From NCBI GenBank assembly GCA_020725405.1, contig DYFB01000093.1, positions 3,183 through 67,182 of the forward strand: a stretch of DNA of 64,000 bases. Direction: 5' to 3'. The notes below the pieces were generated by a model. It ran no database searches and was not told the DNA's origin. It was given only the letters and a program-made list of their open reading frames with translations. A program made the translations under genes and the position numbers. This document shows, piece by piece, positions 1 through 64,000 of this stretch (the stretch's first letter is position 1; each line of letters begins with the position of its first letter). Origin of the DNA: Symbiobacterium sp. GTDB lineage: Bacteria > Bacillota > Sulfobacillia > UBA995 > UBA9673.

Positions 1-1609
1 AGTCTGGCCTTTCAACTACATGTCCTGGGGTCTGGATACGGGCCTCATCCCCGAGAGCGATCCCGGCGAGTGGGACTTCATCTCCACCAACGCGAACGTG
101 ACCCGGGCCCAGATGGCCGCGCTGACCTACAACGCGCTGTTCCTCCACTGCGGGTTCGAGCCGGCCTCGACCCCGGCCCAGTGGGTTGATCCGGCCCATC
201 CGTACTACACCCGGGCCCCCCTCGCCGACGACTTCATGGTCTACGGGCAGCTCCTGTCCTACGACCTGGCGGCGAAAACCGTGACCCTCGCTCCGGGCGG
301 GGCCCTCGACCTCGCCGACCGCCTCATCATCGGCGGCGATAGCCTGGACAGCTTCCTCCTCCGGGACGTGTTTGCGGTTCTCCGGGCGGGCAAGGTCGTC
401 TACATCGGCTCCGAGACCCCCGGCACGACCGTTCGGGGGACGTTCGCCTCCTGGGTCGGGCCGGTGGCCCCCGAGGGATACACCTACATCGAGCTCCAGG
501 GCGGCCAGCGCGTGCGCTACACCGGGGCGACCCTCATCAGCCGGAACAACGAACCGGCCCAGCCGTGCCCGGTGGTCCTCAACGCCGGGTCGAACCTCAC
601 CATCACCGTCGAGAACGGGGTGGCGACCTACGTCCGCTCCTTCTACGAGGACTACCCGAACCTGGTCGTGACCGACGTCGACGTCTTCGCCGCGCCGGCC
701 CCCGGCGGGCACATCGGCAATGTGACCCTTGGTACCAACGGAGGAGCCGTCCTGTTTAAGGTCTACGCCGACACGGTCATCAAGCTGAACGGGCTGCCCT
801 CCAGCCTGGCCGACCTCCGGGATTACGACATCGTCTACGTCGCCTCCATCGCCGAGCTCGGGGTGGGAGCCCTGGAGATAAGCGCGATGCGCGACCAGGT
901 CTCGGGTGAGGTGAAGGAAGCTCCGGCCAAGTCGTGGACGAGCCCGACCGACTACGAAGTCATCGTCACGGTGGAAGTCCGCCCGGGCGTGACCCGGGAC
1001 CTCACGATGGACCCCCTGATCAAGGACTTCGTCTTCGCCCACGCGGGGGTCGGGGAAACCTGGTACTTCTGCCTCAACCGGAGCGGGCTCGCCCGGTACG
1101 CTGACGAGGTGCCCGGGCCGCCGCCGGAAGTGCTGGTGGCCAAGCTGACCCAGTTCCAGGACCGGGCGGCGCCGAACAAGGACATCCTCTCCCTCGACGA
1201 CCACGGAGTCGCCAAGCAGTTCCCGACGACCATCGACCCGGTGCTGGTTAACCCCTACATCGGCTACGTCTGCTTCGTCCTCATCGTGGACGGGGAGGCG
1301 GTCGACTTCGATCCGGTCGACCACATCGACGCCTACTGGCAGGTCCTCAGCGTCGACCGGACGGCGAGGACGATGACCATCCGGATTCTGGGCGGTAGTG
1401 AGGTCAGGTTCATCAACAACCCGAACCTCGCCGTCTACCAGTGGAACAACGCCGTCTCCGGTGGTTGGAAGATCGCCGGGCACATCGGCTGGAGCGGGCT
1501 GTCGGTCGGTGACTGGCTGGTCATCGACGACGAGACCCCGACCGTCTTCGTCCTCCGGATGTGGAACGGTGACCCGGAGCCGGCCGGATCGCCGGGTCCC
1601 GCCTGGTGA
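1..1609 (+). CDS. SLH-domain surface (S-layer-like) protein, paralog A; 5' end lies upstream of the window
   Basis: The reading frame is open from nt 2 (VWPFNYMSWGLDTGLIPE...) and matches the third SLH repeat (VWPMNYLTWAYENGLIDP...TRAQMAFLTYNAL) of the two downstream paralogs. The C-terminal region is colinear with them (VATYV..F.ED motifs). Confidence 0.8.
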   Translation, partial: VWPFNYMSWGLDTGLIPESDPGEWDFISTNANVTRAQMAALTYNALFLHCGFEPASTPAQWVDPAHPYYTRAPLADDFMVYGQLLSYDLAAKTVTLAPGGALDLADRLIIGGDSLDSFLLRDVFAVLRAGKVVYIGSETPGTTVRGTFASWVGPVAPEGYTYIELQGGQRVRYTGATLISRNNEPAQPCPVVLNAGSNLTITVENGVATYVRSFYEDYPNLVVTDVDVFAAPAPGGHIGNVTLGTNGGAVLFKVYADTVIKLNGLPSSLADLRDYDIVYVASIAELGVGALEISAMRDQVSGEVKEAPAKSWTSPTDYEVIVTVEVRPGVTRDLTMDPLIKDFVFAHAGVGETWYFCLNRSGLARYADEVPGPPPEVLVAKLTQFQDRAAPNKDILSLDDHGVAKQFPTTIDPVLVNPYIGYVCFVLIVDGEAVDFDPVDHIDAYWQVLSVDRTARTMTIRILGGSEVRFINNPNLAVYQWNNAVSGGWKIAGHIGWSGLSVGDWLVIDDETPTVFVLRMWNGDPEPAGSPGPAW

Positions 1610-1641
1610 CGCCGGGAGTGTCTTGGAGCGCGGATGGCGGC

Positions 1642-1670
1642 GGGGGGCGGCACCTCGCGGTGCCCCCCCC
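1642..1670 (+). terminator. GC-rich hairpin downstream of paralog A (gggggg-c-ggcacc / tcgc loop / ggtgcc-cccccc); no clear U-tract
   Basis: Inverted repeat read directly from the sequence. It sits 33 nt after the stop codon. Confidence 0.4.
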
Positions 1671-1862
1671 CGCTCCGGGCCGCCGATATGCTGTAGCGCA
1701 TTACTTGGTTGCGCAACTCGCTTAATAGAAACCGGGGGCCCGCTGCCTGGATAGACAGGAAGATGCCGGCCTGGTGTCGATTACCTTAGAACGTAGGTAT
1801 GCTGTACTATACCCACCCCCATAACTGGACGACATCCGGCGCAGGAAAGGAGGTGGTAACGA

Positions 1863-4043
1863 ATGCGCAAGCTTCTAGTCTCCGCACTGGTTCTGGCGAT
1901 GGTCACCTCCTTCGCGGGGATGGCCTTCGCCGCCTCCACGACCAGGCTTCACGTCTTCTCGGACGTGACCAACGAGCAGCAGGCCTACTACCTCAACTTC
2001 CTCGGCTCGCTCGGCTACTTCCGGGGGGATACGGGTCCCGGCGGTCCGGCGCGGCCCAACGACACGCTGACCCGGGCCGAGTTCGCCGTGGTCGTGGTGC
2101 GGATGCTGGGCAAGGAGGGGCTGGCCACGATGATGGCCGGCTTCACGCCGCCCTTCAGCGACGCCGCGACCATCCCGGGCTGGGCGGTCGGAGCCATCAA
2201 CGTCCTGGTGAACCTGGATATCCTCCGGGGTAACCCGGACGGGACGCTCCGTCCGAACGACTCGGTGACGGGGGCCGAGGCCATCGCGATGCTGACGCGG
2301 GCCCTGCAGAACGACAAGGCGGTCTCCGGCGTGTGGCCGATGAACTATCTCACCTGGGCTTACGAGAACGGTCTCATCGACCCGCTCGCCGACATCACCT
2401 CCTGGAAGTTCATCGCCCCGATCGGTCCGATCACGCGGGCCCAGATGGCGTTCCTGACCTACAACGCCCTCTGGATCGAGCGCGGTTGGAACCCGGCCGC
2501 GACGCCGGCGCCTGACTTCACCCTGCCCTCGCTCATCGACTCCATCGCCGCTCGGGGCATCGTGGAGGGCTATGACCTGGCCAACTCCAAGGTGACGATC
2601 GACGGGTTCGCGGTCGACCTCGCCTCGGTGGTCACCCTCTACGGCGGGGCCAACCTCGACGCCTTCCTCTATCGCGCGGTGATGGTGGCCTTCGACACGA
2701 CCGACAAGGTGGTCTGGCTCGGCACCGATCCGGGCGCCGTCGTGACCGGGGTCTTCGAGGCCTGGGTTGAGGACACGACGACCACGCCCAGCAAGTGGTA
2801 CATCGAGCTCACCGACGGCCGGAAGGTCCAGTTCGTGCCGGATACCGGCGGAACCGGGACCACCAAGTTCCGGGTGAACGGCGGCGCGCTCCTGACCTAC
2901 AAGGGCGCCGACCCGGGTGGTGTTGAGGACCTTGACGTCGCCAACGCCAGCCTGACGATCGTCCTCGATGACAGCAACGTGGCGACCTACGTCACGGTGT
3001 TCAAGGAGGACTTCGCGGTCTGCTACGTCACGGGCAAGACGACCGAGACCGACCCGGCGACTCCGCTCCTCGGGACGGTGACGCTGGCCGGGGACGTCCC
3101 GGGCACCCTCAACGTGACGACTGCCACGAAGTTCACCGGGGCCGTCGCGAGCTTCGCCGACCTCAAGGCCGGCGACCTCGTCTACGTCGCCTCGGTGGGC
3201 ATGGCCAGGAGCGACGCCTACGCCATCGACACGGTGAAGAACTCGCGCCAGGGCATCATCGACGAGGTCTGGACGGGCTATCCGAGCGGGACCGTGACGG
3301 TCGAGTTCAAGACCGGCTCCCCGGTCGTGCTGTCGGGTGTTGGCGGCGCGACGTACTACGGCGACACGGTGTCCAACGCCAACAAGGACCAGGAGTGGGT
3401 CTTCTGGCTCGATCGTGCCGGCAAGGCCGTTCTCGGTAACCGCGTGGCCGGAGCCGTGGCCCAGTATCCGCTGGTGAAGATCATCGGGTACGAGGACCGG
3501 ACGAAGGACCGCATCACGGTGCAGGACTACACCGGTGCGACCTTCACCTTCACGGTGGGCTCGGGCGACTGGACCTCCCCCGATGCTGGCACCTGTGAGG
3601 TCTTCGACTCGACCTACATCGGTCTGGCCGGTGAGCTTCGCATCGCCGGCCGTGCCGAGGCCGAGAGCAAGACCTCGGGTTCGGACATCGCCATCGGCGA
3701 CGTCATCGGCTGGACGCCCATAACCACGACTAACTACTGGGGCATCTGGGAGATCTACGCCGTCAACACGGCCACCGGCGAGCTGACCATCGGCAACTCC
3801 GGGAGCTACTACTACTTCAAGAACCCGCAGGCGCTCGTCTACGAGTTCGCCTACGGCTCGCCGTACGAGAAGTGCGGCGCGCGTGTCGGGATGGCGGGCC
3901 TCAAGGTGGGCGACATCCTCAGCGTGTTCAAGTTCGATCCGACCGGAGCCGCTGTCGAGGAGCTCTACCTGCTCCTGAAGTTCGTCGACCGCGATAAGGA
4001 CGGCGACATCTGGAACAACGTCGAGCCCTACGTCGCGCCCTAG
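1863..4043 (+). CDS. SLH-domain surface (S-layer-like) protein, paralog B (726 aa)
   Basis: Signal peptide MRKLLVSALVLAMVTSFAGMAFA. Three SLH repeats (FSDVTNEQQAYYLNFLGSLGYFRGD..TRAEFAVVVVRML; FSDAATIPGWAVGAINVLVNLDILRGNPDG; VWPMNYLTWAYENGLID..ITRAQMAFLTYNAL). Strong SD aggaaaggagg 8 nt before the ATG. Confidence 0.85.
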   Translation: MRKLLVSALVLAMVTSFAGMAFAASTTRLHVFSDVTNEQQAYYLNFLGSLGYFRGDTGPGGPARPNDTLTRAEFAVVVVRMLGKEGLATMMAGFTPPFSDAATIPGWAVGAINVLVNLDILRGNPDGTLRPNDSVTGAEAIAMLTRALQNDKAVSGVWPMNYLTWAYENGLIDPLADITSWKFIAPIGPITRAQMAFLTYNALWIERGWNPAATPAPDFTLPSLIDSIAARGIVEGYDLANSKVTIDGFAVDLASVVTLYGGANLDAFLYRAVMVAFDTTDKVVWLGTDPGAVVTGVFEAWVEDTTTTPSKWYIELTDGRKVQFVPDTGGTGTTKFRVNGGALLTYKGADPGGVEDLDVANASLTIVLDDSNVATYVTVFKEDFAVCYVTGKTTETDPATPLLGTVTLAGDVPGTLNVTTATKFTGAVASFADLKAGDLVYVASVGMARSDAYAIDTVKNSRQGIIDEVWTGYPSGTVTVEFKTGSPVVLSGVGGATYYGDTVSNANKDQEWVFWLDRAGKAVLGNRVAGAVAQYPLVKIIGYEDRTKDRITVQDYTGATFTFTVGSGDWTSPDAGTCEVFDSTYIGLAGELRIAGRAEAESKTSGSDIAIGDVIGWTPITTTNYWGIWEIYAVNTATGELTIGNSGSYYYFKNPQALVYEFAYGSPYEKCGARVGMAGLKVGDILSVFKFDPTGAAVEELYLLLKFVDRDKDGDIWNNVEPYVAP

Positions 4044-4072
4044 TCGCCCGTGGTAGTGGCGCAGCTAAGAAC

Positions 4073-4103
4073 GCGAGGAGGCACCCCCCGGGTGCCTCCT
4101 CGC
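4073..4103 (+). terminator. Perfect 13-bp GC-rich hairpin (gcgaggaggcacc / ccccg / ggtgcctcctcgc) after paralog B
   Basis: Perfect inverted repeat 30 nt after the stop. Weak T-run (tgcttga) follows. Confidence 0.5.
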
Positions 4104-4320
4104 TGCTTGACCAGGCCGGCATCAGCGTTGCGGGCCAGGGAAGCCCTCAGGGGCCGACGGCTGTTCGGCCGGGCGACGGTCCCCGCTTCACCTGCAGGTC
4201 TGCGCAACCGGCTAAGGAGTTCCCCTCCCGTCTCAGGTAGAATCTAGGAACTCCCTCCGTAGACTGGCTGTGAAGCCCTCCCCCGCGGGGAGGAACAACC
4301 AGTTGAAGGAGGTGAAAAGA

Positions 4321-6531
4321 GTGCGCAAGCTAGCGCTGGCCCTCGCCTTGACTATCGCCCTCGCGGCGGCGGCCCCGGCCATGGCCGCGACGAGTGTCCG
4401 GACCAACGTCTTCTCCGATGTCCCCAACGCGGAGCAGGCCTTCTATCTCAACTTCCTCGGGTCCCTCGGCTACTTCCGGGGGGATACCGGACCCGGGGGG
4501 CCGGCCCGCCCCGGTGACACCATCACCCGGGCCGAGTACGCCGTCGTGGTCGTCCGGATGCTCGGCAAGGAGGGCCTGGCCAACCTGCTCGTCGGGTTCA
4601 CCCCGCCCTTCGCCGACGCGGCGGCCATCCCGTCCTGGGCCCTCGGGGCGGTGAACGCCCTCGTCAACCTCGATGTTCTCCGCGGCGGGACGGACGGGCT
4701 TCTCCGCCCGAACAGCCCGGTCACCGGGGCCGAGGCCGTGGCCATGCTCACGCGGGCTCTGCAGAACGACAAGGCCGTGACCGGGGTCTGGCCGATGAAC
4801 TACCTCGCCTGGGCCTTCGACAACGGGCTCATCGACCCGCTTGCCGACGTGACCTCGTGGAAGCTCGTCATGGCCGACGTTCCCATCACGCGGGCCCAGA
4901 TGGCCTTCCTCACCTACAACGCCCTGTTCATTCCGAGGGCCTGGAATCCGAACCTGAAGCCGCCAGACTTCACCCTGCCCTCGCTGGCCGCGGCCTTCGC
5001 CGACACGGACATCCTGACCTCGCACAGCCTGGCCACGTCCAAGGCCACTTTCGCCGGGTACGAGGACCTCGTCGATCTCGCTCCGGTCGTCACCCTTTAC
5101 GGAGGGGCGACCCTCGACGCCTTCCTCTACCGCTCGGTGCGCCTCGCCTTCCGGGACGGGCGGGTCGTCTGGCTCGGGGCCGACCCCGGGGCGGTCGTCA
5201 TCGGGGTCTTCAAGGCCTGGCTCAGGGACCAGGCCACGGGCAAGTGGTACATCGTCCTATCCGATGACCGCAAGGTGGAGTTCGTTCCCCAGACCGGCGG
5301 CACCACCCGCTTCCGGGTCAACGGGGGCGAGCCGCTGACCTACGGCCCCGGCGGCGGCGTGCAGGAGCTCGACCTCGCCGGGGCGAGCCTGACCATCGTC
5401 CTTGACAACCGGAACGTGGCGACCTACGTCACCGCCTTCAAGGAGGATCTCGCCGTCTGCTACGTCAACGGGTCGCCGGTGCCGGATACGGTGGCGACCG
5501 ACGACGTCGTCGGTCGTCTCAACCTGGCCGGAGACCGGACGGCGACCGGTCTCGTCGTCACCACTTCCACCATCTTGACCGGAGCCGCGACCGGCTTCGC
5601 CGGCCTTGCCGACGGGGACCTCGTCTACGTCGCCTCGGTGGGCATGGCCGGGACCGAAGCCTACGCCATCGACGTCGTCAAGGTCACCCGGCGCGGGGTC
5701 ATCGACGAGGTGACGACCACCTATCCGGGGGAGACACGGACCGTCGAGTTCACCTCGGGGTCCCCGGTCGTCCTGGCCGGCCCCGGCGGCGCGGGCTACT
5801 GGGGTGACCCGGTCTCCAACGCCAACAAGGACGAGGAGTGGACCTTCCGCCTCGACCGCTCCGGGAAGGCCCGGCTCGGCCAGAGGGTCGCCGGGCCCCT
5901 CCCCCAGTACCCGCTGGTGAAGATCGTCGGGTGGCAGGACCGGACCAAGGACCGCATCACCGTCGAGGACCACGCCGGGAACACGTTCACCCTGAACGTG
6001 GGCAAGGGCTCGTGGGTCGGAAGCTCCGTCCACGAGTGCTACATCTTCAGCCGGGACGACATCGGCACCGCCGGAGAGCTCCTCGTCGCCGGCAGCGCCG
6101 AGGCCAGGAACAAGACCTCGGGCTCGGATATCGAGGTCGGCGACGTCATCGGCTTCAGGCCCTTCACTCTGTCCGACGACCGTCGCTGGCCGCCGAGCGC
6201 GTTCGTCTTCGAAATCTATCACATCAATACGGCCACCGGGGAAATGACCCTGGGCAGCGGCAGGTACTTCCAGTACCTCGTCAACCCCCGCCCGCTCGTC
6301 TACCGGTTCACCTACGACGAGGAATACGTCGGGGACGGCTGGCTCTGGCCGCTCGCCGACCTCGTGGGTCTCGGGGGCCTGAAGGCGGGCGACACGGTTG
6401 GCGCCGTCCTTTTCGACCCGACCGGACCGGCTCCCGAGCTGTACTACCTCTTCCTCCTCTTCTGGGACAACGACAGTCCACCGGACGGACTGGGTGAGGA
6501 CGACGTCGTGTGGCCCGACCGGGACGACTAG
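4321..6531 (+). CDS. SLH-domain surface (S-layer-like) protein, paralog C (about 736 aa)
   Basis: I placed the start at the GTG 7 nt after SD gaaggagg (VRKLALALALTIALAAAAPAMA). This aligns with paralog B MRKLLVSALV. The ORF-track start at 4270 lacks an SD. Three SLH repeats. The 5' region has about 85% DNA identity with paralog B. Confidence 0.85.
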   Translation: MRKLALALALTIALAAAAPAMAATSVRTNVFSDVPNAEQAFYLNFLGSLGYFRGDTGPGGPARPGDTITRAEYAVVVVRMLGKEGLANLLVGFTPPFADAAAIPSWALGAVNALVNLDVLRGGTDGLLRPNSPVTGAEAVAMLTRALQNDKAVTGVWPMNYLAWAFDNGLIDPLADVTSWKLVMADVPITRAQMAFLTYNALFIPRAWNPNLKPPDFTLPSLAAAFADTDILTSHSLATSKATFAGYEDLVDLAPVVTLYGGATLDAFLYRSVRLAFRDGRVVWLGADPGAVVIGVFKAWLRDQATGKWYIVLSDDRKVEFVPQTGGTTRFRVNGGEPLTYGPGGGVQELDLAGASLTIVLDNRNVATYVTAFKEDLAVCYVNGSPVPDTVATDDVVGRLNLAGDRTATGLVVTTSTILTGAATGFAGLADGDLVYVASVGMAGTEAYAIDVVKVTRRGVIDEVTTTYPGETRTVEFTSGSPVVLAGPGGAGYWGDPVSNANKDEEWTFRLDRSGKARLGQRVAGPLPQYPLVKIVGWQDRTKDRITVEDHAGNTFTLNVGKGSWVGSSVHECYIFSRDDIGTAGELLVAGSAEARNKTSGSDIEVGDVIGFRPFTLSDDRRWPPSAFVFEIYHINTATGEMTLGSGRYFQYLVNPRPLVYRFTYDEEYVGDGWLWPLADLVGLGGLKAGDTVGAVLFDPTGPAPELYYLFLLFWDNDSPPDGLGEDDVVWPDRDD

Positions 6532-6557
6532 AACGCCGGACGGGCCAGGAGGAGAGC

Positions 6558-6587
6558 GGCGGGAGGCACCTCCGCGCGCCTCCCGCC
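6558..6587 (+). terminator. GC-rich hairpin (ggcgggaggc / 10-nt loop / gcctcccgcc) after paralog C
   Basis: Perfect 10-bp inverted repeat 27 nt after the stop. Confidence 0.4.
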
Positions 6588-6709
6588 GTTCTCGCTCCGG
6601 CCGGCCCCCCCAATCTCTTCCGCCCGCCCGGGCGACATAACCCGGCAGGAGGCGCGCTCGCCGGGGCGAAAGAAGCTCAGTTACTAAGAGCTTCCGATCG
6701 ACCCTGGAG

Positions 6710-9139
6710 GTGTCTATTCTGCCATCCCGGAAGACAGCGGTCGGGGACGGCCTGCGGGCCGCGGCCGCTCTGCTCGTCGTCCTGCTCGTTCTCTGGCCTC
6801 TTTTCGCCCTGGGGCTCTACGACCCCGTGCCCCAGTTCTTCGCCTTCTGGCATGCCGCTCTAGTCCTCGGGCTGGTTTTCATCCTCGCCCTGAGGGAGGA
6901 CCGACCCTTCGTGCTGACCGGCCCCCGGGCGGCCGTGGCGGCCCTCTGGCTCGTTTACGTTCTTTCCACCTTCGTGGCCTCGGTCCCCCGGGCCGCGGTG
7001 CAGGAGGTCATCAAGTACGGCCTGTACGGGGTCGTCTTCCTCTCGGTCTCCGAGCTCGTGCGCTCGACCACGCGGGCGGACGACCTCGCTCCTGAGCCCG
7101 CCTCCGCCCTGCGCCGGCTGGTTTCCCCGCCGGGGCTGGTCCTCGGGGTCTGGGGCGCCGCCGTCATCCTTTCCGTGGCCAGTCTTCTCGCGGCCAGCGG
7201 GGTTCTGCCCTTCGACGTCGTCCGGGCCGGGCGTCTCTACACCTTTCTCCAGTACCCGAACTCGGCCGGCTCGCTGGTCGGGGCCGCCTTCCTGACCGGG
7301 CTCGGCCTCAGGCGGGTCTGGAACGGCCGGGGCCGGGTCGTCGACGCCCTGCTCGCCGCGGGTCAGTGGGCCCTTCTTGTCGTCTTCCTCCTCACGGCCT
7401 CCCGCGGGGCCTGGCTGGTCATGCCCGTGGCCCTGGTCGTGACTTTCTTCCTCTGGCCGCCGGGACGCCGGCTGGCCGCGGTCGGCGACATGGCCGCGAC
7501 GGGCCTCGTGGCCGTCGCGGCCGCGCCTCTTCTCTCCGGAGCCTTCGGCCGGCCGCTCGCCGGCGTCGCGCTCGTCCTCGGCGGCCTGGGCGTGGCCGTC
7601 GCCGCCGGCTGGGTGGCCCGCCGCTTCGCGGCCCTCCCCGCCCGGCGCCAGGCGGCGGTCGTCCTGGGAGTGCTCGTCCTCGTCGGCGGCCTCGGGGCGG
7701 GTCTCCTCGCCACCGGGAACCTGCCGGCGGTCCTGGCCGAGCGGCTGACAAACCTCGACCTTTCCCAGCGGTCGGCCTGGGAGCGGCTGGTCTGGGCAAA
7801 GGACGCGTTCGAGATAGTCAAGGACCACCCCCTCCTCGGCGTCGGGGGCGGGGGCTGGGGCTCGCGCTACTACCAGTACCAGAGCTACGGCTACTTCACC
7901 CGGGAGATACACAACGACTTCATGGACATCTGGGTCGAGACGGGGACGGTCGGGCTCGCCGCTTTCCTCGCCCTCATCGGCGCGTCGGCCTACGTGACCT
8001 GGCGGCTGGCCAGGGCGCGACGTGGGCCGGACCCGGAGGGGTCCGCTCTGGTGGCCGCCCTCGGCGGGGCCTGGGTCATGCTCGTCGTCCACAGCGCTCT
8101 CGACTTCAACCTCGCTCTCGGCTGCGTCGGCATCTACCTCTGGGCCACGTTCGGCACGGTCGACGGCCTGTGGGCGGCCGAGGTCTCCCCCGAGGCCCCC
8201 AGGAGCCGGCCGGCCAGGCGCCGGCGCGGCGCCGACCGTTCCGAGGTAGCGGCGGCCGTCCTCTGGCCGCGCCTGGGCGTGACCATCGTCGTCGCCGCCC
8301 TGGCCCTCCTCTCTCTCAGCCTCTATGGCGGCGCCGCGGCCCGGAGCCAAGCCGGCCGGCTGTTTATGGAGCTTAAGCTGGAGGCCAGCTACGCGGCGTT
8401 CGAGCGGGCGACGAACCTGGACCCCTGGTCGCCCCAGCTCCGGATGGACCGGGCCAGCGCCAGTGAGAAGATGTTCAACGCCACCGGCGATTACGTCTTC
8501 ATCCAGGATGCCCGGAGCCAGATGGAGGCGGCCATCCGCCTCGACCGGTACCACCCGAACCATCACGCTCTCTACGGCTCCTTCGCCCTCCGCTACGGGG
8601 GGATAGAGGTGGCCGTGCAGGCCCTGGAGGAGTCCCTGAGACTCCATCCTTTCGAGCCTAAGCGCTACGAGCAGGTGGCCGAGGTCCACTTCCTGCTCGG
8701 CCGGCACTACCTCACCGGCGGCCAGCGCGACCTCGCTCGCCGCCACCTGGAGCAGTCGGTCGCGGTTCTCGACCGCCTTGCGGCGCAGGCGGCGAAGGTC
8801 CCGGATTATGTCCCCGACCTCCTGAGGCTCCCGGCCCTGACGCCGACCGTGGCCCTCCACACCGGTCAGTCCCTCTCCCTTCTCGGCCGGTGGGACGAGG
8901 CCGCGGACCTCCTGCGCTTCGCCCATGAGACCCAGCTCATGCGCCAGGCCCGCGAGACCGAGGAGTCGGTCCGGGTCAGGAAGATGGAGGCGGCGCTGTG
9001 GCTCGGCCTCGTGGAGGAACGCCGCGGGAACGACGAGGAGGCCCGGACCTACCTGGCCGAGGCCCGGGAGGCCCTCCCCCTGATGGGGGTCATCGTCGAC
9101 CAGCTCCGCCCGCTTCTGGGCCAGGCCGGGACCCCTTAG
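6710..9139 (+). CDS. O-antigen ligase / Wzy_C-family polytopic membrane protein fused to a C-terminal TPR-like domain (candidate O-oligosaccharyltransferase or polymerase)
   Basis: Many TM helices. Wzy_C hallmarks FLTASRGAWLVMPVALV and HNDFMDIWVETGTVGLAAFLALI. The C-terminal ~300 aa are soluble helical repeats (LKLEASYAAFERATNLDPW..., YEQVAEVHFLLGRHY...). Confidence 0.8.
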   Translation: MSILPSRKTAVGDGLRAAAALLVVLLVLWPLFALGLYDPVPQFFAFWHAALVLGLVFILALREDRPFVLTGPRAAVAALWLVYVLSTFVASVPRAAVQEVIKYGLYGVVFLSVSELVRSTTRADDLAPEPASALRRLVSPPGLVLGVWGAAVILSVASLLAASGVLPFDVVRAGRLYTFLQYPNSAGSLVGAAFLTGLGLRRVWNGRGRVVDALLAAGQWALLVVFLLTASRGAWLVMPVALVVTFFLWPPGRRLAAVGDMAATGLVAVAAAPLLSGAFGRPLAGVALVLGGLGVAVAAGWVARRFAALPARRQAAVVLGVLVLVGGLGAGLLATGNLPAVLAERLTNLDLSQRSAWERLVWAKDAFEIVKDHPLLGVGGGGWGSRYYQYQSYGYFTREIHNDFMDIWVETGTVGLAAFLALIGASAYVTWRLARARRGPDPEGSALVAALGGAWVMLVVHSALDFNLALGCVGIYLWATFGTVDGLWAAEVSPEAPRSRPARRRRGADRSEVAAAVLWPRLGVTIVVAALALLSLSLYGGAAARSQAGRLFMELKLEASYAAFERATNLDPWSPQLRMDRASASEKMFNATGDYVFIQDARSQMEAAIRLDRYHPNHHALYGSFALRYGGIEVAVQALEESLRLHPFEPKRYEQVAEVHFLLGRHYLTGGQRDLARRHLEQSVAVLDRLAAQAAKVPDYVPDLLRLPALTPTVALHTGQSLSLLGRWDEAADLLRFAHETQLMRQARETEESVRVRKMEAALWLGLVEERRGNDEEARTYLAEAREALPLMGVIVDQLRPLLGQAGTP

Positions 9140-9195
9140 AGGGCCCGGCAGCGGCGGACCTGAGGTCGGCCGCGTAGGAAGGAGACAGGAGAACC

Positions 9196-10866
9196 ATGCT
9201 TTCCATCGTCGATCTTGTCCCCCACCGACTCGCGGCGGTCCGCCGGCGGTTCACGGCGCGCGCCCTGGCCGCTCTCTTGGTCGTGTCGCTTGCCCTGGCC
9301 CTGCTCGGGACGGCCGCCCTAGGAGCCGGACGGACCGACCGTCCGGCCGCAGGGGTCGACCTTGCCGGCTGGGCCGTTCTCGACGCGGCCCCCGGATGGT
9401 CTCTGGCCTCGGCCGGCGAGACGGCCGGCGGCGCGGCCGGCCCCGTGCCGCCCGCGCTCCCACCGGCCGCCACGGAGGCCGCGAGGGGCCTCCTCACCGA
9501 GGCCTTCGACCTCATCTCCGCGTACTCCCTCCGGACTCCTGACCCCGATGCCCTGGCCAAGGCGGCCATCGAGGGGATGCTCCGCTCCCTCGGGGACCGC
9601 CAGGCCTCCTACTACACGCCCTCCGACTTCGCCCGCTTCATGGCCGAGGTCTCGGGCCGCTACGGGGGTATAGGGGCGAGAGTGGCCATCGAGAATGGCG
9701 CCGTAGTCATCGTCAACACCATCCCGGGGAGCCCGGCCGAGCGGGTCGGGCTTCTCCCCGGCGACACCATCCTGGCCGTGGACGGCCGGAAGACCCAGGG
9801 CCTGGCCCTCGAGGCCGTGGCCGATCTCATCCGCGGGGACCCGGGGACGACGGTGATCCTGACCATCGCCCGTCTCGGCCTCGGCGTCATCCTGGTCGAG
9901 GTGGTCCGGGACGTCATCGAGCTCATCTCGGTCGAGAGCGGGATGCTCGACGACCGGGTGGGCTACATGCGCATCCTGTCCTTCGACGACAACACCGGCC
10001 GGGAGGTTCGGGCCGCCCTGGCCGCCCTGACCGCGGCCGGCATGGAAGGGCTCGTCCTGGACCTGCGCGACAACCCCGGGGGCTACCTCGGGGAGGTCCT
10101 GGCGGTGGCCGAGAACTTCGTTCCCGTCGGGAACCCCGTGGTCTACGTCGACCGCGGGGCTCGGGGCCTCCAGGCCCTTCGCTCCTATGGCTGGGCTCTC
10201 GACCCCATGGGACCCCTTCCCGAGCCGGTCCACCCCCAGTGGCCGGGGCCGACGGTGGTCCTCGTCAACGGCCGGTCAGCGAGCGGGGCGGAGATTCTCG
10301 CCGGAGCCCTGCAGGACTGGAACCTCGCCGTCCTCGTCGGGAGCCAGACCTACGGCAAGGGGTCCGTCCAGACGATCTTCGAGCTCAACAACCACGGCGG
10401 GCTCAGGATTACCACGGCCTGCTACACCTCGGCTCGGGGCCGGGCTATCGAGGGGGTGGGCCTGACCCCTGACGTGATCGTGGAGGAGCCCCCGCCGCCG
10501 GAGCCGATCTTCCAGCTCATCCTTCTCCCCACCCGGTGGACCTACCGGGTGGGGCACGCGGGGAGCGACGTCCTCCTCCTCCAGGCCCGGCTGAGGCAGC
10601 TCGGCTATGATGCGGGACCGGAGGACGGCGTTTTCGGAAAGGAGACCGAGGCCGCGCTCAAGGCCTTCGAGCGCCGGGCCGGGCTCGTCGTTGACGGCGT
10701 CGCCGACCCCGCCACGTGCCGGGCCCTCAACACCGCGCGGCTCCAGGACCATCCGGGCGGGGAGAGCGCGAGCCCGCCCGGGACTCCGGGAGGGGCCCCG
10801 CCGGCCGACCCCGTGCTCGATAGGGGTCTCGAGGTCCTCCGCGGCCTCCTCGGCGGCGGCTCGTAG
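9196..10866 (+). CDS. ctpA: Carboxyl-terminal processing protease (S41 family) with PDZ and a C-terminal peptidoglycan-binding domain
   Basis: PDZ region IPGSPAERVGLLPGDTILAVDG. S41 catalytic region NGRSASGAEILAGALQD..GSQTYGKGSVQT. PG_binding_1-like LLLQARLRQLGYDAGPEDGVFGKETEAALKAFE. SD aggaaggag upstream. Confidence 0.9.
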   Translation: MLSIVDLVPHRLAAVRRRFTARALAALLVVSLALALLGTAALGAGRTDRPAAGVDLAGWAVLDAAPGWSLASAGETAGGAAGPVPPALPPAATEAARGLLTEAFDLISAYSLRTPDPDALAKAAIEGMLRSLGDRQASYYTPSDFARFMAEVSGRYGGIGARVAIENGAVVIVNTIPGSPAERVGLLPGDTILAVDGRKTQGLALEAVADLIRGDPGTTVILTIARLGLGVILVEVVRDVIELISVESGMLDDRVGYMRILSFDDNTGREVRAALAALTAAGMEGLVLDLRDNPGGYLGEVLAVAENFVPVGNPVVYVDRGARGLQALRSYGWALDPMGPLPEPVHPQWPGPTVVLVNGRSASGAEILAGALQDWNLAVLVGSQTYGKGSVQTIFELNNHGGLRITTACYTSARGRAIEGVGLTPDVIVEEPPPPEPIFQLILLPTRWTYRVGHAGSDVLLLQARLRQLGYDAGPEDGVFGKETEAALKAFERRAGLVVDGVADPATCRALNTARLQDHPGGESASPPGTPGGAPPADPVLDRGLEVLRGLLGGGS

Positions 10867-10889
10867 GGCCCGAGCCGGGGGGAGGAACT

Positions 10890-12125
10890 GTGGCCGGACC
10901 ATCTGAGCGGCTCGCCGTCCTGACCGTCGTGGCCAACCGGTCGTACGGGGGAGCTGAGCGGCACATCGTCGACCTCTCGGGCGAGCTCGTCGCACGGGGA
11001 CACCGGGTGGGGTGCCTTTTCCCGAGCTCCACGGGCATAGGCGCCATTCTCGACCCCGGGGTGGAGCCCTTCGAAGTGCGTGAGCTCCGGCCTCCTTATC
11101 GCTTCACGGCCGAGTTCCCCAAGGTCATCCGGGCCTTCGGTCCGGACGTCGTCCACCTCCACAGCCCGAGGGCGACCTTCCTGGGCCGGCTGGTCCTCGG
11201 GGCCCTCCCCCGCCGAGCGGGGCGGCCGGCTATCGTCTCCACTGCCCACGGTTGGATACCACGGCGCCTGGCCCTTCGGCCCCTCTACGAGGCGGCCTAC
11301 CTCCTCACGGCCCGCCTCGACGACGTGACCATCGCCGTCTCGCGCGATACGGCCCGGCGCTTCGGACGCTGGGCTCCGCGCCTCAGGACGGTTCCGAACG
11401 GGATAACCCGCGGGGCCGCACTCGGTGAGTACACGGCCTCGCCCGAACGGGGAGTGGTGCGCCTGGGCTTCGTCGGGCGCATCACTCAGGAGAAGGGCTT
11501 TCCTATGGCCCTCGCCGCGTGGGCGGCGGCCCGGGATATCCTGGCGGTCGGAGCCGCGGCCGCTCGTCCCCGGGGCGGGGCGGGTGGCGGCGGATCGCTC
11601 GATGTGGAGCTCCACGTCTATGGTGACGGGCCGCTCTACCGGCAGGCCCGCCGGGCGGCGGCCCGGCTGGCCCGGAGGGGCGCCGGGCGGCGCCACGGCC
11701 GCCCGGTGGCGGCGAGCGGCGGCGTGCACTTCCACGGGTGGGTTCCCCCGGCCGAAATGCCGCGCGTCCTGTCCGGCCTGACGGCGCTCCTCCTCACCTC
11801 TCGCGAGGAGGGTTTGCCCTACGTGGCTCTCGAAGCCATGACCGCCGGCTGCCCGGTGATAGCCACCGCGGTCGGAGGCCTCCCGGAGCTCATCGAGGAC
11901 GGGCGGACGGGCTGGCTCATCCCTCCCGGCGACGCGGAGCGTGCGGCCGAGCTCATCGTCACCCTGGCCACTCGCCCGGACCTCGCCGGGAAGGTCAGGC
12001 GGGCGGCCTGGGAGCGGACGAGGGCTTACTCGGTAGAGGCCATGGTGGACGGAGTCGAAGAGGCCTACCGTCTGGCTCTCCGGCGGCGAGAGGAGGTGCC
12101 GCACAATCAGCGCGGCGCGTCCTGA
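10890..12125 (+). CDS. Glycosyltransferase family 4 (GT-B, retaining)
   Basis: C-terminal GT4 motif EGLPYVALEAMTAGCPVIATAVGGLPELIEDGRTGWLIPPGD. SD gggaggaa before the GTG. Confidence 0.85.
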   Translation: MAGPSERLAVLTVVANRSYGGAERHIVDLSGELVARGHRVGCLFPSSTGIGAILDPGVEPFEVRELRPPYRFTAEFPKVIRAFGPDVVHLHSPRATFLGRLVLGALPRRAGRPAIVSTAHGWIPRRLALRPLYEAAYLLTARLDDVTIAVSRDTARRFGRWAPRLRTVPNGITRGAALGEYTASPERGVVRLGFVGRITQEKGFPMALAAWAAARDILAVGAAAARPRGGAGGGGSLDVELHVYGDGPLYRQARRAAARLARRGAGRRHGRPVAASGGVHFHGWVPPAEMPRVLSGLTALLLTSREEGLPYVALEAMTAGCPVIATAVGGLPELIEDGRTGWLIPPGDAERAAELIVTLATRPDLAGKVRRAAWERTRAYSVEAMVDGVEEAYRLALRRREEVPHNQRGAS

Positions 12126-12210
12126 CGGCTCGAACACTGCGGCAACCGGGGCCCGGCCGGGGCGCCCGGGCCGAGGCCGCCAGGCCAGGGGCTGGCAGGG
12201 GCTCTTCCTC

Positions 12211-13650
12211 TTGGCCGTGGCCCTGGGCGATCTCGCCACCATCCACGCGGGCTTCCTCACCGCCTTCGTCCTTCGGTTCCACGGGACCCTCCCGGTGGCG
12301 AACTTCAAGGCCTACCTGCGCTCGGCCCCGGGCCTGACCCTTCTGGCCCTGGTCCTCCTCCTCTCCTACGGCCTTTACGACCTCCGCCCCCGGAGCTGGA
12401 GAACGGCGGCCTCCGGCGTGGTTGCGGCCGTCACTCTGCTCACGGCTTTCGGCATGGCCCTGAGCTTCGTCCTCCGGGCCTTCGCCGTCCCGCGAAGCGT
12501 CTTCCTCCTGGCTTGGGTGCTCAACATCCTGCTCCTCCTGGCCTGGCGCAACGGGGTCTGGCGGCTGGCCGTCCGGTCCTGGGGCCCCGAGGGGGCGGTG
12601 GTCGTCGGCCCGGCCGGCGAGGCCGAGGAGTTCGCCCAGAGGTTCTCCGCACCGCGGCGGACCGGCTACCAGGTGACGGCCGTGACCCTGACCGAGAGTC
12701 GGGAGGGACCCCTCCCGTGGTTCCCGGACGCAGCGGCCGCCCTGGATGAGGACGAAGGGGTCGGTCGGCCGGTCGACGCGGCCGGTTTCAGGGCGAGCGG
12801 CGGCCTCCCCGTCTATCCCCTGGCCGCCCTGCCCGCCCTCCTCCGCGGAGAGGCTGGAGGGCCGCCACCTGACGTCCTGGTCGTCACCCCGTCGACGGCC
12901 GGAGAGGACAAGGCCAGGGTCGCCGCGCTGGCCGCGCTCGCCGGGGCCAGACTCCTCATCGTCCCGAGCTACCGCGACCTTCTCGTCCTTGACACGAGGA
13001 TGACGCAGATAGACGACACCCTGGCCTTCGAGGTCGGGCCTTCCGGGATCCCGGCCCACCTTGCCTGGGCCAAGCGCCTGATGGATATCGGCTTCGCCCT
13101 CGCCGGTCTCGCTCTGACCCTTCCCCTCTATCCCCTGGTGGCCGCGGCGGTGGCGCTCTCCTCGCCCGGACCGGTCTTCTACCGCCAGGCGCGGGTGGGT
13201 CTCGGGGGCCGCGTCTACACGATGTGGAAGTTCCGGACCATGGTGGCCGACGCCGAGGCCGCGACAGGCGCGGTCCTGGCCAAGGCCGATGACCCCCGGG
13301 TCACCCCGGTCGGCCGGGTGCTCCGTCGGTTCCGCCTCGATGAGCTCCCGCAGCTCCTGAACGTCCTGGCCGGATCCATGTCCGTCGTCGGGCCCCGACC
13401 CGAGCGCCCGGAGTTCGCCCGGGAGTACGCCCGGATGGTGCCCTATTACGAACACCGGCATCATCTAAAGCCCGGCCTTACCGGGCTCGCCCAGCTCTCG
13501 GTCAGGTACGACACTCCGGTCGAGGAGAAGCTGCGCTACGACCTCCTCTACGCTAAACGCTACTCCCTGCTCCTCGACCTCAGGATAATCTTCTTGACGG
13601 CCAAGGTTGTCCTCATGGGGGAGGAGGCCCATTGGACTCCGGAGAGCTAG
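12211..13650 (+). CDS. Undecaprenyl-phosphate hexose-1-phosphate transferase (WbaP/WsaP-like priming polyprenyl glycosylphosphotransferase)
   Basis: N-terminal TM block. Bac_transf catalytic domain FYRQARVGLGGRVYTMWKFRTMVADAE...RVLRRFRLDELPQLLNVLAGSMSVVGPRPERPEF. Confidence 0.9.
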   Translation: MAVALGDLATIHAGFLTAFVLRFHGTLPVANFKAYLRSAPGLTLLALVLLLSYGLYDLRPRSWRTAASGVVAAVTLLTAFGMALSFVLRAFAVPRSVFLLAWVLNILLLLAWRNGVWRLAVRSWGPEGAVVVGPAGEAEEFAQRFSAPRRTGYQVTAVTLTESREGPLPWFPDAAAALDEDEGVGRPVDAAGFRASGGLPVYPLAALPALLRGEAGGPPPDVLVVTPSTAGEDKARVAALAALAGARLLIVPSYRDLLVLDTRMTQIDDTLAFEVGPSGIPAHLAWAKRLMDIGFALAGLALTLPLYPLVAAAVALSSPGPVFYRQARVGLGGRVYTMWKFRTMVADAEAATGAVLAKADDPRVTPVGRVLRRFRLDELPQLLNVLAGSMSVVGPRPERPEFAREYARMVPYYEHRHHLKPGLTGLAQLSVRYDTPVEEKLRYDLLYAKRYSLLLDLRIIFLTAKVVLMGEEAHWTPES

Positions 13651-15212
13651 CGGTCCTTCCCGAAGATGGAGATAAGCGAGCCGGTCCGGGGAGAGACCGG
13701 GGTCCTGCCCCCGGTACCTCTGTCTACATTCTCGTCACCGCTCCGGCGGCCCTCGCCTATCTCCTGCCGTGGGAACTCCTACCTCCGGAGGCCCACGCCG
13801 CGCTCCTGGCGGCCACAGCCGGTCTGACGCTGCTCCTTGCCGGACGCGACCTCGCTCTGGCTTTCTACCATGCTTTTCTCTGGTCCGGCCTCGTCTCGGT
13901 CGAGCCGGCCCCGGTCGACGTCATCTGGATCGTTCTCGGGCTCCACATGCTGCTCAGCCCGGGCTCGCGGCGGTGCCTGGCGCGAGGCTGGCGGACCCCG
14001 CTGGCCGGTCTTACCCTCGGCCTCGGGGTGATCGGCTTCGCTTCCGTGCCCGGGGCCGCCGACACCGGCCGGGCTCTCTTCTTCCAGGGGGTCACCTTCT
14101 ACCTCTCCTTGGTCGCGGTGTGGTTCATGGCCTCGTTCCGGGCGGCCGACCTGCGAAGGGCAGCCATTCTGGGCTGGGCGGGAGCGGCCCTCTTGGGAGG
14201 CCTCACCGGCATCGCCGGCTCGCTGGGTGGGGGCGACTACCGTACGGCCTTCTACCTCTACGACCGCCTCAAGGCGACGTTCAAGGACCCCAACTGCTTC
14301 GCGAGCTTCACGGCCTTCCCGTTGCTCCTTGCCCTCTACGAGGAGGTTTTCGCCGGCCGGCGGGTGAGCGCCACCGACGGGCCCGCCCGGCCCACCCCGG
14401 AAAGGCCCGTTTTCGGCCGCTGGGCGACACCCCTCGGCGCGGTCTGGCTCGCCGCCATCGGAGTGGCCATGTCCCGGGGCACCTGGCTCGGCCTTGTGCC
14501 CGCCGGGGCGGCCGGGCTTCTCGTTCAAGTCCGACCGCCAGGAATTGACCGGGGCCCCCGGGACGGGCCCGCGGAGGGGGCGGCGAAGGCCGGCAAGGCC
14601 TCCGGGCGGGGCGAGATCCCCCGCCGGGCGATCCGGCTCCTCACCGCGCTCCTTGTCAGCCTCCTCATCCTAGGCGTTGCCGGGGTCGCCCCGGCCATCC
14701 TCCAGCGCCTCGAGCTTAAGCCCTACGACGCCAAGCGCTGGAGCGGACAGGCCCAGGGCCTCGCCCTGTGGGTTGAGCGGCTGGCGGATCTGGAGGGCGA
14801 ACCTTTCACGGGCATCGGACCGGGGCACTACGAGGTGCGCTTTCGCTATGCCGCCCACAACATCTTTCTCCGGGCGGCCCTCGAGACGGGTACGGTCGCT
14901 CTCCTCCTTCTCCTCGGTCTCTACGCGGTGGCCCTGAGCCGGGTCGGACAGGTAATCCGGGGCGCGGTGGCCGGCTCCGCCGGAAAGGCCGCCTGGACCG
15001 ACGGGTCCGCCCCGGCCGAGCGACCCCTGGCCACGGCCGTCTTCGCCTATCTAGTGTTCACCGCGCTCTACGGCCTGGTCATCGATACTCTTCACTGGCG
15101 CCATCTCTGGATGGCCCTGGGCCTGGCCGGCTCCCTCGCCGCGGAGGGCGGCCCGGGCTGCGCGTCGAAAGCGGTGGGGGCTTCGGGGGAAGGGGGAGAC
15201 CATGACGAGTAG
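13632..15212 (+). CDS. Second O-antigen ligase / Wzy_C-family membrane protein (candidate glycan polymerase or ligase)
   Basis: Polytopic. Motifs GVAMSRGTWLGLVPAG and YAAHNIFLRAALETGTVALLLLLGLYAVAL. The start overlaps the end of the priming transferase. Confidence 0.7.
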   Translation: MDSGELAVLPEDGDKRAGPGRDRGPAPGTSVYILVTAPAALAYLLPWELLPPEAHAALLAATAGLTLLLAGRDLALAFYHAFLWSGLVSVEPAPVDVIWIVLGLHMLLSPGSRRCLARGWRTPLAGLTLGLGVIGFASVPGAADTGRALFFQGVTFYLSLVAVWFMASFRAADLRRAAILGWAGAALLGGLTGIAGSLGGGDYRTAFYLYDRLKATFKDPNCFASFTAFPLLLALYEEVFAGRRVSATDGPARPTPERPVFGRWATPLGAVWLAAIGVAMSRGTWLGLVPAGAAGLLVQVRPPGIDRGPRDGPAEGAAKAGKASGRGEIPRRAIRLLTALLVSLLILGVAGVAPAILQRLELKPYDAKRWSGQAQGLALWVERLADLEGEPFTGIGPGHYEVRFRYAAHNIFLRAALETGTVALLLLLGLYAVALSRVGQVIRGAVAGSAGKAAWTDGSAPAERPLATAVFAYLVFTALYGLVIDTLHWRHLWMALGLAGSLAAEGGPGCASKAVGASGEGGDHDE

Positions 15213-16122
15213 ACAGCGCCGCGCCATCGTGACCGGCGGCAAGGGCTTCATCGGCTCGCACCTCGTCGACCGCCTCGAGACCGAGGGCTGGCGGGTCCTG
15301 GTCATCGATAACCGCCTCGGGGAGCCTGAAAACGACGTGACGTCCGTGGCGGCCCAGAGGGCCGCGGCGGCCTTCCGGCCCGATCTGCTGGTCCACGCCG
15401 CCGCCCAGACGAAGGTCCTCTCCAGCATCCTCGACCCGGCCCGGGACGCCGAGTCCAACGTGATCGGAACTATCCGCATGCTCGAGGCGGCCCGGGAGGC
15501 GGGGTCCACCCGGTTCATCTTTCTCTCCTCGGCCGCCGTCTACGGAAACCCGGTCCGCCTTCCGGTCGGCGAGGACCACCCGCGCGGCCCGCTCTGCCCC
15601 TACGGGCTAAGCAAGCTCGCGGCCATGACCTATGTCGACCACTACCGGGTCCACCGGAATCTTCCGGCCGTGACCCTCATTCCGGCTAACGTCTACGGAC
15701 CTCGCCAGGAGACCGGCACCGACGGAGCGGTGGTCAGCTCGTTCATGTCGAGCGTGATCCGTGGCGACCCGCTTCCGGTCGAGGGTGACGGCGGGCAGAC
15801 GCGCGACTTCGTCTACATCGGGGACCTCGTCGAGGCCGTTTGGCTCGCCTGGCTGCGCCTCGATGCCGACCCGACCGGCTTGGAGTCCTGCCTCAATATC
15901 GGCACGGGCCTGGAGACGTCCATCTCCGACCTCGCCGCTCTGGTCGAGGAAGTGGCCGGGCGGAAGACCGGGCGGGTCGAGCGGCCGGCCCGGCCCGGCG
16001 ACATCCGCCGAAGCTGTCTTGCCGGGGAACTCGCTCGCCGGTCCCTCGGCTGGTCGCCGCGCCTGGACCTGCGGGCCGGCCTCGAGCTCACGTTCAACTG
16101 GTGGTCGCACCTCTCGGCCTGA
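15202..16122 (+). CDS. NAD-dependent nucleotide-sugar epimerase/dehydratase (short-chain dehydrogenase/reductase fold)
   Basis: N-terminal Rossmann motif IVTGGKGFIGSHLVDRL. Has the YxxxK region. SD gggggag before the ATG, which overlaps the previous stop. Confidence 0.85.
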   Translation: MTSRQRRAIVTGGKGFIGSHLVDRLETEGWRVLVIDNRLGEPENDVTSVAAQRAAAAFRPDLLVHAAAQTKVLSSILDPARDAESNVIGTIRMLEAAREAGSTRFIFLSSAAVYGNPVRLPVGEDHPRGPLCPYGLSKLAAMTYVDHYRVHRNLPAVTLIPANVYGPRQETGTDGAVVSSFMSSVIRGDPLPVEGDGGQTRDFVYIGDLVEAVWLAWLRLDADPTGLESCLNIGTGLETSISDLAALVEEVAGRKTGRVERPARPGDIRRSCLAGELARRSLGWSPRLDLRAGLELTFNWWSHLSA

Positions 16123-16194
16123 CGACCCGGCCGCGCTCGCTTCACCAGACCTACACCGGAGGAGTTCGCTCCGGACGCGCCGAATAATCGGCCC

Positions 16195-17538
16195 ATGTTC
16201 TCACCGGCGCTCCGGCGCACGATCCTCGTCTCCGCCGTCATCGTCCTGTCCGCGGCCGTCCTCCTGGCGGGATGCCCTCTGCGCCTCGCCCGGCCCGGGG
16301 TCACCATCATCCTCTGGGATGGGCCCCGCTGGGCCGACGAGTCGGGCAATCGCTACCACTGGGTCCAGAGGAAGATAGCCGAGTTCGAGTCGAGGCACCC
16401 GTTCGTCGAGGTCGTCTTCGTCCCCGTCGAGTGGTGGAACCTACGAGAGATGCTCGATGCGGCCAAGGAGGCCGGGCGGCTCCCCGACCTTGCCCCCTTC
16501 GATCTCAGCGCCGGAGGCATCAGCCTGGCCGAAGTGGAGGAGGGGCTTCTCGAGCCGGTCGAAGGGGTCATCGCCCGGCCCGGCGACCTCTCCGAGCAGG
16601 CCCTGGCGGCCTACGCCTACGGCGACCACCTCTGGGGCTTCCCGCTGAGCATGACCGGTCACGCCCTCCTCCTGAACCTCGACCTCTTCGCCGAGCGCGG
16701 GGTCGAGCCGCCGCCCGACGGGCGGTGGACCTGGGCTGAGTTCACCGAGACCTGCCGCCGGCTGACCTTCGACCGGGACGGCGACAAGGCGACCGACGTC
16801 TGGGGCTTCGCGGCCTACGTCCTGCCGGGCTACTACGAGATCTGGCCGTTCCTCTACGCGGCCGGCGCCAGGCCGCTATCGAGCGACCTCGAGACCTTCA
16901 CCTTCGACACGGAGGCCTCGCTCTCGGCCCTTCGAAAGCTGGTGGACCTCGTCTTCGCCCACAAGGCGGCCCATCCGATGACCGGAAGCGCGGCTGTGCG
17001 CAGCGTCTTCCAGCTCTTCGCCGACGTCGAGCGCCAGGAAGTGGCCATCGAGCCCTGGTCAGCCTGGGCCATTGACTACCTGTACTCGGAGGAGGGGACC
17101 ATCAAGAACTTCGCCGTGGCCGACTACCCCTACGACGGGCCAGGGTCGCCGGTGGGCGTGGGAGGTACAGCCGGTTTTGTCGTCTTCCGCCAGGACGATG
17201 CCCACAAACGGAACCTTGTCGTGTCTCTCGCCAACTACCTGACCGACACCGTCGCCCAGTACGAGCTGGCCCGCGGCTACCGGGTCTTCCCCGCCCGGCG
17301 GAGCGCCCTCGACCTCGATCCCTTCGGCGGTGACCCGGTCTACCGCCGGGCCGCCGAAATCGCTTTCCGCTCCGAGAGCCTGCCCAGGCATCCCCGCTGG
17401 CCGGAGATTGAACGGGTCATCCAGAAGGAACTCCAGCTCGCCCTCCTCGGCATCAAGACTCCGGAGAAAGCTCTCGAGGACGCCCGGGCCGCAGTCGAGC
17501 CTCTTCTGCCCCTTCTCGACTCCCCGCCGGGGGACTAG
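16195..17538 (+). CDS. Extracellular solute-binding protein, ABC sugar-type (family 1), lipoprotein-like; no cognate permeases nearby
   Basis: Signal/lipobox ...LLAGCP. SBP_bac_1-like N-terminus ILWDGPRW...VEVVFVPVEWWNLREMLDAAKEAGRLPDLA. Confidence 0.75.
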   Translation: MFSPALRRTILVSAVIVLSAAVLLAGCPLRLARPGVTIILWDGPRWADESGNRYHWVQRKIAEFESRHPFVEVVFVPVEWWNLREMLDAAKEAGRLPDLAPFDLSAGGISLAEVEEGLLEPVEGVIARPGDLSEQALAAYAYGDHLWGFPLSMTGHALLLNLDLFAERGVEPPPDGRWTWAEFTETCRRLTFDRDGDKATDVWGFAAYVLPGYYEIWPFLYAAGARPLSSDLETFTFDTEASLSALRKLVDLVFAHKAAHPMTGSAAVRSVFQLFADVERQEVAIEPWSAWAIDYLYSEEGTIKNFAVADYPYDGPGSPVGVGGTAGFVVFRQDDAHKRNLVVSLANYLTDTVAQYELARGYRVFPARRSALDLDPFGGDPVYRRAAEIAFRSESLPRHPRWPEIERVIQKELQLALLGIKTPEKALEDARAAVEPLLPLLDSPPGD

Positions 17539-18980
17539 AGGTCGGGCATCTCCAGACCGCTCTCCGCCCGGAGGCGGCCGAGGACCGAGCTCACCTCGCC
17601 CTTGAGCCGTTCGAGGCCCTCCTCGGTCGTCGCTTCACACCTGACGACCAGGGCCGGTTGGGTGTTCGACGCCCTGACCAGCACCCAGCCCTCAGGGAAG
17701 AGGACCCGGGCGCCGTCCACGGCGATGACCTCCCGGCCAGCCCGGGTGAAATGCTCCCTGACCTTGTCGACGACGTCGAATTTCGTCTCGTCCGGGCAGT
17801 CAACCCGAATCTCGGGGGTCGAGAAGTAGCGGGGGCGGTCGGCGAGGAGAGTCGATAGCGGCTCGTCGGCGGAGGCGAGGATACGGAGAAGCCGGGCCCC
17901 GGCGTAGATGGCGTCGTCGAAGCCGTAGTACTCGTCGGCGAAGAAGAGGTGGCCGGACATCTCCCCGGCGAAGAGCGCTCCGAGCTCTCGCATCTTGGCC
18001 TTGATGAGGGAGTGGCCGGTGCGGTAGAAGAGCGGATCCCCGCCCAGGCGGCGGACCTCGTCGACCAGGGCCTGTGAACACTTGACCTCGATGATGGCCC
18101 TGGCCCCCGGGTGCCGGGGCAGGATCTCCCGCCAGAAGAGAATCATCAGAACATCGCCCCAGAGAATCTCGCCCGCGTCGTCGACGACCCCGAGCCGGTC
18201 GGCGTCGCCGTCGAAGGCCAGGCCGACGTCGGCCCGCCTCTCGCGGACCACTCGTCTCAGCTCAGACAGGTTCTCCGGCTTGACCGGGTCGGGCCAGTGT
18301 CCCGGGAAATCGGCGTCAAGCTCGCACCACAGGGGCACGATCTCACAGCCGAGGTCCCGGTAGAGGGCCGGGGCGACGACCGAGGCGGCGCCGCTGCCGC
18401 AATCGACGGCGACCCGCAGAGGCCGTTCGCGGCGGGCCAGGCGGACGCGCTCCCGGATGTCGGCGGCATAGTCCGGGAGGGGGTCCAGCCGGTGATGAGC
18501 CTCGATGTCCTCCGGCCCGCCGGCCCCGGCGTTTTCCGGGGAGGGCCCCCGCCTCTTCTCGAGAGCGGCCGCGCGCCGACCTATCTCCCGGATGTCCTCG
18601 CCGTAGAGTGTCCCTGGCCCGAAGGCGAGCTTGAACCCGTTATAGGCCGCCTCGTTGTGACTCCCCGTGACCATGACCCCGGGGTCGAGGTTGTAGCGGA
18701 CGCGGGCGAAGTAGAAGACGGGGGTAGGAACGACGCCGAGGTCGGTGACCTCCCAGCCGGACTCGCGGAAGCCGCGGGCGATCCCGGCGGCGAGCTCCGG
18801 CGAGGACCGCCGGTTGTCGCGCCCGAGGACCATCCGCCGGGGTGCCGTGGCCGGTAGTCGCTCCTCGAGCCACCCGGCGAAGGCCCGGGCGATGAGCCGG
18901 GCCGTACCGCTCGTGAGCTCCGTTCCAGCCCTGCCTCTGATGTCGTACTCCCGGAAGATTCCGGGAGAGATCTCGGTCAC
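17535..18980 (-). CDS. Phosphomannomutase/phosphoglucomutase
   Basis: Active-site loop VMVTGSHNEAAYNGFKL. Overall PGM/PMM four-domain colinearity. I chose the start at the GTG supported by SD ggggagg (VTEISPGIFREYDIRG). The longer ORF-track N-terminus lacks an SD. Confidence 0.9.
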   Translation of the reverse strand: MTEISPGIFREYDIRGRAGTELTSGTARLIARAFAGWLEERLPATAPRRMVLGRDNRRSSPELAAGIARGFRESGWEVTDLGVVPTPVFYFARVRYNLDPGVMVTGSHNEAAYNGFKLAFGPGTLYGEDIREIGRRAAALEKRRGPSPENAGAGGPEDIEAHHRLDPLPDYAADIRERVRLARRERPLRVAVDCGSGAASVVAPALYRDLGCEIVPLWCELDADFPGHWPDPVKPENLSELRRVVRERRADVGLAFDGDADRLGVVDDAGEILWGDVLMILFWREILPRHPGARAIIEVKCSQALVDEVRRLGGDPLFYRTGHSLIKAKMRELGALFAGEMSGHLFFADEYYGFDDAIYAGARLLRILASADEPLSTLLADRPRYFSTPEIRVDCPDETKFDVVDKVREHFTRAGREVIAVDGARVLFPEGWVLVRASNTQPALVVRCEATTEEGLERLKGEVSSVLGRLRAESGLEMPDL

Positions 18981-19139
18981 GGGCGTTGACCTCCCCTGTG
19001 GGCCGGCCGGGAGGACGGCCCGCGCCGCGCACGGCCGGGCCGGACCTGACCCGCGCCTATAATGCCCCCTGACCTGCGGCGAGAACACGGGCCCTGCCCG
19101 GACCCGGGTCCGCACCACCCGGCCGTCGGCCTGAAGGAA

Positions 19140-20057
19140 TTAGGGGCGGGGTGTGTCGGAGGAGACGGCCGCCTGGCGCAGGCTCTCGTCCGATGCTTCG
19201 ACTAGGCCGGCGAGATAGGCCGCAAAAGCCGGCCGGATGTCCGGGCGCTTGAGGGCGAACTCCACGTTTGCCTGGAGATAGCCGACCTTATCGCCCACGT
19301 CGTAGCGCCGGCCCTGGAGTTCGCAGGCGAAAACCGGAACCGACGTGTTGAGAACCCTCAGGGCGTCGGTGAGCTGGATCTCTCCGTTCCTCCCGGGTGG
19401 CAGATCAATCAGGACATCGAAAATTGCGGCGTGAAGGAGATACCGGCCGACGATGGCCCAGAGTGACGGGGCCTCGTCGGCCTTCGGCTTCTCGACCAGG
19501 TCAAGAACGCGGAAAAGCCCCTTGGCGCTGGGGCCGGGTTTGACCGAGCCGTAGCGCTCTATCTCCTCCCGGGAGACCTTCCTCACCGCCACGAAGTTGC
19601 CCTCGAACTCGCTTGCCAGGCGCATCATCTGGCCAATGGCCGGGGGATCGGCGTCGAAGATCTCATCTCCTAAAAGGACGGCGAAGGGCTCGCCACCTAC
19701 GTGACGCCGTGCCTGCAGGATGGCGTGGCCCAGGCCGAGAGGCTCCTTCTGCCGGATGAAGTGTATGTCAGCGAGGTCGTGAATGCGACGCAGGGTCCCC
19801 AGGAGGTCCGGCCGCTTCGTGCGCCCGAGAAACTGCTCGAGCTCCAGCGACCGGTCAAAGTGGTCCTCGATAGCTCTCTTGCCGCGTCCGGTAATAATGA
19901 GGATATCCTCTATCCCAGCGGAAACGGCCTCTTCCACCACGAGCTGGATGATCGGAATGTCGACAATGGGAAGCATCTCCTTGGGCTGGGCCTTGGTCGC
20001 CGGCAGAAAGCGTGTGCCCAGGCCCGCCGCCGGAATGACGGCCTTGCGGAGGCGCAC
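19140..20057 (-). CDS. galU: UTP-glucose-1-phosphate uridylyltransferase
   Basis: MRLRKAVIPAAGLGTRFLPATKAQPKEMLPIVDIPIIQLVVEEA is a textbook GalU N-terminus. Confidence 0.9.
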   Translation of the reverse strand: MRLRKAVIPAAGLGTRFLPATKAQPKEMLPIVDIPIIQLVVEEAVSAGIEDILIITGRGKRAIEDHFDRSLELEQFLGRTKRPDLLGTLRRIHDLADIHFIRQKEPLGLGHAILQARRHVGGEPFAVLLGDEIFDADPPAIGQMMRLASEFEGNFVAVRKVSREEIERYGSVKPGPSAKGLFRVLDLVEKPKADEAPSLWAIVGRYLLHAAIFDVLIDLPPGRNGEIQLTDALRVLNTSVPVFACELQGRRYDVGDKVGYLQANVEFALKRPDIRPAFAAYLAGLVEASDESLRQAAVSSDTPRP

Positions 20058-20223
20058 TGCCTTTCCCTCCCTGGGATAATTCGGACATCAAAGCACTGGC
20101 AATACTTACACTTCTCGACCCGGAACACCTTCTTCCGTCACCGTCAGGGCCACGGGCTGTCTCTTTCGGCAGGGACAACCAGACCGGCTGTCGAAAGGGG
20201 CCAGCGAACTGAGGGGTGCTGCT

Positions 20224-21399
20224 TTGAGAATCGGCCTGGCGGTGGGTAAGCCGTTCGGCGGCCTGGGAGCCACGGACCTTCTTGAGTATTCCCTCGCTCT
20301 CGTTGCCCTTGGCCACGAGGTAGTTGTGGCCTGCCCGAGCTCGGCGGTGGACTCGGCCAGGCTCCCCGCGGGGCTGAGCATCCTGGCCGCCGGGATGGCG
20401 ATCTCCGGCAAGAAGAACCCGATCCCCTCCACCGTGCTGGCCTGCCGCCTCGCAGGCCTGCTGCGGACGGCAGGCGGCGATCTGGACGTCCTCCACGAAC
20501 CGGCTTTCCCGGAGTTTGGCTTCCGCCTGGCCCCGCTCGTGCGGGTGCCCTCCGTTCTTGACGTCCGGACCCTACCTGTGAGCTCCGCCGTGGCCCAGCG
20601 GCTGGGAGCGGCGATCCTGCGGGTGCAGCGGAGGCTCTACACCCGGACAGCCGTCATTGATCGGGCTCTCTCACTCACGATCTTCGGTGGATCGTATCCG
20701 GAATTCCCGCTTCCGATCAACACGGATCGCTTCCGCCCGGGCCGGAACGAGCAACTCCGGAACCAGCTCGGGGTCGGGCCACAAGACCTCCTGGGCGTTT
20801 ACGTCGGCTCCATGGCGCCGGTGCGCGGCCTTCCCGTGCTCCTTCAGGCTATCCGGACGGCTACTCGCGAGGGGGCCGACTTCAGATTCCTCTTGGTCGG
20901 GGGGGGCAGGGCGGACCTCCAAGCCCTGGCCGTCGAGGTGGACCGCCTGGGATTGGGCGACAGAGTCCGGTTGGAGGGCTACGTGGATTACGATAAGGTT
21001 CCGGGCTACCTCCAGGCGGCGGACTTCGCTGTCGCCTACGTTCCCCGCCGACCGCAGTTCGAGAGCCAGCCGCCCATAAAGACTCTCGAGTACCTGGCCG
21101 CGGGTCTCCCGACCGTGGCCACGAACACCTCCGGCAATCTTCGTTTCATTCATGACGGGGTTAACGGCCTGGTGAGCGAAGATCGGCCTCAAGCCCTGGG
21201 CGAGGCGCTAGCCCGGGTGGTCAAGGACCCGGAGCTCAGGGCGAGGCTCAGCTCTAACGCGCGGGCATCAGTGATGGAATGGGACGCAAAGCGAGTGGCG
21301 GCCGATCGTCTGGTGCCCGTCTACCGCGAGGCTATCGCTTCGTTCAGGAAGACGGCGCCGCAACCCTCTTCAGGAGCTGCCAGGCAAAGAGGACCATGA
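20224..21399 (+). CDS. Glycosyltransferase family 4
   Basis: GT4 C-terminal motif EYLAAGLPTVATNTSGNLRFIHDGVNGLV. TTG start after gagggg. Confidence 0.85.
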   Translation: MRIGLAVGKPFGGLGATDLLEYSLALVALGHEVVVACPSSAVDSARLPAGLSILAAGMAISGKKNPIPSTVLACRLAGLLRTAGGDLDVLHEPAFPEFGFRLAPLVRVPSVLDVRTLPVSSAVAQRLGAAILRVQRRLYTRTAVIDRALSLTIFGGSYPEFPLPINTDRFRPGRNEQLRNQLGVGPQDLLGVYVGSMAPVRGLPVLLQAIRTATREGADFRFLLVGGGRADLQALAVEVDRLGLGDRVRLEGYVDYDKVPGYLQAADFAVAYVPRRPQFESQPPIKTLEYLAAGLPTVATNTSGNLRFIHDGVNGLVSEDRPQALGEALARVVKDPELRARLSSNARASVMEWDAKRVAADRLVPVYREAIASFRKTAPQPSSGAARQRGP

Positions 21400-22168
21400 A
21401 CCGCGGATTGTGTATGAGGTAGCGTCGCCAGAGGCGTCTGGGTTCGGTAAGGAGCCGAAAGAGCCACTCGAGCCCGCTCTCCCGCATCCATCTTGGCGCC
21501 TGAGGCTTGGATCCGGTCAGGAAGTCTAAGGCTGCACCCACCCCGAGCATGACGGCGGAGATGCTACCCACGTGGGCCGCCATCCACCGTTCCTGCTTCG
21601 GGCAACCTAACCCGACGAACAGGATTCGGGCGCCGGAAGACTGGATTCTCTCGACGAGGTCGCCGTCCTCTTGGGCCGTCAGCGGTCGGAAAGGAGGGCT
21701 TTCAGCGAAGGCGATAGTGAGGCCGGGGAAGCGGTGAGAGAGAGTTGTCACCAACCGCTCGAGCACCTGTGGGTGCCCGCCGTAGAGGCCTATAGGCACC
21801 CCGTCCGCGGCGGCGAGGTCGCAGACAGCCAGGACGAGTTCAGGGCCGTAAACCCGGGTGGCATGGCCTACTCCCAGGCATCTCAGGGCCCATACCAGGG
21901 GCATACCGTCCGGGGTCACCAATTCGGCTTTATTGACGATTTCCCGGAAGTCCCGGCTATCCACGGCTTCCATAACCATATGGACGTTGGCGACGCAGAT
22001 GTAGCGGGACTCGTGCCGTCCGGCCAGCGACAGGACCTCACGGGCGGTCGCGGAGTAGCTGGTTGCGTCAACCCGCGTTCCCAGGACGTAGCGAGAGGAG
22101 ACCGGTTCGCGTCCCGGCTGGAGTTGTCCGTCTGGCCCGAACCTCGACTCTTTTGGGGCTGCGCTCAT
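21344..22168 (-). CDS. WecG/TagA/CpsF-family glycosyltransferase (GT26)
   Basis: ILFVGLGCPKQERWMAAH and LEWLFRLLTEPRRLWRRYLIHNPRFMVL are GT26 signatures. Its 3' end overlaps the convergent GT4 by 56 nt. Confidence 0.85.
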   Translation of the reverse strand: MSAAPKESRFGPDGQLQPGREPVSSRYVLGTRVDATSYSATAREVLSLAGRHESRYICVANVHMVMEAVDSRDFREIVNKAELVTPDGMPLVWALRCLGVGHATRVYGPELVLAVCDLAAADGVPIGLYGGHPQVLERLVTTLSHRFPGLTIAFAESPPFRPLTAQEDGDLVERIQSSGARILFVGLGCPKQERWMAAHVGSISAVMLGVGAALDFLTGSKPQAPRWMRESGLEWLFRLLTEPRRLWRRYLIHNPRFMVLFAWQLLKRVAAPSS

Positions 22169-22229
22169 GGCTGTTCCTCTCTTAGAAACCGAAGTGCGGT
22201 CATTCTGGGTGATGGAGACAGGCGGCGCG

Positions 22230-23228
22230 TCAGGAGTCCCTCTTCCTGTTGTTGCGCTCCCTCGACCGTCTTACCGCAAGATCGTAGATGTCTTGCAGCG
22301 TCTCGTAGTTCTGCTCGGCGCCGTACTTGGCCAGAAACCGCAGGCGCGCCGTCTTCCCCATCTCAGCGACATCGGCGGGGTGCGAGAAGACCCATCGAAC
22401 CCTATCGGCGAGGTCTTCTGAGTCTCCCGGTTCACAGAGGAGACCAGTCACGCCGTCCTCCACTATCTCGGCCATGGCCCCCAATCGGCTGGCAACGACA
22501 GGCAACCCTGCGGCGAAGGCCTCTACGAGAACCCTGAGGAAGGTCTCATACCAAACGGAAGGCGCGATAAGGTTCTTCGCCTCTTTCATCAGGGACTGGA
22601 CTTGCAGGGGCGTGACGGGTCCCAGGAGATGGACGGCCGGCCTTCCGGCCCTCCATTCCCGCAGCCTCCCCTCCAGCGGGCCGGTTCCGGCTATCTTGAG
22701 GGGAACCCTCGCCCCCAGCTTGTCCCACGCCCTCATCAAAGTCTCCAGCCGCTTCTCCGGCGATAGACGACCGACAAAGAGGGCAAACCCCCCTCCACGG
22801 ACCCCGGGACCCGGGTCCGGATGCACGAAGTTCGGCTTGACGACGATCCGATCCGGCGGGAGCCCTCCAGCGACAAATTTGCCCCTCCCGTGCTCCGTCA
22901 GAGCTATGTAGACATCGATCATCCTGGTCCACGTGCCGAAAAGAGGATGCACGGCGACCATACCAGCAGCCACGGCCGTGGCCGCTCCGCTCTCCCGGTA
23001 GCAGCGATGCAGCAGGGCCGGCCAAGCAACAGACCGGCCCACGCAGTCCTCGCAGGGTCGATACTGCCTGAGAAGCATAGCTCCGGGGCAGAGAAGGCGG
23101 AAGTTGTGGAGAGTCTGCACTACCGCCACCCCTGCTTCGCGGCACGCGTAGTAGGCCGACGGCGAGATGAGGGGAAAGGTGTAAACACAGTGGTTCCCTT
23201 TTCGGTTGACACGAGCACCCGAGGACAA
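22230..23228 (-). CDS. Glycosyltransferase family 4, apparently N-terminally truncated (possible pseudogene)
   Basis: C-terminal motif FAAGLPVVASRLGAMAEIVEDGVTGLLCEPGD and mid-domain HNFRLLCPGAML..PCEDC. The only start is a TTG with no SD. The frame is closed upstream. About 40-60 aa of the usual GT4 N-terminus are missing. Confidence 0.6.
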   Translation of the reverse strand: MSSGARVNRKGNHCVYTFPLISPSAYYACREAGVAVVQTLHNFRLLCPGAMLLRQYRPCEDCVGRSVAWPALLHRCYRESGAATAVAAGMVAVHPLFGTWTRMIDVYIALTEHGRGKFVAGGLPPDRIVVKPNFVHPDPGPGVRGGGFALFVGRLSPEKRLETLMRAWDKLGARVPLKIAGTGPLEGRLREWRAGRPAVHLLGPVTPLQVQSLMKEAKNLIAPSVWYETFLRVLVEAFAAGLPVVASRLGAMAEIVEDGVTGLLCEPGDSEDLADRVRWVFSHPADVAEMGKTARLRFLAKYGAEQNYETLQDIYDLAVRRSRERNNRKRDS

Positions 23229-23460
23229 GGACCGCCTGAAAACTCGCGAGGATCTCCGTCCTGAATTCGCGCAGCCGATCAGCTCGGTAGGCCCCGAAAA
23301 GGTATAGCAGAAGGAGCAAGGCGGCGGTGTAAACGGGGAGGACCCACTCCGGCCCCACCCGGAAGAGCTCGCGCCTGGGTAGCCACACCTCCCCGTACCT
23401 CAGGTAGGCCCCGAGAATCCAGGCCAGGAGGGCTGCGCCTGCGTCTATGGCGGCGGTCAT
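23196..23460 (-). pseudogene. 5' fragment of a second WbaP-like priming phosphotransferase (N-terminal TM region only), out of frame with and running into the truncated GT4
   Basis: MTAAIDAGAALLAWILGAYLRYGEVWLPRRELFRVGPEWVLPVYTAALLLLLYLFGAYRADRLREFRTEILASFQAVLVL is colinear with the N-terminus of the 12211 gene (MAVALGDLATIHAGFLTAFVLRFHG..LLALVLLLSYGLYDLRPRSW). The frame then degenerates into junk. No Bac_transf domain follows. Confidence 0.5.
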
Positions 23461-23605
23461 GGAGCGGTAGAGCATCAGGCTTGAACGAAAGGACACGTCT
23501 TCGCGGGGCTCCCGGATAGCGGAATCGCCTGGACTCGTCACATCCCTATGGGACAATAGCTCTTTCGGCAAGGCTCGCGGGAAGTCCTCCCAAATCGACC
23601 GGTCC

Positions 23606-24883
23606 TTACTTCCTCCGACCGGTCTCCGTTTGGGATTTCGACCCAAGCCGACAAACCAGCGGAAGGCCCAGCGCCGCAGCAAGCATTGCGGCGTAGCGCA
23701 TGTCCCAGAGGGTAAAGTCGACCAGGCCCTGCACAAGAAAGCCGGCCAGAGCCGCGGCCACTCCCGCCGCGATGGGCTGCGTCCGCGCGAGCCCTCTCAC
23801 CTCTCTCACAAGCGCGAGAGCCAACATGGCAGCCGCCAGGCAGCCGGCGAGCCCCAATCCGGCTAGAAGCTCGAGATAGAGGCTGTGACTGTGGTACACG
23901 GTCAGGCCCAGCGTCTCCTGCAGGACCCCTCCCGGGTTCATATACCCTACGCCCATCCCTGGCCTTGCGGTGAAGAGGTCTATCGCGCCGCGCCATACGG
24001 CCAGACGGAAGCTGTTGGTGGCGTAGCTGGGGTCGAGGAAGCGCCCGATGGGCCGACCGGCAAGCGTAAGGACGAAGGCAAGGGGCACGGACAGAGCCAG
24101 AGCAAGACCGACCGCCACGTACCGCGCGCGAGGACCCAGACGAGCGCCCCCGAGAAGCCAGGCGAGAACCACGGTTACGGCCACGAGGGAAAGAAAGGCT
24201 CCCCGCGATCCGGTCATCCCGATGGCCGCAAACCCCAGGACGACCGTGCCGGCGCAGGAAGCGATGCGCGCCCAGCCCCGCGTGATGGACCATAGCAGGC
24301 CGACCGTGACCGCCACGGCGAGAGATATCGACGCTCCAAGGACGGCATCGTGACCAAAAGGGGCTGCGACCCGGACGACGCCGATGCAGTACTGCCAGTA
24401 CGTGAGGGTTAGAATGCTCGCGAGGCTCACGGCGACCATGCCGCCGAACGTTCGGATGTCGCTCTCGTTATCCAGAGAGGCCAGAGTCAGGCAGAAGAAC
24501 CCGAATCCAAGGGCCAGCTCGGCCACCTTCCTCAGGCCATACCAGGCCTCTGGCGCACTTACTAGTGATGCGAACGCGACGGCGACGAATACCGCGTACC
24601 ACAAAAGGACACTTCGGCCTCGCTCCCGAAGGCGCCGCAGGCGGCCGGTTACCAGCGCGGTCAAAAGCAGAAGAGGAACGATAACGACGGTTGAGGAGAG
24701 GGGTAACCCCTCCCCCCTGAGGGCGAAGGTCGCCCGCCACTCCAAGGGGGACAGGAAGAAGGCGATACCCGTAGCCAGGGCTGGTCGCTTTGTGTAGAGC
24801 AGGGCCAGTCCGAGGGCTGCCACCCCGGCCGTTATAAGAAACGACCCGGGTGAAGCCTCAATAGGCAAAAGCGTTGGATCCAA
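23606..24883 (-). CDS. Third O-antigen ligase / Wzy_C-family membrane protein
   Basis: Motifs GMTGSRGAFLSLVAVTVV, NSFRLAVWRGAIDLF and HSHSLYLELLAGLGLAG. About 10-12 TM helices. Confidence 0.8.
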   Translation of the reverse strand: MDPTLLPIEASPGSFLITAGVAALGLALLYTKRPALATGIAFFLSPLEWRATFALRGEGLPLSSTVVIVPLLLLTALVTGRLRRLRERGRSVLLWYAVFVAVAFASLVSAPEAWYGLRKVAELALGFGFFCLTLASLDNESDIRTFGGMVAVSLASILTLTYWQYCIGVVRVAAPFGHDAVLGASISLAVAVTVGLLWSITRGWARIASCAGTVVLGFAAIGMTGSRGAFLSLVAVTVVLAWLLGGARLGPRARYVAVGLALALSVPLAFVLTLAGRPIGRFLDPSYATNSFRLAVWRGAIDLFTARPGMGVGYMNPGGVLQETLGLTVYHSHSLYLELLAGLGLAGCLAAAMLALALVREVRGLARTQPIAAGVAAALAGFLVQGLVDFTLWDMRYAAMLAAALGLPLVCRLGSKSQTETGRRK

Positions 24884-25124
24884 CGCTCACCCACCGTCCC
24901 GGCGGTGCGAACTCCCCTGGCCTGGAGACAATGCAACAGCGGGTAGTTCAGCGGATGGCGGAGACATCCTGCCTCAGGGGCCGGATCTTGGTTCCGGCCG
25001 GCTCATACGGAGGAACCCCGGAGGTGTCCGCGAAACTTGTCGGCGATCTCTCCGCTGACTACCTACCGCTCCTGGCTTTCCTCGCCGGGCAGCTCCTGCC
25101 GGGACGGTGAGGAGGAAAGGCTAG

Positions 25125-26171
25125 ATGCCGAAGGCGCTCATCACCGGGATAACCGGTCAAGACGGCTCCTATTTGGCCGAGTTGCTCTTGAGTAAGGGTT
25201 ATGAAGTTCACGGGATAATCCGCCGCGCCTCCATCTTCAACACGGAGCGGATTGACCACCTCTACGTGGACCCCCACGAGCCGCAAGCCCGGCTGTTCCT
25301 GCACTACGGGGACCTGACCGAAGCGACCGTCCTTCGGCGCATCCTCGAGCGCGTTCAGCCCGACGAGGTTTACCATCTTGGGGCGCAGTCCCACGTCAAG
25401 GTCTCCTTCGAGGAGCCGGAGTATACCGGGGACGTGGTGGCCCTGGGAACCCTGAGGCTGCTGGAGTCGCTTCGCGACTACTCCGCTCGAACGGAACGCC
25501 CGGTGCGGATATATCAGGCCGGTTCGTCGGAGATGTTCGGCAGTTCTCCTCCGCCGCAGAACGAAAGGACGCCCTTTCACCCGCGAAGTCCTTACGCCGC
25601 AAGCAAGGTCGCCGCTTACTGGTACGCCGTGAACTACCGCGAAGCATACGGGATGTTCATCTCGAACGGCATCCTCTTCAACCATGAGTCGCCTCGCCGG
25701 GGGGAGACCTTTGTCACCCGCAAGATCACCAGAGCGGCGACCCGGATCAAGCTCGGGCTGCAGGAGAAGCTCTACCTCGGCAACCTCGAGGCCAGGCGGG
25801 ACTGGGGGTTCGCCGGGGACTTCGTCGAAGCGATGTGGCTGATGCTCCAGCAGCCGGAGCCCGACGACTTTGTAATCGCCACGGGAGAGTCCCATTCGGT
25901 GCGCGAGTTCGTCGAGGCCGCCTTCTCCCGGCTCGATCTCGACTGGCAACGACATGTGGAGATCGACCCCCGGTACCTGCGACCGGCCGAAGTGGACTAC
26001 TTGCAGGGGGACGCAACCAAGGCCGCAGCCGTTCTCGCCTGGCGGCCGAGGGTCACCTTCGAAGGACTGGTCGAGATGATGGTTGAGCATGACCTCGAGC
26101 TCGCCCGACAAGAGCTCACTCTGCGTAATGCCGGCCATCGCTCCACCCAGCGAGGGGCGGTCACCAGGTGA
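25125..26171 (+). CDS. gmd: GDP-mannose 4,6-dehydratase
   Basis: [34 protein letters not shown] and full-length GMD colinearity. SD ggaggaaagg. Confidence 0.95.
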
Positions 26172-27181
26172 AGCGCGATGGAAACGCCCCCCGACACCAG
26201 ACCATCGGGCTTGAGGACAAGGTCTATATAGCTGGACACCGCGGGCTCGTGGGTTCGGCGCTGACCCGGCGTCTCACCCGGGAAGGGTTCAAGAACCTTA
26301 TCCTCCGAACGAGACAAGAGCTGGACCTTGCCGACCAAAGGGCCGTGGACGCCTTCTTCCGGAAGGAGCGCCCTGATTACGTCTTCCTGGCCGCGGCCAG
26401 GGTGGGAGGGATCCTGGCTAACCACACTCGACCGGCCGAATTCATTATGGAAAATTTGGCCATAGCGGTTAACGTCATTGGCGCCGCCCACCGCTCCGAA
26501 GTGAAGAAGCTCCTCTTTCTCGGCAGCTCGTGCATCTACCCCAGGCACTGCCCCCAGCCGATAAAGGAGGACTACCTTCTGACCGGGTCACTGGAGCCCA
26601 CCAACGAGCCCTACGCGGTGGCCAAGATTGCGGGCATCCATCTCTGCCAGGCGTACAACCGGCAGTACGGTACCCGCTACATATGCGCGATGCCGGCCAA
26701 CCTCTACGGCCCCGGCGACAACTTCGATCTCGAGACGAGCCACGTCCTGCCCGCGCTCATCCGCCGGTTCCATGAAGCCAAGACGGCAGGAGCGGCCGCC
26801 GTGACCGTGTGGGGAACCGGAACCCCCCGCCGCGAGTTCCTCCATGTGGATGACCTTGCCGACGCCTGTCTCTTCCTCATGAGGGAGTACGACGACCCGG
26901 CGATTATCAACGTGGGCGTGGGCGAGGACCTCTCCATCCGGGAGCTCGCCGAGCTGGTTGCCGAGGTGGTGGGCTATCAGGGCCGCCTCGTCTTCGATCC
27001 TTCGAAGCCTGACGGGACGCCCCGCAAACTCCTCGACGTCTCCCGACTGAGCCGGCTTGGCTGGAGAGCGAGCATCCCGCTCAGGGAGGGCATCGAGCAG
27101 ACCTATCGCTGGTACCTGGCCAATTTCGCCGGTCACGCGCCCCATTCGGCCGGTAGCCGTGAGGATACGGTGAAAGGCTAG
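26168..27181 (+). CDS. fcl: GDP-L-fucose synthase (GDP-4-keto-6-deoxy-D-mannose 3,5-epimerase/4-reductase)
   Basis: [19 protein letters not shown]...[16 protein letters not shown]. Start overlaps the gmd stop. Confidence 0.95.
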
Positions 27182-27208
27182 CCGTGGGGTGGATTGGGGG
27201 AGTCGGAG

Positions 27209-28501
27209 ATGCCTGCAGCCGGAAAGGGGATCGGAGCCTTCAAGCCCCCCGGCCTCGCGGCCGAGGGTGAACGTCGCATCGCCTGGGCCTGGGCCGACAT
27301 GCCGGTCCTGAGGTCGATAAGGGAGGCCTGGGCGCGGACGCGACCCCTCGCCGGACTCCGGGTGGGGGCTTGTCTCCACGTCACCACCGAGACGGCCAAC
27401 CTCGTCCTGACCCTCAAGGAAGGCGGCGCCGAGGTCGCCCTCTGCGCCTCCAACCCCCTCAGCACCCAGGACGACGTGGCCGCCGCCCTGAGCCTGTCCC
27501 ACGGCATCCCGACCTACGCCGTGCGCGGCGAGGACCGGGAGAGCTATTACCGCCACATCGCAGCCGTCCTGGCCACGGCTCCCGACTTCACCCTGGACGA
27601 CGGGGCCGATCTCGTGACAACCCTCCACCAGGAGCGCCCCGAGCTCATCGCTGCTGGCCCCGGCGCTCCCGGAGTCCGGGCCGGCACAGAGGAGACGACC
27701 ACGGGGGTCATCCGTCTCCGGGCCATGGCCGCCGACGGGGCCCTCCGCTACCCGATCGTCGCCGTCAACGACGCCCGGACCAAGCACTGGTTCGACAACC
27801 GCTACGGGACCGGCCAGTCCACCATCGACGGCCTCCTCCGGGCCACCAACCGCCTTATCGCCGGGTCGGTCTTCGTCGTCGCCGGTTACGGCTGGGTGGG
27901 CCGCGGTATCGCCGCCCGGGCCCAGGGGATGGGCGCCCGCGTCTACGTGGTCGAGGCCGACCCCCTGCGGGCCCTTGAGGCGGCCATGGACGGCTTCCAC
28001 GTCACGGACATGGAAGGGGCCGCGCCCGTGGGCGACTTCTTCGTGACCGCCACCGGGAACGTGAGCGTCATCGACGTCCCGCACTTCGAGAAGATGAAGG
28101 ACGGGGCCGTCCTGGCCAACGCCGGGCACTTCAACGTGGAGATAAACCTCCAGGGCCTGGCCGGCCTGGCCGAGGAGGTGCGGGAGGTCCGCCGCGAGGT
28201 TAGGGAATACCGGCTCCCGGGCGGCCGCCGCCTCTACCTCGTCGCCGAGGGTCGTCTGGTGAACCTGGCTGCGGCCGAGGGGCACCCGGCCGCCGTCATG
28301 GACCTGAGTTTCGCCAACCAGGCCCTGGTCCTCGAGTGGCTGGCCGCGGGAGCGACCCTCGCTCCCGGCGTCCACGCGGTCCCGGAGGAGATCGACCGCC
28401 GCGTGGCCGAGCTCAAGCTGGCCAGCCTGGGAATGAGGGTCCAGCGCCTGAGCGACCGCCAGAAGGAGTACCTCGCGGGCTGGCAGGAAGGAACGGAGTA
28501 G
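27209..28501 (+). CDS. ahcY: Adenosylhomocysteinase (S-adenosyl-L-homocysteine hydrolase)
   Basis: GIPTYAVRGEDRESYY, NAD-binding VVAGYGWVGRGIA and NAGHFNVEI. ATG start 6 nt after gggggag (MPAAGK...). Confidence 0.95.
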   Translation: MPAAGKGIGAFKPPGLAAEGERRIAWAWADMPVLRSIREAWARTRPLAGLRVGACLHVTTETANLVLTLKEGGAEVALCASNPLSTQDDVAAALSLSHGIPTYAVRGEDRESYYRHIAAVLATAPDFTLDDGADLVTTLHQERPELIAAGPGAPGVRAGTEETTTGVIRLRAMAADGALRYPIVAVNDARTKHWFDNRYGTGQSTIDGLLRATNRLIAGSVFVVAGYGWVGRGIAARAQGMGARVYVVEADPLRALEAAMDGFHVTDMEGAAPVGDFFVTATGNVSVIDVPHFEKMKDGAVLANAGHFNVEINLQGLAGLAEEVREVRREVREYRLPGGRRLYLVAEGRLVNLAAAEGHPAAVMDLSFANQALVLEWLAAGATLAPGVHAVPEEIDRRVAELKLASLGMRVQRLSDRQKEYLAGWQEGTE

Positions 28502-28554
28502 AGGGCGAACGCGCCGGGCGGAACCTGACTCCGCGCCGGAACGGAGCCGCGACA

Positions 28555-29019
28555 GTGCTCGATTTCGCCAAGGCCCTGCCGCCCGAGCTGCACGTGCTCA
28601 TCGTGGCCGCCATACCCGTCATCGAGCTCCGGGGGGCCATCCCCCTCGGCCTGCATCTGGGCCTACCTCCGCTCGAGGCCCTGGGTCTGGCCTGGGCCGG
28701 CACGCTCGCCCCGATACCGCTTCTCTATCACCTACTCCTCCCGGGAGTCGCTCTCCTCAAGCGGACCCGGCTGCTAAGGCGCGTCACCGTGGCCTACGTC
28801 ACCCGCTCCGAGAGACAGAGCCTCCGCATCAAGAGGTACGGCCTACCCGGCCTGATCCTGTTCGTGTCCATCCCCTTTCCGGTGACAGGGGCCTGGACCG
28901 GCTGTCTCATCGCTCTCCTCCTCGGCTACTCCCTCCGGAAGACCATGTTCGCTATCGGCGTCGGCAGCCTCGTCGCCGGGGTTATCGTGACCGGGCTCGC
29001 GCGCCTGGCTGTCGGCTGA
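28555..29019 (+). CDS. Small polytopic membrane protein (COG2426 / small multidrug-export-like family)
   Basis: VLDFAKALPPELHVLIVAAIPVIELRGAIPLGL... with 4-5 TM segments. The ORF-track N-terminus at 28336 overlaps ahcY in another frame, so I rejected it and chose the in-frame GTG at 28555. Confidence 0.55.
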   Translation: MLDFAKALPPELHVLIVAAIPVIELRGAIPLGLHLGLPPLEALGLAWAGTLAPIPLLYHLLLPGVALLKRTRLLRRVTVAYVTRSERQSLRIKRYGLPGLILFVSIPFPVTGAWTGCLIALLLGYSLRKTMFAIGVGSLVAGVIVTGLARLAVG

Positions 29020-29073
29020 GGCGGGGACCGGCGGGCGGCCCGCCCGCCCCGGGGCCGCCTGACCCACCAGGCG

Positions 29074-29141
29074 TCCCGGCACGGAGGAGATCCCGGCGCG
29101 GAGGAGGTCCCGGCGCGGAGGAGGTCCCGGCGCGGAGGAGA
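29074..29141. repeat. Perfect-to-near-perfect 17-bp tandem repeat x4 (tcccggcGcggaggagR), intergenic, carrying four SD-like GGAGG cores
   Basis: Read directly from the sequence: tcccggcacggaggaga / tcccggcgcggaggagg / tcccggcgcggaggagg / tcccggcgcggaggaga. Confidence 0.9.
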
Positions 29142-29240
29142 TGGGAGGGATGGGCAAGAAGTCTGTCGCCCAGGCGGGCGCCGGCTGCGCCCACCAAGCT
29201 ACCTGCATCCGGAGGGATTGCCATTCCTGTTCCCGTAATC

Positions 29241-30605
29241 GTGCGGCGCCTCTGGAGAAGAGCCGTACCGGGCCTCCTGCGGCCGGCGGCCGTGCTCGGC
29301 CTCGTCGTCGTCTTCGTGCTTCTCGCGGCCTTTGGCGTCCGCGGGTGCCATCCGCCCCGCGACCCGGCCGATTCCGGGAGCGCCTACACCCCTCCCGAGG
29401 GTCCGAGCGGGCCGACCTCCTTCCGCGGGGGTCCGGGACCCGAATCGGAGCTCGATCCCCTGAACATCTCCGTGGTGATGACCGACCGCATCTTCCAGGA
29501 GACCTACGAGGGGACGGTCGTCGCCCGGCTCGCGCCGGACGGGCGCTCCTTTATCCTGAGCAGCACGTTCCAGCGCGGCGGCCGGAAGTACTACGGGTTC
29601 CAGGTCTGCGACCTCCGGGGGGAAGTGCTCTGGGAGCACGTCTTCCCTGTCTCCGCCTACCGGCGGGCTGATGCTTTCTACCTCGCGGGCGGGCGGTACA
29701 TCGGAGCCGTAGCCTGCGACTACGACCAGGAAGGTGAAGTGCAGATACGGGCGGCCGACGGCCAGTTGGTTTTCACCCGGCCGATAGTCGGTTGGACGAT
29801 GCCGGTCATGTCCGCCCGGGGGTCGTGGCTGGCTCTCTTCAACCAGCAGCGAAACACCCTCAGCGTGTTCGGGCCGCCGAGATTCGAAACCGCCTGGAGC
29901 CTGAAGCTGGGGGAGGGGGCCCACGGCTTCTTCCTCGAGGACGGTCCCCGGTTCCTCCTCATCGAGAGCGGTCGGGCCAGGCTCTTCGGCGCCGGCGGCC
30001 AGGTTCTGTGGTCGGTGGCCATCCCCGGGGGTGGCTACTGGCGGGCCCTGGCCTCGCCGGACGGCCGGTATGTGGCGGCCACGACCGAGGACCCCGACAG
30101 CGCCGTCTACCTCTACTCGGCGGAGGACGGGAGCCTGGTGTGGAGCCAGTCCCTGGTCACGGGGGGCCACAAGAGCCTCGCCTTCTCACCCGACGGGGCT
30201 TCTCTCGTCGTCTACGACATCGGCCAGCACGCGGCCATCTACATGCTCGACGCCGCCGGCGGGAACATCGTCTGGCGCTTCTACCTCACGGCCTACGGCC
30301 GGACCGGCTCGATGATAACCGTTAAGGACCTGCAGTTCACTCCGGACGGCCGCTACATCGTCGCCGACATTGTCGAGTCGACCCTTGACGACCGCACCTA
30401 CGTGATGTACCATTATCTCCTCGCCCTGGCTCCGGACGGGCACGCCCTGTGGATAACCCCGCTGGGCTCGCAGGTGGACGTGGAGATGAACGCGGTCGCC
30501 GGGCTCCTCCTCATCATGACGAACAACGTCACCGACGGCTACGGGCTTATCCGGAACACCCTGACCCTGGTGACCTTCCTCGAGGACCTCACCTCGCCGC
30601 AGTGA
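29241..30605 (+). CDS. Membrane-anchored PQQ/BamB-like beta-propeller repeat protein
   Basis: N-terminal TM VLGLVVVFVLLAAF. Repeated blades with G-x-hydrophobic-W cores (GEVLWEHVF, GQLVFTRPI, GQVLWSVAI, GSLVWSQSL, GNIVWRFYL, GHALWITPL). Confidence 0.7.
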   Translation: MRRLWRRAVPGLLRPAAVLGLVVVFVLLAAFGVRGCHPPRDPADSGSAYTPPEGPSGPTSFRGGPGPESELDPLNISVVMTDRIFQETYEGTVVARLAPDGRSFILSSTFQRGGRKYYGFQVCDLRGEVLWEHVFPVSAYRRADAFYLAGGRYIGAVACDYDQEGEVQIRAADGQLVFTRPIVGWTMPVMSARGSWLALFNQQRNTLSVFGPPRFETAWSLKLGEGAHGFFLEDGPRFLLIESGRARLFGAGGQVLWSVAIPGGGYWRALASPDGRYVAATTEDPDSAVYLYSAEDGSLVWSQSLVTGGHKSLAFSPDGASLVVYDIGQHAAIYMLDAAGGNIVWRFYLTAYGRTGSMITVKDLQFTPDGRYIVADIVESTLDDRTYVMYHYLLALAPDGHALWITPLGSQVDVEMNAVAGLLLIMTNNVTDGYGLIRNTLTLVTFLEDLTSPQ

Positions 30606-30784
30606 GCCGGCGCTCTGATTGGGCCGGCCGGCGGCAAGCGGTCGGCGCGGGCGTTCGGCGCGGCGGACCGGCAAATCCTCCGCGACAAGGGTTGCACCCG
30701 CGGGCGTCGAACTCCACCAGCAGCGGAGCTCTGGCATATGGCTTTCCGGGACGGGTTCCGCTGGCTGTCGGGAGTCCCTGAGGA

Positions 30785-32773
30785 GTGCTTGAAGGAGCCA
30801 TGACCACCTCCCGCCGCCGGGGCCGCATCCTTCCCCCGTCGACCGTCCTCCAGAACCGCTACCGCATCCTCCGCCTGCACGACCAGGGCGGCTCAGCAAC
30901 CGTGTACCTCGCCGAGCGTCTCGGGGTGGATGAGAGCGTGCCCCTGGCCGTCAAGGAGCTCAACCCGGACGCGTTCAGCCTGGCCGAGTTCAAGAACGAA
31001 GTCAACGTCCTTTACTCGCTGAACCACCCCAACCTCCCCAAGGTCTATGACTTCTTCGAGCAGGACGGGAAGCACTACCTCGTCATGGACTTCGTGCGGG
31101 GTAAGACCCTCAAGCAGATGGTTCTCGAGGGCGGCGCTCTCGGCGAGGACGAGGCCCTGGACTACGCCCTCCAGATATGCGACATCATGACCTACCTCCA
31201 CCGGCGGGCCGAGCGCCGGATCATCCATCGAGACCTCAAGCCGTCGAACCTGATGCTGACTCACGCCGGCCAGGTGAAGCTCCTCGACTTCGGCATCGCC
31301 CGGGTGCCCGACAGCCGGCTCCCGGGCAATCTGCTCCACGCCTACACCGAGGACTACGCCTCCCCCGAGCAGAAGGAGAACCGGCCGACCGACCAGAGGA
31401 GCGATATCTACAGCTTCGGGGTGACCCTCCGCAGCCTTCTCGAGGGAAGGCTGCCGGGCGTCGATGAGGAGGCGCCCGCGGAGGACCTCTCCCCGCCCCG
31501 GCGCAGGCCCAGGGTGTCGCGGGAGATGAGGCGGATACTCGGACGCTGTCTCCGACCCGACCCCGCCGAGCGCTATCAGAGCTTTGAGGAGCTCGCCCGC
31601 GACCTCCGCTCCTACCGGCAGGCCCGGCGGACCAGAACGGCCCGCCGCCTCGGCTTCGCCGCCGCCGCTCTCGGGGTCGCCAGCCTTCTCTTCCTGGCGA
31701 AGGTCCTCTTCGGCCCCTCCCTCTACCCCATCCTGGGGCCCGAGCGCCTGCAGGTCGGGGTCGGGACGGCCCTGCAGGTCGGCCTCCCGGCCGGATGGGA
31801 AGGCAGCCTCGACGGTATCGTCTGGGACATCATCGACACCCAGGCTCCGGGCCAACCGCGCGAGGTCCAGAGGGGCCGGTACTGTTCATTCGTCTCGACC
31901 GATCTCGGCGTGTTCCAGGTCCAGGCCTACCTCGAAACGAACGGCCGCCGCCGGCTCCTGTCCACGGTGAAGAGGATAGAGGTCTACCCGGCCCTGAGCG
32001 TGCCGCACGAGGTTCTGGTGGGGCAGCGCTTCACTCTCTCCTCGCCCGGGGCGACGGCGGGGGGCGGCCGGGAGTACACCTGGCAGTGGACCATCCGCGG
32101 CCCGATTGAGGGCGCCGACGCCGCCTCGGCCCCGGTGGTGCTCCAGAAGTCCACGACCGAGCCGCGGCTGCGGGCGGAGATGGCGGTGGAGGGGACCTAC
32201 GCGGTGTGGCTGAGCGTCAACGTCAAGGCTCCCGGGGGCCTGGAAGTCTCGACCGCCGCGCCGGCGAAGACGCTGGCCGCGGTCACCCGGCTCGTCGTCG
32301 ACCCCAGCCGCGTCATCAGCCGCAACCCGAGCTTCGAGGAGCAGTACGGCGGCCAGCCGACCGACTGGGTCCTCGTCTATACCGCGCAGCTCACCTACGA
32401 CAAGACGATTGGCCGAACCGGCTCACGCTCCATCCGTTTCACCCCGAAGGCGGGTTCGCCCACTCCCTACGCCGTCCAGCTCCTCCCCCTCGAAGACGGG
32501 CGCTCCTACCGCGCTACCGTCTGGGTCAGGGGCGAGAACGTGGCCGACGGCGGGCGCATCTCCCTCGAGGCCCGCTTCCGGTCGCCCGTCGACGAGACCT
32601 ACGTTCTCAGCGACGAGACGGTGACCGTCGACTGGAGCGGGACTTTCGACTGGCGGCAGATGGCCGTCCACTTCTTCGTTCCCTCCGGAAGCGGCGTCAC
32701 CCTCGAGCTGTACCTGAGGTTCAGCGGCAGCGGGTCCGTCTGGTTCGACGACTGCGTGGTCGAGAAGCTCTGA
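30785..32773 (+). CDS. Transmembrane Hanks-type Ser/Thr protein kinase with an extracellular Ig-like plus carbohydrate-binding-module-like (CBM4/9-type) sensor region
   Basis: Kinase subdomains LAVKEL (Lys), HRDLKPSNLML, DFGIA, ASPEQ. Single TM GFAAAALGVASLLFLAKVLF. C-terminal domain SRNPSFEEQYGGQPTDWVLV...GSRSIRFTP...YRATVWVRGEN...GSVWFDDCVV resembles CBM_4_9 sugar-binding modules. Confidence 0.85.
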   Translation: MLEGAMTTSRRRGRILPPSTVLQNRYRILRLHDQGGSATVYLAERLGVDESVPLAVKELNPDAFSLAEFKNEVNVLYSLNHPNLPKVYDFFEQDGKHYLVMDFVRGKTLKQMVLEGGALGEDEALDYALQICDIMTYLHRRAERRIIHRDLKPSNLMLTHAGQVKLLDFGIARVPDSRLPGNLLHAYTEDYASPEQKENRPTDQRSDIYSFGVTLRSLLEGRLPGVDEEAPAEDLSPPRRRPRVSREMRRILGRCLRPDPAERYQSFEELARDLRSYRQARRTRTARRLGFAAAALGVASLLFLAKVLFGPSLYPILGPERLQVGVGTALQVGLPAGWEGSLDGIVWDIIDTQAPGQPREVQRGRYCSFVSTDLGVFQVQAYLETNGRRRLLSTVKRIEVYPALSVPHEVLVGQRFTLSSPGATAGGGREYTWQWTIRGPIEGADAASAPVVLQKSTTEPRLRAEMAVEGTYAVWLSVNVKAPGGLEVSTAAPAKTLAAVTRLVVDPSRVISRNPSFEEQYGGQPTDWVLVYTAQLTYDKTIGRTGSRSIRFTPKAGSPTPYAVQLLPLEDGRSYRATVWVRGENVADGGRISLEARFRSPVDETYVLSDETVTVDWSGTFDWRQMAVHFFVPSGSGVTLELYLRFSGSGSVWFDDCVVEKL

Positions 32774-32787
32774 GCTGACGACACGAT

Positions 32788-35700
32788 ATGAGCCATTCGG
32801 CAAAGGAAGGCCCCCCCCGCGGCGCGAAGAATACGGCTCACCTCTGGAGGAGCTCCGCCTTGCTCTCCGACCTCGGCCGCACAGCGAGAAGGCTCGGCTC
32901 GGCGAGACGGGTGGTCCGGGCGGCCCTGGCCGCTCTGGTCGCCGCCGGTCTCCTCCTCCCCTGCCTGCCCGCACCCCGACCGCTCCTGGCGGCGCCGCCG
33001 GCGACACCGCCCGGTGCGGCCTCGACGTCGTACGCCGATATCGACGGCCACTGGGCGCGCCCGGAGATAGAGGCCCTGCGGGCCCGTGGAGCCCTCCCCC
33101 CCTCGGGGGAGTTTTTCCGGCCCGACGAGCCGGTGACCCGCGGCGAATTCCTGGCCGACCTCGTCCGGGCCCTGGGTTACGGTCCCGAAGCGGCTGAGCT
33201 CGGCGATCACCCGCCGCCGTTCAGCGACGCCGGGGCCGGCGAGACCATCACTGGGCACCTGAGCGCCGGGGTCGAGCACGGTCTCGTCCGCGGCTACCCT
33301 GACGGGACCTTCCGGGCCGACTGGGAGATAACCCGGGCCGAGATCTCGACCATCCTCGTCCGCCTGAGCGGCCTTGCGCCGGACGCTCCCGGACTGGCCG
33401 CCCTGCCCTTTACCGACCGTTCCGACGTTCCGTCTTGGGCGGCGGGCTACATCGCCGTGGCCTACCAGCGGGGCATGGTCCGGGGGTACCCGGACGGCTC
33501 CTTCCGGCCTGAGAGCGGGGCTACCCGAGCCGAGGCCGCCTGCCTCATCTACCGCGCCGTCCGGCTGAGCGGCCGGCTGTTCGACCTTACCGGCCTGGTG
33601 CGCGAGGGCCCCGGAAGCGGGGACAGTCTCGCCGTGGACCTCTGGCCCGCGGGAACGCCCGGAAGCTACGTCGAAGAGGACGGGACTCTTGTCGTCCCCC
33701 TTCCGGATTCCCTCGGCCCCTCCCCGCCCGGGCCGACCGTCCGCGTCAGGATTTCATCGTCTTGCGTGACCTACCGCGATGGTCGACCGGCCGTCCTCTC
33801 CGCGGTGCGCCCGTTCGACGAGGTCGCCCTCATCCTCGACGAGACCGGGGCCGTCGCCTTCATCGAGGCCCTGCGCCCTGACGGTGTCGGTCTGGTCACC
33901 GGAGTCGGGCCCGGGCTCGCCTGGGTCGCTCTCACTTCCCTGGGCGGTGACGGGCCGGAGCGGGTCTTCGCCATCCTGCCCTGGGCGCCGGTCCTCCCTG
34001 CGGGGGCGGGGGGGCGTGCGCCGGTCCTGGGTGACCTGGTCTACTTCATCCTCGACAGCGCGAGCGGCGCCATTCGGGCTCTGGCCCTCATCGGTCCGGT
34101 CGCCGGGGCTTCCGCCGGCCCGGCCGCCGGATTCTCCGCCGACCCGGCCGCCGGGGCGTTCACCGGCCCGGCCGCCGGATTCTCCGCCGACCCGGCCGCC
34201 GGGGCGTTCACCGGCCCGGCCGCGACGACCGGCCCGGACGTCACCACGAGCGAGGTCATCGACCCGGCGGCCGCCCCGCCCCCGCTTCTGACGCCCGCGG
34301 CGGCCATGGCCCTGAGCGCCGCGGCCGTGAACGCCCCCGCGCTCAGGACCCTTACCGGGGCGAGCGGGCGGGGAGTAACCATCGCCATCGTGGACACCGG
34401 AGTGGACGTGAGTCACCCCGACCTCGCTATGACCAGCGCGTGGGAGCGGAAGATCGTCGACTGGCGCGACTTCAGCGGTGAGGGGGACGTGTCGACGACG
34501 AGGATATCGACGGCCGACGCGGTCGGGATTATCCAGACGGACCTCGGGCCGGCCAAGGTCACCGGCATCGTCTCCCAGAGCGGCTTCTACCACTCCGGGG
34601 TCTTCTCCGAAAGCCAGCTTCAACCGGGTGGGCCTCTCGGCGGGGACCTCGACCGGAACGGGCGGACCGGTGACCGCTTCCTGGTGGTCGCCGTCGACCG
34701 ACGCCTCTCCGGCGTCTACGACACCGTCTACGTGGACACCAACCGCAATCTCGACCTCACGGACGAGGTCCCCCTGCGCCCCTACCGCGATACGGCCCTC
34801 GTGGCCTGGTTCGGCGACGCGGGCCGACCGCGGTCCGAACGCTGCTCCTTCGTCCTGGCTGACATCCGCTCCGACGGCAACCGCGTGACCCTCGGCTTCG
34901 ACGGGAACGGTCACGGGACGCACGTCGCCGCCATCTCTTCGGCCTACGGCTCCTACCGCGGCGGGCTCGACGGTCTCGCCCCGGGCACCCGCGTCATGGC
35001 CCTGAAGGCCCTCCGCTCCTCAGGCGACGGGACCTGGGGGGACATCGTCCGGGCCGTCAGCTACGCGGCCCAGAAGGGGGCCGAGATCATCGTCCTCAGC
35101 GTGGCCAACCTCTCGCACGGGGGAGACCTATCCGCGGAGACGGCGGCCATCGCCGCCGTGGCCGCGCGCTACGGCGTGCTGATCGTCTCGGCCGCTGGCA
35201 ACACGGGGCCGGGCGTGGGCACCGCCCGGGGGCTCGGCGCGTCCCCCGGCATTCTTACCGTCGGGGCCGCGCTGGACCAGGCTATGTGGCAGGCATACTT
35301 CGGCTACGCCGTGGAGGGGCGGACCGTCTGGCCGTTCAGCGCCGTGGGGCCGCGCCCCGACCTTTCCGGAGGCCCGGATGTCCTCGCTCCGGGCTGCGCC
35401 CTCTCGGCCGCGCCACTGTGGCTCGAGCCTCCCGGCTACGTCCAGTCCGAGGGGACGAGCATGGCCGCGCCCCATGTCGCCGGAGTGGCCGCCCTGCTCC
35501 TCGAGGCCCTGCGGCAGACCGGCCGGCCTGCTCCGGTGAGTCTTGTGAGTCTTGTCGAGGAGGCCATCCTGGCCGGAGCCCGGCCTCTGGAGGGCTACTC
35601 CTTCGTCGAGCAGGGGCGGGGGGCGGTCGACGCTCTCCGCTCCTGGGAGTGGCTGGCCGGACCGGCGGCGGCGACCGGGAGCGGTGCGGCGCCGCGCCCC

Positions 35701-37440
35701 CGCGGAACCCTCGGCCTCACCCCGAAGGGCGTCTACGACCGCGACGGATCGTCCGCCAGGGTTCTCGCTGAACTCACGGCGAGAGCCCCGGGCCTGCCGG
35801 CCTGGCTTGACCTCTCCGCCGCGGAGCCGTGGGTCGTCGCGGAAAGGCCGAAGCTCGCCCTACCGGTGGGACTCCCTCGCTCCGTAGGGCTGTCCCTCCG
35901 ACCGGACGGGGAAGGCCTCCACTCCACCTTGCTGGTCGGGTCGCAGGGTTTGGCCGAACTCGTTTCCCTGCCGGTGACGGTGGTCGTTCCCGTGGAGTTC
36001 TCCGCCGCTTCCGGCTGGCGGATCTCCGAGGAGGGGGTCCTCGGCCCAGCCCGCCTGGACCGGTGCTTCTTCCGGGTGCCCCCGGGGGCGAGCGCCCTCG
36101 AGGTTTCCTTCGGTGTCGCCGACGCCGGCGGCGGGAACCACGCCGGTCGGGTCCGGCTCTTCCTCTACGGGCCGGACAGCCACCTGGCGGCGGCCACGGG
36201 CTACGTGGGCCAGGGGACCTCCGACGGCTTCGCCTCTCTGGTCCTCGAGGAACCGGCCGCGGGCGTCTGGGAGGCCGTAGTCTACAGCTCCGCAGCCTTG
36301 TCGGCCTTCGGGCTGGACGATTCGCACTACTGGCTTGAGGCGGCTCTATCGGGGGTCGTCTATGACCTTTCCGGCGCCGGGTGGGAGGTGACCGTCGCGT
36401 CCCCGAGCGTGAGCCGGGTCCGGGCCGACCTGCCTCTCGTCAACATCGGAGACGCCTTCGAGGTCGCCCTCGAGGGTTTCGGTCTCTGGCCGCGCGCCTG
36501 GGACCCCCGGCCCGAAGCGGTCACTCTCGGCTCCGGGGAGACCCTGCTCCGGGTACTCCCGCCCCTGGAGGGGCGCTCCGGGCTCCTCCGGGTTCAGCTC
36601 TGCAACGTCCACGCTGAAGCCTGGGATGAGTCCGAGCCCCCGCCGGATCTCGACCTGACCGTCTTCCAGCGCACCGACACGGGCTGGCGGGAGTTCGCCA
36701 GGTCGTCCGCACCTGGTGTCCGCCAGGAAATTGTTGAAATCGTCGACCCGCCGGGGGGTGAGTACGCCGTCCAGGTAACGGCCTCCGGTGGAGCCGGGTG
36801 GGTTTCCTTCGAGCTCAGGTCCCAGTGGCTCCCGGCCGGCGGTCAGGTTACACCGGTGGTTTCGGAGCTGATCCTCCCCGCCGGAGCCCGCCGGCCTGTG
36901 GCCGTGGTTGTCAGCGTACCGACCGGTGAGGGGGCCCGCCTCGGAGCCCTGAGGCTGAGGGACCGCACCGGCAGTTTCGACCTCCGGGGCGGCCTTTCGG
37001 ACACCGTCAGTCTGCTGCCTCTTACGGTCAGACGCACCGCCCAGTCCATCCGGGTCGTTCTCTCCCAGACCTCGCTCGAGCCGGGCCCGAACCTCCTGAC
37101 CTTCCGGGTCCTGACCGCAGACGGGGTGCCGGTCGCCCGCTTCGCCCTGGAAACCGGGGGTCGTCGCTACGAGGCTGCCGGCGGTTTCGTGACGGTGCCC
37201 TGGCCGGCGGCGGACGAGCCCGGACCGGCCAGGGTCTGGGTGCGAACTGTCCTTCCGGATGGGACAGGGTCGGGGTGGCTGTTTCACCTGCCGGTGGTGT
37301 TAACCCAGCCGGGAGAGCGGGGGTCCCGGCCCCTGGGGCCGGGGGCCCCGGCCTGGCTTGAAGCCGAGGGTTTCCGGCCCCCGGAGCTGGACGAGCTCAG
37401 GGAGCTTTTCGACACGGCCCTCGCGGGAGGGGTCTCCTGA
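32788..37440 (+). CDS. SLH-domain-anchored subtilisin-like serine protease (S8 family), 1550 aa, multidomain
   Basis: Signal peptide. Three SLH repeats (YADIDGHWARPEIEALRARGAL..., FSDAGAGETITGHLSAGVEHGLVRGYPDG, FTDRSDVPSWAAGYIAVAYQRGMVRGYPDG). S8 triad VTIAIVDTGVDVSHPDL (D), GNGHGTHVAAI (H), GTSMAAPHVAGVAALL (S). Long C-terminal beta-rich domains. Confidence 0.9.
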   Translation: MSHSAKEGPPRGAKNTAHLWRSSALLSDLGRTARRLGSARRVVRAALAALVAAGLLLPCLPAPRPLLAAPPATPPGAASTSYADIDGHWARPEIEALRARGALPPSGEFFRPDEPVTRGEFLADLVRALGYGPEAAELGDHPPPFSDAGAGETITGHLSAGVEHGLVRGYPDGTFRADWEITRAEISTILVRLSGLAPDAPGLAALPFTDRSDVPSWAAGYIAVAYQRGMVRGYPDGSFRPESGATRAEAACLIYRAVRLSGRLFDLTGLVREGPGSGDSLAVDLWPAGTPGSYVEEDGTLVVPLPDSLGPSPPGPTVRVRISSSCVTYRDGRPAVLSAVRPFDEVALILDETGAVAFIEALRPDGVGLVTGVGPGLAWVALTSLGGDGPERVFAILPWAPVLPAGAGGRAPVLGDLVYFILDSASGAIRALALIGPVAGASAGPAAGFSADPAAGAFTGPAAGFSADPAAGAFTGPAATTGPDVTTSEVIDPAAAPPPLLTPAAAMALSAAAVNAPALRTLTGASGRGVTIAIVDTGVDVSHPDLAMTSAWERKIVDWRDFSGEGDVSTTRISTADAVGIIQTDLGPAKVTGIVSQSGFYHSGVFSESQLQPGGPLGGDLDRNGRTGDRFLVVAVDRRLSGVYDTVYVDTNRNLDLTDEVPLRPYRDTALVAWFGDAGRPRSERCSFVLADIRSDGNRVTLGFDGNGHGTHVAAISSAYGSYRGGLDGLAPGTRVMALKALRSSGDGTWGDIVRAVSYAAQKGAEIIVLSVANLSHGGDLSAETAAIAAVAARYGVLIVSAAGNTGPGVGTARGLGASPGILTVGAALDQAMWQAYFGYAVEGRTVWPFSAVGPRPDLSGGPDVLAPGCALSAAPLWLEPPGYVQSEGTSMAAPHVAGVAALLLEALRQTGRPAPVSLVSLVEEAILAGARPLEGYSFVEQGRGAVDALRSWEWLAGPAAATGSGAAPRPRGTLGLTPKGVYDRDGSSARVLAELTARAPGLPAWLDLSAAEPWVVAERPKLALPVGLPRSVGLSLRPDGEGLHSTLLVGSQGLAELVSLPVTVVVPVEFSAASGWRISEEGVLGPARLDRCFFRVPPGASALEVSFGVADAGGGNHAGRVRLFLYGPDSHLAAATGYVGQGTSDGFASLVLEEPAAGVWEAVVYSSAALSAFGLDDSHYWLEAALSGVVYDLSGAGWEVTVASPSVSRVRADLPLVNIGDAFEVALEGFGLWPRAWDPRPEAVTLGSGETLLRVLPPLEGRSGLLRVQLCNVHAEAWDESEPPPDLDLTVFQRTDTGWREFARSSAPGVRQEIVEIVDPPGGEYAVQVTASGGAGWVSFELRSQWLPAGGQVTPVVSELILPAGARRPVAVVVSVPTGEGARLGALRLRDRTGSFDLRGGLSDTVSLLPLTVRRTAQSIRVVLSQTSLEPGPNLLTFRVLTADGVPVARFALETGGRRYEAAGGFVTVPWPAADEPGPARVWVRTVLPDGTGSGWLFHLPVVLTQPGERGSRPLGPGAPAWLEAEGFRPPELDELRELFDTALAGGVS
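34115..34210 (+). repeat. Perfect 48-bp in-frame tandem duplication inside the S8 protease gene (encodes AGFSADPAAGAFTGPA x2, with partial third copies on both sides)
   Basis: Identical 48-mers at 34115-34162 and 34163-34210. Confidence 0.9.
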
Positions 37441-37823
37441 TGCCGCAGGCTGTCGCAACTCGCAAGGAGAGGATACTTGTCGTCGACGACGAAGAGAGCA
37501 TGCGGGAGCTGCTCCTGGCCCTGTTCCGCAAGAACGGGTACCAGACCGCCGCCGCCCGGAACGCCGCTGAGGCCCTCGCCCTGGCCGCGGAGATGGACCC
37601 GACCGTGGCCGTCATCGACGGTCACCTGCCCGGCGGAGGGGGCGTCGCTTTCATCCGGAAGTTCCGGGGTAGCTTTCCCGAGATACGGACCGTCTTGATG
37701 ACCGCCTACGACAGTCCGGAGCTGCTCGAGGCTGCTTCCCCGGCCGGGGCCGGGGCGTGGGTCCGGAAACCCTTCGACCTGCTTGAGCTACTCGACAAAG
37801 TGGAGAGCCTCTGCCGGATCTGA
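37440..37823 (+). CDS. Stand-alone response-regulator receiver domain (CheY-like), translationally coupled to the subtilase
   Basis: RILVVDDEESMRELL...TVAVIDGHLPG (acceptor Asp)...VLMTAY...WVRKPF. All receiver motifs are intact. ATG overlaps the subtilase stop as TGATG. No output domain. Confidence 0.85.
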   Translation: MPQAVATRKERILVVDDEESMRELLLALFRKNGYQTAAARNAAEALALAAEMDPTVAVIDGHLPGGGGVAFIRKFRGSFPEIRTVLMTAYDSPELLEAASPAGAGAWVRKPFDLLELLDKVESLCRI

Positions 37824-37863
37824 CCGCTCCCGAACCTTGTCCCGCACGGAGGTAAGACCCAGA

Positions 37864-40089
37864 GTGGAAGGCTTCATAGCCGCCGCCTGTCAGACAGCCG
37901 CCACGGCCGAGCCGGCCGAGGCCGTCCTCAAGGCCGCCGCGGCCGGGGCCCGCCTGGTGGTCCTTCCGGCCCGGGTTCTGGAGAGGTCCTGGAGCCCGCG
38001 CTCCGGCTCTCGCCCGGCCGGGCCCTCCCGGCCCGGCCCGGGTCGGCGGTCGGAGCCCCGACCCCTACCTGGGCGCGAAGAGCTCCTCTCCCGCGCGGCC
38101 GACCTCGCCCGGCGCGCCGGGTGCTATCTTGCCCCCGGCACGGTGGTCGTTCCGCCGTCCGGCGGAGGCCCGGCTTCCCCGGTGGCCTGGCTGTTCTCCC
38201 CGACGGGCGAGCTCCTGGGTGAGCAGGTCGCTACGCACCTGACCCGGGAGGAGGAGGCTGCCGGGGCGGTCCCGGCTGACGAGCTCAGGGTCTTCGACGT
38301 CGACGGGGTCGGCGTGGGTCTCCTCGTCGGCCTCGACGTCTGGGTGCCGGAGGTCAGCCGCATTCTCGCCCTGGAAGGCGCCGTCGTCCTCCTCGCCCAC
38401 CTCGCCCTGCCCGCGCCCTACTCCGAGGCCCGGCAGCTCGCGGGAGTCTGGCAGGAGGTGCAGCAGAACCAGGTCTTCGGCGTCGAGGCCTGCCTCGTGG
38501 GGTCCCGGGACGGGACCACGTACGCCGGTCGCAGCGCCGTGACCGCCCCCTGCGAGATGACTCCCGGCGAGAGCGGCTTCGTGGTCCGGGCTCCCTCCCC
38601 GGAAACCGCGGTGACCCTGCTCGGGGCCATCGACCTCGCGGCCAGGCGGCGGGTCATCGAGAGTTACGACATCTTCGCCGAGCTCAACGTCGGTCTCTAC
38701 CGGCGGGTCTTCCCACAGGTCTACCTGGCCGCCCGCGAGGCCGGAGCCGCCGGGCCCCCCACCGAGCTGGCCGCCGGGCCTCCCACCGAGCCGACCGCCG
38801 GGCCTCCCACCGAGCCGGCCGGCAGGGACCGGGGCGCAGCGGGACAGCCTCCGGGCGACCGGCGTCCGAGGAGGCGTCCGGGGAAAGGACCGGAGAACCT
38901 CGGGTTCAAGGAGCGGCTCTTCCGGCGCTATCTCACCTTCGTCTCCCGTCCGCGCGTAGTCCGGCGAGCGGTCGCCGCTCTCCGGCTCACGCCTCACCCG
39001 AAGCGGCGGAAGAAAGGCCGGTGGTGGACGGAGCCCGGCCTCGGACGGCCCCGCGCGACCTCCAGGGGGGGCGCCGCTGCCGGCGAGCCCCGGCCGCCGC
39101 GGACGGTGCGGGTCGCGGCCATCCAGCTGGAGTCCTTCTACGCGAGGAACGTCACGGACTACGTCCTCCGTCTCGGAGAACGGTTCCGCGAGGCCGTCGC
39201 CGAGGGGGCCGACCTCGTTGCTTTCCCCGAGTACGTTACCCAACCCCTCATCGGGCTCATCCCCGGGGTCGCGCCGCTGGAGGGGGCGGAGAAGGGCCGC
39301 GACCGGAGCCAGGCCAACCCGGGACCGGACAAGGCCGCGGTGGCCCTGGCCGACGTCACCCGGTTCATGGAGCCCATCTTGAGGAACGTCTACTTCACCT
39401 TGTTCGCGGCCCTGGCCGCCGCGGCGCGGGTCTACGTTCTGGCCGGCGCGACCCCGATGCCCGGGGCCGGCGGCAAGGTCTACAACGTGAGCCACCTCTT
39501 CGGACCGGACGGAAGGCTCATCGGAGCCCAGCCGAAGGTGCACCTCTTCCCCCGGGAGCGGACGGAGGGGCTCTCGCCGGGGGAGGACCTCACGGTCTTC
39601 GAGACGGCCGTCGGGCGGCTGAGCCTGCCGGTGTGCATGGACGCCACCTACTTCGAGACCTACCGACTGGCCGCTCTCCTCGGAGCCGAGATGCTCGGCG
39701 CCCCCGTAGCCAACGCCGAGCCCTACAACTGCTGGAAGCTCCTTCGCGGAGCCTGGCCGCGGGTCCAGGAGACCCCGGTCTACGCCGTGCAGTCGACCCT
39801 CGTCGGCGAGTTCCTCGGCCAGGAGCTCAGCGGGAGGGCGGCCGTCTTCGCCCCGCACGAGCTCACTCCGGCGGGCGACGGGGTCCTGGCTTCGTCGGCC
39901 CAGCCCACCGGCCCCGGGCTGGCCGTGGCCGACCTCGATCTTGACGCTCTCGCCCGCTTCCGCGAGGAGCACCCGGTCTTCCCGCGGCTCAACCTCGCCC
40001 TCATCCGGCGCTACCTGCCCCGGATCTACGAGGACTTCGCCCGGCGGCGGGCGGCTTCCGACCAGGGCCAAGAGGAGTCCCGCCCGTGA
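37864..40089 (+). CDS. Tandem carbon-nitrogen hydrolase (nitrilase-superfamily) protein. N-terminal domain catalytically degenerate, C-terminal domain intact
   Basis: Domain 2: VRVAAIQLE...LVAFPEY (Glu)...SLPVCMDATYFE (Cys). Domain 1 aligns (FIAAACQ...ARLVVLP...VGLLVGLDVWVPEV) but has Gly where the Cys should be. Low-complexity linker. Start chosen at the GTG after SD ggagg. The ORF-track TTG at 37783 overlaps the receiver gene. Confidence 0.7.
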   Translation: MEGFIAAACQTAATAEPAEAVLKAAAAGARLVVLPARVLERSWSPRSGSRPAGPSRPGPGRRSEPRPLPGREELLSRAADLARRAGCYLAPGTVVVPPSGGGPASPVAWLFSPTGELLGEQVATHLTREEEAAGAVPADELRVFDVDGVGVGLLVGLDVWVPEVSRILALEGAVVLLAHLALPAPYSEARQLAGVWQEVQQNQVFGVEACLVGSRDGTTYAGRSAVTAPCEMTPGESGFVVRAPSPETAVTLLGAIDLAARRRVIESYDIFAELNVGLYRRVFPQVYLAAREAGAAGPPTELAAGPPTEPTAGPPTEPAGRDRGAAGQPPGDRRPRRRPGKGPENLGFKERLFRRYLTFVSRPRVVRRAVAALRLTPHPKRRKKGRWWTEPGLGRPRATSRGGAAAGEPRPPRTVRVAAIQLESFYARNVTDYVLRLGERFREAVAEGADLVAFPEYVTQPLIGLIPGVAPLEGAEKGRDRSQANPGPDKAAVALADVTRFMEPILRNVYFTLFAALAAAARVYVLAGATPMPGAGGKVYNVSHLFGPDGRLIGAQPKVHLFPRERTEGLSPGEDLTVFETAVGRLSLPVCMDATYFETYRLAALLGAEMLGAPVANAEPYNCWKLLRGAWPRVQETPVYAVQSTLVGEFLGQELSGRAAVFAPHELTPAGDGVLASSAQPTGPGLAVADLDLDALARFREEHPVFPRLNLALIRRYLPRIYEDFARRRAASDQGQEESRP
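38749..38820 (+). repeat. 24-bp in-frame tandem repeat x3 in the CN-hydrolase interdomain linker (encodes AGPPTE[LP][AT])
   Basis: gccgggccYcccaccgagcYgRcc x3, read directly from the sequence. Confidence 0.85.
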
Positions 40090-42092
40090 AGCGGCTGACG
40101 GTCCCTGAGGAGATGGACTTCGCCCGCCGCCTCTACCCGACCGGGAACCATTTCGTCTCACTCCCCGTTGTCGAGGCCGCCGATGCTTCCGTGGACCGGG
40201 TGGGCGTCCTCCATATGGGAGCGGCCGGCCTCGTGGAGTTCGGCGGGCCCCAGGCCGAGCTCGGGGCCGAGACCCTCCCGGCCCTGGAGCCGCTTATCAG
40301 ACCCTTCATCCTGATCGGCGGTCGGACGTCCGGTCCGGGCCGCGGCGCCACGGCGAGCCCATCCTGGCGGCGCCTCTGGGATTGGGTCCCGGCCTTTGAG
40401 TGGCGTGACGAGCCCAGCGGACTTGTCCTCAAGGGGACGCTGCTTGCCCCTGTCTGGGCGGCCCGCGAGGGTCTCCAGTCGCACAAGGGGTTCGTCTACG
40501 TCCTGGAGGTCTCCGGCCCGGCCGCCGGCGGCGCGCCGCCTGAGGACCTCCGACTCGGCCTCACCCTGACGTGGGGGGACCTTCTGGAGACCGTCTACAC
40601 CTCAAGACGCCTCCCCGCCGCTCTGAGCGTCAGGCGGGACCGCTGGACCGGCGGTCCGGTGCTCGAACCCCGCGCGGGCTCAGGGGCCGGCCCGGCGGCC
40701 CTGGCTGTCTCCTTCTCCGTCCCGGGCGAGGACGTGGAGTGGACGGCCCGGACCGACGAGGCCGGAGTCATCCGGGTGGAGATGACCGCGCGCCCGCGGG
40801 GAGGAGCGGCAGCCTTCTACTTCGGCCTCAACCGGGAGGGGGACGGGGCCCGGACGGTTGCCGTCGACCTCGCCCGCCACGGCTGGGAGAGCCTTCTCCG
40901 GGCCACGGGGGCCGCCCTCGCTCCCCTGCGGCGGCCGGTGGCCGGGGAGGACCGCTTGGGAGCCGCCGGCGAAGAATCGAGAGTCCTGGGCGGCCGGCTG
41001 AACCTGAACCTCCTCTTTAACTACTTCTTCGCCGCCGGGCGAACCATCGATACCGAGGAGCTCGTCCTGGTCACCAGCCGGAGCCCGCTGTACTACGTCA
41101 GCGCGGCCTTCTGGGCAAGGGACGCCCTGCTCTGGAGCCTCCCCGGCCTCCTTCTTGTCGACCCCGGCCTGGCCGAGGAAGCTCTGGGCGAGGCCTTCGG
41201 CCGCTACTTCCGTCACGCCGGCATCCACTCGCTCTACATGGACGGAACCCTCCTCTACCCGGGATTCGAGCTGGACGAGCTCGCCGCCTACCCCATCGCC
41301 CTCTGGCGCTACGTCCGGTCGACGGGGGACGTCGCCATCCTGGGACGGCGGGGTCTCGGGCCGAAGCTTCGGCGGATTCTCGACCTCATGGAGGAACAGG
41401 CCCATCCGGACCCGAATATCCACTTGTACCGGACGTTCCTCCTGCCCTCGGACGACCCGGCCACTCATCCCTACGTGACCTACGACAACGTCATGGCCTG
41501 GCGCGCCTTGCTCTGCGCGGCCGACCTTCTGGAGTGGGCGGAGGGCCGGGACGGGGCGGAGCTGAGAGACCGGGCGGAGAGGGTCAGGGCTTCCGTCTAC
41601 CGCCACCTTGTGGTCGACGGCCCGGGAGGCCCGGTCTTCGCTTGGTCGGCCGACCTGGAGGGCGGGGTGGAGCTGGGCGACGAGCCCCCGGGAAGCCTGG
41701 AGCTCCTGCCGTACTACGGCTTCTGCTCGCGGGAGGATGAGGTCTGGCGCCGGACGGTCGGGTGGATCCACTCGCGGGAGAACCCCTACCGCTACCTCGA
41801 CGTCCCGTTCCCGGGGGTGGGGTGCCCGCACTCGCCCCATCCGTTCGTCATGAGCTTATTCAACGCTCTCCTGGGGGGTCTTCCCGAGAGGATCGCCGAG
41901 GCCCGGTCGGTGCTGCTCAAGGCTCCGCTGGATACCGGGCTCGCCTGCGAGGCCTTCGACCGCCGGACCGGGGAGGTTAAGACGGGAGCGGCCTTCGCCA
42001 CGTGCGCGGGGTTCCTGGCCTACGCCATGCACCGGGTTTTCGGGCGGCCGGCGCATGGAGAATACAGGAATGGTCCCGGGTTTGTGGAATAG
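40086..42092 (+). CDS. Hypothetical 668-aa protein, putative six-hairpin (alpha/alpha)6 glycosidase-like; family not assignable from sequence alone
   Basis: Central block LNLNLLFNYFFAAGRTIDTEELVLVTSRSPLYYVSAAFWARDALLWSLPGLLLVDPGLAEEALGEAF is reminiscent of GH63/GH125/GH15-type barrels. The GTG start overlaps the upstream stop. Confidence 0.4.
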   Translation: MKRLTVPEEMDFARRLYPTGNHFVSLPVVEAADASVDRVGVLHMGAAGLVEFGGPQAELGAETLPALEPLIRPFILIGGRTSGPGRGATASPSWRRLWDWVPAFEWRDEPSGLVLKGTLLAPVWAAREGLQSHKGFVYVLEVSGPAAGGAPPEDLRLGLTLTWGDLLETVYTSRRLPAALSVRRDRWTGGPVLEPRAGSGAGPAALAVSFSVPGEDVEWTARTDEAGVIRVEMTARPRGGAAAFYFGLNREGDGARTVAVDLARHGWESLLRATGAALAPLRRPVAGEDRLGAAGEESRVLGGRLNLNLLFNYFFAAGRTIDTEELVLVTSRSPLYYVSAAFWARDALLWSLPGLLLVDPGLAEEALGEAFGRYFRHAGIHSLYMDGTLLYPGFELDELAAYPIALWRYVRSTGDVAILGRRGLGPKLRRILDLMEEQAHPDPNIHLYRTFLLPSDDPATHPYVTYDNVMAWRALLCAADLLEWAEGRDGAELRDRAERVRASVYRHLVVDGPGGPVFAWSADLEGGVELGDEPPGSLELLPYYGFCSREDEVWRRTVGWIHSRENPYRYLDVPFPGVGCPHSPHPFVMSLFNALLGGLPERIAEARSVLLKAPLDTGLACEAFDRRTGEVKTGAAFATCAGFLAYAMHRVFGRPAHGEYRNGPGFVE

Positions 42093-42180
42093 GGACCTCG
42101 ATGGAGACCGCGGAGACACGGACTGCGGAGTGGAGAACCGGGGCGGGGGCAGGATACGGCAGACCTGAAGGAGGTCCAGG

Positions 42181-42831
42181 TTGAGGCTCTTCCTCGATAC
42201 AGCCAACATCGACGAGATCCGCGAAGCTGTCAGCTGGGGAGTCATTTCCGGGGTGACGACCAACCCCACCCTGGTAGCCAAGGAGCAGGGCCGGAGCTTC
42301 AGCGACATCGTCTCTGAGATCACCGCCATAGTTCCGGGACCCGTCAGTGTCGAGGCCGTCAGCCTGGACGCCGCGGCCATGATCGAGGAGGCCCGCCGCC
42401 TGTCGGCCATGGCCGGCAACGTCGTCGTTAAGATACCCATGACGCCCGAAGGGCTCAAGGCGGTGAAGGTCCTGGCCGGCGAGGGCGTGCGGACCAACGT
42501 CACCCTTGTCTTCTCGGCCAACCAGGCCCTGCTGGCCGCCCTGGCCGGGGCGACCTATGTCAGCCCGTTCGTCGGGCGCCTTGACGACATCGGACACGAG
42601 GGCCTCGAGGTCGTGCGGGATACCGCGGACATCTTCCAGCTCCACGCGCTCGAGACCGAGATCATCGCCGCGAGCATCCGCCACCCGCTGCACGTGATGG
42701 ACGCGGCTAAGGCCGGGGCCGACATCGCCACCGTGCCGATGAAGGTGCTCAGGGCTATGGCCGCCCACCCGCTGACCGACCGCGGGGTGGAGATGTTCCT
42801 CGCCGACTGGGCGAAAGTGAAGAAAGGGTAG
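42181..42831 (+). CDS. tal: Transaldolase / fructose-6-phosphate aldolase (short TalC/FSA subfamily)
   Basis: [35 protein letters not shown] and Schiff-base Lys region VVVKIP. SD gaaggagg before the TTG. Confidence 0.9.
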
Positions 42832-43032
42832 CCGGGGCTGACCCCGGAGTTATAGCCGGTCGTCCCCCGGACTATGCTAGTACAGCCGGGTTACCCCGTT
42901 GTAACCTTCCGTTGTCGACAGGGTCAGCACGAACGTCAGGACATGTCATCCAGCTTCCAACCGGGACTCATCCCCTGTTGTCTTCCGTTTACCGCACGGC
43001 GCCTGTGACGCTAGAGGACGAGGTGACTAAGG

Positions 43033-44289
43033 TTGAACATCGCCCAGCTTGAGTCCAAGACCCTGAAGGAGCTCTACCAGTTGGCCCGGGATCTCGAGCT
43101 CAACGGGTACTCGGAGATGAACAAGAAGGAGCTCATCTTCGAGATTCTCAAGGCCAACATCGAGAAGGAGGGCTCCATCTTCGCCGAAGGCGTTCTGGAG
43201 ATCATGCCGGAGGGGTTCGGCTTTCTCCGGCCTATCGGCTACCTTCCCAGCCGCCAGGACGTTTACGTCTCGCCCTCGCAGATACGGCGCTTTTGCCTGA
43301 AGACGGGAGACTACGTCTCGGGGCAGGTCCGCCCGCCGAAGGAGTCCGAGCGGTACTACGCCCTCCTGCGGGTGGAGGCCATCAACGAGGAGAACCCGGA
43401 TGTCGCCAAGGACCGGGTGGCCTTCGAGGCCCTGACCCCGGTCTTCCCGGACGAGCGGCTGACCCTCGAGACGACCCGGAACGAGATCTCGACGAGGCTC
43501 ATCGACCTCATCGCCCCCATCGGGCGGGGCCAGCGCGGCCTCATCGTCTCGCCTCCCAAGGCCGGCAAGACGGTCCTCTTGAAGCAGATAGCCAACGCCA
43601 TCATGGCCAACGCCCCGGCCGTCCACCTCATCGTCCTCCTGGTCGACGAGCGACCGGAAGAGGTGACCGACATGGAGCGGTCGGTCACCGGTGAGGTCGT
43701 GAGCTCGACCTTCGACGAGCTCCCCGAGAACCACATCAAGGTCGCCGACATGGTTCTCGAGCGGGCCAAGCGCCTCGTCGAGCACCGGAAGGACGTCGTC
43801 ATTCTCCTTGACAGCCTGACCCGGCTCGCGCGGGCTCACAACCTTGTCGTCCCGCCGAGCGGCCGGACCCTGTCCGGAGGCATTGACCCCGCGGCCCTGC
43901 ACAAGCCGCGCCGGTTCTTCGCGGCGGCCCGGAACATCGAGGAGGGCGGGAGCCTGACGATCATCGCCACCTGCCTCATCGACACGGGCAGCCGGATGGA
44001 CGATATCATCTACGAGGAGTTCAAGGGCACCGGCAATCTCGAGATCCACCTTGACCGCCAGCTTTCCGAGAGACGCATCTTTCCGGCCATTGACGTGAAG
44101 CGGTCCGGGACCCGCAAGGAGGAGCTGCTCCTCAGCCCGGAGGAGCTCGAGATGACCTACGCCCTCCGCCGGGCCCTCAACGCTCTCGGGAACCAGGAGG
44201 CGGCCGAGATTCTCATCGACCGCCTGAAGAAGACGAAGTCCAACGAGGAGTTCCTCAGGATGGTCCTCAAGGGGCTGCAGATGACCTGA
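43033..44289 (+). CDS. rho: Transcription termination factor Rho
   Basis: N-terminal [43 protein letters not shown]-binding and RecA-like domains ([15 protein letters not shown]). Long leader of about 200 nt. Confidence 0.95.
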
Positions 44290-44510
44290 CCCGGAAAGTC
44301 CCGGCCTCTCCCCCGGCCCGCGGCTCGGCTTTCCGGGGCCACGGGCGACCCGGGAGTTCCGGCCGGAGACAACCGTTTATGCACAATAGCGAGGCGTCGT
44401 GTGGGGTCCACGCGGCGCCTCGCCGCATCCCGGGGGATGAAAAGGACGACCGCATACCAGAATAACTACCGGACCGGGAACTGAGCATAATCTAGTAAGG
44501 GAGGTACCCC

Positions 44511-45602
44511 ATGGGTTCCTGGGAACGATTAGGGAGGACAGTGGGCCTCCTGGTTCTCGTGGCGACCCTGTCGGCGGCGTCCGCGGGCGGGGGTCTCCTG
44601 CTTACTCCCTTGGAACCAGGTGGGTTACCTGAGTCACCCGTCGCCGGGCTGGCCGGCCAGGGCGACGCGGTGACCACCCAGCCCGCCCCACAGGACCCGC
44701 AAGACCACCAGCCAGACGCAAGACCCCCGAACCCCACCGACGGGACTGTCTCGTCCCACCTCCCGCAGGGGGGAGGTTCCGCCGGAGAGTCGTCCGCCGT
44801 CGCCGACCCCCGGGTCGAGGCCGTCCCGGGGGCCGCGGCGCCGACCCCCGCGACGCTTGAGCCGACGGCTCGCGTTGTGACCCACATCGTGGCCCGCGGC
44901 GAGACCCTCTCCGGTATCGCCGCCGCCTATGGGGTGAGCGTCGCCACGGTGGCCTGGGCCTCGGGGCTGTCCGACCCCAACCGCATCCTTCCCGGGCAGA
45001 AGCTCGAGTTCCCCACGGTCGACGGGGTCATCCACCGCGTGGCTCGCGGGGACACGCTGTTTGACATCGCCCGTCTCTACCAGGTGGACGTGATGAGCAT
45101 CGTCAGGGCCAACGGCGTCTCCGACCCCGACACCCTGTACCCGGGTCAGGTCCTGGTCGTCCCCGGCGCGACGCCGAGAGCGGCCGCGACCGTTTCCGGC
45201 GGGCCATCGGTCACGACCGCCGCCGCCTCGTCATCGGGCTTCATCTGGCCGCTGCGCGGGGCGGTCACCTCGTATTTCGGCCCCCGCTGGGGCGGGTTCC
45301 ACACCGGCATCGACATCGCCGGGTCCTACGGGGCGACGATCCGGGCCGCCCGGAGCGGCCGGGTCACCTTCGCCGGCTATTACGGGAACTACGGCCGCAC
45401 GGTCATCATCGACCACGGGGGCGGCCTGAGCACCCTCTACTCGCACGCCTCGAAGCTTCTGGTCACCGCCGGCCAGGATGTCGCCCAGGGGCAGGCGATA
45501 GCCCAGGTCGGCTCGAGCGGCAACTCGACAGGGCCACATCTTCACTTCGAGGTCAGGGTCAACGGCCAGCCCAAGAACCCCATGAACTACCTCAAGAACT
45601 GA
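44511..45602 (+). CDS. Secreted LysM-repeat M23 (LytM-type) peptidoglycan endopeptidase
   Basis: Three LysM repeats ([19 protein letters not shown]..., [19 protein letters not shown]...). M23 motifs HTGIDIAG and [12 protein letters not shown]. -10-like CATAAT and SD aagggagg upstream. Confidence 0.85.
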
Positions 45603-45648
45603 CCCCATCCGGGTCCGGAACCCTTCTCCCTCTGCCGCTCGCGCTCGC

Positions 45649-45678
45649 TTGGACACCGGGCGGGGCCCGTGCTATAAT
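45649..45678 (+). promoter_or_regulatory. Sigma-A-like promoter: TTGGAC - 18 nt - TGcTATAAT (extended -10)
   Basis: Read from the sequence upstream of rpmE. It shares the 11-mer cgtgctataat with the site at 50581. Confidence 0.5.
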
Positions 45679-45798
45679 CAGTGTTGCTTTGCCCGAGGCG
45701 CTCGGCGCTCCGCCCGCGGTGTTCGGCCCGACGCCGCCCGAGCCCTCAGGCGGTCCCGGCCGGCGGCCGGGGTACTCCTGTCGGAGAAGGTGCCGGAC

Positions 45799-46134
45799 GT
45801 GAAGAAGGACATTCATCCCCAGTACTACCCTGACGCCAAGATCGTCTGCTCCTGCGGCACGGTCTACGAGGTGGGCTCGACCAAGCGGAACCTCAAGGTC
45901 GAGGTATGCTCGAAGTGCCACCCCTTCTACACCGGCCAGCGCCGGATAGTCGACACCGGCGGCCGGGTGGAGAGGTTCATCAAGAAGTACAATTGGGGTC
46001 AGGAGCAGCCGGTCGAGAAGAAGAAGGGCCTCAAGGTCAAGAAGGGCGCCGAAGAGGTCAAGGAAATCCTCGAGGAGCTGGAGACGGCCGAAGAGAAGAA
46101 GGCCCATCCAGAGAAGAAGGTCCAGCCGAAGTAG
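45799..46134 (+). CDS. rpmE: 50S ribosomal protein L31 with a Lys/Glu-rich C-terminal extension
   Basis: [60 protein letters not shown] (Zn-ribbon CxxC..CxxC form). I chose the GTG start. The ORF-track N-terminus in the same frame lies upstream of the core. Confidence 0.9.
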
Positions 46135-46190
46135 CCCGGGCCGCACGTCTACCGCCGGGCCGGCTACCTCTCGGCCGCGCCCGCTTGAAG

Positions 46191-46218
46191 GAGACACCGC
46201 GCGAGCCCGCCGAAGCCG
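46191..46218 (+). terminator. Perfect 12-bp hairpin gcgagcccgccg-aagc-cggcgggctcgc after rpmE
   Basis: Perfect inverted repeat about 55 nt after the stop. Followed by tccgtctcccc (no U-run). Confidence 0.45.
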
Positions 46219-46486
46219 GCGGGCTCGCTCCGTCTCCCCGGGGAGGGGCGAAGAAGGAATCCGTCCGGAGAGAACAAAGACTCTTACGCCCGCGAAGCGG
46301 CATTCCAGTTAGCGGGTACAGAGACATCTGTCCCTAGGCCCTTGGTGGGGGGTGGTCGGTCCCGGGCACGCCGAAGGGACGAAGCTCTAAGCGGGGAAGA
46401 CCCACGGGCGAGTTTGGTTGGGCCGCCGAGGCGGGTCCCCACGCTCGCCCGCACGTCTGGTCAGCCCCAGGAAGGAGGTAGTGACT

Positions 46487-47326
46487 TTGAGTAAGCGGAC
46501 ACGGTTCGTTATCGCTCTCGTTCTTGCCGCGGTCCTGACTCTCTCTGTCGTCGCCGTGGCCGGCTGCACGAGAGACGTCCTCGCGAGCGTGACCAAGAAG
46601 GGCGTCATCCGGGTGGGAACCTCAGCCGACTACCCGCCGTTCGAGTTCGTTGACGACCAGGGCAACTACGCCGGCTTCGATGTCGACCTCATGGAGGCCA
46701 TCGCCGGACGGCTTGGCGTCGCCGTCGAGTGGCACGACATGGACTTCAACCTCCTGCTCGCGGCCCTGAAGAAGCGCCGGATCGACGCGGTCATCGCCTG
46801 CATGGACGCCACCGAGGAGAGGGCGAAGGAAGCGCTCTTCACCATCCCCTATCTCGTGGCCCCGGACGCCATCCTGGTCAAGAAGGGCAGCACCCTCGTC
46901 ATCACCGACCTCGTCACCGATCTGCCCGGCCTGAAGGTCGGCGTCCAGACCGGAACCGTCCACTACGACTGGATCAAGGACAATCTCATCGACCCCGGGT
47001 TGATGCCCGAGACCAACCTCAGCCAGTACCCGCGGGCGGACATGGCCGTCCTTGACCTTGTCGCCGGGCGCCTGGACTGCGTCTTCATGGACGAGAGCGC
47101 CGCCATCGGTTTCACGCAGACTCACGACGTCGAGAAAGCCCTCTCGGTCGACCTGGAGGGCGCTCCGGCTATCGCCGTGGCCCTGAAGCAGGAGCCCCTC
47201 CTGGAGAAGCTAAACGAGATCATCCAGCAGCTCGAGGCTGAGGGCGTCATCGACCAGCTCGCCCAGAAGTGGTCCGTCGGAGCCTATGCCCAGCCTGAAG
47301 CTGAGGACGAGGAAGCCGGAGACTAG
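46487..47326 (+). CDS. Polar amino-acid ABC transporter substrate-binding lipoprotein (family 3)
   Basis: Lipobox VVAVAGC. GVIRVGTSADYPPFEFVDDQGNYAGFDVDLMEAIAGRLGV. TTG 8 nt after GGAGG. Confidence 0.85.
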   Translation: MSKRTRFVIALVLAAVLTLSVVAVAGCTRDVLASVTKKGVIRVGTSADYPPFEFVDDQGNYAGFDVDLMEAIAGRLGVAVEWHDMDFNLLLAALKKRRIDAVIACMDATEERAKEALFTIPYLVAPDAILVKKGSTLVITDLVTDLPGLKVGVQTGTVHYDWIKDNLIDPGLMPETNLSQYPRADMAVLDLVAGRLDCVFMDESAAIGFTQTHDVEKALSVDLEGAPAIAVALKQEPLLEKLNEIIQQLEAEGVIDQLAQKWSVGAYAQPEAEDEEAGD

Positions 47327-47455
47327 GAATCCGGCGGCTAGGAGCCGGAGGTAGTAGCGAGTCGCAGCGGTGGGGCCGGGACCCGGCTCGCGTGGTCTTT
47401 CGGATGGTCCCGGCCCCGCTGTCTGTGATGGAACGCCCGGGACCGAAGCCTTAAA

Positions 47456-48100
47456 GTGGACTACTTCATCCGCTGCCTGAAGTTCATCCTCCCGGCGGCC
47501 GAGGTGACGATTCTCGTCACCGTCGCTTCCCTCGCCCTGGGGGTGCTCTTCGGGCTCCTTCTTGCCGTGGCCAGGATCTACGGCCGCCCCGGCGTCCGCC
47601 TGGCCGCCGCTCTATACAGCCGCGTGGTGCGCAGCCTGCCCTCGCTGGTGATGATCTTCATTGTCTTTTTCACCATGGTCTCCGTCGTCCCGGGGGCCAG
47701 CCCGCTGGTCATGGCCGTCGTGGCCCTGGGGGCCTGCACGACAGCCTACCAGTCCGAGATATTCCGCGGGGCCATCCAGTCCCTCGGCTCGGGCCAGATG
47801 CTGGCCGCGCGCTCGCTCGGAATGTCGCGGGCCGCCGCCATCCGCTTCGTCATCATCCCGCAGGCCCTGAGGCTCGCCATCCCGGCCTGGTCCAACGAGG
47901 CCGCCATCGTCCTCAAGGACTCGTCCCTGGCCTCGGCCGTCGGGACGGTGGAGCTCCTGCGCCGCAGCCAGCACATCGCGGCGGCCAACCACCACTACCT
48001 GCCGGCCTATCTCGCCTGCGCGCTCATCTACTTCTGTCTCACGTTCCTGACCAACCGCGTCCTCGACGCGGCCGAGAAGCGCTTCAGGCTGCGAACGTAG
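47456..48100 (+). CDS. Amino-acid ABC transporter permease (His/Glu/Gln/Arg/opine family)
   Basis: EAA-loop region [42 protein letters not shown]. Confidence 0.85.
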
Positions 48101-48119
48101 GAGGGAGCCCCCGACAGCC

Positions 48120-48902
48120 ATGGTCGAGCCGATTTTGAAGGTAGAGGACATCCACAAGGCCTACGGCAAGACCGAGGTTCTCCGGGGCGTGTCTCTCCAT
48201 GTTCTTCCCGGAGAGGTTATCGTCATCATCGGTCCCAGCGGAACGGGGAAGAGCACCCTCCTCAGGTGCATCAACCTCCTCACCCCGCCCGACAAGGGAC
48301 GGGTCTGGCTCGAGGGTGTCGAGGTTACCGATAAGGCCACGGACATCAACAAGGTCCGCGAGCGTATCGGGATGGTCTTCCAGGACTTCAACCTCTTCAA
48401 CCATCTGACCGCCCTGCAGAACGTGAGGCTCGCCCTGATTAAGGTCAAGGGGATGCCGGTGAAGGAAGCTACGGACAAGGCCATGATGGAGCTCGAGAAG
48501 GTCGGGCTCGGCGACAAGGCCGACAACTACCCGGCCGAGCTGTCCGGAGGCCAGAAGCAGCGGGTGGCCATCGCCCGCTCCCTGGCGATGGAGCCCAAGG
48601 TCATGCTTTTCGACGAGCCGACATCGGCTCTCGACCCGGAGCTCATCGGCGAGGTCCTCGAGGTCATGCAGAACCTGGCCGAGGAGGGCATGACCATGCT
48701 CATCGTCAGCCACGAGATGGGCTTCGCCCGCGAGGTTGCCGACCGCATCATCTTCCTCGAAGGCGGGGTCGTCGTCGAGGACGGGCCGCCCGAGCAGCTC
48801 TTCACCAAGCCCCAGCACCCGCGCACGCGCGAGTTCCTCCACAAGCTAACCGAGCTCTATGGGGAGCACGCCGAATCGCGTACGAGGAGGCGGCGCCGGT
48901 GA
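48120..48902 (+). CDS. Amino-acid ABC transporter ATP-binding protein
   Basis: Walker [10 protein letters not shown]. Signature [17 protein letters not shown]. Walker [12 protein letters not shown]. Confidence 0.9.
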
Positions 48903-49591
48903 CCTTCGTTCGCGACCTCGTCTTCATGTGGGAGATACTGCCAGAGCTCCTCAAGGGCCTGGTGGTCACTTTCCAGCTGACGACCCTGGCCCTCGTGACC
49001 GGAGTCATCCTCGCCGTGCCGGTGGCCCTGGTCCGGAAGTACACCCGGGGTCCGCTCAATTGGCTGGCCACGGCCTACGTCGAGATCTTCCGCGGGACGC
49101 CGCTCCTCGTCCAGCTTTTCGTCGTCTACTACGGCCTTCCCGAGCTGGGCATCGTCTTCGACCGCTTCACGGCCGCCTGGGCGGCCCTCTTCCTCAACTC
49201 CGCCGCCTACCAGTCCGAGTACATCCGGGGCGCCATCGGGGCGGTCAGCGAGGGCCAGCTCATCGCCGCCCGGGCCCTGGGGATGAAGCCCCTGGCCGCC
49301 TTCAGGTGGGTGGTGATGCCCCAGGCCCTACGGCTGGCCCTGCCGGCCTGGTCCAACGAGGTCGCCTACATGGTCAAGTACGTCTCGGTCGTCTACCTGA
49401 TAGGAGCCATGGAGCTCTTCACCCGGGGGCAGATCATCATCAGCCGGACCCTCAAGGTCGTGCCGGTCCTCCTTGAGGTGGCCGCCATCTACATCATCGT
49501 CGTCGTGGCTATCACCCGGGTGATGGACTACGTGGAGCACCGGTTCAGCATACCCGGGCTGGAGACCTCGGGAATGAGGAGAGAGTTTTGA
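48899..49591 (+). CDS. Amino-acid ABC transporter permease, second subunit
   Basis: [41 protein letters not shown]. Overlaps the ATPase stop. Confidence 0.85.
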
Positions 49592-50577
49592 GGCCGGGCC
49601 GGGCGGGCGCCCCCGACACCCCGACCTACGGCGGACAGGCCGTCATCGAGGGGGTCATGATGCGGGGACCCGAGGGCTACTGCGTGGCCGTGAGGCGCCC
49701 GGGCGGCGAGATTGTCACCCGCTACCGACCCTGCCCCCGTCCCTCCCGGCGCCGCGGCTTTCTCGGCTGGCCTTTCGTCCGGGGACTGGCCGCCCTGGTC
49801 GACGCCTTGTCCGTCGGCATCGAGAGCCTGCTCTATTCGGCCGAAGAGGTCAGCGGCGAGGGGGAGAAGCTGACCCGGACCGAGAGCGCCCTCACCGTCG
49901 TTATCTCGCTGGCCCTCTCCGTCGGGCTCTTCATGATCCTTCCGACGGTGGCCGCCGGCCCCCTGGTGTGGCTGGGAGCCTCGCCGGCGCTGGTCAACCT
50001 GGCTGAGGGTCTCGTCCGCCTCGCCATCCTGGTGGCCTACGTCCGGATCATCGCCTTCATGCCGGACATCCGCCGGGTCTACCAGTACCACGGGGCCGAG
50101 CACAAGATCCTCAACGCCTACGAGGCCACGGGGAGTCTCAGCCCGGCCGACGCCGCCTCTTTCAGCACGTCCCACGCACGGTGCGGGACGAGCTTCCTGC
50201 TCTTCGTCGTTCTGGTCAGTATCGTCCTCTTCTCCTTCCTGGGTTGGCCGAACGTCTGGGCGAGGATAGCCTGGCGGCTCGGCCTCCTCCCGGTGATCGC
50301 CGGGGTCGCCTACGAACTCATCCAGCTAGGGGCGAGGTCGCGCTCCCCGCTGATCCGCGTCCTGGTCGCGCCCGGGCTGTGGCTCCAATCCCTGACGACC
50401 CGGCCTCCCGATACCGACCAGCTCGAGGTGGCCTCGGCCGCTCTGGCCGGGGTTCTCAGCGCGGGGCCGGGTGGGAGCGAAAGACCCGAGGGAGACGCTG
50501 CCGGGCCGGCCGCGGAGGACGCGCCAGGGGCGGCCGCTCGGCAGGCGTCCGCCGGGCCCGCGTTGAAGGGCCGATAG
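49588..50577 (+). CDS. DUF1385 (YqhQ-like) family membrane-associated protein
   Basis: YGGQAVIEGVMMRG...YHGAEHKILNAYEA are DUF1385 hallmarks. Its position just upstream of prfA is typical for Firmicutes. Confidence 0.8.
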   Translation: MRPGRAGAPDTPTYGGQAVIEGVMMRGPEGYCVAVRRPGGEIVTRYRPCPRPSRRRGFLGWPFVRGLAALVDALSVGIESLLYSAEEVSGEGEKLTRTESALTVVISLALSVGLFMILPTVAAGPLVWLGASPALVNLAEGLVRLAILVAYVRIIAFMPDIRRVYQYHGAEHKILNAYEATGSLSPADAASFSTSHARCGTSFLLFVVLVSIVLFSFLGWPNVWARIAWRLGLLPVIAGVAYELIQLGARSRSPLIRVLVAPGLWLQSLTTRPPDTDQLEVASAALAGVLSAGPGGSERPEGDAAGPAAEDAPGAAARQASAGPALKGR

Positions 50578-50591
50578 GCGCGTGCTATAAT
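50563..50591 (+). promoter_or_regulatory. Sigma-A-like promoter: TTGAAG - 17 nt - TGcTATAAT (extended -10) upstream of prfA, overlapping the DUF1385 3' end
   Basis: Read from the sequence. 11-mer cgtgctataat identical to the rpmE site. Confidence 0.5.
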
Positions 50592-50715
50592 TGCCTGGCG
50601 GCAGCCAGGCCCCGTTTTGGACGGCCCAGGCTCCCGCGACCCGCGCCGGGCTGGGACCGAGCCGGCCGGATGCGAGCGGCCCCCGACTGACGGGGGCCGT
50701 TGGTGGTGATAAGGC

Positions 50716-51783
50716 GTGTTCGACAAGCTCAAGGACATCGAAACCAGGTACGAGGGGCTCGTCGAGAGACTCGCTGACCCCAAGGTCCTGGCCGACCAGA
50801 GCCAGTGGCGGACCGCGAGCAAGGAGTGCGCCCGCCTCGAGCCCATTGTCGTGACCTACCGCGAGTGGCGGAAGGTCGGCGCGGAGCTCAGCGGGGCCCG
50901 GGAGATGGCCGAGCAGGAGGACGACCCCGAGCTCCGCGACCTGGCCGAAGCTGAGGCCAGGCAGTTGCGGGAACGAAAGGAGGAGCTCGAGCAGCGCCTG
51001 AAGGTGCTCCTGCTCCCCCGGGACCCGAATGACGACAAGAGCGTCGTGGTCGAGATACGGGCGGGCACGGGGGGAGAGGAAGCGGCCCTCTTCGCCGCGG
51101 ACCTCTTCCGGGCCTACTCCCGCTACGCCGAACGCAAGGGCTGGCGCACCGAGCTGGTGAGTTCCACACCTACCGACATCGGCGGCTTTAAAGAGGTCAT
51201 CTTTGTGGTCGAGGGTGAGGGCGCCTACAGCCGGCTGAAGTACGAGAGCGGCGTCCACCGGGTCCAGCGGGTCCCGGAGACCGAGGCCGGGGGCCGCATC
51301 CACACCTCGACGGCCACGGTCGCCGTCCTGCCTGAGGCCGAGGAAGTGGAGATAGAGATAGACCCCGAAGACATCCAGATCGACGTGTTCTGCGCCGGCG
51401 GTCCCGGCGGCCAGCACGTGAACAAGACCGAGTCGGCCGTCCGTATCACCCATCTCCCGACAGGCATCGTTGCCACCTGCCAGGACGAGAAGTCCCAGCA
51501 CAAGAACAGGGAGAAGGCCATGAGGGTCCTGCGGGCCCGGGTGCTGGCCCGGGCAGAGGAGGAGCAGCGGGAGGAGCTCGCCCAGCAGAGGCGGGCCCAG
51601 GTCGGGACCGGCGACCGCAGCGAGCGCATCCGGACCTACAACTTCCCGCAGACCCGGGTCACCGACCACCGCATCGGCCTCACCCTGCATAGGCTCGAAG
51701 AGGTGCTCGACGGGGACCTCGACGAGATCATCGACGCCCTCGCCACCTCGGCGCAGGCCGAGGCCCTGCGCCGGGCGGAGTGA
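50716..51783 (+). CDS. prfA: Peptide chain release factor 1
   Basis: PxT/GGQ region [42 protein letters not shown]. Confidence 0.95.
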
Positions 51784-52826
51784 CGCTCGTGCCAGCGGCG
51801 CCGGACGAGGGGGCGAGGCTGGGGCGGAGCGCGGGGGAGGCCCTGCGGCGAGCGGCCGAGCTTCTGAGAGCGGCCGGCTGCGGGACGCCCCGCCTCGACG
51901 CCGAGGTGCTTCTCGCCCACGTCACCGGGCGCTCCCGCGAGTCCCTTCTCGCCCGCCCCGAAGGGGCCCTGACCGCCGGCGAGGACCTGGCCTACGAGGA
52001 AGCCGTGGTTCGCCGTGCCGGAGGGTGGCCCCTGGCCTACATCACCGGACGGCGCGAGTTCTTCTCCCTCGACCTTGAGGTCGGTCCCGGCGTCCTCATC
52101 CCCCGCCCGGAGACAGAACTCCTGGTGGAAGTCGCGGTCGCCCTGGCCTCCCCTCCGGTTGCCCGCTCGGGGCCCGGGCTGGTCCTGGCCGACATCGGCA
52201 CCGGTTCGGGGGCCGTCGCCGTGGCCCTGGCCAGCCTCCTTCCCGGGGTCGTCATCTACGCCACCGACACCTCCGAGGCGGCGCTCGAGGTGGCGGAGAG
52301 GAACGTCAAGCGCCTCGGGCTCGGAGGCCGGGTCCGCCTCCGGCGGGGCGACCTCCTCGACGCTCTGCCCGTCCCTGTCGACGGCGTTGTGGCCAATCTG
52401 CCCTACGTGGCTGACCCGGATTGGGAGGGCCTGCCTCGGGAGGTGCGCGACTTCGAGCCGCCCGGAAGCCTTCGGGGCGGGCCGGACGGGCTTGACCTCT
52501 TCCGGCGCCTGGCCGCCGGCCTCCCCGCTTACCTTCTCCCGGGAGGCTTCGTCTGCCTCGAGGTCGGTCCGGGCCAGGCCGGGCCTGTGGCCCGCCTGCT
52601 CCTCGAGACCGGCGTCTTCGAAACCGTCGCCCGACACCTCGACCTCGCCGGGCACGAGCGGGTGGTCAGCGCGCGGTCCGGGGAGTCCGCCGCGCGATCC
52701 GGAGGGTGCGCCACGCGGTCCGGGGCCCCCGCCACGCGGTCCGGGGCCCCCGCCATGCGGTCCGGGGCCCCCGCCATGCGGTCCGGGGCCCCCGCCATGC
52801 GGTCCGGGGCCCCCGGGCGTTATTGA
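51780..52826 (+). CDS. prmC: Release-factor glutamine N5-methyltransferase (HemK/PrmC) with a C-terminal heptad-repeat tail
   Basis: SAM motif [14 protein letters not shown] and NPPY-type motif VVANLPYV. The C-terminus ends in RSGAPA[TM] repeats. Confidence 0.9.
52714..52815 (+). repeat. 21-bp in-frame tandem repeat x about 5 (Ycgcggtccggggcccccgcca) at the prmC 3' end
   Basis: Read directly from the sequence. Encodes (R/M)SGAPA(T/M) heptads. Confidence 0.9.
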
Positions 52827-52956
52827 CTCCGGAGCGTGGACACAATAGGCTGAAGAGGAAACCCGAGCCAGGATGACCGGGCGCCGGGCGGATGACCAGC
52901 AACGCCTGAAGACGGGGGAGCGCGCCCCGAGACGCGCGGCCCGAGAGCGGTACCCG

Positions 52957-54687
52957 ATGAAGCAGAGGACCACCGTCGTCAAGACCGACCCGCACCACCC
53001 GGACCCGGGCGACATCCGGGAGGCTGCCCTGTGCCTGCGAAGGGGGGGCCTGGTCGCCTTCCCGACCGAGACGGTCTACGGCCTGGGGGCCGACGCGACT
53101 AACGGGAAGGCCGTGGCGGCCGTTTTTGAGGTCAAGGGGCGGCCGCCGGACAACCCTCTCATCGTCCACGTCGCCTCCCTGGAGGACGCCCGGGCTCTGG
53201 TGACCGGAGTGGGGGAGGCGGCCACCGCCCTGATGGAGGCCTTCTGGCCGGGTCCCCTGAGCCTCGTCCTGCCCCGCTCGGACCTCGTGGTGCCGGCCGT
53301 ATCCTGCGGCCTTGACACGGTGGCTATACGCATGCCGGCTCATCCGGTGGCCCTGGAGCTTCTCCGCCAGGCCGGGGTCCCCGTGGCGGCCCCGAGCGCC
53401 AACGTCAGCGGACGCCCCAGCCCCACCCGGGCCGAGCACGTTCTGGCCGACCTCGGGGGACGGGTTGACTTCGTGCTCGACGGAGGACCTTGTCCGGTCG
53501 GCGTGGAGTCGACGGTCCTCGACCTCACCGGCCCGGTTCCGGTCCTCCTCCGGCCCGGAGGCGTCACTGTCGAGGACCTCCGGAAGGTCGTCGGCGAGGT
53601 CCTGGTCACCCCGCGGGGCGAGCCGCCCGTCGCCCGCTCGCCGGGCCTTCGCTACCGGCACTACGCGCCCCGGGCGTTTCTCCATCTGGTGCTTCCCGGG
53701 GCCGAAGGCCCGGGCAGCCGGCGCGTGGCCGAGGTCGTCGCCCGAGCCGCGGCCGCCGAGGCCGCGGCGGGGAGGACGGTAGGCGTGGCCTGCACGCGCG
53801 AGACGGCAGGCTTTCTCGAGAGCCTCAGGGCGGGGACGCCGGGTCTGGACGGCCCGCGGGGGATGGTCATCCGCACGTGGGGGTCGCGGGACACGGCCAG
53901 CGACACCGCCGCCCGGCTCTTCGCCGTTCTCCGGGAACTCGACCGGCACGACGTCGACGTCATCCTGGCCGAGGGTCTCTCTCCCGCCGGGCTCGGCCTG
54001 GCCGTCAACGACCGCCTTCTGCGGGCGGCCCGCGCGGTCACCGGTCCGGTCGAGGAAGCGGAGGCGGAGGAGACCCGGCCCGAAATCATCCTCCTCGTCT
54101 GCAGCGGCAACACCTGCCGGAGCCCGATGGCGATGGTCCTCCTCGCCGACCGCCTGCGCCGCCTTGGGGCCGGGGATCGCTTCCGCGTCGAGTCGGCCGG
54201 GACGAGCACGGTCGAAGGCCTCCCGGCCTCGCCCGAGGCTGTCCGGCTGATGGCCGAGAAGGGGCTTGACCTCTCCGGGCACCGCTCGCGGCTGCTGACG
54301 GAGGACTTGGTCGCCCGGGCCCGGCTCATCCTGATGATGACCCGCCGCCACCGGGAGATGGTCCTCGAAGACCACCCCGGCGCGGCCGACCGGGTCTTCA
54401 CGGTAAAGGGCTACGCCGGGACGGCCGGGACCGCCGAGGAGGAAGACGTAGAGGATCCCATCGGGAGGGGTCCTCGGGCCTACCGCCGGGCCGCCGAGGA
54501 GCTGGAGAGGGCTTCGGAGATCATCGCCGAACGCTTACTCGACCCGCTGGACTTCCGTCACCTTCTGGGTGAAGAGCACGGAGAGAGCGGGACCGACGTT
54601 CAGAACGGGATCGACGCTGGGGAATCGACCGCTCGCCGCGGCTCTGGCACCGGTGGGCCGGACGAAGCAGAGGGGGGCGCGGGTTGA
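52957..54687 (+). CDS. Fusion protein: L-threonylcarbamoyladenylate synthase (Sua5/YwlC, YrdC + Sua5 domains) fused to a low-molecular-weight protein phosphatase (YwlE-like)
   Basis: YrdC: LVAFPTETVYGLGADATN..FEVKGRPPDNPLIVHV. Sua5 domain: RYRHYAP. C-terminal LMW-PTP: IILLVCSGNTCRSPMA (CX5R P-loop)...DPIGRG. ATG at 52957 (MKQRTTVV) is preferred over the SD-less upstream start. Confidence 0.85.
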   Translation: MKQRTTVVKTDPHHPDPGDIREAALCLRRGGLVAFPTETVYGLGADATNGKAVAAVFEVKGRPPDNPLIVHVASLEDARALVTGVGEAATALMEAFWPGPLSLVLPRSDLVVPAVSCGLDTVAIRMPAHPVALELLRQAGVPVAAPSANVSGRPSPTRAEHVLADLGGRVDFVLDGGPCPVGVESTVLDLTGPVPVLLRPGGVTVEDLRKVVGEVLVTPRGEPPVARSPGLRYRHYAPRAFLHLVLPGAEGPGSRRVAEVVARAAAAEAAAGRTVGVACTRETAGFLESLRAGTPGLDGPRGMVIRTWGSRDTASDTAARLFAVLRELDRHDVDVILAEGLSPAGLGLAVNDRLLRAARAVTGPVEEAEAEETRPEIILLVCSGNTCRSPMAMVLLADRLRRLGAGDRFRVESAGTSTVEGLPASPEAVRLMAEKGLDLSGHRSRLLTEDLVARARLILMMTRRHREMVLEDHPGAADRVFTVKGYAGTAGTAEEEDVEDPIGRGPRAYRRAAEELERASEIIAERLLDPLDFRHLLGEEHGESGTDVQNGIDAGESTARRGSGTGGPDEAEGGAG

Positions 54688-55175
54688 GGATATCCGTCGG
54701 GTCCGACCACGCCGGCTTCTTACTGAAGAAAGAGCTCGTCTCCGTTCTGACCGGGCTCGGTCACGTCGTCTTCGACCTGGGCTGCTTCTCGACCGACAGT
54801 GTGGACTACCCCGGCATCGCCGCGGGCGTAGCCCGGGCCGTGGCCGCCGGGACCGCCGACCGCGGGGTCATCATCTGCGGCACGGGCATCGGTTCCTGCA
54901 TCGTGGCCAACAAGATCCCCGGGGTCCGGGCGGCCCTGTGCCATGACCTGTATTCGGCCCGGGTGACCCGGGAGCACAACGACAGCAACGTTCTCTGTCT
55001 CGGCGCCCGGGTCATCGGCCCCGACCTCGCCGTCGAGATCCTGAAAGTCTGGCTCGCGACCGCCTTCACCGGGGCCGAGCGGCACGGACGCCGGGTGGGC
55101 CAGATCGCCGACATAGAGGCCGAGTACTGCAAGGGCCGGCCCCAAGCCCCGCCTGAGCCGGGGGGCGGCCGGTGA
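54684..55175 (+). CDS. rpiB: Ribose-5-phosphate isomerase B
   Basis: [19 protein letters not shown]...[17 protein letters not shown]. Confidence 0.9.
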
Positions 55176-55624
55176 GCGAGCGTCCGACCTGGGACCAGTA
55201 TTTCATGGAGATAGCCCGGACCGTGGCCAGTCGGTCGACCTGTCTCCGGCGCTCGGTGGGGGCCGTCCTCGTCCGCGACAAGCGCATCCTGGCCACCGGG
55301 TACAACGGGGCCCCGACGGGCCTCGCCCACTGCCGGGAGGTGGGGTGCCTTCGAACCATTCAGGGCGTTCCAGCCGGCGAGCGGCACGAGATATGCCGGG
55401 GCTCTCACGCCGAGCAGAACGTCCTGGTCCAAGCGGCCCGCTATGGCATAGCCGTTGAGGGGGCCACTCTCTACTGCACCAACGAACCGTGCTCGATTTG
55501 CACGAAATTACTCATAAACGCGGGGATAATCGAACTTGTCTATGAAAGTGAGTATCCTGACTTTCTGGCGAGAGCGTTGCGGACCGAGGCCGGCTTGAGG
55601 AGCCGGTTCATCCCCACAAAGTGA
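55172..55624 (+). CDS. dCMP deaminase (ComEB-like cytidine/deoxycytidylate deaminase)
   Basis: Zinc motifs HAEQNVL and [14 protein letters not shown]. Confidence 0.85.
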
Positions 55625-55686
55625 CAGCTCGCCAATGACCCTATTCGGCATCCGACTTACCATAAAGGCCCGGCGGTGGGGTCGTT

Positions 55687-55715
55687 TTGACAATAGGGAG
55701 CAGAAGGTGTAGCAT
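55687..55715 (+). promoter_or_regulatory. Sigma-A-like promoter TTGACA - 17 nt - TAGCAT upstream of tagO
   Basis: Consensus -35 and 17-nt spacer read from the sequence, about 160 nt upstream of the tagO start. Confidence 0.5.
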
Positions 55716-55875
55716 TGGCCGGAGCGAAATCCATTACCGCTTTTTCCGTCGTCAGGTCGGTGCGGCGTAGCTTGATCTTCAGGGCGCGGCGTGGCTGTCC
55801 CGGTCGCCTGGCCGTCGCGGCGCCGGGCCTGTCGGCGCCCGGACCACCCGGCTCGGCTTGCAGGGAGGACCCGAA

Positions 55876-56922
55876 GTGCCGCTTTGGCTGCTTGTTCTTC
55901 TGATGTCCTTCGCCCTGGCCTACCTTCTCACTCCGGTGGTGAAGACCCTGGCCCTCCGGGTGGGCGCGGTGGCCAAGCCGGGCGACCGCAGCGTCCACAC
56001 GCATCCCACGCCTCATCTCGGGGGTCTAGCCATCTACGTCGCCTTCGCCGCCACCGTCGTCCTCGTCAGCGGCTGGCCCGAGGCCGGCACGCTCGCCATC
56101 CTCGGCTGCGGCTTCCTGGTCGTCCTCCTCGGCGCGCTGGACGATTTCCATGAGCTGTCCCCGCAGAGCAAGTTCCTCGGTCAGGTGGTGATGGCCAGCC
56201 TCCTGGTGGGTCTCGGGGTTCGCATCCACTTCATCACCAACCCCTTCGGGGGAGGAGTGCTCTACCTCGGGGACTGGAGCTTCCCGCTGAGCGTCATCTG
56301 GGTGGTGGCGGTCATGAACGTCGTGAACCTCTCGGACGGGCTCGACGGTCTCGCCGCCGGCATCTCAACCATCGCCGCCCTGGCCGCTCTGTTCGTCGCC
56401 ACCCGGATGGGCTTCGAGACGATCGTCGTCCTGACGGCCGCCCTGGCCGGGAGCGCTCTCGGGTTCCTCCCGCACAACTTCAACCCGGCCAAGATATTCA
56501 TGGGTGACGCCGGAGCCATGTTCCTCGGCTTCGTCCTCGCGGCCGTAGCCATGCAGGGTGCCCTCAAGCAGACCACGGCCGTGGCTCTCCTCGTCCCTAC
56601 CGTGGCCCTCGGTCTGCCGATAGCGGACACCGCCCTCTCCATCTACCGCCGGATTCGGGCGGGCCGGTCCATAGGGCAGGCCGACAAGGGCCATCTCCAC
56701 CACCGCCTCCTGGCCCTGGGACTGACGCAGAAGCAGGCCGTCCTCCTGATGTGGGCCGTCAGCGCTTGGCTCGGCGTGAGCGCTGTCCTCCTCTCGGAGA
56801 TGAGCACGACTCTCGGCCTTGTCCTGGCGATGGCCCTCGGGGCCCTCGGTCTCCTGGCCTTCGTCGCGGCGGTGGCGGCCGGGGCCCTCCCATGGCAGCA
56901 GGGTAGGAACCTGCCCAAATGA
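55876..56922 (+). CDS. tagO: UDP-GlcNAc:undecaprenyl-phosphate GlcNAc-1-phosphate transferase (TagO/WecA, MraY family)
   Basis: NVVNLSDGLDGLAAGISTIAALAALF and FMGDAGAMFLGF. I preferred the GTG after SD gggagga over the ORF-track TTG at 55858. Confidence 0.9.
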   Translation: MPLWLLVLLMSFALAYLLTPVVKTLALRVGAVAKPGDRSVHTHPTPHLGGLAIYVAFAATVVLVSGWPEAGTLAILGCGFLVVLLGALDDFHELSPQSKFLGQVVMASLLVGLGVRIHFITNPFGGGVLYLGDWSFPLSVIWVVAVMNVVNLSDGLDGLAAGISTIAALAALFVATRMGFETIVVLTAALAGSALGFLPHNFNPAKIFMGDAGAMFLGFVLAAVAMQGALKQTTAVALLVPTVALGLPIADTALSIYRRIRAGRSIGQADKGHLHHRLLALGLTQKQAVLLMWAVSAWLGVSAVLLSEMSTTLGLVLAMALGALGLLAFVAAVAAGALPWQQGRNLPK

Positions 56923-58121
56923 GCTCCGCGTCGGGGAGTCCTGGCGGCCGCGGGACGCCCGCCCGACCGCTCCGAGTCATGGCTGTCTTCGGCACCCGTC
57001 CGGAGGCCATCAAGATGGCTCCGGTTGTCCGCTGCCTGAGGGAGGACCCCCGGTCCTTCGAGGTCAGGGTCACCGCGACCGCACAGCACCGCGAGATGCT
57101 CGATCAGGTGCTCAGGCACTTCGAGCTTACGGCCGACCACGACCTCAACATCATGACCCCCCGACAGAGACTGACCCGGATCACGACGGCCATACTCGAG
57201 GGCCTCGAGGAGGTCCTCGCCGCGGAGCGGCCCGACATCGTCCTCGTCCACGGCGACGCGACGACGGCGTTCGCGGGGAGCCTGGCCGCTTTCTATGCTC
57301 AGATCCCCATCGGGCACGTCGAGGCCGGACTGCGCACCTACGCGAAGTACTCACCCTGGCCCGAGGAGATGAACCGCCGTCTGGCCGGCCTCCTCGCCGA
57401 CGTGCATTTCGCCCCGACGCCCGTCGCCCGGGCGAACCTTGTCCGGGAAGGGGTGCCGGCGGAGAGGGTCTACGTCACGGGCAACACCGTCATCGACGCT
57501 CTCCTGTGGACGGTGCGTGGGGACTACCGCTTCTCCGACCCCCGCCTCGCCCGAGAGGCCGAGAGGGAGGGCGACGGCCCGCTCATCCTGGTGGAGTGTC
57601 ACCGGCGCGAGAACTGGGGCGAGCCCATGCGCCGCATCTACCGGGCGCTCCGGCGCTTCCTGGCCGAAGAGCCCTCCGCGCGGCTCCTGGTTTCGGCCCA
57701 TCTCAACCCGGAGAGCGGGGAGGTGGCCCGTCAGGAGCTGGAGGGCCTCGAAAACGTCCTTCTGTTTTCGCCTCTGGCCTATCCGGAGTGGGTCAACCTG
57801 ATGGCCCGCTGCCACCTCATCCTGACTGACTCGGGGGGGCTCCAGGAGGAAGCGCCGTCGCTCGGCCGGCCCCTCCTTCTCGCCAGGGACAACACCGAGC
57901 GTCCCGAGGCCGTTGAGGCCGGCACGGTCATGGTCGTCGGCACGGGGGAAGAGGCCATCGTCTCCGCACTCCGCCGCCTCGTCCGCGACCGGGAGGCCTA
58001 CGCGCGGATGGCCGCGGCCCGGAACCCTTTCGGCGACGGGCGGGCCTCGGAGCGAATCGCGCGGGCCCTGCTCCACCACTTCGGGCGCGGGCCGAGGCCG
58101 GACGATTTCACCGGGGAATGA
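56919..58121 (+). CDS. mnaA: UDP-N-acetylglucosamine 2-epimerase (non-hydrolysing)
   Basis: AVFGTRPEAIKMAPVVRCL...DIVLVHGDATTAFAGSLAAFYAQIPIGHVEAGLRT. The start is uncertain, since an in-frame ATG (MAVFGTRPE) lies about 60 nt downstream. Confidence 0.9.
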   Translation: MSSASGSPGGRGTPARPLRVMAVFGTRPEAIKMAPVVRCLREDPRSFEVRVTATAQHREMLDQVLRHFELTADHDLNIMTPRQRLTRITTAILEGLEEVLAAERPDIVLVHGDATTAFAGSLAAFYAQIPIGHVEAGLRTYAKYSPWPEEMNRRLAGLLADVHFAPTPVARANLVREGVPAERVYVTGNTVIDALLWTVRGDYRFSDPRLAREAEREGDGPLILVECHRRENWGEPMRRIYRALRRFLAEEPSARLLVSAHLNPESGEVARQELEGLENVLLFSPLAYPEWVNLMARCHLILTDSGGLQEEAPSLGRPLLLARDNTERPEAVEAGTVMVVGTGEEAIVSALRRLVRDREAYARMAAARNPFGDGRASERIARALLHHFGRGPRPDDFTGE

Positions 58122-58151
58122 TACCGACAAACGACGTCTGGAGTCCACGCG

Positions 58152-59471
58152 ATGAAGCTTATCATCAAAGGTAGGCGCCCCCTCAGCGGGCGGGTCAGGG
58201 TGCACGGCAGCAAGAACGCCGTCCTGCCCATCATCGCCGCCTCGCTTCTCGTCGACGGCGAGACGGTCATCACCCAGGTCCCGCACCTCGAGGACGTCCA
58301 CACGGCCGTCGAGGTCATGGCCAGCCTGGGGGTCGACGCGCGCCTGCGCGGCTCGACCCTCACCCTGCGGCCGGAGGGGCTGTCGAGCTTCGAAGCCCCC
58401 TACGACTACGTCCGGCGGATGAGGGCCTCCTTCCTGGTCACCGGGCCCCTCCTCGCCCGTCTCGGACGCGCCCGCATCTCGCTTCCCGGCGGCTGCGCCA
58501 TCGGCTCGCGCCCCATAGACCTCCACCTGAAGGGGCTCGAGGCCCTCGGGGCCCGGATCCGTGTGGGTCACGGCTACATCGAGGCCAGCGCCGCCGAGAG
58601 ACTGACGGGTAGCCGTGTCTACCTCGACTATCCCAGCGTCGGGGCCACCGAGCACCTCATGATGGCCTCCTGCCTGGCCGAGGGGACGACGGTCATCGAG
58701 AACGCCGCCGAAGAGCCCGAGATAGTGGACCTCGCCAACTACCTCAACGCCGCCGGGGCTTCCATCTACGGGGCGGGCACCAAGGTCATCCGGATCGAGG
58801 GCGTCCGAGCCCTGAAAGGCGTCAGACACCAGGTCATCCCGGACCGCATCGAGGCTGGCACCTACATGGTCGCGGCGGCCATCACCGGCGGCTACGTCGA
58901 GATCGAGGGCGTGGTGCCCGACCACCTGACGGCCGTGAGCGCCAAGCTCCGGGAGATGGGCGTGGACGTCGTGGAGGACGAGAACTCCATTCTGGTCAAC
59001 GCCTCCCGCCGCCGCCTGAAGGCGGTCAACATCAAGACCATGCCCTACCCCGGCTTCCCGACCGACATGCAGGCCCCGTTCATGGCCCTCCTGGCCGTGG
59101 CCGAGGGCACCGGGGTCGTGACCGAGACGGTCTTCGAGAACCGGCTCATCCACGTGGTCGAGATGGTCCGGATGGGAGCCGACATCCAGGTCGACGGCCG
59201 CGTGGCTACCGTCCAGGGGAGGCGGTCCCTGTACGGAGCCCCGGTGACAGCGACCGATCTTCGCGGCGGCGCCGCCCTCGTGCTCGCCGGCCTCGGGGCC
59301 GTCGGGGTCACGGAGGTCAGCGGCGTAGAGCACATCGACCGGGGCTACGACTCGCTCGACGCGAACCTGCGGCGGCTCGGGGCCAGCGTCCGCCGGGTCC
59401 GGCCCAGGGAGACCGCCGACGGGCGGCTGGCCGCCGGAACAACCGGCGGCCTGGCCGGGGGCCGGCATTAG
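58152..59471 (+). CDS. murA: UDP-N-acetylglucosamine 1-carboxyvinyltransferase
   Basis: [33 protein letters not shown]...[15 protein letters not shown] (active-site Cys). Confidence 0.95.
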
Positions 59472-59520
59472 AGCTCCGACGGGTTCATAGGATTAAGAGC
59501 CCGGCCGGGGAGAGAGGATC

Positions 59521-60522
59521 TTGCGCCGCGTACTCGTCGTTTTCGTCCTCGGGCTGTTCTTCGTCCTCGTTCTCCTGCCCGCCATCATCGTCCGGGGGTG
59601 CCGCTACGAAGACACGTCGAACCGGGGAGGTCACCCCGCCTCGCCGGTCGTCCGCGTCCTCCTCCACCGCACCGGCGAGGTCATCGCCCTGCCGCTGGAG
59701 GAGTACGTCGTCGGCGTCGTGGCGGCTGAGATGCCCGCCTCCTTCGGCCTCGAGGCCCTGAAGGCCCAGGCGGTCATCGCCCGGACCTTCGCCGTGGCCA
59801 GAATGAAGGTCTTCGGCGGTCAGGGCGTGCCCGGCCGGTCGGACGCCGACGTGACCACCGACATCTGGGCGGGCGGCCAGTCCTGGATGAGCAAGGCTGA
59901 GGCCCGGAAGGCCTGGGGCTTTTTCTCTTTCTACGGCCGGTGGGCGCGGATGGAGGAGGCCGCGCGGGTCACGGAGGGACTCATCCTCACCGCCGACGGC
60001 GTCCCCATCGAGGCCGTCTACCACTCGACCTGCGGCGGCGCCACCGAGAACAGCGAGGACGTCTGGCAGGAGGCTCTTCCCTACCTCAGGGGCGTGACCT
60101 GCGACTGGTGCGCCCATTCGCCCTGGATGCGCCGGGAGACCGAGGTGTCCGTCACAGGCATCGAGCAGGCCTTCGGGTTGGGATCGGGGGTCCTGGCCGC
60201 CTTCGCCGGACAGGGACGGCCCTCTCTCGAGATCGTCGACCAGACTCCTTCCGGCCGGGCGAGGACGGTGAAGGTTGGGACGACCCTCGTCCGCGGTCTC
60301 GAGTTCCGGAGGGCCCTCGGGCTGCCGTCGGCCCGCTTTACGTTCACCGTCTCCGGTTCGACGGTGAGGTTCATCAACTCGGGCTACGGTCACGGCGTGG
60401 GGCTCTGCCAGTACGGCGCCGACGGGATGGCCCGGGCCGGGAAGGACTTCCGGGAGATACTCGCCTTCTACTACACCGGTACGGAGGTCGAGGCCCTGCC
60501 CTGGGCCGGCACGGAGAACTGA
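59521..60522 (+). CDS. spoIID: Stage II sporulation protein D (lytic transglycosylase)
   Basis: RVLLHRTGEVIALPLEEYVVGVVAAEMPASFGLEALKAQAVIARTFA...HSTCGGATENSEDVW. SD ggggagag before the TTG. Confidence 0.9.
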   Translation: MRRVLVVFVLGLFFVLVLLPAIIVRGCRYEDTSNRGGHPASPVVRVLLHRTGEVIALPLEEYVVGVVAAEMPASFGLEALKAQAVIARTFAVARMKVFGGQGVPGRSDADVTTDIWAGGQSWMSKAEARKAWGFFSFYGRWARMEEAARVTEGLILTADGVPIEAVYHSTCGGATENSEDVWQEALPYLRGVTCDWCAHSPWMRRETEVSVTGIEQAFGLGSGVLAAFAGQGRPSLEIVDQTPSGRARTVKVGTTLVRGLEFRRALGLPSARFTFTVSGSTVRFINSGYGHGVGLCQYGADGMARAGKDFREILAFYYTGTEVEALPWAGTEN

Positions 60523-60540
60523 GCGACGCCGGTCGACCGG

Positions 60541-60641
60541 ACGCCCCACCCCGGGTCCCCTCCCACGCCCCACCCCGGGTCCCCTCCCACGCCCCACCCC
60601 GGGTCCCCTCCGACGCCCCACCCCGGGTCCCCTCCCACGCC
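60541..60641. repeat. Intergenic 24-bp tandem repeat x4.2 (acgccccaccccgggtcccctccS)
   Basis: Read directly from the sequence. One G variant in copy 3. Overlapping ORFs on the minus strand are repeat artefacts. Confidence 0.9.
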
Positions 60642-60697
60642 TTGCCCTGGTATACCCTCCCACCCCCTGGACACACTAGCTTCGGAGGGGTGGTCCA

Positions 60698-61876
60698 TTG
60701 GACGCCAGCGATTCCCGCAAGCGGCACACCTACCGGGTCAGCCGACGCTCGGAGGCCGCCCCCGGCCGGGAGGTTGGCTCCGGCCGGGAGGCCCATCCCG
60801 TCCGGGCGGTCGGCCCCGTCCGGGAGTGCCCGCCCAGGCGCGAGAGGCGCGCCGGAAACGGGCGGGCCCGTCGGGCTCGGGGACGCGGGCGGTCAAGACA
60901 CGCCCGGAAGGGTGAGACCCTCGCGGGCGTCTTTCTCCGGGCGGCGCTCCACGGTCTTCGGGACCGGGTCAACCGCCTTCACGTGGCCGCCGGGTCGCTC
61001 GGGCGGACCGGGCTCACCGGGCTCCGGGCCCGGGCGGGTCGGTACTCCGCCCACCTCACCGCACTCGCCGGCGTTGTCATCGTCATCCTGAGCGTCTACC
61101 TCATCCAGCAGGGCTTCCTTGTGCCGTCCTCCTTCGATCACCGCGCCGGCGCGCCGGTCCCGGCGTCCGGGGAGACGGCCGGACCGCCCTCGGGCGCGGC
61201 CGGTGGGACGGCTGGCGGGCAGGACGGCGTTTCGGGCGGTGCGTCAGAAGAGCCGGGAGTGGCCGCGACGGGCGACGCGGGCGGCGGCCCGACCGACGGT
61301 GCGAGCAGCGGGTCGTCCGGCGCCGCCGCGACGGCTCCGGGCCCCGGGACGGAGCCAGAGCCGACCGGCTCCGCGGGACAGGCGGGACAGGGCGATGGAC
61401 AGGGAGAGACCCGGATGGTCGTCGACCTCGAGGACGGGAGCTCGACCGTCGTCGGGCCCCTGTCCCGCGGGGACTGCCTGCGCGGGCTGGTCCGGCCGGC
61501 CGCTGGCGACGTCGTCCGGGGTTTCGGGTTCTACGAGTCGCCTCTCCTCCTCGGGTGGCGCTACCACCCCGGCGTGGACATCAGGACGGCGGTCGGAGCG
61601 GCGGTCCACGCGGCCCAGGCGGGGATGGTGACCGACGTCCGGCGCTCCGCGTCCGAGGCCTGGCGGGTGGAAATCGCCCACGGCTTCGGGGTGGTGACCG
61701 TGTACGCTCACCTCGGGGCGATCGAAGTCAGGGCCGGCGACGAGATCCGGCGCGGCCAGCGCATCGGAACCGTGGGGCTGCCCGGCGACTACGAGTACGA
61801 CCTCGGGCCGCACCTCCACTACGAGATACGGGTGGACGGGCAGGCCATCGAGCCCGACCCGTATCTCGGAGGCTGA
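60698..61876 (+). CDS. Membrane-anchored M23/LytM-domain peptidase in the spoIID-spoIIID interval (SpoIIQ-like candidate)
   Basis: Single TM LTALAGVVIVILSVYLI. Low-complexity linker. LytM domain with intact HxxxD (YHPGVDIRT) and HxH (GPHLHYEIRV). Confidence 0.7.
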   Translation: MDASDSRKRHTYRVSRRSEAAPGREVGSGREAHPVRAVGPVRECPPRRERRAGNGRARRARGRGRSRHARKGETLAGVFLRAALHGLRDRVNRLHVAAGSLGRTGLTGLRARAGRYSAHLTALAGVVIVILSVYLIQQGFLVPSSFDHRAGAPVPASGETAGPPSGAAGGTAGGQDGVSGGASEEPGVAATGDAGGGPTDGASSGSSGAAATAPGPGTEPEPTGSAGQAGQGDGQGETRMVVDLEDGSSTVVGPLSRGDCLRGLVRPAAGDVVRGFGFYESPLLLGWRYHPGVDIRTAVGAAVHAAQAGMVTDVRRSASEAWRVEIAHGFGVVTVYAHLGAIEVRAGDEIRRGQRIGTVGLPGDYEYDLGPHLHYEIRVDGQAIEPDPYLGG

Positions 61877-61961
61877 ACCTGCGGGCCGGAGGGCGCGACA
61901 TTTTTGGCCTCCCGGGCGGCATATAGTTCACCAGCCGCCGCCTGAAGGGGGGCCTCTCGGG

Positions 61962-62219
61962 TTGAAGGACTATATCCGGAACCGGGTCCTCGAAGTCGCC
62001 CACTACATCCAGGACAACTCGGCTACGGTGAGGGACGCCGCGCAGCGCTTCAATGTCTCCAAGAGCACCATCCACAAGGACATCACGGAGAGGCTTCAAC
62101 GCATCAACCCCGCCCTGGCCCAGGCCGTCGACCAGATTCTCCAGAAGAACAAGGCGGAGCGCCATATCCGGGGCGGGCACGCGACCCGGCTGAAATACCG
62201 GGCCCTGGGCACGGGCTGA
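61962..62219 (+). CDS. spoIIID: Stage III sporulation protein D (mother-cell transcription factor)
   Basis: KDYIRNRVLEVAHYIQDNSATVRDAAQRFNVSKSTIHKDITERLQRINPALAQAVDQIL is near-identical in pattern to Bacillus and Clostridium SpoIIID. Confidence 0.9.
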   Translation: MKDYIRNRVLEVAHYIQDNSATVRDAAQRFNVSKSTIHKDITERLQRINPALAQAVDQILQKNKAERHIRGGHATRLKYRALGTG

Positions 62220-62300
62220 CTGACAGGGTCCCGCCTCCAGCGGACCCCCCGACCTGGAGGGAATGAGTGCCCCCGAGCGAACTATCGGGGAAGGCGGTCA

Positions 62301-63374
62301 GTGTCGCCAGGTGCGGGGGACTTCCTCGTGTTCGGACTTGTCAACGACATCGGCATAGACCTGGGCACGGCGACGTGCCTTGTCTACGTCAAGGGCAAGG
62401 GCGTCGTCCTCAACGAGCCGTCCGTCGTAGCCCTCGAGCAGGAAACCTCGCGCATCGTGGCCATCGGCGAAGAGGCCCGGAGGATGCTCGGGCGCACCCC
62501 CGGCAACATCGTCGCCGTCAAACCCCTCCGCGACGGGGTCATCGCCGACTTCGACCTCACCGAGAAGATGCTCAAGTACTTCATCGCCAAGGTCTGCGGC
62601 CGCCGCATGCTCCTTCACCCCCGCATCGCCGTGGGCGTCCCCTCCGGCATCACCTCGGTCGAGCGCCGGGCCGTCATCGACGCCTGCATGCAGGCCGGAG
62701 CCCGCCGGTGCTACCTCATCGAGGAACCCCTGGCCGCGGCCATCGGCGCGGGCATCGACTTCAGCCAGCCATCCGGGGCCATGGTCGTCGACGTGGGTGG
62801 AGGGACCACCGACGTGGCCGTCCTGTCCATGGGTCAGGTGGTCGTCAGCCGGTCGGTGCGCGTGGCCGGCAACGAGTGCGACGAGGCCATCAGCCGCTAC
62901 GTCCGGACCGAGTTCGGCATCGTCATCGGCGAGCGGACGGCCGAGGAGATCAAGATCGAGGTCGGGACGGCCTGGCCGCGCTCGGTCAGGCGGACCCTCG
63001 AGGTCCGCGGCCGCGATCTGGCCACCGGCCTCCCGCGAACCGTCTCCATCACGTCCGGCCAGGCTCACACGGCCATCAAGGAGACCCTCGAGACCATGCT
63101 CTCGGCCATCCGGGCCGTTCTCGAGCAGACACCGCCGGAGCTGGCCGCCGATATCATGGATAAGGGGATAGTCCTCACCGGTGGCGGGGCCCTCCTGCAC
63201 GGCCTCGACCGCTACTTCTCCCACGGGACCGGAGTGGCCGTGAACCTGGTGGAGGACCCCGTAACCTGCGTTGTCCGGGGAACCGGACTCGCCCTGGAGA
63301 GCCTGGGGTCCGGTTCGGGGCGGATATCGCCGTTCTGGTCGGGCCAGTCGACCATCGGCGGCTCCATGCCCTGA
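62301..63374 (+). CDS. mbl: Rod-shape-determining actin homologue MreB/Mbl
   Basis: DIGIDLGTATCLVYVKGKGVVLNEPSVVA...VVVDVGGGTTDVAVLS. Alternative in-frame GTG at 62328 (VFGLVNDIGIDLGT). Confidence 0.9.
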   Translation: MSPGAGDFLVFGLVNDIGIDLGTATCLVYVKGKGVVLNEPSVVALEQETSRIVAIGEEARRMLGRTPGNIVAVKPLRDGVIADFDLTEKMLKYFIAKVCGRRMLLHPRIAVGVPSGITSVERRAVIDACMQAGARRCYLIEEPLAAAIGAGIDFSQPSGAMVVDVGGGTTDVAVLSMGQVVVSRSVRVAGNECDEAISRYVRTEFGIVIGERTAEEIKIEVGTAWPRSVRRTLEVRGRDLATGLPRTVSITSGQAHTAIKETLETMLSAIRAVLEQTPPELAADIMDKGIVLTGGGALLHGLDRYFSHGTGVAVNLVEDPVTCVVRGTGLALESLGSGSGRISPFWSGQSTIGGSMP

Positions 63375-63443
63375 CGGTCGCCCTGAAACGCCGCCGGCGC
63401 GACGACTGCCGGGCCCCCGAGGAGGTCGTCCCGGGGCGGGCGG

Positions 63444-63472
63444 TTGACAGAGGCGGGACCTTCGCATAGACT
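63444..63472 (+). promoter_or_regulatory. Sigma-A-like promoter TTGACA - 17 nt - TAGACT driving the SAM riboswitch
   Basis: Read from the sequence, about 40 nt upstream of riboswitch P1. Confidence 0.55.
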
Positions 63473-63509
63473 AGGCATCGGTACGGCGGGACCTGACAAC
63501 CGAATAGCA

Positions 63510-63623
63510 CGCTCATCAAGAGCAGGTGGAGGGACGGGCCCGATGAAACCCGGCAACCGGCCCACGGGGGAAGCCCCCGGGGCACGGTGCTAACTCCCGC
63601 AGGGCCCATCCTGAGAGATGAGA
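63510..63623 (+). ncRNA. SAM-I (S-box) riboswitch
   Basis: gCTCATCAAGAGcaGGTGGAGGGAcgGGCCCGATGAAACCCGGCAACCgg...GGTGCtAAcTCCcGCAgg...ctGAGAGATGAGa matches the S-box consensus core. P1 is closed by CTCATC / GATGAG. Confidence 0.85.
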
Positions 63624-63628
63624 ACCGC

Positions 63629-63668
63629 AGGCCTCATCCAGCGATGGACGAGGCCTTTCGCGTTTTCC
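63629..63668 (+). terminator. Riboswitch expression-platform terminator: ggcctcatcca / gcga / tggacgaggcc followed by tttcgcgttttcc
   Basis: 11-bp stem with one A-C mismatch and a T-rich tail. The 5' arm (ctcatc) can pair instead with P1 3' gatgag (antiterminator logic). Confidence 0.7.
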
Positions 63669-63696
63669 CTGGCGAACGAGAGGGGCGAGGCCTGAA

Positions 63697-64000
63697 GTGA
63701 CGGAAGCGGTACGGACACCGTTCCGACCGGCTCTGGCCACGACCGGTGTGGGGAGTTTGCCCCACCTCGCACCGGGGGAAGGGGTCGAGGACGTCCTCGC
63801 CCACTGCCCGGAGTACCCCTACTGGCCGCAGCTCCCCCGGCTGTCGGCGCGGGAGGACATGTACCGCCAGTTCTCGGCGGGTCTGCCCGGGCTCAGGGTG
63901 AGCGTCCGGCCGCCGGCGCGGGACGGGCCGGAAGCGCGGGAGACCGCTGAGGGTGAGGCCCGCCTCGAGTGGCGGCGGGACGAGTGTGTTCCCGCCGAGC
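63697..64000 (+). CDS. Cobalamin-independent methionine synthase-like protein (MetE C-terminal-domain family, short form), 5' part; runs off the window
   Basis: GTG 7 nt after SD agaggggcgagg. N-terminus VTEAVRTPFRPALATTGVGSLPH resembles the TT(V/I)GS(F/L)P start of MetE-type domains. Its position behind a SAM riboswitch supports a methionine-pathway role. Confidence 0.45.
   Translation, partial: MTEAVRTPFRPALATTGVGSLPHLAPGEGVEDVLAHCPEYPYWPQLPRLSAREDMYRQFSAGLPGLRVSVRPPARDGPEARETAEGEARLEWRRDECVPAE

Follow-up and report, generated by a model that had tools for sequence, protein, structure and literature searches.

A nitrilase-fold protein with one degenerate and one intact domain in Symbiobacterium, and its counterpart as an adjacent gene pair in many bacteria

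The window, a stretch of 64,000 nucleotides from contig DYFB01000093.1 of Symbiobacterium sp., contains a gene for a double carbon-nitrogen (CN) hydrolase at 37864..40089 (741 aa, GTG start, stop included). This and all other features given with coordinates lie on the + strand unless stated otherwise. The ORF extends from 37783 to 40089 (+), and its longer form, with a TTG start at 37783, was dropped because the homologues and the ribosome-binding site favour the GTG at 37864. This GTG matches the N-termini of 18 homologues and of the NCBI protein P0001 (741 aa), which is identical to the gene product, and a Shine-Dalgarno-like GGAGG (37848..37852) can be read from the sequence 11 nt 5' of it. 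An antisense ORF of 698 aa (38065-40161) and a +2-frame ORF (39021-39944) were taken as shadow ORFs, since the sense frame gives strong family matches. Pfam CN_hydrolase (PF00795) matches the protein in two stretches (E=5.7e-33, 114.8 bits, cut-off 23.2), in agreement with the two nitrilase-superfamily domains of the initial annotation, the first of them included.

Domain 1 (D1; aa 1-290, 37864..38733) was delimited by phmmer alignments to PDB sequences, family alignments and AlphaFold2 pLDDT values that are mostly >85. Both PH0642 (1j31) and 3ivz align to it, and against 1j31 Gly156 of VGLLVGLDVWVPE is paired with the nucleophile Cys146 of VGVMICFDWFFPE. A Cys-to-Gly replacement had been proposed here and is confirmed by the alignments (Gly156, 38329..38331). 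Beyond this loss, Ala36 (37969..37971) stands in for the first catalytic Glu (LPE to LPA) and Ala123 (38230..38232) for the catalytic Lys. Gly is the norm at the nucleophile column of 139 distinct D1 sequences (Gly 96, Ser 26, Cys 5); the first-Glu column holds Glu in 6/139, and the Lys column holds Gln in 130/139, inside the invariant Q-x-Q-T-H motif, and Lys in 0/139. The second Glu position is kept in 105/139 sequences and Glu231 in 78/83. Judged by its sequence, Domain 1 has the nitrilase fold but is no catalytic member, the whole Glu-Lys-Cys triad being gone. The D1 signatures Q-x-Q-T-H, G-x-D-x-W-x-P-E and W-Q-E-V-Q-Q-N-Q are all present in the window protein, with Ala123 in place of the second Gln of Q-x-Q-T-H as the single deviation.

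The most conserved elements of Domain 1 are the helices alpha-5 (aa 156-170) and alpha-6 (aa 188-202; together 38329..38469), with mean column entropies of 1.05 and 1.49 bits, respectively, compared to ~2-3 bits elsewhere in the domain. The D1 of Sulfobacillus, the most reduced homologue, retains just alpha-5, alpha-6, the PCE loop and the C-terminal tail, and although its N-terminal half including the Q-T-H strand is gone it is still paired with a D2. This is suggestive of a dimer-type interface formed by alpha-5 and alpha-6, although both helices are conserved in ordinary active family members too.

The core of Domain 2 (D2; aa 412-741, 39097..40086) includes the best Pfam stretch (416-700), aligns to Nit2 (2w1v) and PH0642 among the PDB sequences, and has nitrilase-fold amidases as its Foldseek matches. 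A retained Glu, Lys and Cys had been reported for it, and alignment to 1j31 and 2w1v assigns them to Glu456 (FPEY, 39229..39231; Glu in 154/154 aligned D2), Lys558 (PKVHLF, 39535..39537; Lys in 155/158 D2 sequences) and the nucleophile Cys591 (PVCMDATYFET, 39634..39636; Cys in 157/158), together with Glu565 as the second catalytic Glu (Lys+7, 39556..39558; Glu in 157/158). The D2 signature C-M-D-A-T-Y-F-E-T and the N-terminal K-E-K-x-F-x-x-Y-L arm are both present, and a family-specific insertion of ~60 aa follows the FPE motif. By their sequence, the D2 motifs are amidase/carbamoylase-like rather than true-nitrilase-like. D1 and D2 share 36% identity over 190 aa (E=4e-32), while the top hits of either among solved structures lie at E values of ~1e-10 to 1e-15; the two are paralogues and each other's closest relatives.

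No curated NCBIfam model reached its cut-off for the hydrolase protein. NF040852 scored 88.3 (cut-off 500) and TIGR04048 18.5 (cut-off 502.6), and with such scores and a nucleophile motif of Cys-Met-Asp, not the Cys-Trp-Glu (CWE) that is diagnostic of branch 1, the protein falls outside the 'true' nitrilases. N-carbamoylputrescine amidase (AguB, TIGR03381; 72.1 bits, cut-off 410) and NAD synthase (28.9, cut-off 479) gave equally insufficient scores, as did apolipoprotein N-acyltransferase (Lnt; 13.6 bits, cut-off 132.9), whose N-terminal polytopic membrane domain is also missing here.

The two domains are joined by a disordered spacer rich in Pro, Gly, Ala and Arg (aa 291-343, 38734..38892; pLDDT <50), which is variable or missing in homologues and falls where stand-alone D1 proteins have ended and stand-alone D2 proteins have yet to begin. 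This fusion junction carries a 24-bp tandem repeat coding for AGPPTE x3, located by Tandem Repeats Finder at 38746..38821 (period 24, 3.2 copies, 92% matches, score 131). The repeat had been called perfect, which is true of the AGPPTE x3 peptide but not of the DNA, where three bases vary among the three units. P0026 has a single copy and P0001, P0025 and P0027 have three, all four belonging to one cluster of >90% identity, and the repeat is strain-variable filler, no conserved functional element. Next comes a conserved helical arm (aa 344-384, LGFKERLFRRYLTFVSRPRVVRRAVAALRL, 38893..39015; pLDDT about 88-96), which was delimited by homologue alignment and has AlphaFold2 helices at aa 348-360 and 363-371 (pLDDT ~90). 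In alignments it falls on the first 10-45 residues of D2-like proteins that stand alone, and this conserved 'linker helix' belongs to the D2 subunit as its N-terminal arm. A lineage-specific basic insertion (aa 385-411, HPKRRKKGRWW..., 39016..39096) that is gapped in most homologues follows, with pLDDT <50 over aa 385-409. Both basic stretches of the initial annotation, RRPRRRPGKG and KRRKKGRWW, are indeed found in the protein, but they are predicted to be disordered by AlphaFold2 and the segments that host them are variable or absent in homologues. The gene has 74% G+C, and these stretches are low-complexity sequence specific to the lineage and absent from most homologues.

Structure prediction with AlphaFold2 on a 19-sequence alignment gave a pLDDT of 80.7 and a pTM of 0.81, even though 121 of the 741 residues are disordered. 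Such a pTM despite the disorder points to a confidently fixed arrangement of D1 and D2 in the model. Foldseek matched the model to nitrilase-fold chains only (E down to 6e-18, target TM-scores 0.65-0.77), all of them single chains, and found no two-domain template in the PDB. From the pTM and the conservation we infer that D1 and D2 are in contact via the canonical alpha-5/alpha-6 surface. No signal peptide, lipobox or transmembrane segment was found in the 741-aa protein. Residue 3 already begins strand beta-1 of the fold, and the highest 19-aa Kyte-Doolittle mean (1.83) lies within a core strand/helix, with no hydrophobic segment typical of a transmembrane helix.

The D1/D2 pattern was seen in >140 independent loci from well over a hundred uncultured bacteria, and because of this recurrence the architecture is no chance feature. 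In a scan of GTDB genomes seeded with D1, 74 of 76 informative loci had a D2-like ORF either fused to D1 or directly following it, and a metagenome scan seeded with D2 gave D1 immediately upstream or fused in 67 of 68. The D1-like gene or domain precedes its D2-like partner on the same strand. The window protein is the fused form, and its Domain 1 is the equivalent of the stand-alone D1-like pseudo-nitrilase of the split pairs. Clean split pairs are seen among the called genes at L009 (332-1210 and 1212-2288), at L093 (4-nt overlap) and at L010, a sister locus with the same synteny as the window. The D2 tree contains at least four separate fused clades, and such repeated fusion provides a Rosetta-stone type argument for physical interaction between D1 and D2. 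A few D2-like genes have no adjacent D1 (L091/L092, L097) and two D1-like genes have no D2 (L084, L085), so D1 is not universally obligatory or is possibly encoded elsewhere in those genomes.

The pair is phylogenetically broad (Bacillota, Chloroflexota, Armatimonadota and others) and is common in Bacillota and Chloroflexota of subsurface, sediment and hot-spring origin. Such tandems had been thought uncommon; this holds for the fused form, whereas the split modules are a common adjacent gene pair. The two domains did not arise by a recent internal tandem duplication, since D1-like and D2-like genes exist separately across phyla, which implies an ancient duplication and a single ORF that arose by fusion. 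Both halves are currently annotated as 'nitrilase-related carbon-nitrogen hydrolase' or 'predicted amidohydrolase'. The literature searched contained no description of the D1/D2 pair, nor of GH125 together with a CN hydrolase, and the pair thus seems to be undescribed there.

Directly downstream, a gene for a GH125-like glycoside hydrolase (668 aa, 40086..42092; Pfam PF06824, E=5.8e-18, and GH125 matches in the PDB) overlaps the hydrolase stop with its start (GTGA). The GH125 profile match (65.4 bits, cut-off 23.4) covers profile positions 205-405 only and leaves the N-terminal ~430 aa unmatched. The PSDD motif of this protein (aa 454-457) aligns near Asp220 of CpGH125 (5m7i), and the Glu of a C-E-A-F motif is kept; Asp220 and this Glu we take to be the catalytic residues of GH125. 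To our knowledge, GH125 has so far been a family of exo-alpha-1,6-mannosidases only. The GH125-like gene is the most frequent conserved neighbour of D1/D2, being adjacent in 21/80 genome loci and 41/80 metagenome loci. MFS transporters were found in 26/80 genome loci, and an MFS_2 transporter stands directly downstream in 32/80 metagenome loci; no transporter is adjacent in the window clade. Approximately half of the loci have neither a GH125-like nor an MFS gene within the flanks at hand, and any pathway inference therefore does not span the whole family.

Upstream lies a stand-alone receiver (CheY-like) gene (37440..37823; Pfam Response_reg, E=1e-20), whose linkage to the hydrolase is confined to the window clade. 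At L001, L002 and L008 the receiver stop overlaps the hydrolase start by 8 nt. The synteny of TAL, Rho and L31 had raised the idea of a Spo0F orthologue, but NCBIfam gave generic receiver matches only and the protein is regarded as plain CheY-like. An SLH/S8 protease and a LysM/M23 peptidase are likewise neighbours in the window clade only, and TAL, Rho and L31 stand between the hydrolase gene and the M23 gene. Genes for PHP/Schlafen-like, MogA, Lon and HD-domain proteins were rejected as family-wide partners and represent clade-specific synteny.

Nitrilase-fold enzymes are normally dimers built across helices alpha-5 and alpha-6. The gene is a fusion of two adjacent paralogous genes that are separate in most bacteria carrying them. 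In its product the dead D1 would replace the second subunit, giving an intramolecular pseudo-heterodimer whose single active site is that of D2. The C-terminal tails and the helical arm at the D2 N-terminus may help to clamp the halves together, and the Pro/Gly/Ala-rich segment with the AGPPTE repeats would be a flexible tether made by the fusion. The recurrent fusion, the pTM of the model and the conservation pattern lend indirect support to a physical heterodimer in which D1 would be needed for D2 activity. An MFS/MFS_2 transporter would import a small glycoside, which the adjacent GH125-like glycosidase would also cut, and the cytoplasmic enzyme would most likely strip an amide or carbamoyl-type group from this glycoside or its aglycone. 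We consider it probable that the protein works in the cytoplasm as an amidase of heterodimer type, its dead partner having a structural role, in the breakdown of an imported glycoside. A bolder version, which we put forward tentatively and hold to be possible, is a broad undescribed class in which a conserved pseudo-nitrilase serves as the obligate subunit conferring specificity or activity on a heterodimeric amidase. Together with a GPH/MFS_2 transporter and a long, divergent GH125-like glycosidase, the amidase would make up a new catabolic module for a hitherto unrecognised glycoside bearing an amide or carbamoyl group, speculatively an amidated solute of the glycosyl-glycerate type or a uronamide.

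The initial annotation saw in Domain 1 a helper module without catalytic function, which is a reasonable idea. Domain 1 could also be mainly a ligand-sensing or allosteric module, the role put forward there, with a pocket remnant that binds substrate, product or effector and tunes or targets Domain 2. Gln121, Thr124, His125, Asp158 and Glu231 of this remnant are invariant and Glu130 is mostly kept, and across the family the conservation of Q-x-Q-T-H, of Asp at Cys+2, of the second Glu (105/139) and of Glu231 (78/83) exceeds the needs of a bare scaffold. Most of the kept residues, however, are structural positions common to all CN hydrolases (H after K, D at C+2, PE at C+6/7, N in alpha-6), and the Sulfobacillus remnant pairs with D2 even without the Q-T-H strand, so we regard a mainly sensory Domain 1 as rather unlikely. 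A ligand-sensing role is compatible with the heterodimer model and does not exclude it. Much less likely still is a bifunctional protein in which Domain 1 has been kept alive by a new catalytic site, e.g., Cys230-Glu231 or His125. The Cys230-Glu231 pair (APCEM) is invariant in the 19 closest homologues, and His125 and Glu231 are nearly invariant family-wide. The wider census rules out Cys230 as a relocated nucleophile, however, as position 230 is Cys in 47, Val in 23 and Leu in 6 of 83 sequences, and Glu231 is conserved in D2 too (AP-x-EL), which makes it a shared structural residue. We know of no nitrilase-fold enzyme that works without the Glu-Lys-Cys triad.

An amidase acting on a surface polymer or peptide had been suggested for the protein, and the SLH/S8 protease and LysM/M23 peptidase genes nearby in the window clade, as well as a linker net charge of +18, would fit an enzyme that trims cell-wall material while its basic linker binds the anionic envelope. 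Against this suggestion stand the absence of a signal peptide, lipobox or transmembrane segment and a fold that begins at residue 3. The basic stretches are missing from most homologues, and with TAL, Rho and L31 in between, the proximity of the M23 gene is housekeeping synteny. The SLH protease and M23 genes are clade-restricted, whereas the family-wide partners, a cytoplasmic GH125-like enzyme and importers, indicate processing of an imported glycoside in the cytoplasm, and we consider a surface role highly improbable. The reading with the least to recommend it takes the double-domain ORF for two real neighbouring genes joined by misassembly, by a frameshift artefact or in the course of gene decay. 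Fused and split forms do coexist in close relatives (L010 and the window), and the junction is low-complexity, repeat-bearing DNA prone to slippage. Yet 19 protein clusters, independent in assembly and source (NCBI, JGI, ENA, Logan), show the same fused architecture, both halves are strongly conserved, and the fusion is common to the four members of the >90% cluster, whose repeats vary only in-frame. We thus find such an artefact extremely improbable.

The closest solved relatives of the window protein are of the PH0642/Nit2 (omega-amidase)/Nesterenkonia NitN type (1j31, 6ypa, 2w1v, 3hkx), which share its alpha-beta-beta-alpha fold (Foldseek E 1e-15 to 6e-18, target TM-score 0.73-0.77) and the Glu-Lys-Glu-Cys tetrad of Domain 2, and are the top solved-structure sequence matches for both domains. 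The identity is only ~20-24%, and these enzymes assemble from identical active subunits, as dimers or tetramers, while here the second 'subunit' is a triad-less paralogue, separate or fused. The helical arm and the ~60-aa post-FPE insertion also set Domain 2 apart from them. NitFhit, Gln-dependent NAD synthetase and Lnt resemble the window protein in having a CN-hydrolase domain fused to another module, and NitFhit is a classic Rosetta-stone protein in which fusion marks a functional link. Their partner modules have unrelated folds (Fhit, NAD synthetase, a membrane domain), whereas the window protein has a second, degenerate CN-hydrolase domain in that place.

An analogy within the nitrilase superfamily is the heteromeric NIT4A/NIT4B complex of Poaceae, with two different paralogous subunits. 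Both isoforms retain the catalytic triad, and we know of no NIT4A/NIT4B fusion. These are plant branch-1 nitrilases that form large homo-oligomer-like spirals and are not adjacent bacterial genes. The activity of NIT4A/NIT4B needs the association of the two subunits (Jenrich et al., 2007, as cited in PMC3537687). The dead-paralogue logic is shared with the prozymes of trypanosomatid AdoMetDC and deoxyhypusine synthase, for which PMC5201418 and PMC3663545 describe a duplication after which one copy lost its catalytic residues, the two copies now forming an obligate heteromer that has only one functional active site. The prozymes differ from the present pair in fold and host organism, and in the present pair the dependence of D2 on D1 is a proposal.

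The D1/D2 pair, if it behaves as proposed, would be the first bacterial 'prozyme'-type heteromer in the nitrilase fold, with a conserved and ancient dead paralogue beside a live partner. The nitrilase superfamily is usually viewed as one of homo-oligomeric enzymes. The annotation of both halves would then need revising, and expression strategies in biocatalysis would change, since D2 expressed by itself may lack activity. Through its close linkage to sugar transporters and a divergent GH125-like glycosidase, the pair points to a catabolic module that is as yet uncharacterised, and the linkage offers GH125 a candidate new activity.

The hydrolase gene (37864–40089, +) encodes a 741-aa protein in which CN_hydrolase (PF00795, E=5.7e-33) is matched by Pfam in two stretches. 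We refer to aa 1–290 as D1 and to aa 412–741 as D2, and use the same names for their stand-alone equivalents. The ORF listing places the open frame at 37783–40089 (+), and the start was set at GTG 37864, where the N-termini of 18 homologues align. This start is also supported by the NCBI protein P0001 (741 aa), which is identical to the window protein, and by a GGAGG 11 nt upstream. P0001 comes from a Bacillota MAG and is annotated only as a 'nitrilase-related carbon-nitrogen hydrolase'; none of the NCBIfam equivalogs came near its cut-off with the window protein (best 88 bits vs 500). The gene has a G+C content of 74% compared with 69% for the window, and long shadow ORFs in other frames follow from this. 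An antisense ORF (38065–40161, −, 698 aa) and an other-frame ORF (39021–39944, +, 307 aa) overlap the gene; because the sense frame has strong family matches, both were judged to be shadow ORFs typical of 74% G+C DNA.

The initial annotation had described a degenerate domain with Gly for the nucleophile Cys, followed by an intact one, and the alignments agree on all these points. D1 (aa ≈75–274) aligns with the Pyrococcus amidases PH0642 (1j31) and 3ivz in a phmmer search against PDB sequences, with the nucleophile Cys146 of PH0642 in VGVMICFDWFFPE falling on Gly156 of D1 in VGLLVGLDVWVPE. The Glu of the LPE motif corresponds to Ala36 (LVVLPA) and the Lys of YRKIHLF to Ala123 (QVATHL), and therefore the whole triad is lost, the Cys being just one of three. 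D2 aligns with mouse Nit2 (2w1v) and PH0642 and retains Glu456, Lys558, Glu565 (Lys+7) and Cys591. D2 is not a branch-1 nitrilase, since its nucleophile motif is C-M-D and not the C-W-E of that branch, and nitrilase models score far below their cut-offs. D1 and D2 are paralogues of each other. They match at E=4e-32 with 36% identity across 190 aa, far more strongly than either matches any solved structure, and share the C-terminal tail L-N-x-x-L-Y/I-R-R-x-x-P-x-x-Y.

The same division is seen in a residue census of pooled distinct sequences (139 D1 and 158 D2). The nucleophile position of D1 holds Gly in 96, Ser in 26 and Cys in only 5 sequences, while 157 of the 158 D2 sequences have Cys. At the Lys position D1 has Gln in 130 cases and never Lys, compared with Lys in 155 D2 sequences. 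The first Glu is found in 6 D1 and 154 D2 sequences, and the second Glu in 105 and 157, respectively. From this census D1 is an ancient pseudoenzyme that has been stably kept, with the Cys-to-Gly change as its hallmark.

A word-indexed search gave 18 more double-domain proteins (39–63% identity), all from Bacillota MAGs. An HMM built from the alignment of double-domain proteins was then used in an exhaustive search of 1.84 billion cluster representatives, and 497 were found at E<=1e-30. The best 150 of these fall into three classes of approximate size: ∼13 double-domain proteins (554–814 aa) matching both profile halves, ∼75 stand-alone D2-like proteins (330–410 aa) matching the D2 half and a conserved part of the 'linker', and ∼60 stand-alone D1-like proteins (270–300 aa) matching the D1 half. 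The stand-alone D1-like proteins share the degenerate motifs, with L-P-[AGQ] for LPE, Q-x-Q-T-H for the Lys strand and G/S/Q/N for the nucleophile Cys, and also contain a striking W-Q-E-V-Q-Q-N-Q helix. Among the distant matches, P0023 (824 aa) and P0024 (631 aa) combine a CN-hydrolase domain with gamma-glutamyltranspeptidase, or with domains of the alpha/beta-hydrolase/peptidase S9 type, and represent further unexplored fusions within the nitrilase superfamily.

Contig look-ups showed that the stand-alone forms are encoded side by side (split pairs), as in locus L009 (D1-like 332–1210, D2-like 1212–2288) and locus L093, where the two genes overlap by 4 nt. Locus L010 has the synteny of the window, with separate D1 (288 aa) and D2 (362 aa) genes in place of the single ORF. 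Pairing was tested from both sides, and every locus was parsed with D1 and D2 HMMs. A D1-motif seed in one genome per GTDB species gave 80 loci (L011–L090), 4 of them without room at the contig end; the pair was adjacent or fused in 74 of the 76 with room, and the partner was absent in two (L084 and L085). A D2-motif seed in JGI metagenome contigs also gave 80 loci (L094–L173), 12 of them without room, and here the pair was adjacent or fused in 67/68, the partner being absent in L097. Nearly all of the genome loci are from MAGs, which represent Bacillota, Chloroflexota/Anaerolineae, Armatimonadota and a few other groups. Further exceptions beside L097 are L091 (2962–4023) and L092 (1407–2468), where a D2-like gene with the N-terminal arm has no adjacent D1-like gene and adjoins a divergently transcribed receiver gene and a rubrerythrin gene. 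In these three D2-only loci, D1 may be located elsewhere in the genome or be dispensable. The window gene is a fused member of a widespread, undescribed pseudo-nitrilase/amidase gene pair, which we regard as the real finding; literature searches turned up no account of a pseudo-nitrilase partner or of proteins with CN-hydrolase domains in tandem.

In a neighbour-joining tree of D2 domains, which is rough but places the fused groups far apart, fused genes form at least four separate clades: the window with L001, L002 and L008; L003, L004, L005 and L063; L006 and L007; and the Chloroflexota locus L066. The clades are interspersed with split pairs, one of which, L010, is the sister of the window clade. 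Repeated fusion of neighbouring genes, as seen for D1 and D2, is classical evidence for products acting as one physical unit.

When the window protein from aa 330 on is aligned with ten stand-alone D2-like proteins, their first 10–45 residues match its conserved helical segment, LGFKERLFRRYLTFVSRPRVVRRAVAALRL (aa ∼344–384). This segment is therefore the N-terminal arm of the D2 subunit and not a linker; AlphaFold2 predicts two helices for it (pLDDT ∼90). The true junction is aa 291–343, which is Pro/Gly/Ala/Arg-rich with pLDDT <50 and includes the AGPPTE repeats together with RRPRRRPGKG. A further basic patch, HPKRRKKGRWW... (aa 385–411), is a predicted disordered insertion with gaps in most homologues. 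The 24-bp triple repeat, initially called perfect, is real (38746–38821, +; TRF score 131, 3.2 copies) and encodes AGPPTE exactly three times, but is only 92% identical at the DNA level. The significance attached to it did not hold up. Within the >90% identity cluster there is one unit in P0026 and three in P0001, P0025 and P0027, with substitutions and variants such as GPSTEPVS and ARPPTEP, and at this position other family members have low-complexity repeats of unrelated sequence. Since the copy number varies between strains and the repeats elsewhere are unrelated, the repeat is a slippage-prone tether that is tolerated and shows no sign of a specific function. The SLH/S8 protease (32788–37440) contains a tandem peptide repeat of its own, GPAAGFSADPAAGAFT x2, within a low-complexity spacer (aa ∼455–500), another sign of ready repeat expansion in interdomain linkers of this high-G+C genome.

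AlphaFold2 modelling from a 19-sequence alignment gave a mean pLDDT of 80.7 and a pTM of 0.81. To reach this pTM despite 121 disordered residues requires the predicted D1–D2 arrangement to be confidently fixed. Foldseek searches of the PDB for a two-domain template matched none, only single nitrilase-fold chains (6ypa, 2w1v, 5h8j, 6lei, 4izv, 6mg6 and others). Column entropy in D1 is lowest in alpha-5 (aa 156–170, 1.05 bits) and alpha-6 (aa 188–202, 1.49 bits), compared with 2–3 bits in most other elements. These two helices build the dimer ('A') surface in the nitrilase superfamily, with the caveat that active enzymes of this fold likewise conserve them. The most reduced D1 homologue is found in Sulfobacillus thermotolerans Kr1 (L088; complete genome CP019454.1, ∼1,411,028–1,428,331), where ORF 7572–8348 of the locus has lost the N-terminal half of D1 and kept alpha-5, alpha-6, the PCE loop and the C-terminal tail. 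It is followed by an intact D2 (8111–9343, VVCNDATYFET).

The window clade has the gene order Ser/Thr kinase, SLH/S8 protease, CheY-like receiver, double hydrolase, GH125-like, transaldolase, Rho, LysM/M23 peptidase and L31. Its upstream block (30785–37823), with genes for a Ser/Thr protein kinase (662 aa), a giant SLH-anchored S8 subtilase (1550 aa) and a stand-alone CheY-like receiver, is kept across the window, L001, L002, L008 and L010. In three relatives the receiver stop and hydrolase start overlap by 8 nt, which hints at clade-specific co-transcription or regulation. An amidase acting on a surface polymer or peptide, as initially proposed, would fit such neighbours, but the SLH protease, the receiver and the M23 peptidase accompany the gene in the window clade only, and the protein has neither signal peptide nor TM segment, residue 3 already being the start of strand beta-1. 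The hydrolase is cytoplasmic.

Family-wide neighbours were obtained by unsupervised clustering of flanking ORFs in 80 genome and 80 metagenome loci, the metagenome counts being lower bounds because the flanks are only 4 kb. The commonest neighbour is a long GH125-like form (∼600–750 aa), mostly directly adjacent (genome 21/80, metagenome 41/80). MFS transporters, mostly directly upstream, were found in 26 genome and 3 metagenome loci, and MFS_2 (glycoside/sugar type) directly downstream of D2 in 32/80 metagenome loci. About half of the loci have neither glycosidase nor transporter within the available flanks. In the window the GH125-like gene (40086–42092, 668 aa) starts in a GTGA overlap with the hydrolase stop. 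The match to the Pfam GH125 profile is confined to its C-terminal ∼200 aa; the protein retains the PSDD motif, has Glu at the place of the GH125 base motif and likewise lacks a signal peptide. The long form may represent a GH125 subfamily with new specificity. In the distant fused P0017 the order is GH125-like, MFS, hydrolase, EamA. Taken together, the missing signal peptide and TM segment and the family-wide GH125-like and MFS/MFS_2 neighbours point to an imported glycoside being processed in the cytoplasm and lend no support to a surface polymer. Metagenome loci also show a four-gene module of GH125-like, D1, D2 and transporter (MFS_2 within L130–L169, e.g. L155 3377–4771), which in the window clade is without the transporter. 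In 4 metagenome loci (L125 2214–2939 and three more) the pair is immediately followed by a PIG-L/LmbE-type de-N-acetylase gene, which again hints at a modified (amino)sugar derivative as the substrate.

We propose that D1 takes the place of the second subunit in the usual nitrilase-fold dimer. The result would be a heterodimer, intramolecular in the window protein, with a single active site at Cys591, and D2 would depend on D1 for folding, activity or specificity. The enzyme would hydrolyse an amide or carbamoyl group carried by a small glycoside or by its aglycone; as substrates, amidated glycosyl-glycerates and uronamides are no more than guesses. The closest solved relatives, the homodimeric amidases of the PH0642/Nit2 type, have the fold and tetrad in common with the window protein but, unlike D1/D2, consist of identical subunits. 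Within the superfamily the closest functional analogy is NIT4A/NIT4B, where both subunits retain the triad. In its logic the D1/D2 arrangement comes closest to the 'prozymes' of trypanosomatid AdoMetDC and deoxyhypusine synthase (PMC5201418, PMC3663545); the NIT4A/NIT4B nitrilase of grasses is described as heteromeric (PMC3537687).

The distant pair in the cultured S. thermotolerans Kr1 could be an experimental handle on the D1/D2 pair, which matters mainly for annotation, for the strategy of expressing these enzymes and as an entry to an uncharacterised glycoside-catabolic module.
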